Positions 1 to 39,956 of a stretch of 39,956 bases of DNA are shown in pieces. The notes below the pieces were generated by a model. It did not search any database, was not told the origin of the DNA, and worked only from the letters and a program-made list of their open reading frames with translations. How positions within the stretch are numbered: position 1 is the stretch's first letter; each line of letters starts with the position of its first letter. Location of the stretch: the IMG/VR virus record IMGVR_UViG_3300032608_000514, positions 1-39,956 of that record; one strand, written 5' to 3'. This DNA is from a virus (lineage: Duplodnaviria; Caudoviricetes). The translations under genes and the position numbers were made by a program.

Positions 1-119
1 GTCCCAGCCATAGCCACGCTTGGCATTGAGGGAGTCCCATAAATCTATAAAGGGAAGAATAGTCATATTTTGCGTTCTGCATCCCTCGTCCCAAACATCT
101 TGAGTAGTTATCTCCTGCA
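1..119. repeat. Terminal direct repeat, copy 1 (circular-contig overlap)
   Basis: Identical to 39838-39956; an ORF reads through the join. Confidence 0.97.
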
Positions 120-654
120 ACCTCTCAACCCTTACCTCGGTAATCTCAAGGGTTAGCCGTGAAGCCCAGCGTGGCATAAAGATTGAGGGTCGCCATCGGC
201 AAGGTGATTGACTTATATCCCAAGTATAGATACCCTCTGCGTTCTGTTTACTGTGAGCCTTCTCTGCATCCTCGGTGCTTTGGATGGCAACTCGTTCATA
301 CCATTCCTCATAATTAAAGTTGTCTGTATTAAGTTCTTCCATTGTCTGCCCATCTTTGAAAGAGAACAGCATAGCCTCACCTTCCATAAAAGACTCAACT
401 CGCCAAGACTCCCTCACCCAGAGCAAGTCCCCTACCTGACCATAGGGGCAGGGGAAGTTCGGCTTTATATCTTTGCATAGTTCTGCCTCTGCTTGTAAAT
501 CAGCCATACTTGGCTTCCCTGCACTTCCTGATAAGAAAGCATCTCTTTCCCTAGAGGGTCGTCTGGGGTCTTTAACCACCCGCCTAGTCATAGTCTTCCT
601 GCCGCCAAAGATAGCTTTTACCATCTCCGTGCTGAATATGATTGGATGTTCCAT
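1..654 (-). CDS. ASCH-like conserved phage protein, 5' part (232 aa in total, spans the circular junction; absent from the ORF track)
   Basis: Hand translation: MEHPIIFSTEMVKAIFGGRKTMTRRVVK...CPYGQVGDLLWVRESW...WRPSIFMPRWASRLTLEITEVRVERLQEI...LWDSLNAKRGYGWD; GGAGG RBS upstream. Confidence 0.85.
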   Translation of the reverse strand, partial: MEHPIIFSTEMVKAIFGGRKTMTRRVVKDPRRPSRERDAFLSGSAGKPSMADLQAEAELCKDIKPNFPCPYGQVGDLLWVRESWRVESFMEGEAMLFSFKDGQTMEELNTDNFNYEEWYERVAIQSTEDAEKAHSKQNAEGIYTWDISQSPCRWRPSIFMPRWASRLTLEITEVRVERLQEITTQDVWDEGCRTQNMTILPFIDLWDSLNAKRGYGWD

Positions 655-1832
655 TACCTTAGCCTCCATAGACTTATAGTTACGACTAAAACAATTCCGA
701 TGATTAAGGCTATTATTATAATAAAGCTAGTACTCATCTAGCCTCCCATTACCTCAACTATAGCTATGCCTCCAGCTACGCAGAGCGCCAATAGAGCCAA
801 CAGCACCAGTATCGCTTTTAACCTCACCCTATCCACTTTCCACTCTCCATTCTTTTAGTTTGGCTTGCCACCTATTTGTGGTGGTTAATTGAATTAGGGG
901 TATGGCATCCCAATAGTGCGCTAATTCCTCCACCACTTCCTTTATCCCCGCCTTGAATGAGATTTCGGCTTGTTTTACTCTCTCCTCATAGGCATTGTCT
1001 CCCTCATATATCTTCCTGCTCATCACTGTATCTATAACTTTCATCCTACTTCACCTCCTTTACCCAGCCGTTAGGAATTTCGACCTCAACTTGATGCCCT
1101 TCATCGTAGAACTCTCTATGAGCTTCTCTATCCACTATAGCTAGCTCAGGGATGGAGAGTAACTTCTCAACTATTTTCTCGGGCATACCTATTGGCATAC
1201 TTATTTCCTCAAGCATCAGATAACCCATCCTTGATTTTATCCTGTCCCTTATCTCTGACATCTTTACCTCCCAAGTTTTGGTACGAACATATCCAACATC
1301 TTGAACGAGTAGAAGCCGGACTTAAACCGCTTGTCCTGCTTTAAGAAGAGGACTTCTAGCCTCCAGAGGTCATACTTACCATGGAGGTCTTCTCCTCCGC
1401 TGAACATATCAGTTACACAGTTGTGGCTAATTAGAGTAGATATACTACTACCGTCTTCTAGTTGCCTTTCTCCTATTAGCCTATAGTATAACTTAGCTTT
1501 ACTATGTAGCATTCCTTTTATCTCCAATGACTTTATATTCAATCGAATTACACCTTGAGCAGTGGTAATACCAAGCCCACTCCTCGTGAAACCAGACTCT
1601 CTTAGCTTTGACCTTAGCTCTACAATACCAACAAGTCATTTGAGTAGTCCTTTGTACTCATTATTGATATGAACCTGCATCAGTTCCGAACCTAGAGTAA
1701 AAGCCAATGCGATATGGTTAAGGTCTGTGGGTATATGACATTTTGGGCACTCATCAAAGTACAGTTTGTAGCTTACATCAGCATCATTTGAAATACTCTC
1801 CAATTGCTTTTTTAGTTCTTTAGCTTTCATAG

Positions 1833-2459
1833 TTACCTCCAAAACTCGTAAAGTCTTTTGGCTAGCTTCTGCCCTAGCCCACGTACTTCAGCTATCTCCT
1901 TAAGGTCAGCAGCGGCTACTAAGTTAAGGCTCGGGAACTTGAGTTTAATCTCCTTAGCCTTAGCAGTTGATATGCCATAAACTTGGGATAAGACACCTAT
2001 GTAAGGGTCGCCAGAAGGAGACCTAGCTATACTGGCATGGAACTCCTTTGAGTAGTATTCCCTCAGCTCAAATATCCTCTCTACAGTGTGAGCTAGGCTT
2101 GTAGTAATCTGCAACCGGCAACCCAAGTCCTGCAGTGTCTGCAGGGCATTCCAAACCTGCTCCCAGGTGAACCTTTCTCTCTTTTCACCATATAAGTAGC
2201 CACCTTCCTGAGCCCAGTGCCCTTCAATAAGCAGTATTGGGAAAGTTGAAGCTTCAACCAAGTTGCGGCATTGACGCTGTAGCTGTCCAGACTGTAGGTC
2301 AGTCAATAGCTGTGCTACTGTCTTACGCTCTACTAGCACTGCTTCACCGGCTACATCTTGAAACTCAAAGTCGCCACACTGCAGAGCTTCTGGTGTCCAG
2401 CCAGCTCTAACCAAGGGCGTGGTAATATCATTTGGTTCTCTTGTATCTACTTTAGGCAC
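1833..2459 (-). CDS. ERCC4/XPF-family nuclease (putative resolvase) with C-terminal HhH
   Basis: VDTREP, GDF, VERKT..L, ILLIEG motifs; HhH-like GLGQKLA. Confidence 0.88.
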   Translation of the reverse strand: MPKVDTREPNDITTPLVRAGWTPEALQCGDFEFQDVAGEAVLVERKTVAQLLTDLQSGQLQRQCRNLVEASTFPILLIEGHWAQEGGYLYGEKRERFTWEQVWNALQTLQDLGCRLQITTSLAHTVERIFELREYYSKEFHASIARSPSGDPYIGVLSQVYGISTAKAKEIKLKFPSLNLVAAADLKEIAEVRGLGQKLAKRLYEFWR

Positions 2460-2484
2460 TTATTCCCTCCTTTTATTCCCTTTT

Positions 2485-2649
2485 GAGCTTGCTGAAGCTG
2501 GTGGGCTAAAGCCCTGTTCATTCCGCACCATTAAGCCGTCTTACTCTAGCTCACTCCAGCAAGCTCGCTCACTTTTCTGACCTCCTTATATCGGCTCGCT
2601 ACTGACAGCTCTTAATAATTATTTAGCTCGTAGCGAGCCGATTAAGGAG
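2485..2649 (-). ncRNA. Candidate structured RNA (two long hairpins)
   Basis: 13-bp stem 2485-2497/2554-2566 (G-U pair only on the minus strand); stem 2582-2602/2630-2649. Confidence 0.4.
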
Positions 2650-2650
2650 A

Positions 2651-3256
2651 TTAGATAGCTTTCTCGACAGCAGCGCCGGCGTCAAGGGTTCTCAAGCCGC
2701 TGATACGCACTTCGCCCAGGCCTTTCGGGTCTCGGCTCCAGTCAGCATAGCAACCAAGCGGGAACTTGATGCTATACTTGACTACGCCGTTCACGGCTGT
2801 ATGAGCTATGTTGAGCCCGTCAAGCACGTCCTTTTCCTTAAATGCACCTTTGGTGAACTCAGCTGCGATAACACCGCGCCCCTGAGCTTTGAGCTTCGGG
2901 TCATCGGTCTCGAAGATGAACCACCTCTGCTCCTTCTCAGTAAAGGTGGGCTTCATAGATTCGACCAACTTGGACTTAAAGAAGCCTTCTTGGGACGGCA
3001 TAAAGAATTGTGAACCACCACGCTTGAAAGACTCCTCATCCACATGGTCCTCAAAGTCAGTTGCTCCACTTTCAGCAGCAGGCGCTGGTGCTGGAGCCGC
3101 AACTTCAGCAGAAGCTGGACCTAAAGTTGCTACACCTTCAACTATGGTGCCTCCAGCTTTGGTAAATGCTTCCTTATCTGCATCAGTTGCTACTCCTGCG
3201 TCGATTATAGCTTTCAATCTTTCTTGTTCTGTAGCCATTAGTTTTTGTACCTCCAA
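2651..3256 (-). CDS. Putative ssDNA-binding protein (DUF669-like, from context)
   Basis: Lies just downstream of the AAA_24 ATPase; beta-rich C-terminal half; weak motif support. Confidence 0.4.
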   Translation of the reverse strand: MEVQKLMATEQERLKAIIDAGVATDADKEAFTKAGGTIVEGVATLGPASAEVAAPAPAPAAESGATDFEDHVDEESFKRGGSQFFMPSQEGFFKSKLVESMKPTFTEKEQRWFIFETDDPKLKAQGRGVIAAEFTKGAFKEKDVLDGLNIAHTAVNGVVKYSIKFPLGCYADWSRDPKGLGEVRISGLRTLDAGAAVEKAI

Positions 3257-3639
3257 TCTAGTTTAGTATTAGCTATAGCTAAGATTAACCTAGTAGTTAT
3301 TACTTATACTACATCACCTCCTTTACACTTCGTCTGTGAATTCTCCTTACAGAAGAAGCTGGCACTACCCAAGACAATTGAGTACGGTCTTCATCCATGT
3401 GAATGTTAATAGCATCTGAGTTGCCGCGTGGCTCTCCGATAGTACCTTTCTGCCCCTTCCTTGCATACGCAAACCATAACCATCTTCTAGCATCTACCTC
3501 ATCTACTACTACCACCCTTGTTCCTTGTCTAAACATAGCCTGCCTCCTTTACTTTAACAGCTTGCTATCACTACCCAGATAAAGGTAACATACAAAGCTC
3601 CCATCAAGACTAGCAGTACAATCATAGGTTTATTGAATA

Positions 3640-4452
3640 TCACAGCCCCGTCCCAATCTTCTTTTCGGCATCGTTCTCCGGCTCACCTTTATGGTTAATA
3701 TAAGCTAATACTTTAGCTATAGTTGGGCTTACCCAGGTTCTGCCCTCTCCGAACCGGCTCTTAGTCTCCACTCTAGGATGGTTACGGCACGACAAGCAGT
3801 AGTATGACCGGCTATCATCCTTGCCAAGCGTAGATATAAAGGTTTCAGCAACCAGGCTAAACCTAGCCGGGAAAGTAGTTCTGACTTGTCCTGATAGCTG
3901 TGGGTAGATGTGTTCCTCCTGAGTACGTGGGTTCTTAGCCACACCTTCAAGCGTAGTGAATAGCTTCACTTTGTACGGCAACTTTAAGACTTCAGATGTA
4001 AAGCTCTCTAAGGCCGTAAACAGCTCACCCCACTGCTGTATCTGCATCCGCCTTTCGCCCAGTAGCAGTTGTTCTCTAGCTTTACGCTGGAACTCAGTAA
4101 CGCCTTTATCCTTGATGAGCTTATCATCTGCCCAGCTCTTAGGCTCAAGTATTACTTTACGCTCTGCTGTCTTCTGCATGGCACCGAAGTCGTCTATGGC
4201 TATGCAGTCGTAGTCCTTTGAAGCGACTACTATCTGGGCATAGCATTTCCATATATCGAGCCAGTTCTCGATGATTATGACCTCCGGGTTGAAGCCCATA
4301 CTGGTAATAGTCTCAAGCCCTCTAGCATCTGAGGTTACTACCAGCGTCTTTGGCATCAGCTCAACAAGTGTACCTATAAGGTGTGTTTTACCGGTACCAC
4401 TACCGCCGATTACTAGGATGTTCTTTGGTTGTTCGATTTCACTTAGCTTCAT
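3640..4452 (-). CDS. AAA_24 / Sak4-like ATPase
   Basis: Walker A GGSGTGKT, Walker B CIAIDD, QQWG motif, TKSR near the C-terminus. Confidence 0.85.
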   Translation of the reverse strand: MKLSEIEQPKNILVIGGSGTGKTHLIGTLVELMPKTLVVTSDARGLETITSMGFNPEVIIIENWLDIWKCYAQIVVASKDYDCIAIDDFGAMQKTAERKVILEPKSWADDKLIKDKGVTEFQRKAREQLLLGERRMQIQQWGELFTALESFTSEVLKLPYKVKLFTTLEGVAKNPRTQEEHIYPQLSGQVRTTFPARFSLVAETFISTLGKDDSRSYYCLSCRNHPRVETKSRFGEGRTWVSPTIAKVLAYINHKGEPENDAEKKIGTGL

Positions 4453-4807
4453 CTAATTTCCTCCTTAGCTCAATTTCTGTTATCTCAATAAGCGTTTCTC
4501 GGATGTCTAATAGAAGTGTGAGTGCCAATATGGAGAAGCCGTGAGCACCTCCTTTTGGCCAATCCTTATTGACTTGTTCTATTGTTTCCCTAACTCGCTT
4601 TGTTGGCAATGACCTCATTTCAAGCCTCCTTTCTCCTCATTTGCCCTGACAATTCCTGCCTAGCAATATCCACATAGCACTTCTTACATCGACCGGTGAA
4701 GTGCGGCATCTTTGACCGGCTTTCCTGTGTCCATCTCCCTTCCTTGCATACTGGACAAATTACCCAGATGTACCAGAACAAGCCTACTTTCCTTCTAAAA
4801 TCTGTTT

Positions 4808-5632
4808 TCATTTTAAGTAGTTAGCCTCCAAATAGTCTTGACAAGCTGACCAGTCAGCTGTCTCGTGCAAAAAACAAGGCAACCAGAACTGGCACCGGTT
4901 GGGGCAGTCAAAGGCAAAGTGAGGCTCATAAAGATACTTCTCATAGTTATTAACAGCCTTGACTGTCTTGTCTGATATACCAAGCCACTGGATACTCTTA
5001 AAGAGCTTTTCGCCTCCTTCTAGCCTTGGTGGCCTAATGTGTCTGAATATGCCCTCCTCTGAGATAACATCGTAGATTACCAACTTGATAGTATCATCAT
5101 ATCCTGGCGGAACCCAAAAGCGAGGAAGAGTATTGGATAGCACATGGGCATACAGGTCAACTTGTCCTGATACATCATACCACCGCATATCAGGCGACTT
5201 GCTAGTCTTGTAGTCAACTATAACTCTCTGCTCTTCTGGCTCTGCGTAGTGAGCTATAAGGTCAACATGGCATACTACATTACCTAGCTTCAATTCAGTT
5301 TCAACCAGCGGTGCTGTGTAGTCTTTAGCCCAGTGCTCAATATAGCGGCTAGCTAGTTCTTTAGCCCTCTTAGCACTTGCTTCAAGCTCCTTTAGAGCCT
5401 TAGCTTGCTTACTGCTATCATCTAGCTTCTCGAGCCTTACTATTACCTGTTGCCCTGCGACTTGAATAGCTTCTAGCCAGTCAGTACCTCTGAAGTGAGC
5501 TGCTGTAGCAGCGTGAACAAACTGCCCAGTCATTAAAGGCTCAGGAGTTTCAATAGGCTTATACCCGAGCAAGCCAAAGCCATATAGCCTAGGACATTTT
5601 CGGTATGTACTTAAACCTGTGTAGCTAGCCAT
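4808..5632 (-). CDS. PD-(D/E)XK (Cas4/RecB-like) exonuclease
   Basis: SYTGLSTYRKCPR, GQFVH, VDLI..IVDYKT, QVDLY, C-terminal CxxxC..C. Confidence 0.85.
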   Translation of the reverse strand: MASYTGLSTYRKCPRLYGFGLLGYKPIETPEPLMTGQFVHAATAAHFRGTDWLEAIQVAGQQVIVRLEKLDDSSKQAKALKELEASAKRAKELASRYIEHWAKDYTAPLVETELKLGNVVCHVDLIAHYAEPEEQRVIVDYKTSKSPDMRWYDVSGQVDLYAHVLSNTLPRFWVPPGYDDTIKLVIYDVISEEGIFRHIRPPRLEGGEKLFKSIQWLGISDKTVKAVNNYEKYLYEPHFAFDCPNRCQFWLPCFLHETADWSACQDYLEANYLK

Positions 5633-5991
5633 TATTTACCTCCATCTATAAGTTTCTCAATTGCAAGACATAGAGCTAGGGCTGGAGTTTCTGATATAGA
5701 ATCACATATTGTGTTGTGTACACTTTTTACTAATACCTCAGCCTGCACACCACATATAATTCCACCTTGGTGTGCTCCATAAGAGAATGTAATATCTAAT
5801 CCTGTAATCCAGCGATTTGTCCCCTCAACCTTCTTATCTAGCTTCGGCACAAGCCACTTAAAGCAGGCATCTAGGGATTGGGTGAAGTTAAGTTCCTCTC
5901 TACGCAAAACATTATCTACATACCAGAGAAACTCCTCATCATCTTTCCCTACCCATTCTGCCAGCTTTTTATTAAGTTCTTGTTCTGTCAT
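5632..5991 (-). CDS. Phage ABA-sandwich-like protein
   Basis: FTQSLDACFKWLVPKL and ETPALALCLAIEK motifs. Confidence 0.55.
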   Translation of the reverse strand: MTEQELNKKLAEWVGKDDEEFLWYVDNVLRREELNFTQSLDACFKWLVPKLDKKVEGTNRWITGLDITFSYGAHQGGIICGVQAEVLVKSVHNTICDSISETPALALCLAIEKLIDGGK

Positions 5992-6522
5992 TTAGGCTTC
6001 CAATCCTTCCTGCTTTCAATGCGGAAAGCAGCTCTTACTGCTTTAATTCCCTCTTCCATAGTGAAGTCTTTACCAAGCTTCTTCCTGGCGTCCTTCATTA
6101 CAGCTTCCATCTTGAATAGCTCATCAGCAGTAAAGACTTCCCGCTCCATGCACATAGCTGAGAGAGCCAGGGTAAAGTCGATTAGTTGACTAAGCGCTGT
6201 CTGAGCTTTCTCAAGCGCAGTTGGTACCCTTGTCCACTCAAATGGAAACTGTGGTCTGTGGTCATCTTTTGGCATCACTTCTCTCCTTTCTTAGCTTTCT
6301 TTTTGCCAACTACTGTGTGCCGGTAACCACTACCCGGAGCATTAACTCCGGCATAGTGCTCTGATGCAGTTTGGTACTTACCACAAGTAAGAGGCTCAAG
6401 CCCACAGTGACCACCTACAAGGCTCACACCTTGGTCAAAAGGAGCATCAACTGCATGTGGCTTTACCTCCCAGCTAGGTTCTCCATTACAGTAGCCCATT
6501 GAATCTTTGACACATCTCCACG

Positions 6523-6750
6523 TTACCATTGTCGTTCTCCCTCCTTAAAAGGTAAGCTAATAGCAGTATCAGCTTTAGCCAATAGCTCTTGAGTTGCTTC
6601 TCTAGTGTTGTCAATAGCTTTATTTAAGCCCATGCCGTGGTTCTTACCTCCACAGCAGCAGATACACTCTGCGCCTTTAGCGCCGTAGCACCGGCTATTG
6701 CAAGTCCTAGTCTTACCTCCGCTTGTCCTTTCTACAATCAGAGCTACCAT
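6523..6750 (-). CDS. Small Cys-rich phage protein
   Basis: CNSRCYGAKGAECICCCGGKNHG; coupled to both neighbours. Confidence 0.6.
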   Translation of the reverse strand: MVALIVERTSGGKTRTCNSRCYGAKGAECICCCGGKNHGMGLNKAIDNTREATQELLAKADTAISLPFKEGERQW

Positions 6751-7067
6751 TATTCCTGCACCTTTAGCTGCCTTACAGTAAGCACTACTGACACTGATTC
6801 CCTCAGCAGCTTGTTGAAAGTAGCTTCGTCCAGTAGCTCCTTAGCTTCCTTTACCGAGATGCGCTGGCTTACCCTAGTATCAATCCAGGCTTTAAGGTTA
6901 CTATCAGCTATAGTGTACTCCCTCATACCGGTAGTTTTGAAAGCTTCCAGTATAGAAGCTTTGGCTACCTCCAAGCTCATTTCAATGCGCTTCTTTTCTT
7001 CCTGTAGTTTGTGGTAATACTCAACTGTCTCAGTTAGCTGTCCTAGAGCGGTTCGTTCAGTTACCAT
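6750..7067 (-). CDS. Coiled-coil protein, Gp157-like
   Basis: N-terminal coiled coil followed by short beta strands; upstream of the recombination module. Confidence 0.4.
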   Translation of the reverse strand: MVTERTALGQLTETVEYYHKLQEEKKRIEMSLEVAKASILEAFKTTGMREYTIADSNLKAWIDTRVSQRISVKEAKELLDEATFNKLLRESVSVVLTVRQLKVQE

Positions 7068-7302
7068 TATCTATTCTCCTTAACGTATTCCTTCATCTGC
7101 TCCTCAAGCTTACCTAGTTCTTCAATTAAGCCATGTAAGCCGGCAAAGTAGGCAGTTGCAATCCACTTCCTCTTATCAGCTTTTGTTGTCTTTCTGCCCA
7201 TCGTCCACTCTCTACCTTCGTCAGCTCGCTTAATCCTTGACTCAGCGATTGAACTAGCACTGAACTTGAGCGCCTTCTCTATAAGTGTATCTGGCCTATA
7301 AC

Positions 7303-7461
7303 TCATTGCTTACCTCCTTTTACGAACTTCTCGTACTGCTCTTCAGTTACCCTTACCAAGCCATCTATCTTAAGCGATTCTAGCTTGCCACTATATATCC
7401 ACCGGTAAACAGTCTGAGGGTGTACCTTGAGCTTTTCAGCTATTTCATTTACTGTTAGCAT
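7303..7461 (-). CDS. Excisionase-like HTH_17 DNA-binding protein (52 aa, not in ORF track)
   Basis: MLTVNEIAEKLKVHPQTVYRWIYSGKLESLKIDGLVRVTEEQYEKFVKGGKQ; GGAGGTG RBS. Confidence 0.85.
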   Translation of the reverse strand: MLTVNEIAEKLKVHPQTVYRWIYSGKLESLKIDGLVRVTEEQYEKFVKGGKQ

Positions 7462-7672
7462 TCGCACCTCCTTTGCTTAAAATGAGCTTCTGGCCCTTGC
7501 CCAAGCCTAAACCAGTTCCAAAGACTCCAAAGTGGTAAGGGCATAGGTTAGCCCAGTATCCATATATTGTTTTAGCGTCGTACATTTCGTTAAAAGTTCT
7601 TCCGCAATAATCGCACTCGGGAAGCTTAATTACCTTAACCTCAGTATGAGGTTTAACCTTGCTTTGGTTCAT
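7445..7672 (-). CDS. Zn-binding conserved phage protein
   Basis: CDYC...YDAKT..GYWANLCPYH...GTGLGLGKGQ. Confidence 0.6.
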   Translation of the reverse strand: MNQSKVKPHTEVKVIKLPECDYCGRTFNEMYDAKTIYGYWANLCPYHFGVFGTGLGLGKGQKLILSKGGANANSK

Positions 7673-7868
7673 TGCCTACACCTCCAACTGGATAGATTGT
7701 CTTATGCCCACACACTTTGCAGACCCAAGCCTCAAACATTACCTTGCCGGTTTCAGCACCAACAATGTCCTTCTTAGGATTCCTCTCCCAAGAGTCCCTT
7801 GACTTACACTCCCGGCAATATACGGGCTTGCTCATCTTTTCTACTCCTTTACTACTTATTATGAACTA

Positions 7869-8081
7869 CTAATCAAGCTCGTTATATTTTTCTATGGCAT
7901 CTGCAAAATTGGCAGCATCTAGGACTATTACCCCGCTCCTGCTTACCCTAAAATAAGACATACCTTCGGGCAACTTCGTGATAACAGTCAATCGCTTGCT
8001 TGTGTTCCCGCCCGCACTAGAGGCTAGAATATGAGTAGCCTCGTAGCCGTCAAAATCAGTTGCTTTAATTGTATGTTTCAT
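7869..8081 (-). CDS. Hypothetical protein (site-bounded)
   Basis: ORF fills the interval between two sites; stop codon lies in the site arm. Confidence 0.75.
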   Translation of the reverse strand: MKHTIKATDFDGYEATHILASSAGGNTSKRLTVITKLPEGMSYFRVSRSGVIVLDAANFADAIEKYNELD

Positions 8082-8116
8082 TTCCTATTCCCCCCTTAAC
8101 TGCTTAGTTACAAGTG

Positions 8117-8281
8117 TTAAACAAACCTAGGAAACTCCCTCTTTGTTTTTTTAGGTTCTAGTTCAGTAAGGCGTTCCCTTAATAGGTTCTCATAATCTGC
8201 TAGCTCAGCTATTGTCATAGTTTTGACATCCCGTTCATGGTAAGCTACTAAACGCTTGTGATTCGCCTCTGTCATTGCCAT
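8117..8281 (-). CDS. Hypothetical 54-aa protein (site-bounded, not in ORF track)
   Basis: MAMTEANHKRLVAYHERDVK...REFPRFV*; AGGAGG RBS; TAA inside the site arm. Confidence 0.7.
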   Translation of the reverse strand: MAMTEANHKRLVAYHERDVKTMTIAELADYENLLRERLTELEPKKTKREFPRFV

Positions 8282-8317
8282 CTCTCTTTACCTCCTTTAA
8301 CTATCGTTATGGAACTG

Positions 8318-8647
8318 TTAAGCTTTAAGCAAGTCTTTGAATTTGTCTTTGAATTTGCTCATCCCTTCACGTAGTTCTTCATTGTGCTTTTGAGTAGCCT
8401 TTGCTGTTTCCTCTCGGTTCATATACTCATTTATCTGATATTGTAAGGCGCTTATGTCGTCTATATTCATCCACTGTGCTGGATGCGGATAATCAAGCGG
8501 GAATATTACTTTTAATTGAGTCTCTGGCTTAGTATAAGCGTGTTTTTTCCCATCTTCGTCTTCCCAGTAATCGTCAGGCACCCAAGTTTGTTCTTCGAAG
8601 GTAAAGCCTAAATCCTTTGCCTTTGCTAATAACTCCTGCCAGTTCAT
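8318..8647 (-). CDS. Hypothetical protein (site-bounded)
   Basis: RBS abuts one site; TAA lies inside the next. Confidence 0.75.
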   Translation of the reverse strand: MNWQELLAKAKDLGFTFEEQTWVPDDYWEDEDGKKHAYTKPETQLKVIFPLDYPHPAQWMNIDDISALQYQINEYMNREETAKATQKHNEELREGMSKFKDKFKDLLKA

Positions 8648-8680
8648 TGTTTCTTCTCCTTAACTTTATCGTTGCATGTG

Positions 8681-9574
8681 TTAACTTTCAAATAGCTCGT
8701 TCCAGCGCTCAATTACGTCAGCTATTTGCTCACGTTCTTTCTCTTGCTCAGCTACAGCCTCTTCCCACTTTTCCTCATCTCTCTCAGCTAAGATATGCTC
8801 CTCTATTAGGTTGGCTATGTATTGTGGTTCCAGAGCATCTAGCTCCCATGATTTGTCTCCGTATTCAGCTACATAACTACCGAACCGGGAATCAGTCATC
8901 TTAGCTGGGTTAGGCGGTGGCTGTACCTCTTCTATTTGCTCCATGGTTAAAGCTATACGCCTAACTTCAACATCTCCATAGCTGAATAGGTCTAGCCTAT
9001 CTTTGATGTCTCGTGTCATATCAATACCGCTAGGGTCGTGGTCTCCTAGGTGAAGGATGATAGTTCTTTGGTCGTTCTGGTCGTACCGGAGTATCCGCCT
9101 AGCAGCACGCCACATCTCTGAATCTGAGACATAGCCTCGGCACGAAAAGAAAGGTACGTCGTTCTCCTTACATACCTTCTCAATGACGCCTACTAGCGCA
9201 TCCTTCTCAATCCATACTTCCATTCGGACATCTTGGGTAGCCCATAAGTCTCTGTGGTAGCCGTCTCTTGCTGATTGTAGTATGCTTTGAGGGTCGTCCC
9301 AAGAGCTAAGTTCACGTAGGAAGCGAGTACGGTCTTCAATAGCGTTCCAGTCAATCCTACCGGCACGCCTAGCATCACTAACAATAGTACCTAGCTTATT
9401 GTAGGCTGCCTCAGTGTTAAGCAACAATGCTCTGGCTACAAACTGGTAGTATAGCTGCCTTAGTGTGAGGCTGAATCCTTGCGCTTGGTACTGTTCGATT
9501 ATCTGCTCTGCAGAGGCGATGGTTTCCTCTGTCTGAGCTGTGAACTTCTTCTTTATGTAGGCTATTTTTGGCAT
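8681..9574 (-). CDS. Topoisomerase VI subunit A/Spo11-like protein (wHTH + TOPRIM)
   Basis: TLRQLYY (candidate catalytic Tyr), VWIEKDAL, RGY, GDHDPSG, RIALT, WELDAL. Confidence 0.8.
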   Translation of the reverse strand: MPKIAYIKKKFTAQTEETIASAEQIIEQYQAQGFSLTLRQLYYQFVARALLLNTEAAYNKLGTIVSDARRAGRIDWNAIEDRTRFLRELSSWDDPQSILQSARDGYHRDLWATQDVRMEVWIEKDALVGVIEKVCKENDVPFFSCRGYVSDSEMWRAARRILRYDQNDQRTIILHLGDHDPSGIDMTRDIKDRLDLFSYGDVEVRRIALTMEQIEEVQPPPNPAKMTDSRFGSYVAEYGDKSWELDALEPQYIANLIEEHILAERDEEKWEEAVAEQEKEREQIADVIERWNELFES

Positions 9575-9680
9575 TTACCCGTAACTCCTTTATACTATCT
9601 TATACTTACTTATACTGTAAGTGTAAACTACTTTAACCATATACACAAGCCCGATGACAGTTAAGTTTGACTACACTGAC

Positions 9681-9700
9681 TTATACATCTTTATACATCT
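9681..9700. promoter_or_regulatory. Tandem 10-mer TTATACATCT x2 (putative operator or iteron)
   Basis: Near-identical tandem pair at 13747-13766; both are intergenic. Confidence 0.45.
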
Positions 9701-9737
9701 CCAGCATACTCACTATCTCATACATTTACTGGCTTTT

Positions 9738-9941
9738 TCACTGGTTTGCTATAGAATAGCCGGCTATCGCCATTAAAGCCAAGCCTGAGAGTATCCTTAC
9801 TAGCCTTACCCAGTGGTCTTTACGCCAAGTCTGCTTGCCACCTTGGTAATCAGGAGCATTCATATATAATGTAATGCTTAAGATACCGTCCCAAAGCACA
9901 GTACAACCTAATATACCTACAATGTACCATAGTAATACCAT
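9738..9941 (-). CDS. Small two-TM membrane protein
   Basis: Two hydrophobic segments; last gene of the que cluster. Confidence 0.6.
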   Translation of the reverse strand: MVLLWYIVGILGCTVLWDGILSITLYMNAPDYQGGKQTWRKDHWVRLVRILSGLALMAIAGYSIANQ

Positions 9942-9942
9942 A

Positions 9943-10374
9943 CTACCCCTCTATATCAGTTTTAATACCACCGCGAATAGCTACATCTAAAGTAACTTTG
10001 AGCTCTTTAGGTTCCACAGCATTCCTGAAATCCTGGCGTATCTTATCTAACAGTAGCTCATGTATGATAGGTAGGTTCCTATAAGCTAGAAAGTAATACC
10101 TTAAAGACTTTAGCTCAGGCACCTTGTTACCCGGCTCGTACTGTATGATGAGGGTATAAGTGTCAGGCAACGCTGTCATAGGACAGATAGCAGTAAGCTC
10201 ACTGAAGCTATAGCTTACAGTCTCACCTTCTCCGAGGTAAGGCAGCACAGCTATCTTAGGCATCTCAGCATCTCTCGCAGCGTAGAAGATTATCTCTAGC
10301 TGCTCCTTGCTCATATCCTCAATCTTACTTGCGAACTTATCCTTGTATTCCTGGTAGACTTCATCTGGGCTCAT
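9943..10374 (-). CDS. queF: NADPH-dependent preQ0 reductase, unimodular T-fold
   Basis: ELTAICPMTALPD (catalytic Cys and Asp), QueF motif ELKSLRYY, HE, RGGI. Confidence 0.88.
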   Translation of the reverse strand: MSPDEVYQEYKDKFASKIEDMSKEQLEIIFYAARDAEMPKIAVLPYLGEGETVSYSFSELTAICPMTALPDTYTLIIQYEPGNKVPELKSLRYYFLAYRNLPIIHELLLDKIRQDFRNAVEPKELKVTLDVAIRGGIKTDIEG

Positions 10375-10595
10375 TTCCTTCTCCTTGATTTTATTGCTTT
10401 TCTTAACCCGTATGTACCGATTATAATACCTACTGAATTGACAATAATCATTGCCGGTAGGATAAGCAGCAAGCTATAGCTGAGGAAGCATACTGCAGCC
10501 GCCAACAGGCATGCTTTGATAAGTATGAGGTCCTTAAATAGCATGCTGCCATATATGATTACCCCTGCTAATAGCCCGATACCTTCTATCCACAT
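10371..10595 (-). CDS. Three-TM YgjV/PQ-loop-like small membrane protein
   Basis: WIEGIGLLAG...FLSYSLL...IIVN pattern; three hydrophobic helices. Confidence 0.55.
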   Translation of the reverse strand: MWIEGIGLLAGVIIYGSMLFKDLILIKACLLAAAVCFLSYSLLLILPAMIIVNSVGIIIGTYGLRKAIKSRRRK

Positions 10596-10623
10596 GTTAT
10601 TACTCCTAGCCTAGCCTATAGCT

Positions 10624-11328
10624 TTACTTAACTTGGAACTCGACTTCTTTCACAGTTCGCTCGAATGATTTAGCCCAGTAGATGAAAGGCGTGTCAAACA
10701 CAGCTACGATGAACTTCATTAGGTAAGTTGTCAGCAGTATCTGGAGCCAAATCTCCATAGGGAATAAGCCGAGCAAGGCGATAGTAGCGAACACTGTGGT
10801 ATCTATAGCTTGTGATGTCATAGTTGAGCCACAGTTCCGCAACCATAGTAGCTTACCGCTTGTCTTACGTTTCAGCCAGTGGAAAGCAGTGATATCGAAG
10901 TGCTGCGAGAGTAGGTAAGCAATCAAGCTACCGGCAGCTATGCGTGGCATCATTCCAAAGATGGTTTCAAGTGAGCCCTGTGCAAAGTCTGAAGCGTGAG
11001 GCACAAACCTAATTGCCAGCTGTCCCCATACCGTTACCATTATCATAGCGCAGAAGCCAACCCATACCGCTTTCCTAGCTGCTTTCTTGCCGTAGACCTC
11101 AGACAGTACATCAGTTGCAAAGAAGATGCTGGCATACAATATATTACCTAGCGTAGTTACCAGCGCGAATATCTCCACTGTCTTGAGTACTAGGATATTG
11201 CACAGGATGATTGAGGCTACGATGGTGGCGTACAGCCCTGCTTTACCCCACAGCTTGTACATCAAGACCGCCATGCACAGGTCTACAAACAAGAACAAGA
11301 ACCAGTACCAAATGTTTATTACTTCCAA
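10624..11328 (-). CDS. yhhQ: Queuosine precursor (preQ0/preQ1) transporter, YhhQ/Vut_1 family
   Basis: CNILVLK, TLGNILYASIFFATDVLSEVYGKK, PRIAAGSLIAYLLSQHFD, LWLRNCGSTMTSQAIDT, DTPFIY. Confidence 0.93.
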   Translation of the reverse strand: MEVINIWYWFLFLFVDLCMAVLMYKLWGKAGLYATIVASIILCNILVLKTVEIFALVTTLGNILYASIFFATDVLSEVYGKKAARKAVWVGFCAMIMVTVWGQLAIRFVPHASDFAQGSLETIFGMMPRIAAGSLIAYLLSQHFDITAFHWLKRKTSGKLLWLRNCGSTMTSQAIDTTVFATIALLGLFPMEIWLQILLTTYLMKFIVAVFDTPFIYWAKSFERTVKEVEFQVK

Positions 11329-11333
11329 ATTAT

Positions 11334-11394
11334 CTCCTCCTTTTCGCCGGGTTTGGAGAACCGGCTCTTTTTTATTGCTGGGTTGAGTACCAGC
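11334..11394 (-). promoter_or_regulatory. preQ1-I-like riboswitch, probably two tandem aptamers
   Basis: GCUGG-UACUCAAC-CCAGC-AAUAAAAAAGAG, then GCCGG-UUCUCCAAAC-CCGGC-GAAAAGGAGGAG directly before the yhhQ start. Confidence 0.72.
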
Positions 11395-11420
11395 TAAAAG
11401 CCATTTAAGGCTAGGCTAGG

Positions 11421-12209
11421 CTAAAATAACCTCCCTTGGTTACCTGTGTTTTCCTCACTCACCTTTTTTATATTCTTGAGCCACTCTAGCTTCTCATAAT
11501 CTATAATCGCTCTAGCATTGAACAAGCACAGCTCTTTCCACTCTGTGAATAGTTCCCAACCAGATACTCGGCTGAAGTCAGCAACAGCAGGTAGCCCATC
11601 TTTATAGCCAGCTACTCTGCCGTGTATTGCGTTTTGAACCCACGTCAGCGAGTCCATTGAGTAAGGCTGATGAGTGTAGAAAGCTCCCATAGCAGTGGCG
11701 CCGAACAGGTGAAACTTATTGTCAGGATACTTCTCAGCAGTGTAGTCCCAAAACTTCTTCAGCTTGCCAGTAGTTATCCTGCCGATAGCTAAGCCGCCCA
11801 AGCCAACGTATTCATACTTGCTGCAGTAGTAGTCAAGGACACTTTCAGGTTCACCGTAGTGGTAAACCGGTAAAGGTTTTAAGCCATCAGCTTCCATTGA
11901 CTGCTGGTTCTCCAAGGTCTGCTTGGGGTCATGCAAGTCATCGAAGTTGACATAGGTCACTACCATTGGGTACTTGTCCAAGTGTATCTGTAGCCAAAGC
12001 TTGTAAGCCCCAAAAGTAGTCCTCATATAGCCCTTCTCTGTAGCTGCTGAATAGGCACCGCTATCAAGCATCATCTCTGGTAGCAATAGGGGTGCTTTTT
12101 CCTTCGCAGCTACATCAGCAAAGCTGTAGAGTGCTCGTACTGCACCGGCTTGCTTCAGTACCTCGCATCCTCTTTCGCCTAGACCGCCGATAGCTAAGTA
12201 AATCTTCAT
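11421..12209 (-). CDS. dpdA: TGT-like 7-deazaguanine DNA transglycosylase (phage DpdA-like)
   Basis: MLDSGAYSA, NFDD, LPVYH.GE, VGLGGL, HLFG, SMDSLTW; adjacent to yhhQ and queF. Confidence 0.8.
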   Translation of the reverse strand: MKIYLAIGGLGERGCEVLKQAGAVRALYSFADVAAKEKAPLLLPEMMLDSGAYSAATEKGYMRTTFGAYKLWLQIHLDKYPMVVTYVNFDDLHDPKQTLENQQSMEADGLKPLPVYHYGEPESVLDYYCSKYEYVGLGGLAIGRITTGKLKKFWDYTAEKYPDNKFHLFGATAMGAFYTHQPYSMDSLTWVQNAIHGRVAGYKDGLPAVADFSRVSGWELFTEWKELCLFNARAIIDYEKLEWLKNIKKVSEENTGNQGRLF

Positions 12210-13297
12210 AACCCTGCTTCTTTCATAGTCTCTTCTAGTTTTTTAGTGAGTGAATATACATTAGTATTAGATTCCGTGTGTTCTTTAAGGATTTCCAGTG
12301 CTTCAAGGTCAGCGCTGGTATTGAGAGCAACATGCCGAGGTAACCTCAGCTTGGACATTAACTGCCCTGTGCTCAAACTGCCATTTTCCCTAATCACCAT
12401 GATGATATCTAGCTTGGTTTTAGGGATAGTATCTCTAGCTATTCTCATTATGTGTTCATAAGTATATGTCCCAAGAACGTAGAGAGATTGTGCTAAGCGA
12501 CTAAACTGCAGAGCTAACCTAGTACCTACTTCCGGCTCTGGCTTGGTAGTTATCTCATTCCTGAAGTTTCTGGGTACGCCAGTCCTAGCGAGAGCAGTAA
12601 AGTTGGCTAGAGCAATCAGCTTATTGATAGTCTCGCTCTTCAATACCGGTATTTCCTTGGTTTTGAACTTGTAGAAGTCGAGCGCAATCCTGAGTATCTC
12701 ACCAATTTCCATCCTCATCTGCAGTTCTTTGTTTAGATGCTTTAATGCTCCTCTAGTAGCTAGCATGCGGTCGTACTGTGTCCTAATCCTGATGAAGCGT
12801 TCTCCTAGCAGTGAATGCACGGCAGTAAAATTGTCTATGATTGGAGTAACTGCAGCTAGTATTCCGAAGGTTGCGTACCGAGACTGCTTCTTAACACCAG
12901 AGCCAAAAGCACCTTCAAGTGAGCCATCATAAGCCGCTCTTAACCTGCCAAAAGTTTCATCTCTGACTCGTTGTGGCTTTGTGAGCATGGATGTAAAATC
13001 CTTTATGACTAATAGCTTTCCGTCAAGGTCGCTGAGAATGTCTACCTGTTCTCCTGCTTTACTTTTGAAGCCACTTAATAGAGCTTGCGGTGTTAAAGTG
13101 TCAAGAGAATAAACGTGAGGACCATTGAAGCCCCGGCACAGCTCAGTCTTAGTACCACCAGGTGGGGCGACTACAAACATCCAGAGTGGGTCACCTGGCA
13201 TTAGAGCAGATATGGCAGTAGCCAAGATGCAGTCTACTCCTTGCTCATCGCTGAAATACAACCACTTGTGAAGAACATCAAAAATCTGCTCTCGCAC
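12206..13297 (-). CDS. MCM-like AAA+ helicase with C-terminal wHTH
   Basis: APPGGTKTE, TPQALLSG, DGKLLVIKDF, LRAAYDG, GERF, TRLALQ. Confidence 0.7.
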   Translation of the reverse strand: MREQIFDVLHKWLYFSDEQGVDCILATAISALMPGDPLWMFVVAPPGGTKTELCRGFNGPHVYSLDTLTPQALLSGFKSKAGEQVDILSDLDGKLLVIKDFTSMLTKPQRVRDETFGRLRAAYDGSLEGAFGSGVKKQSRYATFGILAAVTPIIDNFTAVHSLLGERFIRIRTQYDRMLATRGALKHLNKELQMRMEIGEILRIALDFYKFKTKEIPVLKSETINKLIALANFTALARTGVPRNFRNEITTKPEPEVGTRLALQFSRLAQSLYVLGTYTYEHIMRIARDTIPKTKLDIIMVIRENGSLSTGQLMSKLRLPRHVALNTSADLEALEILKEHTESNTNVYSLTKKLEETMKEAGL

Positions 13298-13309
13298 CTA
13301 AGACCTCTC

Positions 13310-13636
13310 TTAAGTTAATCCTTTTAGAATAGCATAGCGTTTTCGCCAGAAATCTTTTGGCTTGCGTAGATGACATTTACGGCACAGGAACATTAGATTA
13401 TCATCACAGTTGTTTGAGCGGTCACCATCTATATGGTATTTATGAAAGTACCTATTCCACTTGTTTGCAATAGTATAGATTTGGTGGTCAGCATAGAGGG
13501 GAATTAAATCATCAAACCCAAAGCTGGAGACGCCGCATGCTTCGCACTTGCCTCTAGCTCTATCCCAGATTTGCCATCTTTGCCCACCGGCGGGGGTTCT
13601 TACTTCAACTGTCAGACCTGGAATTTCAAATTTCAT
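13310..13636 (-). CDS. HNH endonuclease-like protein
   Basis: CEACG...YHIDGDRSNN..DNLMFLCRKCH. Confidence 0.8.
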   Translation of the reverse strand: MKFEIPGLTVEVRTPAGGQRWQIWDRARGKCEACGVSSFGFDDLIPLYADHQIYTIANKWNRYFHKYHIDGDRSNNCDDNLMFLCRKCHLRKPKDFWRKRYAILKGLT

Positions 13637-13793
13637 CTTGTTAAAGTCGCTTAACTATATTTATATATTATAATTTTTTTTACTGTTGAGTAGTTAGTTT
13701 ACTTTAACAGTATAAAGAGCAAAAGTAGGTTTGTAAAGAAAAAAGTTTATATATCTTTATACATCTTTGAAAACTGAGCAAAAATAGTTGAGA

Positions 13794-14402
13794 TTAGCCG
13801 AATATCTCTTTAGCTTCCTGCATAGCTTTAGGTTTCACTTGAAACATCTTAACATAAGTTTTTGCCATATTGATATCTGCCCAGCCCATATAATATGTGA
13901 GAGAAAGTTCATTCATACCTCCAGCAACTAACATAGAAGCGCAAGTTGCCCTCATACAATGCGGAAATCCTGTTTTACCGGCAGGAGCAGGAAACTTGAC
14001 ATTGGCTCTCTTTAAGATAGTTTTTACCCTGTACCAGACACCTATTCGAGATAAGTTCAAGCCGTAGGGCTGCATTCTGAGTAGCTCGCTGAGGTCTTTG
14101 CGTAGCCTTTCTGGTATATGCACTGTTCTCGCTCCAGCTTTCGTCTTTGGTCTCCACTCGCCTCCCCTGTTCCTAGCACACTCAGCACAGTTGCACTTCT
14201 GAGCAGTTGGAATACGCAGTTCGCCTTCAGCAGTTATCCAAGTGCTGTTCATATGGCATAGCTCTGAAACTCGCAAGCCTAAGAACATTAGGCACTTGAT
14301 GATAATACGGTCAGTTAAGTCAAGGCATGCTTTCAGCGCAGCTTCAGCTTGGTGTTCGGATAGCGCATAGTCAGCAGAATCTCCTCTACGATACTTCTTC
14401 AA
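13794..14402 (-). CDS. Tyrosine recombinase, catalytic domain only, with a Cys-rich insert
   Basis: GLRVSEL (R), KTK (K), HCMR (HxxR), MGW, KTY (Y). Probable TTG start at 14402 overlaps the methylase stop. Confidence 0.88.
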   Translation of the reverse strand: MKKYRRGDSADYALSEHQAEAALKACLDLTDRIIIKCLMFLGLRVSELCHMNSTWITAEGELRIPTAQKCNCAECARNRGGEWRPKTKAGARTVHIPERLRKDLSELLRMQPYGLNLSRIGVWYRVKTILKRANVKFPAPAGKTGFPHCMRATCASMLVAGGMNELSLTYYMGWADINMAKTYVKMFQVKPKAMQEAKEIFG

Positions 14403-15076
14403 ATGTTTAGCTCCATAACAGATTGTCGGCAACGGTTTGCCGCAATCTCACAATACTTTCCCTCTATCTCTATGCCTATACACTTGCGGTTGAGTTTCTT
14501 GGCGCAGTAGGCGGTTGTTCCTGAGCCGAGGAAGGGGTCTAGGATTAACTGCTCATAGTCGGTTGACTTCATTATAAGATAGGATATAAGTGTTTCGGGT
14601 TTTTCGGTAGGATGAACCAGCACGGTTGGGTGGACTCGAGGGATTGATATTAAATTAGAGTCTCGAGCACCTCGCAATTTGGCATATTTCCGCTTACTAT
14701 AAAGGATATATTCGCACCTTGTACCGTAATCATCCAAATCCCCACCTGCAGTAGCCCCTTTATCCCAAACTAACATTCGGATAGTATTAAAACCTGCTTC
14801 TCTAATTGCCAATTTCGCCACATCCAAAGAAGCCTCATTACAGAAAATATATAAACTACCATCTACGTCAAGTAATTTATCACCAAGCCAATTACGAGGG
14901 AATGATTCATCGCCTTTCATATATTCAAACTTCTCTCTGCGATGGTTACTGCGATAATTAATCCCATACGGCGGGTCAGTCAGCACCAAATCCACTTTCG
15001 GCAATTCAGGCAATATCTCCCTGCAATCTCCGTGATATATCGTTACATAGTCGTCTTGATAATAAGGTTCAGTCAT
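14399..15076 (-). CDS. Beta-class N6A/N4C DNA methyltransferase
   Basis: TDPPY precedes HPTEKP and LDPFLGSGTT, GIEIE. Confidence 0.93.
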   Translation of the reverse strand: MTEPYYQDDYVTIYHGDCREILPELPKVDLVLTDPPYGINYRSNHRREKFEYMKGDESFPRNWLGDKLLDVDGSLYIFCNEASLDVAKLAIREAGFNTIRMLVWDKGATAGGDLDDYGTRCEYILYSKRKYAKLRGARDSNLISIPRVHPTVLVHPTEKPETLISYLIMKSTDYEQLILDPFLGSGTTAYCAKKLNRKCIGIEIEGKYCEIAANRCRQSVMELNI

Positions 15077-15802
15077 TGCTTTACCTCTTCAACTTTATCC
15101 TTCCCTTCCTTTGGTTCTTCTTTAACAGGTTTCTCAACAGGTTGCTCTTCTACACTCCCACCCTTAGGTGCTTCCGACTTCTGCCCTGCGGTAGTTATAT
15201 GCTCCCTAGCCCCTCCAAGCTTCAGCGTAACTATCTCAGCTGTTTCATCATCAAGGTTAAAGTGCAAGCAGTGGTATGGTGGTAAAGTGAGAATACAGTA
15301 GCCGGTCTTGTTGTACTTTGGTGAAGGATAAGGGAAAACGAACTCAGCACCAATCATATCGGCTATGTAATCCCGGCTCTTGAGCCCGCACCTAAAAAAG
15401 AAGCAGTGCTGGGCTAAATCAAAGAAGCGCTTGTTGATATCCTGTACCCTACGAGTGGTTGCCCATACGCCTATCCCCCAGTTCCTACCCATGCGGATTA
15501 AGCCGCTAGTGTAAGGCAGCATAGCTCTACCTTGTGCAAGGTATTGTTCGGCTTCTTCTACGATTAGCGTTACGTTGCTACGAGCGAATAAGCTCTTGCA
15601 GATATCTTCCAGCTCATTAGGAGTTTCACGCTGCGGTATGTACCGGCATTCATCTGGAAACATGGAGTATTGGTCGAGTTCAGAGAGGGTCGATAATCAA
15701 TATATCCGGCTCTGCAAGGCTAGCTAGGTACCTTAGGAAAAAAGTTTTACCAGTTCCGGGAAGTCCCGCAACGCATATCCTATCGGTGCTTTTGATTTCC
15801 AC
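15073..15802 (-). CDS. FtsK/HerA (A32-like) genome-packaging ATPase, interrupted by a frameshift near 15680
   Basis: 15680-15802 encodes MEIKSTDRICVAGLPGTGKTFFLRYLASLAEPDILIIDPL* (Walker A). The +1 frame continues DQYSMFPDE...LIVEEAE (Walker B)...RMGRNWG...ATTRR. Confidence 0.85.
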
Positions 15803-16472
15803 CCTCTCATCACCCCCTTTGTGCCTATAGTTTTGCTTTGGCTATTCCTCAGCAGTAGGCTCAACTACTAATCTCCTCTATAATCGGTATAGTTGCTACA
15901 CATTTCTTCTGCAATGAGGACATTTTATACCAGTCTCATAATATACGCAGGAAGATATGTTAGCACCTTCAAAAGCAATAAAAACACCCTTTTCGCACTT
16001 ACAGCCACCCTCGTAATGCTTACAGTCTGAACAGATAAAAAGGTAAGTTCCATTAAATGTCGGCTGTGATTGTTTCTCTATTTCTTGCCCAATACTATTG
16101 CTCATCTATTCCTCCACCAATGGTTCAGTATTTGGATATCTTCAAGGGTCACCTTAAACCTCCTTCTATTACTACCATATTGAGGAAATACCCCAAACAA
16201 TGAGTGTAATAGCAACACCCGCAAGAGCTATTGCTATAAGTATTAACCCTATGCCCTTAAATATTGAGTTCATTTGTTACCTCTTATCATTCTAATCCAC
16301 TCTCCTACTGTATGCCAAGGGATAATTACCCTGATAATAGTGCCTATCTGACGACCACCAAAAGCAAAAAGACCCAATAAATGTAATGGGAAAGAGGAGC
16401 ACCATAAAGGGTCGCAGGATTACTACATCACGCCAAGTTGAAAGCCAATTAAGCCAAAAATGTTTCCACCAC

Positions 16473-16817
16473 TTACTCATTAGTTTCCTCTGTAGTAGGC
16501 TCAACAGTTACTTCAACTTCAGCAACCGGCTTAGCTTTCTTCTTTGCCTTCTTTGGCTTAATTTGCAAAGCTACAGATTCCTCTGCTAGCTTGACAACTG
16601 GCTCCTCTTTGAGTGGCTCTTCGATACCCAGCACTTCCCTTAACTTCTTCTCAATCTCTGCTATTGCTTCCTCGCTGTTATCAATCGTGCTGAGTATCAG
16701 TGGCACTTGCCCTTTGATGCCGAACCAAACAGCTTTCATAAATGGGTCATGTCCACCCCCACCGTATTTCTCAATGAGTTCGTGAAGGCCTTGGACTACA
16801 CGATGTTTATAAGCCAT
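16473..16817 (-). CDS. Hypothetical protein
   Basis: RBS present; coupled to the upstream gene. Confidence 0.65.
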   Translation of the reverse strand: MAYKHRVVQGLHELIEKYGGGGHDPFMKAVWFGIKGQVPLILSTIDNSEEAIAEIEKKLREVLGIEEPLKEEPVVKLAEESVALQIKPKKAKKKAKPVAEVEVTVEPTTEETNE

Positions 16818-17284
16818 TACTCTTCCTCCTTCGCTTCTACAGTTTCCTGACCAATAGCTCCAGCACCAAGTATCTTTGGCTTACCTGATTTTACCCAGGC
16901 GAAGTAACCCAAGCTCTTGCCTCCTACCATAGCTGTAGTCCCAATAGACGCTTGTAGCAGTGGGTTCATTTCCACTCCACATTGAACCCAAAGTTCTGCT
17001 AAATCGTTAAGCTCCATCTCGGTAAAAGTGAAGCCAGGGTAGCCGGTAAGCTCTGTCCCAATCCTCCCGAATATAGAGAAGGGTAGGCGAATTACGGCCG
17101 GATGCAAGGGTACCTTGCCCGCCCTCATTACTCTTTCTTCTGCTCTAAGCTCTCCTTCTCGAGATGGTAGTGGCTGAGCTAGGTCTTCCTCTGCTTCTCT
17201 GCCTTCAAATGGTGGTTTTACTTGAGCTTCGGGTTTTACGAACCTAATTCCTCCTCCGCTTGTCGGTTCTTTCTTTACTTCCAC
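16817..17284 (-). CDS. Hypothetical protein, possibly membrane-associated
   Basis: RBS; moderately hydrophobic C-terminal segment; upstream of the ATPase. Confidence 0.6.
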   Translation of the reverse strand: MEVKKEPTSGGGIRFVKPEAQVKPPFEGREAEEDLAQPLPSREGELRAEERVMRAGKVPLHPAVIRLPFSIFGRIGTELTGYPGFTFTEMELNDLAELWVQCGVEMNPLLQASIGTTAMVGGKSLGYFAWVKSGKPKILGAGAIGQETVEAKEEE

Positions 17285-18006
17285 TATGTCCTCCTAGTAA
17301 AATGTTTTACCTTTTTTAATAACCTATTGGTATTTGCTAGCTCATCTTCCCAGATAATAAGAGTTGAGAAGCCATAAGCAGCAAAGTGATTAATTCTTAT
17401 AGCCACATCAGACTCAGGATGCCAGTATCTTCCAAACAGCTCAATCAGACTTTTCTGGCCATCAGTGTTAAGAAAATCAGGGCACTTGCCACCTAGAATA
17501 AATTCACCATCGCCAACGTACTTGAAGGGCAGACTATTGGCTTGAAAGAAGTCGATGAGGAATTGCTCAGCTTTGTTGGGTCGTACCTGTGAAGCTTTAA
17601 GAGTTGCTTTAATTACTCCTGCTCTATACTCAGGGTCTTGCCAATGTCTTTTGGTAGCTTCCCCTATTCTATTTCTGCTTTCTTGAGATAATGGAGCTTG
17701 CTTTGCCCTAGCTTCCCTAATCTTCTTTTTAGTTTCCTTTGAAACAGGCTTACCAAAAAGAGGATGATTTTCGCCAGATATAGCTTCACTGATATGCTTT
17801 TTATGCTCTTCTGTTCTTGGATAGATTCCTCTGCCATCCTTTTTAGCAATCTCGCTCATTTTAGCTTTAGTTTCTTCAGACACTGGATGGCCTATACGTG
17901 CTTCACACATTCTTTTCCTAAATTCAGGGTCTTTCCACTTTTTCTTAAGTGCTTCGCTATCTTGTTGCCGTTCTTCAGCACTTAGAACTTGGCCTTTCCT
18001 TGCCAT
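17284..18006 (-). CDS. NUMOD3-repeat plus Vsr/DUF559-like endonuclease (homing endonuclease-like)
   Basis: SEETKAKMS, TEEHKKHIS and SKETKKKI repeats; PNKAE, CPDF, IELFGRYWH, LIIWEDEL. Confidence 0.82.
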   Translation of the reverse strand: MARKGQVLSAEERQQDSEALKKKWKDPEFRKRMCEARIGHPVSEETKAKMSEIAKKDGRGIYPRTEEHKKHISEAISGENHPLFGKPVSKETKKKIREARAKQAPLSQESRNRIGEATKRHWQDPEYRAGVIKATLKASQVRPNKAEQFLIDFFQANSLPFKYVGDGEFILGGKCPDFLNTDGQKSLIELFGRYWHPESDVAIRINHFAAYGFSTLIIWEDELANTNRLLKKVKHFTRRT

Positions 18007-18196
18007 TACTTTTTACCTCCAAGTGCAAGTATTTCAGTGCTTATCTCTCGGTTAATCTCAGCTATCTGTTGCAGTGCTGTCTTAGCACTATGACGTGCCC
18101 CACCAGCAATTATATACCTCGTTGTTAAGTGCCATTTACAATCTTGAGGAAAACGGCTCATACTATGTCGTCCACCACATATAGGACACTTAACCT

Positions 18197-18658
18197 TCAT
18201 TTCTTACCTCCTTGGAATAAGCTAAACGGAAACATCAGTGGTGGCTCTTCTTTCTTTGGTGCTTCCTTGACTTTCTCTTTCACTACTACCTCAGGAACCT
18301 CTATTTCAGTAACTGCTGGCCTTTCTACTACTGCTCTTGGTAGTGGCGGTATCCCTTCCCGCTTTATCCTTTCGTATTCACTACTCGGCACTCGCCACTG
18401 TCCGCCTAGAGGCTTTATAGCTTTGATACGCCCTGTTCTAACCAGCTCAAGTATCCAAGAGTGGCCGTAACTGAGCTCTCTGGCTATCTGAGCTACGCTG
18501 TAGTACTTACCGGCTTTTATCTCAGCTATCTGTTCAGCAGTAGCTTCACCTTTCTCTATTGGGATTTCAGCTGGCTTTTCTTCTGAAGGTGCTGGCTGAG
18601 TAACCTCTGTAGCTTCTACCTTTTCCTCCGCTTCAACCGGCTCTGCTTCCTTTGCCAT
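18197..18658 (-). CDS. HTH_17 (MerR/excisionase-like) DNA-binding protein
   Basis: YYSVAQIARELSYGHSWILELVRTGRIKAIKPLGGQWRVP; first gene of the minus arm. Confidence 0.8.
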   Translation of the reverse strand: MAKEAEPVEAEEKVEATEVTQPAPSEEKPAEIPIEKGEATAEQIAEIKAGKYYSVAQIARELSYGHSWILELVRTGRIKAIKPLGGQWRVPSSEYERIKREGIPPLPRAVVERPAVTEIEVPEVVVKEKVKEAPKKEEPPLMFPFSLFQGGKK

Positions 18659-18678
18659 TATCCACCTCCTTTGGCTGT

Positions 18679-18707
18679 ATTATATAATATCTGATGTAAA
18701 AACACAA
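18679..18707 (-). promoter_or_regulatory. Sigma70-like promoter for the minus arm
   Basis: TTGTGT-N17-TATAAT, about 20 bp upstream of the 18658 start. Confidence 0.55.
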
Positions 18708-18745
18708 GTTCTTGTGGTAAAGTCTGGGTATTATACCTTCTACTA

Positions 18746-18774
18746 TTTACAAATCACAAAAACCACAGTAATGT
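18746..18774 (+). promoter_or_regulatory. Possible promoter for the structural arm
   Basis: TTTACA-N17-TAATGT in the divergent intergenic region. Confidence 0.35.
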
Positions 18775-18829
18775 TATTTACAAAGGTCGATTTTAGTTTT
18801 ACTCTAAAAACTGTAGAAGGAGCAAAATC

Positions 18830-18937
18830 ATGACGAGCATACAAGGTACAGTCTTGAGCGCCCTCGGGGTCATCATAGTGGTGTTGCTGGCGGTCTGGGT
18901 GTTCCGGATAGTCAAAAAGGAAATACCTTCAGCGTAA
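18830..18937 (+). CDS. 35-aa single-TM virion membrane protein (putative)
   Basis: MTSIQGTVLSALGVIIVVLLAVWVFRIVKKEIPSA; AAGGAG RBS. Confidence 0.7.
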   Translation: MTSIQGTVLSALGVIIVVLLAVWVFRIVKKEIPSA

Positions 18938-18951
18938 GGAGGAAGTAAACC

Positions 18952-19050
18952 ATGGCTCAAACTCAGAATATAGTTGGTCTATTCCTTATGTTAGCGATTG
19001 TTGTCGCCGGTGTTTTCCTCGCTGAGTGGCTAAAGACGAAAATGGCGTAG
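18952..19050 (+). CDS. 32-aa single-TM virion membrane protein (putative)
   Basis: MAQTQNIVGLFLMLAIVVAGVFLAEWLKTKMA; AGGAGG RBS. Confidence 0.7.
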   Translation: MAQTQNIVGLFLMLAIVVAGVFLAEWLKTKMA

Positions 19051-19093
19051 CACTAAAAAGGGAGCTGTAAAAGGCTCCCTTTGGAGGTTTAGA

Positions 19094-19303
19094 GTGAGAA
19101 TAGACTGGGCGACAATGCTAACAGTATTCATAGCTATAGTATTAGCTGAACTGTTCTGTCGCGGTGTGTTCTCAGGTGGCAGTATAGGAGGCACACCAGC
19201 AAGTGTTGGGGCTACGACACATAACAATCCCGCACCAGCTGTGATATATGCAAATCCAATTGACCGGTATCTAGCTGAAAAATATCCAAACACTGTAAGA
19301 TAG
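19094..19303 (+). CDS. Single-TM membrane protein
   Basis: N-terminal TM segment; GGAGG RBS. Confidence 0.7.
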   Translation: MRIDWATMLTVFIAIVLAELFCRGVFSGGSIGGTPASVGATTHNNPAPAVIYANPIDRYLAEKYPNTVR

Positions 19304-19315
19304 GAGGAAAAGATT

Positions 19316-19819
19316 ATGGCAACAGCAGTAAAAGAGGAAGTATTTGAGTTAGGTCGTAATACAGTTATTTCAGGCTCAACTCTCATATCAACCGGTGAAA
19401 GAGACTTAGCTGCCGCAACTGTGGATTATAGCCCGCAGACAATCTGGGAGTTTCCAGTACCGGTAGGCCAGGCCCTTGTTTTTACCGGCGAGGACATCGT
19501 CTCAGCTTACCTAGAAGATAACGATACGGAAGCTGAGTGCATCGGTACCACAGTATATGTAGATGTGGTGGTGATGGACAGCTCCAAGCAGAATGTGAGG
19601 TCGATACTGAACCTATGCCAGTACGGTAATATGAAGGAGTTTGCAGAAGTTACCAAGCTTCAGCATCTGGATATTGCACCCGGTGACCAAGTCATAGCCA
19701 ATGAAGGCGAAAGAGTCTGCTTCCGGGTCAACTCAAGAACCTCAGCTGAGGCAACACTTGATGCTTCTGATAGCTACTTCCGCCTGACCTGTAAGCGTGT
19801 CCGCCACACACTCTTTTAA
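19316..19819 (+). CDS. Single-jelly-roll capsid protein, paralog 1 (P23-77 VP16-like)
   Basis: IWEFPVPVGQALVF, LCQYGNMKEF, VIANEGERVCFRV, LDASDSYFRL; resembles VP16 as recalled from memory. Confidence 0.7.
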   Translation: MATAVKEEVFELGRNTVISGSTLISTGERDLAAATVDYSPQTIWEFPVPVGQALVFTGEDIVSAYLEDNDTEAECIGTTVYVDVVVMDSSKQNVRSILNLCQYGNMKEFAEVTKLQHLDIAPGDQVIANEGERVCFRVNSRTSAEATLDASDSYFRLTCKRVRHTLF

Positions 19820-19831
19820 TAGGAGGAAAAT

Positions 19832-20011
19832 ATGCCAGGGCCGTTTAAGAAGTTGGTAAGCCTCTTTAACAGTGAACAAGAGAGAGATGAAGCCTACAGC
19901 AGGAAGTTGGCAAAGGATTTCGAGATTGCTGCTGGGCATAGAGTAATCAGGAAAATAACCCGTGGGAAAGGGAAGGAAACCCTTTACGGTTACGAAGTAA
20001 AACGAGTATAA
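19832..20011 (+). CDS. 59-aa basic hypothetical protein
   Basis: MPGPFKKLVSLF...YGYEVKRV; AGGAGG RBS. Confidence 0.65.
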   Translation: MPGPFKKLVSLFNSEQERDEAYSRKLAKDFEIAAGHRVIRKITRGKGKETLYGYEVKRV

Positions 20012-20021
20012 GGAGGAAGAA

Positions 20022-20489
20022 ATGCCGGGAATTATAGAACAGCCATTTACATTGTACCAAGATGACCCTGTAATATCGGTCGCAGATGGTGTAGCAAGCA
20101 CTTGGTCAGACATCTGGAAGTATCAAGTGCCGATAGGGGTCTCGCTAATCATCAAGCCAGAGCACACCCTTTCGTTGTACCTCGCTATAGCAGGCCCAAC
20201 TGAGATAGCTGCTGCTGATGCTACTTACAATACCGGTATGGTCAGGGTTGAGAAGCGAGATGCCAGCGGAAGTGATGTCCAGGTAATCTGCGGACCTAGA
20301 ATCTACAGAGCTTTCAGACAGTTCTCAGATAGAGAGAGGCTTGCTCACTTTAACGTGCCTGCGGAAGGCGTAATCATTGGCGAGCGAGAGTACTTTGTTA
20401 TGCTTGCTTATGATGATGGCACCATCAGCGAGACTGTCTGCTACTTCGAAGCACGCATCGCCAAGGTAAGAAAAGCCTTAGGGGCATAA
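20022..20489 (+). CDS. Single-jelly-roll capsid protein, paralog 2
   Basis: WSDIWKYQVPIG..LIIKPEH.LSLYL...GP.IY..F..F...CYFE. Confidence 0.7.
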   Translation: MPGIIEQPFTLYQDDPVISVADGVASTWSDIWKYQVPIGVSLIIKPEHTLSLYLAIAGPTEIAAADATYNTGMVRVEKRDASGSDVQVICGPRIYRAFRQFSDRERLAHFNVPAEGVIIGEREYFVMLAYDDGTISETVCYFEARIAKVRKALGA

Positions 20490-20524
20490 TATAAATAGTA
20501 TAACTTAAAAAGGAGGGTAGGATA

Positions 20525-20974
20525 ATGCCAAAAGTTGTAGAAGAGGCTTATGAAATATCCAGTATTGACACCACAAACATAACCGCGGCTGATAGTACTG
20601 CTAGCAAGTGGAGCGACTTGTGGAAGTTCCAAGTGCCTACCGGTGAGGCTTACATCTTAAAGCCATCACACCACTTCAGTGTTTACCTCGATGAGGCTAC
20701 TGGAACTACAGAAGCTGGAGCCGGTGATGCTCGACTGAAGATTGAGGTTAGAGACCAGTCGGAGCACGATGCTAAAAGCATCTTTGGGCCTTCGCTGTAC
20801 GCTTCTTGTAAGGACTTCGACAATGTAACTAAGATGGCAACGCTTGACCTCCAGAACGATGTATCAGTTGAAGAGAAGTTCTGGATTGTTGTCATGGTCT
20901 ACGATGCGACAGCTCAAGCCGTTGCTTACTGCTACTTCAACCTTGAAGCTGTAAGAGTCCGGTCAGGTATATAA
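20525..20974 (+). CDS. Single-jelly-roll capsid protein, paralog 3
   Basis: WSDLWKFQVPTG..YILKPSHHFSVYL...FGPSLYASCKDF...VEEKFWIVV...RVRSGI. Confidence 0.7.
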   Translation: MPKVVEEAYEISSIDTTNITAADSTASKWSDLWKFQVPTGEAYILKPSHHFSVYLDEATGTTEAGAGDARLKIEVRDQSEHDAKSIFGPSLYASCKDFDNVTKMATLDLQNDVSVEEKFWIVVMVYDATAQAVAYCYFNLEAVRVRSGI

Positions 20975-20986
20975 AAGGAGGTAAAG

Positions 20987-21439
20987 ATGGCAAAAGTCAT
21001 GGAAGAAACTTGGCCTCTTATTAGTAATGACACTACGGCGATACCAGCAGCTAACAGGCATGATGGGACGGCTGCAGGATGGGCTGATATCTGGGAATAC
21101 CAAGTACCAAGCGGACAGGCTCATATACTGAAGACCGGTCACCATGTCAGCTTTTATATGAATGATGGTTCTGAGGTAACTGCCGGCAAGGGCTTTCTAG
21201 AGATTGTCGTTAAAGACCAGAGCAAGCAAGACGAATCAACAGTCTTTGGGCCTATTCTCTACGATGCTTGCAAGGACTTTAATGATGAAGAGAAGATGGC
21301 AAAGCTAAACCTTCCAGGCGGTGATATAGTCGTAGAAGAGAGATTCTGGATTGTCGTTAGGGGCTACAGCGACGCTGCTATTGACGAGTCAGCTAGTTAC
21401 TTTAGCTTTGAAACTATAAGAGTCCGCTCCGGCATTTAG
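20987..21439 (+). CDS. Single-jelly-roll capsid protein, paralog 4
   Basis: WADIWEYQVPSG..HILKTGHHVSFYM...FGPILYDACKDF...VEERFWIVV...RVRSGI. Confidence 0.7.
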   Translation: MAKVMEETWPLISNDTTAIPAANRHDGTAAGWADIWEYQVPSGQAHILKTGHHVSFYMNDGSEVTAGKGFLEIVVKDQSKQDESTVFGPILYDACKDFNDEEKMAKLNLPGGDIVVEERFWIVVRGYSDAAIDESASYFSFETIRVRSGI

Positions 21440-21486
21440 GTACTGGATGAGAATTCAGTATGTCGGCTACCAAATGAGTAGCTTGC

Positions 21487-21523
21487 AGGGGAGTTACTAT
21501 AACGGTAGCTCCCCTTAGTTATT
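21487..21523 (+). terminator. Hairpin (terminator or attenuator) after the capsid cluster
   Basis: AGGGGAGTTAC/GTAGCTCCCCT 11-bp stem with a weak T-rich tail. Confidence 0.55.
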
Positions 21524-21534
21524 AAGGAGGGAAA

Positions 21535-21861
21535 ATGGAAGAAAGAGTAAATAAGGTAGCAGTCGCCAATGTAATTATGACAACGGCGGACAAAGAATAT
21601 CAATGGTCAGCACCTAAAGGGTGTGTCTGGTTCACACTGCATGTAAGAGATAACACAGAAGTAAGGTTAGCTATGACATCTGGTCACGTAGCTAGCTCTG
21701 AGCCACCTTACTTCACACTAAAATCAAACAGTGCATGGAACACTGACCGGCTTAAAATAGTGGTCAGTACCGGAATGTTGGTTTTCTTTGCTTGCGCTTC
21801 AGCTGGCAAAGTTATCGAAGTCTTAATAGGAATATATGACCCTGATTTGGATGCAGGGTAA
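21535..21861 (+). CDS. Small beta-rich structural protein (penton-like?)
   Basis: Alternating beta-strand pattern; lies between the capsid and spike genes. Confidence 0.45.
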   Translation: MEERVNKVAVANVIMTTADKEYQWSAPKGCVWFTLHVRDNTEVRLAMTSGHVASSEPPYFTLKSNSAWNTDRLKIVVSTGMLVFFACASAGKVIEVLIGIYDPDLDAG

Positions 21862-21876
21862 TAAAAGGAGGATGAT

Positions 21877-23400
21877 ATGGCTGCACCAGGAGTACTTTTA
21901 GAGAGCTTAGCAAATTCTAGGCTATACAATGGAGACGCAATTTTCTTTGGGAGTGATTTAACGGCTGGAGCTTATGGCTCGATACAGAGGCATGCAACAA
22001 CTGCAAGGCTCGATTTGCTCACTCCCACCTACGGAGTAAGGTTTACCGATGGGACTAGTTACCTTGATGTAATACCTGGCACTGGCATCACATTTAACGG
22101 CATTGTAGCTACAGGTATCAGTTTCTATAATGCGACATTCGTGCCTGATACCAACAGAACAGATATAGCTCTAGAGATAGGTAGCAGAGCAAATGAGCTT
22201 GATGTTACGATGGCCGCTGCTGCTACTCAGAATTTTGACCCTGTGCAGATAAATCTTAATGTCATAGGTGCTAATCCAACAAGTACAAGCACGCTAAACG
22301 TAATATACCAACAGGTAACACATGACACCACAGATATGGCTAACCTCCGGCTAAAAGGTGCCGATTGGACTATGGCAATCAATAAGAACCTTCAAGATGC
22401 CTATATCTTTCAAGGAGAAATTGATTATGGAGCTGCTGCTACTTCAGTTAGTGGTGAGTCTGGAGTGGGGTGTTTCACTTTAAATGCTGGCACAGGTGCT
22501 GTTACCGGTAACTTACGAGGAATAATAGTCAATGTAGCCGGTGCCGGTCTACCAAGTACTACCTCAATTGGAGTAGAGGTAAGAACTGATGGAGGTAGTG
22601 CAGTACTAGCCGAAGGGATAAGGATATGGTCAGTAGGAGCTAACTCTATTACAAGTGGTATAGAATTCCGTGGTTCAGTTACCGAAGGGGTTTGCTTTGA
22701 CCAAGTAACTTACACTCCAGATGCAAGTAGAACAGATTTTGCCATAGGAATTGGTAGTAGAACAAGTGAGCTCACTGTTAATCTAGGAAATGCTGCTAGT
22801 CAGAACTTTGAGCCATTTCAGATGAATATCAATTTGACAGCTTCAGGAGGTGCTCCTACTAGCTCAAGCACAGCTCGCCTGCTTCGTATTAGGTCAACCC
22901 ACGATACAATTGATATGCCTAATCTTACAATAATGAATATCAATACCTACATGGATGTTCGGAAAAATATGGAAGCTGCTTACGGGCAGATGAATGGTGT
23001 AGACTTCTACACTAATGCGGTCGCAATTACTACTGAAGCAGCGGTAGGAGCATTCAATATGGAGTGCAATTCTGCTGTTACAGGTAATGTTAGAGGTATA
23101 ATAGTTAATTTGTACGGAGCTGGCTTACCAAGTACCACTTCGATAGGAATAGAAGTAAGAAGTGATGGCGGTGCTGCAACACTAGCTGAAGGAATAAGAA
23201 TCTGGGGTGTGGGCACCTGCTCTTTAACTACCGGACTTAAAATGCAAGGAACAATAACCAACATCTTTGACTTCACGAGTATCGTAACTGCTGTCTCAGA
23301 GGATAACAAAGCTGCTCCAGATAAGGCAGGCAGCATAGCAATCCTTACTCCTGCTGGAGCAGTAGCCTACATCAACTACTACGATGGCACAAGAGCATAA
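21877..23400 (+). CDS. Spike/fibre protein with a ~190-aa tandem duplication
   Basis: G/A/T/S-rich; PDxxRTD.A..IGSR..EL and RGIIVN..GAGLPSTTSIG.EVR.DGG...LAEGIRIW each occur twice. Confidence 0.7.
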   Translation: MAAPGVLLESLANSRLYNGDAIFFGSDLTAGAYGSIQRHATTARLDLLTPTYGVRFTDGTSYLDVIPGTGITFNGIVATGISFYNATFVPDTNRTDIALEIGSRANELDVTMAAAATQNFDPVQINLNVIGANPTSTSTLNVIYQQVTHDTTDMANLRLKGADWTMAINKNLQDAYIFQGEIDYGAAATSVSGESGVGCFTLNAGTGAVTGNLRGIIVNVAGAGLPSTTSIGVEVRTDGGSAVLAEGIRIWSVGANSITSGIEFRGSVTEGVCFDQVTYTPDASRTDFAIGIGSRTSELTVNLGNAASQNFEPFQMNINLTASGGAPTSSSTARLLRIRSTHDTIDMPNLTIMNINTYMDVRKNMEAAYGQMNGVDFYTNAVAITTEAAVGAFNMECNSAVTGNVRGIIVNLYGAGLPSTTSIGIEVRSDGGAATLAEGIRIWGVGTCSLTTGLKMQGTITNIFDFTSIVTAVSEDNKAAPDKAGSIAILTPAGAVAYINYYDGTRA

Positions 23401-23525
23401 CTTAAAATAAAAACTCCTTTTGGAGAGCGTGAAGTTCACGTAAGCAGAGGAAAGAAGTAATGGAACAGGTTCTTGGAGTGCCACAAACAAACAGAGAATT
23501 ATGCTAGGGGATAAGGAGGTAAATA

Positions 23526-23690
23526 ATGAATGCTAAAGAATGGAGACCGCAGGTACTAATCGGAATGTTGGTTCTGGGCGTTATCGGCTACTTCGGTATG
23601 ACAATGGGGTTTGACACTATTGCTGGCGTTGCTGTCGGCGGAGTAGTCTCAGCTGTAACCGCTCTGAGCCAGAACTCGAAGGTGCAGTAA
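23526..23690 (+). CDS. 54-aa two-TM protein (holin-like?)
   Basis: MNAKEWRPQVLIGMLVLGVIGYFG...GVAVGGVVSAVTAL; AGGAGGT RBS. Confidence 0.6.
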   Translation: MNAKEWRPQVLIGMLVLGVIGYFGMTMGFDTIAGVAVGGVVSAVTALSQNSKVQ

Positions 23691-23854
23691 TGGGCGTAGA
23701 GCAACTACTGATACTGATTGTCGGGTTAAACGCCGTGAGCATTGGTACTGTCGGCTTGATGTGGTTGCGAGTTGGAAGGCTTGAAGGACGCCTCAACAAT
23801 GGTGATTACCTCCGTTGCCCATTTTATAAGGGCGGGCATAAAAAGGAGAAGTAG
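23690..23854 (+). CDS. 54-aa single-TM protein
   Basis: MGVEQLLILIVGLNAVSIGTVGLMWLRVGRLEGRL...; TAATG coupling. Confidence 0.6.
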   Translation: MGVEQLLILIVGLNAVSIGTVGLMWLRVGRLEGRLNNGDYLRCPFYKGGHKKEK

Positions 23855-24322
23855 ATGGCTTGGCAGACAATAGCAGAAGGCACTACGCTTGAGACTTTGC
23901 ACAATACTGTAGCTGATAGAGAGCTACCGAAAGGTACACCTGTCCGCTTTGAGCTTGACTTAAACCAGCCAGTTGCTCGTCTTTTTGATTTAGCCGGTGC
24001 TGAGTGGATATTCAAAGGAAGGATGCCGGAGGGGCTAGACCTGGTAGATGTCCACAGCGAAGGCGATAACAGAGTGGTCATTGAAGCAGAAAGCGACCCA
24101 GTGTGGATTGTTGCGCTTGCCGGCTTTGTCAAGGTTCACTGGCTCGCTATCTCGCTAGTCTCTATAGGCATATTCCTTGCTCTTGGTCTCCTAGTTATAG
24201 CTATAAAGGTAAAATCACCAGAGGAAGCAATTAGTGAAGCTAAGTGGATTTTCATAGCATTGGCTGTTATAGCTGTAATGCTATTAGCTGGGTTTGTAAC
24301 TTATAAGAGAGGAGGTACGTGA
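23855..24322 (+). CDS. Membrane protein with C-terminal TM helices
   Basis: Two to three hydrophobic segments. Confidence 0.7.
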   Translation: MAWQTIAEGTTLETLHNTVADRELPKGTPVRFELDLNQPVARLFDLAGAEWIFKGRMPEGLDLVDVHSEGDNRVVIEAESDPVWIVALAGFVKVHWLAISLVSIGIFLALGLLVIAIKVKSPEEAISEAKWIFIALAVIAVMLLAGFVTYKRGGT

Positions 24323-24639
24323 TGATAACAGGAAGTTTTACTAAGGTCGAGATACCGGCGATGGTGAAGCCGGGAGCAACTATACCTTTACGAGTAGCGT
24401 ATGTAGCAAGCAATCCCGGTGCTAACTACTGGTCAACCTGCATCATGGCAAAAGTCGGGATTGGTGGAGCTGAAACAATGAAGATAGTCAGCACTACTCG
24501 AGAGCTTGGGCAGGAAGGCGGGGGTGAGCATACTTACAACCTTGGCTCCATGCCTAATGAAAGGATTACCATTCAGCTGAGGCTACTCGGACACGATGAA
24601 GCTGGTCACCAATGGGTATTAACAGATTGGAGGAACTAA
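24319..24639 (+). CDS. Ig-like beta-sandwich protein
   Basis: Beta-strand pattern (VEIPAMVKPGATIPLRV); RBS. Confidence 0.5.
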   Translation: MMITGSFTKVEIPAMVKPGATIPLRVAYVASNPGANYWSTCIMAKVGIGGAETMKIVSTTRELGQEGGGEHTYNLGSMPNERITIQLRLLGHDEAGHQWVLTDWRN

Positions 24640-25323
24640 TTGGCTTACTCTGTTGTCAGTTTGGAGGTCCCAAGCAGCGCAATAGCTGGGAGCAAAGTAA
24701 GTGCAATGATTCGGATAACGAACAGGCACACTGCTCCCATTCAATTTGCTGCGATTGGTATTGTTGGTACCACTCTCCGCTTTATTGATTGGCAGAAGGC
24801 GTGGATATCAGCGAACACCAGCTATAACTTCTACGGCTCATTCACCATGCCATCCAGTTCAGTAACAGTTAATGCTTATAGCTACTACTTTGATGAGGAT
24901 GGACAGTGGAGAAGCGACGCATCAACTAAGAAGTATATTGCAGTAATCGCGGCTGTCGTTGTGTTACTCGCTAGAGCAGAAAAGTCAGTAGGCGTAGAAA
25001 TTGCGCCACCTCCAGCGCCTGAGCTCTACTTGCTTGATAGCCGTGCAGTAGAAGTAGGCATACTGCAAGAACTATACCTGCTTGCTCGTGCTGAGAAAAC
25101 AGTAATGCCAGATGCAGTAGGGGTAATCCTACTTGCTAAAGCAGAACAGTTAGTACTGCCTGGAGATATCACGGGTGTGGTACTGCTTGATAGCGCAGAA
25201 CAACTCGTGTTGCCAGTTGACGGATTACCGCCGCTGCCACCGGAAGATGAAGTCAATTGGTGGCTATGGGGCTCAGTAGCAGCACTTGCGATATTGGTTG
25301 CAGTAGGGGTAACAAGGAGATAA
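24640..25323 (+). CDS. Ig-like domain, five short repeats and a C-terminal TM anchor
   Basis: LL(A/D)xAExxV-like repeat five times; Pro-rich linker; TM followed by RR. Confidence 0.65.
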   Translation: MAYSVVSLEVPSSAIAGSKVSAMIRITNRHTAPIQFAAIGIVGTTLRFIDWQKAWISANTSYNFYGSFTMPSSSVTVNAYSYYFDEDGQWRSDASTKKYIAVIAAVVVLLARAEKSVGVEIAPPPAPELYLLDSRAVEVGILQELYLLARAEKTVMPDAVGVILLAKAEQLVLPGDITGVVLLDSAEQLVLPVDGLPPLPPEDEVNWWLWGSVAALAILVAVGVTRR

Positions 25324-25545
25324 ATGATGCTGGAAATAACCACTGCAGTGTTAGCTATAGTAGCTATAGTAGCTTGTGGTAGTCGTTTATTGAAGGAGGG
25401 CAGATAAAGTGTTTATAAAAGGTACCTCATTTAGATGTTATAAGTGCAAAACAAGAAAGGTGCTTAAGAGAGCGTCTCGTAAGAGTCCAAGGTGCCCAAA
25501 GTGTAAGGGCATTATGACTTACGGGAAGTAAGGAGGGTAAGTAAA

Positions 25546-25719
25546 ATGCCTAGAAAAAGAAAGACAAAAGGATTTAAGATGCCTGTAGGTCTCTTCCCTT
25601 ACACAACAAGGATTAGTGCTGAGGAAGATGTAGCTAGGTTAGCACGAAAGCTACCTCAGTTTAAATTCAAGATAAGGCGTAAGGGCTTTCTATTTGATAT
25701 CTGGGGGTATAAGAAGTAA
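25546..25719 (+). CDS. Small basic protein
   Basis: MPRKRKTKGFK...KIRRKGFLFDIWGYKK; AGGAGG RBS. Confidence 0.6.
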   Translation: MPRKRKTKGFKMPVGLFPYTTRISAEEDVARLARKLPQFKFKIRRKGFLFDIWGYKK

Positions 25720-26276
25720 TGTGGATTGTAGCAGCAGTAGTCATACTCGCCGGTATTGCTTACTTTGCAACAAGAGCTAAGGCTGTTGAGCCTGAACCTA
25801 CGCCGCCTGTTGAGCCTGAGCCGCCTATTATTTCACCTCCATCTCCACCTTTGCCAGAACCTGAACCACCGCCTCCGCCTGTAGTAGAGCCTACTCCGCC
25901 ACCTGTACCAGAGCCGGAGCTAAAGGCTCAGTTCTATATGCCTCCGACTGTAGAGGCAAGCGTAGTGAAAACCTCGATTTTACGTGTACCTATCAATAGG
26001 ATTACCTTCTCATGCCTTATTACCAACAAGGGCAATGCTTCAGGTACTCATACTTTTACAGCTCGAGCTTATTGGAACAACGGTACAGAGGCAGACCCGA
26101 CTCTTAGTACTACTGTATTGAACGAATTCTGGGATAGGACATATACAATTACCCTAGCACCGGGTGGTACTCATAAGTGGTCTAAAGTAGTTGATGTCTG
26201 GCAAGGCAAACGAGCTACGCTCAAGCTAAAGGGTGATTGGGAAGATAACAATACTGCTATAGGAGTAGTCGTATGA
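25719..26276 (+). CDS. N-terminal TM, Pro-rich stalk and CARDB/Ig-like domain
   Basis: EPEPTPPV repeats; ITNKGNASG and LAPGGT motifs. Confidence 0.7.
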   Translation: MWIVAAVVILAGIAYFATRAKAVEPEPTPPVEPEPPIISPPSPPLPEPEPPPPPVVEPTPPPVPEPELKAQFYMPPTVEASVVKTSILRVPINRITFSCLITNKGNASGTHTFTARAYWNNGTEADPTLSTTVLNEFWDRTYTITLAPGGTHKWSKVVDVWQGKRATLKLKGDWEDNNTAIGVVV

Positions 26277-26547
26277 AAGGACCTTGGCTGTTTGCAATAC
26301 TGGTGACACTTGTAGCTTTGCAAACCTATATGATGTGGAGAGAGCAACGGAGTGCCTGATGAGCGAGTGCCATTCTATGACAGCTTGGAGGCGTATAAAG
26401 TGGGAAGGCATGGAAAGGGTCGTAGGTACGAAGCTTGCTGTTACTGTGGCAGGAAGCCTACAAAGCTGTACGCTGGTAGGCCTATCTGTAAGGCTTGCTG
26501 GCAGATGGTAAGGGCGGGAGTACCGCCAAGGGAATAGGAGGTGAATT

Positions 26548-26721
26548 ATGCCACTGAAATCGTTTAGATGCTCAATTTGCGGAGCTAGTGCTCCAAGGAA
26601 GTACCTTGAGGAAAGCAAGTTTGCCAAGCGCATGGCTTGGCTGCGCCGGCACAGGAAGCGCAAGCACCCTACAGCTCATAAGAAGAGTGTGAGGAAAGCA
26701 GTAAAGGCGAGGAGAGAATAA
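26548..26721 (+). CDS. Basic C2H2-like zinc-finger protein
   Basis: FRCSICG...WLRRHRKRKH; GGAGGTG RBS. Confidence 0.65.
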   Translation: MPLKSFRCSICGASAPRKYLEESKFAKRMAWLRRHRKRKHPTAHKKSVRKAVKARRE

Positions 26722-27155
26722 TGTTACCTAGAAGTAGGTATGCTAAATCAATGCTCACAGGTACTATGCGTGGTTTTGTTATTAAGCATAAGGGAATATT
26801 TCTGAAGGCTATAATAGCTTTCGCTAAGATTCTTCCTGAACCAAAGCGAGAGGACTGCAAGCGACCGAATAGTCCTGTGTTGTTTGATATTTGGGACAGG
26901 CTTCTTAAGCATCTAAGCCTTGTTAGTAGGATACCATTATTCAAAGCTGCTCGTAAACTTCATATAGCTGAGTATGAGCATGACCCTTGGGAGAGTGAGC
27001 TCTTTGACTGCTTTGTAGAAGAGTTAGTGATAGCATACCTAGACGGGGCTTATCAACCTAGAACAATAGGGAGACCGGCAGCTTATTGGAATGAGCCAAT
27101 AGCTGAACAAGAAGCTAAGCGAGAAAAGATTAAACAGTTGCTGAGGAGGGAATAA
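26721..27155 (+). CDS. Hypothetical protein
   Basis: TAATG coupling at both ends. Confidence 0.7.
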   Translation: MLPRSRYAKSMLTGTMRGFVIKHKGIFLKAIIAFAKILPEPKREDCKRPNSPVLFDIWDRLLKHLSLVSRIPLFKAARKLHIAEYEHDPWESELFDCFVEELVIAYLDGAYQPRTIGRPAAYWNEPIAEQEAKREKIKQLLRRE

Positions 27156-27409
27156 TGGCTATATATGCTCATTGTATGAGGTGTGGAAAGTACCATAGAA
27201 GAGGAACTAAGATATTTAGTCAGCATAAAGAATATCTTGGAATGTATATTGACACTGCAACTGGCAGTAGAATACCAGGTATGAAAGTACCTACAACGCC
27301 AAATGGGTTAGCAAAACATTTTAAGCTACTAACGAGGTGAACTTAATGAAAAAACTGATTGCTGAAATAAAGAGCATTATAGACTGGTATCAATTCTTTT
27401 TTCAGAAGT

Positions 27410-27434
27410 CTAACAGTTCCTAGCGAAGTGTTAA
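27410..27434 (+). repeat. Isolated boundary site CTAAC-N15-GTTAA in the plus arm
   Basis: CTAACAGTTCCTAGCGAAGTGTTAA directly followed by AGGAGG and an ATG at 27447. Confidence 0.8.
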
Positions 27435-27446
27435 AGGAGGGGATAA

Positions 27447-27605
27447 ATGGGAAAAGCACTAGCTTATAGCTTTATCAACAAAGAGACGCGAGAGAGGACA
27501 GCTCGAAACCTGCGTAAGAAAGGATATAAAGTGAAGGTAAGAGGAGAATTTATTATAACCAACGCTAGTGGTATAACAGTCCATCAAGCACGAGCTGAAA
27601 GATAG
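27447..27605 (+). CDS. 52-aa basic protein following the boundary site
   Basis: MGKALAYSFINKETRERTARNLRKKGYKVKVRGEF...; AGGAGG RBS. Confidence 0.65.
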   Translation: MGKALAYSFINKETRERTARNLRKKGYKVKVRGEFIITNASGITVHQARAER

Positions 27606-28043
27606 TTAGCTTAACACTCACAAACTGTTATCAGACACACTGAGAGCCAAATCTAGGGGTATGGAAAGGATTACTGGATGAAAGGGTTGGATATAGCTGG
27701 AGCCACACTGAATTTGCTAGGCATAGTCGCCTTAGTGTTCTTTATTGGCTTCATAATCTACATGGAGAGAAGGAGGGTATAATGTCAATTTCATGGACAA
27801 CTGTGTGGAGTGTAATTGTAGCACTGCTAATCCTAGCACTCATCGGTACTTTTCTGAGCGGGGCTAGGAGGACAGCATAATGGCAAGACGGAAGATGTAT
27901 AGGTTAAAACTAGAGAGCTTCAGTGGACTTAAGTATGAAGCACTTCAACTTGGGTATTCTGTTAAGGATGCTATAAGAGCTGGAGTGCAGTCAACTGAGA
28001 AACTACTTACTATTGAACCAGTGAAGAGAAGGAAGAGAAAGTA

Positions 28044-28316
28044 ATGCCACTCTGGCTAGTTATAATGGTAGCAGGTGCAGCCGGCACTGGCTTTTTATTC
28101 CTAAAAGCTAGGGAGATAGAGAGAGCTGCACCTTACAAGAAGATTAAGCAGTCTCAAAAGAACGTGAAGAAGGCTGCTAAAGCTGTAGCAGCACGACCTT
28201 CAACTCTAGCAGTGCATGAGCCTTTAACTAGCACTGAGCCGGTACAGATGAGCAAGGATATGGCAAGCAAAGTGGCAGCAGATATAGAGGAGGTTATGAG
28301 TAAAAAGGGACTATGA
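28044..28316 (+). CDS. N-terminal TM protein with a basic tail
   Basis: MPLWLVIMVAGAAGTGFLFL followed by a K-rich region. Confidence 0.65.
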   Translation: MPLWLVIMVAGAAGTGFLFLKAREIERAAPYKKIKQSQKNVKKAAKAVAARPSTLAVHEPLTSTEPVQMSKDMASKVAADIEEVMSKKGL

Positions 28317-28317
28317 C

Positions 28318-28447
28318 AGCAGGGGTGCTAGGGTAAAACCGGATAGCGCTTAACTGCCGAAGCGTTAAGACCTCGCCCTCCCGTGTGGTATCCGGTCTGT
28401 AATCGGGGAAAACTGCGAAGCCAGGGACGCAGTTTAGCACTCCTGCT
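28318..28447 (+). ncRNA. Candidate multi-stem structured RNA
   Basis: 13-bp closing stem plus nested stems of 8, 6 and 7-8 bp. Confidence 0.55.
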
Positions 28448-28462
28448 ACCTAGGAGGTTAAA

Positions 28463-29293
28463 ATGCCGGCGGGAGTAATAGCAGGAACTATCATAGGTGG
28501 CTTCAGTGTTTGGGCTGCAACAAGAGACGATAAAGGCAATGCACTACTTGAGGAAGTAAAAACAAAGAAGCCGCCGTTCTACAAAGTAATCACCCTTGAT
28601 ATGGCTACGGCTAGGGATGAAGTGGAGTTCAATGAGGTAGCTGACTTCATCCTCATCGACAACCAAGACGCTTCAGTCCCATGCTATATCAGGCTCAACG
28701 AGAAGGGCTTTGATAAGCTAGATATCCGCAAGTACTCAAGGTTTCAAGGTACTTTATGGCGCTTCTTCATTACTAACTCTGCAGGTAGCGGTCATATTGA
28801 CTTACTCCTGTGCCGTGGCTTGGCATTTCTAGCTGAGGAAGTAGAAGCGGGAGCGGAGAAGCTTCTACCATTCCACACTCTACGCAGCGATAAAGACAGC
28901 CACTTCACCGGTGCTATAGCTCAGAATGCAGTAGAAGAAGAAAACCTTACAGACCTTATTGGAAACAAGGTCAAGATTACAGGCATTATTGTCTTATCTG
29001 ACCAGCAACTGGATTACCGAGTTATCTTCTATAGTACTGATGGCTTTGCCAACACTGACCTCAACTTAGATACTCTTATCAACGAAGTAGAGCTCGACTT
29101 GCCTAGCTATGGTTTCCGTATCGCCGGTACGGGTAAATACTGCATGGTTGTTACTGGCTTAGATATCGACTATATAGACGACGATGCTAGCGAAGAGCTT
29201 CATGTAGCACTGCAGAACTTATCAAGTACTTCAAAGACAGCAGGAGCTAACGGAGAAGTTATCCTGCGGTTTATCTATGAGGAGAGAGACTAA
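28463..29293 (+). CDS. Two-domain beta-rich structural protein (vertex/penton candidate)
   Basis: Beta-strand periodicity; precedes the adhesin and spike genes. Confidence 0.5.
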   Translation: MPAGVIAGTIIGGFSVWAATRDDKGNALLEEVKTKKPPFYKVITLDMATARDEVEFNEVADFILIDNQDASVPCYIRLNEKGFDKLDIRKYSRFQGTLWRFFITNSAGSGHIDLLLCRGLAFLAEEVEAGAEKLLPFHTLRSDKDSHFTGAIAQNAVEEENLTDLIGNKVKITGIIVLSDQQLDYRVIFYSTDGFANTDLNLDTLINEVELDLPSYGFRIAGTGKYCMVVTGLDIDYIDDDASEELHVALQNLSSTSKTAGANGEVILRFIYEERD

Positions 29294-29580
29294 TGCGTAT
29301 TGACCAGATGTTAGCGCCTCATACCATGCTTATGATACACGGTGCAACACTGCACGGTACGCTTGACGATGATGGAGGTGAAGCTTGTGATTGTGGTTTC
29401 GAGTATGGGGAGACAGATAGCTATGGAACTACTACCAGTACTGAGAGCAAGGGGACGGGTGAGACGTTCTCTCAAGTACTTACCGGGCTACTGCGAAATA
29501 CCACCTACCACTTTAGAGCACTGGCAACCAATGTAGGAGGAACTGGATACGGCGATGATGCAACTTTCACAACATTTTAG
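29293..29580 (+). CDS. FN3-like domain lacking its first strand
   Basis: ATLHG..DDGG...GFEYG...YG....LTGL..NTTYHFRA.ATN..GT.YG.D.TFTT. Confidence 0.75.
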   Translation: MRIDQMLAPHTMLMIHGATLHGTLDDDGGEACDCGFEYGETDSYGTTTSTESKGTGETFSQVLTGLLRNTTYHFRALATNVGGTGYGDDATFTTF

Positions 29581-29591
29581 AGGAGGAAATA

Positions 29592-30503
29592 ATGCCAGAC
29601 TGGACAGCTGAAGAGAATTGGCCTGAAGCGTGGGCTGTAATTACTTTCTCTCCTATCGTAGTTGAGTCCGGAGAGTACATTGTATATGTCGGCGGGGTTA
29701 CTATCACCAAGTTCTATAAGTACAATCTCGACACGAACACCTGGACAGAGCTGACGGACCCGCCTGCAGCCCTTTATGCCCAGCTTAGTATGTCTCCCGA
29801 TGAGACTAAACTGGCCGGCCATGTAGCCAACGGCACTCAACTATTTATCTATACTATCTCTGGTAATAGCTGGGCGAGTAGTTCTGTTGCTCCACAGATG
29901 AATGGTAATAATATCATGATACAGTCAACTGTGTGGGCCGATGATAATGACACTGTGTGGTGTCAAGTACGAGCTTCCGTTGGTGCTACTTTGACAGTCA
30001 AGTTCTTCAAATATGTAGTGTCGATTGACACTTGGACACAATACACTAATTCAGTAACGCCTGCTACTCATAACTCAATATGTTTATGTATCAATACTGC
30101 TGGAACCATATTGTATGCTGGTCAGTGCGGGGCGACTTACCGAGCTACTACTAAGTACACCATAGCTACTGATACTTATGGTTCTGGTCCAACTCTCCCT
30201 TCAGCATATTATTTTACCCTCTCTGCTGACCAACATAAGCTCTGGTATGGACCTAAGCGAACTTCACCAGCAGCTCATGTTACAATCACGAACTTCGTCA
30301 ACCCTGATACTGAGGGGTTTGAGGGCGTTTTCCCTGAGCTTGATGCTGCTAATAAACCAAGCAACCTCTCAACTGGAGTTTATGGAGTAGTCGTTGCGAT
30401 TGCGGACTATAAGATATCTGAGCCAAAGAACTGGTCTTATATAATAACACCAGCTACACCTATCCCTACTGTAACAACTGACCCAGCTACAGCAATAAGG
30501 TGA
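29592..30503 (+). CDS. Kelch-like beta-propeller (receptor-binding candidate)
   Basis: FYKYNLDTNTWT, FIYTISGNSW, FFKYVVSIDTWT and TKYTIATDTY repeats. Confidence 0.7.
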   Translation: MPDWTAEENWPEAWAVITFSPIVVESGEYIVYVGGVTITKFYKYNLDTNTWTELTDPPAALYAQLSMSPDETKLAGHVANGTQLFIYTISGNSWASSSVAPQMNGNNIMIQSTVWADDNDTVWCQVRASVGATLTVKFFKYVVSIDTWTQYTNSVTPATHNSICLCINTAGTILYAGQCGATYRATTKYTIATDTYGSGPTLPSAYYFTLSADQHKLWYGPKRTSPAAHVTITNFVNPDTEGFEGVFPELDAANKPSNLSTGVYGVVVAIADYKISEPKNWSYIITPATPIPTVTTDPATAIR

Positions 30504-30507
30504 GGAA

Positions 30508-33500
30508 ATGAAAGTAAGTCAGATATTACCAAAGACGAAAGTAGCCGGGATAGCACCGTACTTTGAGCTACTGGAGAATGACCAGACATACCCTGCCGGC
30601 ATGTACCGGTGGATAGCTACCGGCGATACAGTGGTTCTTCAGAGAGCCTTAGCAGTAGATTGGAGCTCAAGCAGAGCAGTCTTCACAGTTGATAGCGCCG
30701 GTGCCATTACCCTTGTCAGTGCCTTAGATATGGGCACTAACCTTATCAATAACGTAGTAGACCCGGTATCAGCTCAAGATGCAGCTACTAAAGCCTATGT
30801 GGATGCTGCTATCCTTACCAAGGATACTTTCTTAGAGCTTAATGATACGCCTAGTAGCTTCACTGCTAATAGGATGGTAGCTGTCAATGCTGCAGGTAAC
30901 GCTCTTGAGTGGAAGACTGATGCTCAGATATTAGCTTTGCTCAGTGGTGATGCTGATGCTGCCTTCGACTGGAATGACCAGAACTTAACTGGGGTAGGTA
31001 GTGTAACTGTAGATGCTGCCACAACTTATCCTATACGCCTATCAGGCACTATTGATAGTGGAGCGGGTATCTACGCCACTCACAGCCAGACTGCGGCTTG
31101 CTATGCCGGTATCTGGTATGCGCTTACCTCTACAGTTATATCTGGCGATGTTACTGCTATAAGAGGTATAGCTACAGGTAATGCGGCTAGTGCTGGAGCC
31201 AATGTCAGAGGCGGGTACTTTGAATCTAAAGCTGGGGCTAGTAAGTTTGCAGCTATGCTTGAAGGTGCTTTATTCCATGCCGACTACTCTGCTGGTAGCG
31301 TAACAATATCAGGTGATGTCAGAGGCTTTACGGCTCACATAAGCCAAGGAGCTAGCCTTAGTGCTGCCAACCTCTATGGTGGTCTTATCAACATCCAGAC
31401 TAGGGGCGATGAGACTATTGCCACTGATGATGTCGGGCTGATGATAAGGAACGAGGCGGTAGGTGGAACTGGCAGACAGATGGATGCTGGTCTCAAACTA
31501 GCCGACCTAAATCTTAGTGGTGGGGTTAAAGGGTTTGGCTATGGCATAGACTTGAACGGGGTGAATATTGCCACTGCCGATATTAGGTTTGCCAACGGTG
31601 AGACAATAACTGGGTTAGACGATACACCTGTAGATGCAGCTACGACTTCAGCTATAAGTTCTAACTGGGCTTTTGACCAAGGAACTGTAACTAGGGAACC
31701 TACAGGATTTCCTAACCTCACAGATACGTCTACGCCAACTTTCTCATCTTCAACGATAACACTGGCAAAGACTAATGGTAGTTTTGACTTTTATATTCAA
31801 GGAGTGAAGTTCGCCAAGACAGCGAATCAGACAGTATCCCTACCAAACGGCGATGCTACTGATATTGGAACATGGTACATCTACTTTAACTCATCGGGTA
31901 CTCTTACAGCTACAAAAACAACTTCATGGGATATAGCTGCTGCTGATGATTGCTCTGTGGCTGTCCTCTATTTTAACGGGACAGCCGGTAGGATATGTGA
32001 TGAGCGACATGGTACAGTTATGGATGCCTCAACCCATGACTTACTTCATTACACAGTAGGAACTAGATATGAGTCTGGGCTAACAGGAACTTTCACTAAT
32101 CCAGCGGCAATAGCCGTGGCTTTGGGTGTTATCAATGATGAAGATTTAGAATATGCTATTGGTGCTCAGACACAGTGTATTCCTTTCTATCATAGTAGTG
32201 GGGTTTACACCTTCGCTGCTGCCCAAAACTCCTATGTGGTGCAGGTATCCGATATATTACAATATGATGACCTGACCGACCTTGCCATAGTTCCCAATAA
32301 TAGTTACGTGGCCTATTGGATATTTGCCACAATGGACACAGTAACCCCTATATGGGTAATGCCTGGTCAAAGGACAGACGTTCTACTCAAAGATGCTAGG
32401 GCGAATAATACTTATGAGTCTTTGTCTTTGGGTACACTACCGTTCCCCGAAATGAAACTGTTGTATAGAGTAATCTTGCGGAGGAGTGGTACTAGCGAAA
32501 CCTATACAGAGACACAGGATTTAAGGACTATTTCTAATCTGCCTGCTGGCGTTTATTTAGCAACAGTCCATAGTTCTTTGACTGGATTACTCAATGATGA
32601 CCATACCCAGTATCTATTAGCTGATGGGACGAGGGCATTGGCCGGTGCTTGGGATATGGGTTCTCAAAATCTGACTAATGTTGATATAGATAGTGGGACT
32701 ATGGATGGAGTAACTATAACTGCACCTGTTCTTGATGGCACAGTTACCAATACTGGTGCTACCCTAATTCTACCAGCCCATTCTATCGGTGGCAAGTTGA
32801 CTGCTGGAGCTAATGAGATAGAGGGTTCTGCCTTTGACATAGATGGCGGAGATATAAGTGCTGCTACTATCTCTGGAGGATTAACTTGGTCTGCTTCTCA
32901 AAATCTTGGTGCTTATACTCACTTTATAAATGAGACAGCCAACGCCTTTATGACCTATGGGCTTACCATAAATCAGGGTGCTGCCGATAATGAAGCGCTA
33001 GCCCTAAAGTCCTCAGATGTTTCTCATGGTATAACAACTCTTGCAGAAGCGGATACATTTGCAACTTTCAAGAAACAAACCCCTGCTGCTGGTGGGTTAG
33101 CAATACGAGGCTATAGAAGCAGTGCTGCCGCTCCTTACCACGCTTTAACTCTGGAAGGTGTGCTTGGCGAGGCGGCTCAAACTACAAAAGCCACTGACTC
33201 ATATGGCATTATAAGCCTCTGGGCATTTATTCAAAGTGGGAGTACTTATGGTGAGGTTGGTGCTAACGGAAATCTGCTATCAATAGTGAATTACGGAACC
33301 ACTCGTTTCATCTTTGACGCTGAAGGAACAATACATCTTTTAACTGGTGATAATGACCTTGATATGCTTGTCCTATCAGGGACTACAGGAACACCTACAT
33401 TAAGTTGGGACGAAGACCCAGGCGTGTTTGTCTTTAACCAACCACTAACCGTGTCTGGCGATGTTACTGTCAGCAACCTCGTCACTGCTGGTAATGTAGA

Positions 33501-34506
33501 TGGTGTAGATGTATCAGCTCATGCCGTTGCCAATACGGGAGTGCATGGAATAGGAGCTTCCACCTTTGCCACTGCTGCTACCCTAGCTACCCATGCTGCT
33601 TTGATAACTGGGGTTCACGGGTTGGTTATAACGGCAGGTAAAACTTTTACCCTGACCAATTCGCTAACATTATCAGGAACAGATGCCAGCACTTTGAACA
33701 TAGGAACTGGTGGAACGCTTGGAACTGCTGCCTATACAGCAACAACGGCTTATGAGGCTTCGGGTGCAGTCTCAACTCACGCAGACCTGACTACTGGAAT
33801 TCACGGAGTCGGAGCTTCAACTATAGCTTCTGTAGCTAATATAGCTACTCATGCCGATAACACAACCACTGCTCACGGTGCAGTTTCGGCTGCTACTGCT
33901 TCAAAGATGGTAGTCAGAGATGCTCAAGGACAAGCCAAGTTTGCTGCCGCTGCTGAGGCTGGAGATGCTTTAATAAAGGGAACTAGAGTTACCACGGCAG
34001 AACTCCCAGCTATGACTGATGAGAAGATATGGAAGGGCACAGGGGCTAGTGTTGAGGAAGTGGATATGCCTAGCGGAGGAACTAAAGAGTTCTTTGTGCC
34101 AGTTACGGGCTGGTGGGGAGGGACACCCGACCTTGGGCTAAAAGGTGCTCTCATAGACGGAGCGGGCAAATATTGCTCAATGACTATTCTTATTCCGCAG
34201 GACTTTACTGCGATTACTTCACTTGAAGTCATATTTCTGCCACAGGCGACAGGAGCTGGAATGAACGTCACCATTACCACTTATTTTGGTGCTTATGCTG
34301 GTGGTGAAGCCTACAATGCTGGCAGTGAAACTGAAGCCGATAGAGCTCTGGGGGCAACTGTTACCGACCAGAACCTTGCCCATGATATCGCAGACCTTGT
34401 AACAGGATTAGTTGCAGGTGATGTGCTAACAGTTACGGCAAACCACCGTGCAACAGCCGTTGCCACTAACAGTTATGTTAGGGGAATAAGATTTAAATAT
34501 AGTTAG
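30508..34506 (+). CDS. Large mosaic spike/fibre protein (1332 aa)
   Basis: DPVSAQDAATKAYVD, DDHTQYLLADG and HAxxxTGVHG repeats; G/A/T-rich. Confidence 0.8.
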   Translation: MKVSQILPKTKVAGIAPYFELLENDQTYPAGMYRWIATGDTVVLQRALAVDWSSSRAVFTVDSAGAITLVSALDMGTNLINNVVDPVSAQDAATKAYVDAAILTKDTFLELNDTPSSFTANRMVAVNAAGNALEWKTDAQILALLSGDADAAFDWNDQNLTGVGSVTVDAATTYPIRLSGTIDSGAGIYATHSQTAACYAGIWYALTSTVISGDVTAIRGIATGNAASAGANVRGGYFESKAGASKFAAMLEGALFHADYSAGSVTISGDVRGFTAHISQGASLSAANLYGGLINIQTRGDETIATDDVGLMIRNEAVGGTGRQMDAGLKLADLNLSGGVKGFGYGIDLNGVNIATADIRFANGETITGLDDTPVDAATTSAISSNWAFDQGTVTREPTGFPNLTDTSTPTFSSSTITLAKTNGSFDFYIQGVKFAKTANQTVSLPNGDATDIGTWYIYFNSSGTLTATKTTSWDIAAADDCSVAVLYFNGTAGRICDERHGTVMDASTHDLLHYTVGTRYESGLTGTFTNPAAIAVALGVINDEDLEYAIGAQTQCIPFYHSSGVYTFAAAQNSYVVQVSDILQYDDLTDLAIVPNNSYVAYWIFATMDTVTPIWVMPGQRTDVLLKDARANNTYESLSLGTLPFPEMKLLYRVILRRSGTSETYTETQDLRTISNLPAGVYLATVHSSLTGLLNDDHTQYLLADGTRALAGAWDMGSQNLTNVDIDSGTMDGVTITAPVLDGTVTNTGATLILPAHSIGGKLTAGANEIEGSAFDIDGGDISAATISGGLTWSASQNLGAYTHFINETANAFMTYGLTINQGAADNEALALKSSDVSHGITTLAEADTFATFKKQTPAAGGLAIRGYRSSAAAPYHALTLEGVLGEAAQTTKATDSYGIISLWAFIQSGSTYGEVGANGNLLSIVNYGTTRFIFDAEGTIHLLTGDNDLDMLVLSGTTGTPTLSWDEDPGVFVFNQPLTVSGDVTVSNLVTAGNVDGVDVSAHAVANTGVHGIGASTFATAATLATHAALITGVHGLVITAGKTFTLTNSLTLSGTDASTLNIGTGGTLGTAAYTATTAYEASGAVSTHADLTTGIHGVGASTIASVANIATHADNTTTAHGAVSAATASKMVVRDAQGQAKFAAAAEAGDALIKGTRVTTAELPAMTDEKIWKGTGASVEEVDMPSGGTKEFFVPVTGWWGGTPDLGLKGALIDGAGKYCSMTILIPQDFTAITSLEVIFLPQATGAGMNVTITTYFGAYAGGEAYNAGSETEADRALGATVTDQNLAHDIADLVTGLVAGDVLTVTANHRATAVATNSYVRGIRFKYS

Positions 34507-34515
34507 GAGACTACA

Positions 34516-34743
34516 ATGGCAAAGAGAATTAAAAACCCGATTATAGTAACCATTACCAAAAGCACAGATGAGGACGGAAACCCTGTAATAAAAACTGAGG
34601 ACAGATATGGTGTTGAGTGTGATGATGGGTTGTTTGAGAAGAAAGCATTTGTGCCTGCGTGGAGCAGGAACTCAAAGGGCGCATTTAACACTATTCTACG
34701 AGAAGCAATAAGTTTGGCTGAGGAACACGAGGAAATATCTTAG
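34516..34743 (+). CDS. Hypothetical protein (possible spike chaperone)
   Basis: AGGAG RBS; follows the spike gene. Confidence 0.6.
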   Translation: MAKRIKNPIIVTITKSTDEDGNPVIKTEDRYGVECDDGLFEKKAFVPAWSRNSKGAFNTILREAISLAEEHEEIS

Positions 34744-34750
34744 CAGCTAG

Positions 34751-34780
34751 TTGTAAAAGACCGTAGCTTTGTGTTAAAAT
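34751..34780 (+). promoter_or_regulatory. Possible internal sigma70 promoter
   Basis: TTGTAA-N18-TAAAAT with a TG extended -10. Confidence 0.4.
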
Positions 34781-34784
34781 ACAG

Positions 34785-35177
34785 ATGGAGGTGCTAATAA
34801 TGAAGGTCTTTAAGAATACGGTAGTTACCGGCTACGACGGAAAGCCAATCAAGCTCCCTTTTAGAGAAAACGAGGGAGACCCAATGCAGTTTAGGGAGGC
34901 TAAGCTAGACTTCGTCTTGCGGATTATCCTCAACAATGCCCCTATCAGCACCCAGAACGACTCAATACAAGGGCAGAGACTAGCGCAGGCACTTGATGCA
35001 GCTAAAGGAACTATAGAGCTTGAAGATGGTATTCACGACTGGCTGAAGCCGATAGCCGAGAAAGCTACTCCTCAGCTGTTTAGAGTAAACGGTAATGTCG
35101 TCTACAAGTACATCTGTGAAGCTTTTGAGAAGCCACACCAGCCGGTAGAGGAAAAGAAAGTAGAGAAGGCTTCATAA
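34785..35177 (+). CDS. Hypothetical protein, last gene of the plus arm (probable start 34800)
   Basis: GGAGGTG precedes the ATG at 34800; the TAA lies in a boundary-site arm. Confidence 0.7.
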   Translation: MEVLIMKVFKNTVVTGYDGKPIKLPFRENEGDPMQFREAKLDFVLRIILNNAPISTQNDSIQGQRLAQALDAAKGTIELEDGIHDWLKPIAEKATPQLFRVNGNVVYKYICEAFEKPHQPVEEKKVEKAS

Positions 35178-35194
35178 CAGTTCTACAACAAGTG

Positions 35195-35374
35195 TTAAGC
35201 GCTTTCCTTCGCCAAAATCTGCTCTTGTGCCTTGGGTAAATCCCTAGCACAATCTGCACAGATAATACGGTCTCTTCCATCATCCATTACGATTAGAGCA
35301 GCCATTGCTCCACAGAATGACTTATCACAGGCTTCACATTCGTGCGATGTAGTCCATCTACTGAGTATCTTCAC
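35195..35374 (-). CDS. 59-aa Zn-finger protein (site-bounded unit)
   Basis: CEACD...CADCA...KESA*; stop in the site arm. Preceded by a 44-aa TM ORF at 35371-35505. Confidence 0.6.
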   Translation of the reverse strand: MKILSRWTTSHECEACDKSFCGAMAALIVMDDGRDRIICADCARDLPKAQEQILAKESA

Positions 35375-35544
35375 TTTCTATTCCCCCTCGTTTTCTTAAA
35401 TGCTGTAAATCCACTAGCACACCACCACCCATAGAGAAATGCAACTATGAGCACAAGGAAAAAGCATAAAAGTAAAAGTATATCAACCCAGATAGGATTA
35501 GCCATTATTCCCTCCTCTTTAACTTATTATCATCTAGTGTTAAG

Positions 35545-35730
35545 CTAAAAACTATCCCACTCTGGTAGGTTATAGAATGTACCTGGTTCCATATCCACAA
35601 CCTCTATAAGGTATTTATTACCAACCTCGTCATATTCTAGCCCACCCTGAATTTCATCCCATACTGCCATTCTATCTATATAGAGTGGGCATCCTCCCCC
35701 ATCGCCCTCGGTTACTTTCCAAACTTTCAT
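35545..35730 (-). CDS. Hypothetical protein (site-bounded unit)
   Basis: AGGAGG RBS; ends next to a site. Confidence 0.65.
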   Translation of the reverse strand: MKVWKVTEGDGGGCPLYIDRMAVWDEIQGGLEYDEVGNKYLIEVVDMEPGTFYNLPEWDSF

Positions 35731-35742
35731 ACCTTCCCTCCT

Positions 35743-35955
35743 TCAACTTAGTATATGGCAGTGAGCATGGTCTTGTATCTGCCTCTGCTCCCACCGTATC
35801 TTCTTACCGGGAAACATGGAGGCAATAAAACATTTCTCCCACTCAGCGAACTCTGGCCTATGCTCCCTTGATACCATTAGCGGTATGCCACAGGTATGGC
35901 AGATGGTTAAGATAAAGCCATCTGTACTATTGTTTAGCTTGCATAGTTCGCACAT
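35743..35955 (-). CDS. Small HIT-like/Zn-binding protein
   Basis: MCELC...CHTC...DHAHCH (HxHxH). Confidence 0.55.
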   Translation of the reverse strand: MCELCKLNNSTDGFILTICHTCGIPLMVSREHRPEFAEWEKCFIASMFPGKKIRWEQRQIQDHAHCHILS

Positions 35956-35987
35956 AGTATCCTCCTTTAACAGATGTCATTGAACTG

Positions 35988-36305
35988 TTAAGCACCTTTA
36001 AGCCGTTCTCTTAGGATAAAGACAGCTGCTTCCAGCTCATACCCTGGAACAAATAAAGTGTCCCACCTCTTCGGAGTCCCTGCACATGCATGCCAACCCT
36101 TACCCAGCTCAAAGTGCTCACTATCCATATCGAAGGACTCATAACCGGTAGGTCCACCTACAAGGTAGAACCACCAATGGAAGCCAGTCCCATATTTAGC
36201 ATAGTACTCGAGATTTACGGTGGACTCTTCGCCAGTGATGCAGTTGGTCCTAACACATGTTGTAGTGCCCTTTCCATAGACTATGTCTCCTGTAATAGGT
36301 TTCAT
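35988..36305 (-). CDS. Hypothetical protein (site-bounded unit)
   Basis: Fills the interval between two sites; ends GA*. Confidence 0.7.
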   Translation of the reverse strand: MKPITGDIVYGKGTTTCVRTNCITGEESTVNLEYYAKYGTGFHWWFYLVGGPTGYESFDMDSEHFELGKGWHACAGTPKRWDTLFVPGYELEAAVFILRERLKGA

Positions 36306-36341
36306 ATTGCCTCCTTTAACACTAGATTGTCAACTGTTAAG

Positions 36342-36794
36342 TTACTTGAGTTGCTTCTTCCACAATTGTTTATCGCACATCGGTTGGTCAGTTCTTCTAC
36401 CGCTGCGACTTGGGCAATTCCAATCACGACCCTTTATCATATGGTCGAAATGCCAACCGGCAGCTATTAGAGAAATTCCTACCTCATCTTCTAATATAGA
36501 TGTTTGTATCCAGTCAAAACCCATAGCTAGAGCTGCACGAGCACAAGCCGAGTAGAGTTTACTACATACATGGCGAGTCCCATCAGAAACAAGACGAGTC
36601 ACTTCGGCAACTCTATATTGGTTTACTTCTCTTGCTACTGGTCTGCCCACAACGGCAATTCCGTGAATAATATTCAACTCATCTTCACAACCAATGGAAA
36701 AGCGATGACCAACAACACGCTTATGATGACGGTGTAATTGCTCTATCATTTCATTGGCTTGTTTTAATGTCGCTGGGAATAATCTTAATTTCAT
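36342..36794 (-). CDS. XF1762-family / Mom-like GNAT protein
   Basis: LKQAN....HRHH...GHRFSIG, GIAVVGRPVAR, EVTRL..DG, CSKLYSA, E.G.SL.AAGW. Confidence 0.75.
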   Translation of the reverse strand: MKLRLFPATLKQANEMIEQLHRHHKRVVGHRFSIGCEDELNIIHGIAVVGRPVAREVNQYRVAEVTRLVSDGTRHVCSKLYSACARAALAMGFDWIQTSILEDEVGISLIAAGWHFDHMIKGRDWNCPSRSGRRTDQPMCDKQLWKKQLK

Positions 36795-36825
36795 CTTCCT
36801 TCCCTTAACTGTTCATATACTATTG

Positions 36826-37098
36826 TTAAGCGCTCTCTAGATATTGCCGACCTTTATCGGTCAAATAGTAATAGCTATTATAATCATCATGCCACGGTGC
36901 TCTCACTAATCCCTCAGTTCTTAGCTTACCTAAAAGACCACCTCCAGCCATAGGCATCATAGCGCCAAAGGATGCACCATTACCGCACTTATGTATTCTC
37001 TTCCAGCCATCTGAATCTGGCCACATCAGCCGAGCAAATTGCTTAGGGCTATGTATTTGATTATCTCTTATAACTTCTAATGCTTTCTTGAACTTCAC
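36826..37098 (-). CDS. wHTH-like hypothetical protein (site-bounded unit)
   Basis: LGKLRTEGLV...YYLTDKGRQYL pattern. Confidence 0.55.
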   Translation of the reverse strand: MKFKKALEVIRDNQIHSPKQFARLMWPDSDGWKRIHKCGNGASFGAMMPMAGGGLLGKLRTEGLVRAPWHDDYNSYYYLTDKGRQYLESA

Positions 37099-37132
37099 CC
37101 TCTGCTCTCCTTTAACTTACTAACATGTATCG

Positions 37133-37339
37133 TTAAGGCTCATCTACTAAAGTCACCAGCAGTTGCCGAGTAGACTCTGTTGCGTTAAAGCTATGACCGT
37201 CTCTATCATAGCTGTAGTACTGGGGCAAGCCTACTTCCTTGAGCCACTTCTTGAATACCCGTCCGGCATCCCCCGGGGTTAATAGCCTATCGCTAATCTC
37301 GCAACTCTTATTATCCAGCATCTCAGTTAGTGTCATCAT
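37133..37339 (-). CDS. Hypothetical protein
   Basis: TAA lies in the site arm. Confidence 0.6.
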   Translation of the reverse strand: MMTLTEMLDNKSCEISDRLLTPGDAGRVFKKWLKEVGLPQYYSYDRDGHSFNATESTRQLLVTLVDEP

Positions 37340-37590
37340 GCACCCTCCTTCAGGACTTCAATTATATCCTTCGACTCTACGTTTAAGCCAGCTTTAGCTA
37401 TAACTACCTCACCAGACAATCCCATCATGGCCTGTGCAGTAATAAGTACCACAACCGGTATTGCTGCTGCCGGATGACTTATCTTCAACCCTACCCCTCC
37501 TCTTGGCGGTGGCAATAGCCCGGCTTCCATAATTGTCCATCCTTGGAGCTTCTTAATGTCCTCTGGCTTAGTTATAACTAGCTCTGGCAC
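37336..37590 (-). CDS. Hypothetical protein
   Basis: AGGAGG RBS; ATGA coupling. Confidence 0.6.
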   Translation of the reverse strand: MPELVITKPEDIKKLQGWTIMEAGLLPPPRGGVGLKISHPAAAIPVVVLITAQAMMGLSGEVVIAKAGLNVESKDIIEVLKEGA

Positions 37591-37840
37591 CGGCTCATAC
37601 CTCCTACTTTATTTGACCCACTAGAATGCAAATCTACGGGTTTATTTGGCTTATCAATGGTATTGTACCTTCTTTTCATTTAACCCCTTTTAACACTTGG
37701 TAGTGAACTGTTAAGGCTACCTGTGTGGTACTCCTACAAAATATATTGATAAAGTAGGATTTATAACCTAACAGTTGTATGATACAGTTAAGTAAGTACA
37801 AACTACTATGGTAAGGCCTGCTCCTTTACCGGCTTGAACT

Positions 37841-38419
37841 TTACTCGGTACTTTCAGTTTCACCAGTCTTCTCCTGTTCTTTAATTTCCTCAGCAGCTTC
37901 TTTAGCCGCCTCTTCCGCTCTCAAATCATCAGCACAAGTGCCACAGATGTTGCTGTCAACACCTTCTTCAATAGGCTTGTTACATCGAGAACATGCTTTA
38001 GGCTTAGGTTCTGCTTTTTCTTTCTCTTCAGCTTCTAGTGCTGGCATACCGAGGTACTCTGGAACGAATGGCTTCACTGGAACCCAGAAGAGATGACCGG
38101 CATCACAGCTAACATTAACAGCAAGCCCAGCTTTAGGTCCTTTGCTGAGTTGCCCATGCGCTTCACAGATAGGGCACTTACCGGCATCAAGCAGCTCTAT
38201 CTCCTCTTCAGTAAGCTGCCTTTCGCCCTTGCCTACACCTGCTTCTGTTTCCTCAGCTTCAGTACTCCAGATGTGCAGGGTAAGCCTCTCGTCGCCTCTG
38301 ATGCCTTCGACCTTTACTGCATGCTCGACTACGGATATCTCCACAGTCTCGCAGCCGGCAGTTGCCAAGCTGAACAGCGCCTGGCTCATTCCTTTTAACC
38401 TCACTATTACTTTATCCAT
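37841..38419 (-). CDS. Zn-ribbon protein with acidic tail
   Basis: CPIC, CDAGH, CSRC and CGTC pairs. Confidence 0.65.
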   Translation of the reverse strand: MDKVIVRLKGMSQALFSLATAGCETVEISVVEHAVKVEGIRGDERLTLHIWSTEAEETEAGVGKGERQLTEEEIELLDAGKCPICEAHGQLSKGPKAGLAVNVSCDAGHLFWVPVKPFVPEYLGMPALEAEEKEKAEPKPKACSRCNKPIEEGVDSNICGTCADDLRAEEAAKEAAEEIKEQEKTGETESTE

Positions 38420-38751
38420 TACTTTACCTCCTTGTTTTTCTCTCCCCCTTTACCAGAGAGGGCTTGCCACCATTTAACTATTCTGTCCTCATTCATTGCG
38501 CTACGTAATATAAGGTTGCCATCACCATCACGGGTAAAAAGGCGTTCCTCTATCTCTCCAAATATCTGCCTTATGGCTTCCTCTATCTTTGGCTGGAGTA
38601 GGGCAAGGATTTGGCTCTTTACCCGCTCCCTGTCTTCACACCCCAGTCGCCATACTTCACCGTGAATTTCTGTTTTAAGTAAATCGTCTATCTTCTTCTC
38701 CAACTCCTTATCATCCATTTCTTTTCCCTCCTTTTCTCTAATAGCCAGCAA

Positions 38752-39018
38752 TCAAGTAACATCAACCATAAACCTTAATGCCATAGCCGCCAATTGTGTA
38801 GCCTCTCTGCGCATTTGGTCAATATCGTAATCCTTCTGCTTCTTTCTTATTTCGCCCTCTAGTTCCAGATATTCTTCCCTGATAACACCCCAACCCTCGT
38901 GTGCATTGTGGAACTTGTCAAACTCGCTAAAAGCTCTTTCGTATTCCTCTCTAATCAATCTCAACGCACTTATCTTATCCATCTGTATTTCAACCTTTCC
39001 CATTTGCACGCTGGGCAA
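38752..39018 (-). CDS. MazG-like all-alpha NTP pyrophosphohydrolase-family protein
   Basis: HEGWGVIREEYLEL...MRREATQLAAMALRF. Confidence 0.6.
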   Translation of the reverse strand: MPSVQMGKVEIQMDKISALRLIREEYERAFSEFDKFHNAHEGWGVIREEYLELEGEIRKKQKDYDIDQMRREATQLAAMALRFMVDVT

Positions 39019-39446
39019 TTATAGGCGTGGTATCCATCGGTTCCTATGTCGTGCTTCGTATCGGGTATCTGTAATTCTTCTATCTCCTTAATCAATGCCT
39101 CTATGTGGGTACGGCACTCGGAAACCTCTAGCGTTCTAAATTGTTTCATCTTATCCCTCCTCTATTCAAATATTTTATACATCAGGGAGTACACTTGGTT
39201 TCCCGCCTTCATAGAAGGGCATTTTATCTGGCTTACCAAAGAACTCGTGAAGTACTATCCAGCCAAGAACAAGGGGGTAGACAAGGCAGGTGATAGCAGT
39301 CGCCAACAGTATGCGCTTTCTGCACTCCGGTAAGAGTTCCCAGAGGTGGAGAAAAGTACCAAGTATATCATCTTTCCGCTTGCCCATAGAATACCCCTTG
39401 AAAAAGCTTTTAACCCCCTTCTCGCCTATTCTGTGTGGTCTCATTT

Positions 39447-39791
39447 CTACTTACCCCTTACTGCCCCAGCTAAGTCATATAGCATCGTTGCCTTGAACGG
39501 TAATTCATCAGCTCCGCTTACAATCTCAGCAGCTTTGGCTAACTGGTCGCTCTTATCCCAAAGTTCATGCCAGTTGCCAACCACTGAAAGCAAGTGAAAC
39601 TTGGCGTGCAGCTTCTTAACCTCTATTTCAAAAGTATCGTAGAGTAGGTCGTTACCGGTACGGCAGTAGGCTTCATAAATCTGCAAGCACCTGTCGAGAG
39701 GTACTCTAACTTCGTCTAGAAGCTTGCAGTAGGCTCCTTCGCTTATCTTCGAGTCGAATTCAGGGCTCCACTGTGGCAGAGCTATTTTCAC
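39447..39791 (-). CDS. Hypothetical protein
   Basis: AGGAGG RBS; follows the junction-spanning gene. Confidence 0.65.
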   Translation of the reverse strand: MKIALPQWSPEFDSKISEGAYCKLLDEVRVPLDRCLQIYEAYCRTGNDLLYDTFEIEVKKLHAKFHLLSVVGNWHELWDKSDQLAKAAEIVSGADELPFKATMLYDLAGAVRGK

Positions 39792-39792
39792 C

Positions 39793-39956
39793 TTAGCCTC
39801 CTACCTTAAACCTGATTACCCACACCCACGGGTTTTTGTCCCAGCCATAGCCACGCTTGGCATTGAGGGAGTCCCATAAATCTATAAAGGGAAGAATAGT
39901 CATATTTTGCGTTCTGCATCCCTCGTCCCAAACATCTTGAGTAGTTATCTCCTGCA
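39793..39956 (-). CDS. ASCH-like phage protein, 3' part (continuation of 1-654)
   Basis: ...GYGWDKNPWVWVIRFKVGG*. Confidence 0.85.
   Translation of the reverse strand, partial: QEITTQDVWDEGCRTQNMTILPFIDLWDSLNAKRGYGWDKNPWVWVIRFKVGG
39838..39956. repeat. Terminal direct repeat, copy 2
   Basis: Identical to 1-119. Confidence 0.97.

Follow-up and report, generated by a model that had tools for sequence, protein, structure and literature searches.

Viral mosaicism is usually ascribed to chance recombination and a filter of selection. Strand exchange between dif- and lox-type sites is established to depend on matching cores, and engineered heterospecific lox/FRT sites, which have common arms and incompatible cores, allow intermolecular exchange while intramolecular deletion is blocked. 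Haloarchaeal Int1-type systems act at repeated sites by inverting portions of a single gene, and none is known to bound accessory genes; Int1 itself lies inside an invertible tail-fibre segment, according to its record's annotation. A dif site consists of two 11-nt arms on either side of a 6-nt spacer and is cleaved at the two ends of that spacer (PMC8371274), and Xer enzymes read its outer letters with their C-terminal domain and its inner letters with their N-terminal domain (PMC7399989). At pdif sites, XerC and XerD form and resolve cointegrates, giving rise to hybrids (PMC9455709). Two further repeat families of phages are the mycobacteriophage stoperators, of which there are 24-34 per genome, mostly in intergenic spaces (PMC3029335), and the PeSLs of T4-type phages, i.e., units of promoter and terminator that recombine by homology and are sites of modular shuffling (PMC2839356).

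The window, i.e., the whole 39,956-nt stretch of DNA analyzed here, belongs to a single-jelly-roll, tailless, Halopanivirales-like virus, since it encodes both jelly-roll major capsid proteins and a packaging ATPase. The identification is based on four single-jelly-roll capsid paralogues (19316..21439, plus strand), whose fold matched solved structures (Foldseek E 3e-6; VIA Z 16.0, rmsd 2.9, 141 aligned) at 10-15% identity to solved capsids; the ATPase has a P-loop with Walker motifs. Although the virus shares this capsid fold and P-loop ATPase with SH1, HCIV-1, HHIV-2, and P23-77, it differs from them in its four capsid paralogues, its circular, ~39.8-kb genome, and its freshwater origin. The Dehalococcoidia IME1 viruses (10.64898/2026.09.15.751708) were considered as members of the same family and rejected, since they are proposed to be filamentous and the available part of that source mentions no jelly roll, repeat, or cassette. 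No tRNA gene was found in the window or in five loci, and among 401 genomes of G002's phylum the capsid matched G002 alone.

An earlier note on this DNA had described 25-bp elements, TTAAC-N15-GTTAA, that delimit small accessory genes, and its counts proved correct. Nine exact sites occur in the window (starting at 8096, 8297, 8660, 35519, 35967, 36316, 36805, 37112, and 37690), as compared with the note's rough expectation of fewer than 0.1 and a shuffle mean of 0.05 (0 of 100 shuffles reached nine), and six exact and two variant sites fall within 35174-37791. When spacers of 10-21 were scanned, exact matches occurred at spacer 15 only. Two sites have one mismatch (27410 and 35174) and two variants have short cores, i.e., 6 bp at 37768-37791 and 3 bp at 27611-27631. 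The note's placement of the sites at gene boundaries holds for all 11 N15 sites, which occupy 11 of the 83 junctions listed, with the upstream stop codon within the left arm at seven and 1 nt before it at two. Its uniform layout of stop, site, ribosome-binding site (RBS), and start does not: site 35174, where two genes converge, has stops in both arms and lacks an RBS, sites 37690 and 37768 lack an upstream gene and are separated by a 53-bp non-coding interval, and at 27410 a 25-codon ORF terminates inside the core. No site lies between replication, ATPase, or capsid genes, as the note had stated for the first and the last of these.

Arms of ~9-11 bp surround a 7-bp core, and the spacing is constant even where the inner 4 bp are unpaired; at 4 of the 11 window sites the inner four positions do not pair at all. 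The outer arm letters are invariant in 11/11 sites while the inner 3-4 letters are loose, both arms carry identical outer five letters, and the inner-arm types show no alternation along the array. Within one genome (the window and also a related locus, L147) the 7-bp cores have a mean identity of 2.2/7, and none are identical. The core sites of tyrosine recombinases have inverted arms held at a constant distance by a 6-8-bp core, and this geometry, together with a spacing that is fixed regardless of inner pairing, favors a double-stranded protein-binding site over an RNA hairpin, as the note had reasoned. Hairpins that direct RNA processing or couple the translation of adjacent genes would explain why sites lie between stop and RBS, and the arms of L147 could form stems of 7-10 bp (down to -8.4 kcal/mol). 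However, folding energies were just -0.3 to -6.4 kcal/mol for the window sites and 0.0 for one site of L147, the spacing stays at 15 letters whether or not the inner letters pair, one site occupies a convergent junction, and Rfam returned no match in the window; we therefore regard hairpins as highly improbable.

The main array is read on the minus strand, and its first site in reading direction (37690..37714) lies inside a segment (37599-37802) that is 95% conserved in a relative, X7; the 6-bp-core variant (37768..37791, plus strand) lies beside it in non-coding DNA. There follow ORFs of 24, 84, and 68 aa (37133..37680), the site at 37112..37136 (core 37121-37127), a gene for a 90-aa protein with weak PadR winged-helix likeness (36826..37098), the site at 36805..36829 (stop in left arm), a gene for a 150-aa Mom-like/XF1762-family DNA-modification protein (36342..36794), the site at 36316..36340, a single 105-aa ORF (35988..36305), the site at 35967..35991 (stop in left arm), ORFs of 61 and 70 aa (35545..35955), the site at 35519..35543 (with a stop 1 nt upstream of the left arm and an RBS past the right arm), and ORFs of 59 aa (Cys-rich) and 44 aa (hydrophobic; 35195..35505). 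The array ends with the convergent site at 35174..35198 (plus strand), a variant in its first letter. A second, small array (8096..8684, minus strand) has three sites around ORFs of 54 and 109 aa, and at 27410..27631 (plus strand) site 27410 is followed by a 52-aa ORF and the defective, 3-bp-core site 27611.

X7 is roughly 90% identical to the window, and its sites and common genes are in unchanged order. Between sites 36316 and 37112, ~1.4 kb stands in place of 781 bp, so that the Mom-like gene and the 90-aa gene are replaced, and homology is regained at 37122, one letter into the core. At 36316, the site and the downstream gene are common while the upstream DNA is replaced, and two X7 contigs meet. 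A short X7 contig shares the left arm and core of site 35967 and then has a different right arm and RBS, its loose end at 35975 being a core edge. Site 35519 is kept between flanks that do not align, and near site 27410 homology resumes at 27621, inside the defective core. At an 85% threshold, X7 matched sites 27410, 35519, and 36316 in order; other window sites reached only 78-81%. Because the letters between joints are unreadable, "replaced" may in places denote a diverged homologue. Breaks in gene content at sites, the outcome that the note had named as a check, were thus observed in X7 and in the clade of L147 (below), though 23 of the 30 listed joint ends lie outside sites, including joints at site-less gene junctions such as 35745 (the internal junction of the 61- and 70-aa ORFs) and 37589/37599, where X7 has 503 additional letters away from any site; four of the seven ends inside sites are edges of site-only islands. 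Since sites are kept while neighboring genes change in relatives, they likely mark points where the virus's own recombinase would swap genes between related genomes, and the breakpoints at 35975, 37122, and 27621, together with one conserved orthologous core, would fit crossover at the edges of matching cores, albeit in few cases.

The tyrosine recombinase that the note had assigned to 13794-14402 (minus strand; 202 aa, catalytic domain only) is real: it matched PF00589, was the sole Phage_integrase match among 84 ORFs scanned, and has catalytic residues (R44, K86, H148, R151, W174, and Y183) that recur in 90% or more of 34 aligned homologues. With residues that look intact, it is a candidate cognate enzyme for the sites. 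NCBIfam matches to XerA, XerC, and XerD were weak and far under cut-offs, and no integron-integrase model matched; the nearest annotated relatives are haloarchaeal proteins of ~200 aa with 26-32% identity. Its fold matched Tn1549 Int, XerA, and IntI; Tn1549 integrase structures were at the top and many other tyrosine recombinases scored nearly equal. The nearest window site is 5.1 kb from the gene and none adjoins it. An excisionase-like HTH_17 protein (18197..18658, minus strand), whose gene is common to the window and L147, is a candidate directionality factor.

These data bear on the note's proposal of integron-like capture and shuffling of genes, and on a Tn916-like variant of it, in which single genes would be excised as circles and inserted elsewhere without core homology, so that their order is shuffled. 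Intervals of 1-3 genes, a stop in the arm, cores that all differ, and the top-ranked Tn1549 fold matches would suit such a system, the last being tempered by the nearly equal scores of other recombinases. Nevertheless, the window has neither an IntI match nor an attC-like hairpin, no site stands beside the recombinase gene, X7 is collinear with the window, and cores stay with their position and not with one flank. No duplicated or moved cassette was found among the window, L147, L130, L133, and L274, and fragments obtained in another study (X5, X6) showed the same arrangement. Excised circles or reordered units, which the note had proposed to look for, were absent from the contigs of four runs, and no deletion was seen either; contigs drop rare variants, so rare forms are invisible in them, and in run X1 a single contig covers 26500-38612 without joints. 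Considering these results, the capture-and-shuffling proposal was not upheld, and we hold it to be very unlikely.

L147 is a distant relative in the same virus family as the window (capsid, ATPase; recombinase 37% identical) and carries 13 sites, 12 of which are exact ATACA-N13-TGTAT, with none at other spacers of 8-19. Its sites occupy 11 of 12 consecutive gene junctions, only 10-25 nt from the start codon. The geometry is like that of the window sites while the arms are different, with an AC pair equally far from the core in both, and a loose pattern for both arm types had 12 matches in the window and 12 in L147, as compared with a single one in 1.07 Mb from 77 unrelated viral loci. Cores of 7 bp were counted in 11 window and 13 L147 sites and cores of 6 bp in one window and one L158 site. 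One core, that of window site 36805 (plus strand), is identical to that of L147 site 19586, which we treat as chance because orientation and neighbors differ. A site lies ~165 bp past the L147 recombinase gene, with core genes intervening before the array, and a gene for an XRE-type HTH protein lies just downstream of the first site. Sites, single or paired, occur <1 kb from the recombinase gene in 10 of the 41 loci fetched via recombinase or ATPase (L145-L150, with exceptions, L152, L156, L158, and L160).

One orthologous site could be compared across seven loci of the L147 clade. Its core is 96% identical and its right arm 97%, as compared with 62% for the left arm and 52% for fourfold-degenerate sites of the adjacent recombinase gene, and a star model puts the probability of a core with this few changes at about 7e-6. 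In varying combination, the loci have one of three unrelated genes upstream of this site and one of two types downstream of it. Because this is a single site, its nine downstream letters are also 88% conserved, and a promoter follows, linkage or a role in integration or resolution could explain the conservation of the core.

The same comparison weighs on the note's own alternative of repeated operators. On this reading, a viral DNA-binding protein such as the conserved HTH_17 protein would use the sites as operators or transcription roadblocks, in the manner of mycobacteriophage stoperators. Gene swaps would then be a by-product of homologous recombination between conserved islands, aided by the Sak4-like and PD-(D/E)XK (exonuclease) genes that the window encodes. 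Stoperators are likewise numerous and mainly intergenic (PMC3029335); HTH_17 genes occur in the window and L147, and the XRE-type gene follows the first L147 site; paired sites surround short non-coding, possibly promoter-bearing DNA in the window (37690/37768), L158, and L160; and some relatives retain the recombinase without sites. However, stoperators are asymmetric 13-mers with no free core (PMC3029335), whereas the sites here have dyad arms and a variable center. An unread spacer would be expected to drift, yet the orthologous core is conserved while cores differ within genomes, and a homologous crossover would be expected in the shared outer arm and not at the core edges, where breakpoints 35975 and 37122 lie. 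Moreover, the L147 sites stand at nearly every junction close to start codons while promoter scans gave matches at chance level, and L130 and L133, which have no sites, nevertheless encode an HTH_17 homologue (43-51%). Core conservation and core-edge breakpoints therefore weaken the operator reading, which stays a rival, though an unlikely one.

Alternatively, addressed exchange could depend on an Xer-type recombinase of the host, as it does in pdif modules, with the viral enzyme serving integration or dimer resolution elsewhere. The arms resemble the XerD-binding arm of dif, which favors this reading. Furthermore, the presence of an array was not predicted by recombinase relatedness, i.e., site-bearing rows of the recombinase tree clustered no better than shuffles (70/500 as low; L148, L138, L151, L153, and L162-L168 were left out of the tree), and the cointegrate formation and resolution by XerC and XerD at pdif sites provides a precedent (PMC9455709). 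In contrast, the core has 7 bp rather than 6, the two arms belong to a single type, their sequence varies between lineages of the virus family, and sites adjoin the viral recombinase gene in the 10 loci listed above. In two assembled genomes that contain family contigs, the site pattern occurred at control level only, so no host attB/dif site was identified. We consider a host enzyme improbable.

On balance, we lean toward the interpretation that the 25-bp elements are addressed crossover sites, likely for the virus's own small tyrosine recombinase, with the cores as addresses. In such a scheme, the recombinase would bind the outer arm letters and exchange strands at the core edges, which would need matching cores. 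Unlike cores within one genome would keep neighboring sites from deleting the genes between them, while a matching address would recombine if it lay on a sister genome or in a relative that infects the same cell. Crossover at one address would produce a cointegrate; when this is resolved at a second address, the block between the two would be swapped, so that gene order is preserved while content changes. With a stop codon and RBS in or beside the arms, an incoming gene would still be expressed as part of the operon, and the same sites could additionally resolve genome dimers. In-register exchange at core-addressed sites fits the data better than free shuffling. The fuller proposal, i.e., a natural form of recombinase-mediated cassette exchange, in which one 202-aa enzyme uses ~12 incompatible 7-bp addresses, slots are swapped in register by co-infecting relatives, and the system arose or expanded at least twice in a tailless-virus family with different arms, is offered tentatively, as one that may well hold but on which we stop slightly short of an even judgment.

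The closest recombinases on long loci, L130 (58%, 14.4 kb) and L133 (53%, 19.6 kb), and also L274 (13 kb), are accompanied by accessory genes and by no such site in the loci as sequenced; thus, within the DNA covered, these relatives retain the recombinase but no array. Pattern scans of viral contigs revealed no other array: they yielded at most two exact sites per locus in 117 loci and again in 63 loci, and in a third scan (41 loci) the seven matches of L247 were dismissed, since they form a short patch of tandem repeats in the genome of a tailed phage. Protein scans of viral contigs with the capsid protein, the ATPase alignment, and the Mom-like protein confirmed no relative, and a scan with the recombinase alignment found four distant GC-rich loci, all without sites. 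Since none of 77 loci with Mom-like homologues has such flanking sites, including a 79% homologue in L276, the Mom-like gene occurs elsewhere without them. No description of such arrays in viruses was found in the mostly open-access literature searched.

How, then, does this locus compare with known systems? Many motif copies at gene junctions of accessory regions are also a feature of stoperators (PMC3029335) and of T4-type PeSL cassettes (PMC2839356), but stoperators are asymmetric repressor sites and neither kind has inverted arms around an individually conserved core. Among enzymes, the nearest annotated relatives are small haloarchaeal tyrosine recombinases (Int1 of phiH1, ChaoS9, and phiCh1, and site-specific integrases of plasmids), at low identity. 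Integrons likewise have rows of small promoterless genes, recombination-type sites, and stops in or beside an AAC-containing arm; unlike them, the window has no IntI, 25-bp double-stranded sites rather than long hairpin attC sites, and an apparently fixed order, and its nearest site is 5.1 kb from the recombinase gene, whereas in integrons attI and the array lie beside the integrase gene. In the pdif/dif modules of Acinetobacter plasmids, as here, several short two-armed sites bound small accessory modules (PMC9455709, PMC7399989), and cointegrate formation and resolution is a proposed route to hybrids (PMC9455709). Sites of the pdif class are 28 bp long with two 11-bp arms and a 6-bp spacer, have distinct XerC and XerD arms, and flank modules in inverse orientation; the window sites have a 7-bp core and arms of one type without alternation. 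They differ further in belonging to a virus, in having one element-encoded, catalytic-domain-only candidate enzyme, and in the stop codons and RBS around their arms. If the proposal is correct, this would be a third programmed gene-exchange route beside integrons and pdif modules, some viruses would own dedicated hardware for slot-by-slot exchange of accessory genes, and the question of mosaicism could be addressed experimentally with a single small gene and substrates of 25 bp, for which two lineages with different arms and a shared geometry provide a built-in specificity control. In design, the proposed system parallels the engineered heterospecific lox/FRT sites, as compared with which it is natural and has ~12 addresses per genome, shorter arms, and a much smaller candidate enzyme. 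A recombinase of just 202 aa for which nature supplies many orthogonal cores would then also be a compact tool for multi-site cassette exchange.

Exact TTAAC-N15-GTTAA sites numbered nine in the window, as the earlier note had counted against a chance expectation below 0.1; 100 shuffled sequences held a mean of 0.05, none reached nine, and exact matches occurred at a spacer of 15 only (spacers of 10-21 tried). One-mismatch copies lie at 27410 and, at a convergent junction, at 35174, a site with a 6-bp core at 37768, and a defective one with a 3-bp core at 27611. The sites group into two arrays, a main one at 35174-37791 and a small one at 8096-8684, plus the pair 27410 and 27611. All 11 N15 sites were located at gene junctions (11 of the 83 listed); in 7 of these 11 the upstream stop codon falls within the left arm, and in 2 it stands 1 nt ahead of that arm. 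The boundary layout described for every site holds as to placement, but not for 35174 with its convergent genes or for 37690 and 37768, which have no gene upstream. Outer arm letters were invariant across the window's sites and the inner 3 or 4 loose, and the cores were as variable as had been reported, no two being alike (mean identity, 2.2 of 7). Weak folding at a fixed spacing and the lack of an Rfam match favor a double-stranded DNA site over an RNA hairpin, as first proposed, and render RNA signals a very improbable explanation.

At 9633-9664, in an AT-rich region upstream of 8681-9574, a TTAAC and a GTTAA arm are separated by 22 letters, which with arms of 9 bp leaves room for two core lengths, representing either a duplicated-core site or chance. 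The gene at 8681-9574 ends in site 8660 and encodes a protein of 297 aa, with a match (E 1e-114) to PHROG 6247, which is annotated as DNA topoisomerase. The non-coding segment 37690-37802, with two sites 53 bp apart, is 91-95% conserved in two contigs of sequencing run X7 and is possibly a promoter-bearing or anchor module; close pairs like 37690/37768 also occur in related loci L158 (1250, 1303) and L160 (3978, 4122).

The tyrosine recombinase suggested at 13794-14402 was confirmed, since this 202-aa ORF alone among 84 matched Phage_integrase. There were 37 further matches, 36 of them at 41-84% identity, and in an alignment of 34 sequences, 90% or more kept the six catalytic residues. The structure model, which was confident (pLDDT 92.7), resembled the catalytic domain only of Tn1549 Int, XerA, IntI, lambda Int and Cre. 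Scores against the XerA, XerC and XerD family models fell below cut-offs, and the nearest annotated relatives were haloarchaeal integrases and Int1 of phiH1, ChaoS9 and phiCh1 (26-32%). In Xer enzymes, as described in PMC7399989, outer arm letters are read by the C-terminal domain and inner ones by the N-terminal domain. Since the modeled enzyme lacks an N-terminal domain and only the outer letters of the sites are fixed, we infer that enzyme and sites fit each other. An integron-like capture system, as originally envisaged, was not borne out: three defining integron tests failed, among them an IntI match for the enzyme, and we consider integron-like or Tn916-like shuffling quite improbable.

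Relatives were collected by scanning metagenomes with the recombinase alignment (39 loci) and genomes with the ATPase (2 more). ATPase and capsid genes were common to many of these 41 loci, most of which are shorter than 6 kb. In 10 of the 41 (L145, L146, L147, L148, L149, L150, L152, L156, L158 and L160), single or paired sites lay no more than 1 kb from the recombinase gene; L156, L158 and L160 were too short for capsid genes to show. L147, whose recombinase is 37% identical to the window's, carries a second array, in which 13 sites have arms of the CTATACAT type and 12 are exact matches to ATACA-N13-TGTAT, other spacers from 8 to 19 giving none. Their geometry is that of the window, with the AC pair equally far from a 7-bp core and all cores different; the upstream stop ends 0-9 nt ahead of the left arm at 11 of 13, and between 15525 and 20354 only one of 12 consecutive junctions lacks a site. 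A loose pattern for both arm types gave 12 matches in the window, 12 in L147 and 1 in 77 unrelated viral loci (1.07 Mb). Several results speak against exchange at the sites by the viral recombinase. Sites were absent from L130 (14.4 kb), L133 (19.6 kb) and L274 (13 kb), the first two having the closest recombinases among long loci, and site-bearing rows did not cluster in the recombinase tree. One L147 interval gene has a homologue in L274, without sites. In L274, itself a member of the virus family, the stretch 6123-11197 separates the ATPase gene from that of the recombinase; by inspection it holds a block of putative genes of glycosyltransferase, radical SAM and epimerase-like type, with no sites.

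The first site after the recombinase gene is common to seven loci of the L147 clade, six of them independent, L146 and L148 sharing one recombinase. At this site the right arm (97% pairwise identity) and the core (96%) are more conserved than the left arm (62%) and than fourfold-degenerate sites of the adjacent gene (52%), and the chance of so few core changes was ~7e-6 under a star model. A real caveat is that this is one site, that the 9 letters after it are also conserved (88%), and that a promoter comes next. Three unrelated genes lie upstream of this site across the loci, and L148 also diverges from 5 bp past its right arm.

Contigs of X7 include a virus with ~90% identity to the window. 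In one of its contigs the segments 34751-35205 and 35745-36339 are joined by 593 letters of different sequence, in which site 35519 has a match, and the contig stops at site 36316. The following contig opens with site 36316 and then has ~1.4 kb of other DNA against the window's 781 bp; homology returns at 37122, one letter into the core of site 37112. These replaced parts were read at their joints, and some may be diverged homologues. In a short contig, site 35967 is shared through its left arm and core, after which another right arm and ribosome-binding site take over at 35975, one letter past the core. A further return of homology, at 27621, falls within the defective core. Since matches to sites 27410, 35519 and 36316 pass an 85% threshold reached by no other window site (78-81%), they are probably orthologous sites in unchanged order. 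In these cases the core belongs to the part in common, be it the left or the right flank that is retained, which is what crossover at matching cores predicts. Content breaks within or next to cores at 37122, 35975 and 27621; against exchange at the sites, 23 of the 30 joint ends listed (15 of 16 joints) lie outside sites, several at site-less gene junctions. The other 7 fall within sites, which cover 2% of the stretch, and 4 of these are mere edges of site-only islands. Excised circles or reordering were not seen in the contigs compared; across sites 27410, 36316 and 37112, the arrangement of the window recurs in fragments of a second study (X5, X6). A 503-letter X7 difference lies at 37589/37599, away from any site. 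The window there has a ribosome-binding site and ATG, then, 8 letters on, the GTG of an 84-aa gene; given the additional X7 letters, 37589-37599 resembles a scar left where a gene was lost.

The window's first and last 119 bases are identical, and the genome is therefore a circle of ~39.8 kb. The virus is tailless and of freshwater source. Its capsid genes (19316-21439) encode four paralogous proteins of 149-167 aa, 26-50% identical to one of the four, with single jelly-roll folds nearest the SH1, HCIV-1 and P23-77 capsids; the block is conserved in L133 and others. Solved capsid relatives, found as matches to these jelly rolls, use two capsid genes. The P-loop packaging ATPase gene (15073-15800, minus strand) is broken near 15685 by a short TGA-containing insertion between Walker A and Walker B. 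A +1 shift is needed in the window, L131, L134 and L140, L133 has an in-frame TGA, L131 a second one, and the insertions differ among these five; the gene is intact in L130, L142, L144-L147, L149, L151, L273 and L274. A programmed frameshift or readthrough limiting ATPase is possible. QueF-like, queuosine-precursor transporter (Vut_1) and tRNA-guanine-transglycosylase-like genes (9943-12209), an N6/N4 methylase (14399-15076) and a Mom-like gene within the array read as several putative DNA-modification routes in one 40-kb tailless virus. L276, a terminase-bearing virus, has a 79% Mom-like homologue with a 12-bp direct repeat on each side (~765-776, ~1261-1272), hinting at another way for this gene to move. 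A NUMOD3 homing-endonuclease-like gene (17284-18006) is inserted among conserved genes, with a homologue directly upstream of the recombinase in L132. Family contigs occur in an Anaerolineales and a Fibrobacteres assembly, one interval gene has an 80% homologue from a Dehalococcoidia assembly, and ribosome-binding sites look bacterial; our guess is a host in Chloroflexota.

Site anatomy and the comparative pattern are direct observations; we infer which enzyme acts, that it binds and cleaves the sites, and that cores must match, and we lean toward addressed site-specific exchange by the viral recombinase. Repeated operators at which recombination is incidental seem rather improbable, and action of a host Xer-type enzyme at the sites improbable. 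Standard tyrosine recombination requires identical cores. Distinct cores would guard the array against internal deletion, while recombination would occur between identical addresses (sites with the same core) carried by sister genomes or by co-infecting ones: crossover at one address would give a cointegrate, and a second crossover at another would swap the block in between. Such a cointegrate-then-resolution route is proposed for pdif-bearing plasmids in PMC9455709, and dif anatomy is outlined in PMC8371274. In the literature searched, supplements with possibly relevant annotation lying outside it, such viral arrays were not found described; if core-dependent exchange by the viral enzyme holds true, this would count as a programmed mode of gene exchange new to viruses. 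Stoperators (PMC3029335) and PeSL cassettes (PMC2839356) have placement in common with the viral sites but not anatomy. Although the viral array would work like pdif modules or the heterospecific lox sites of engineered systems, it belongs to neither family.
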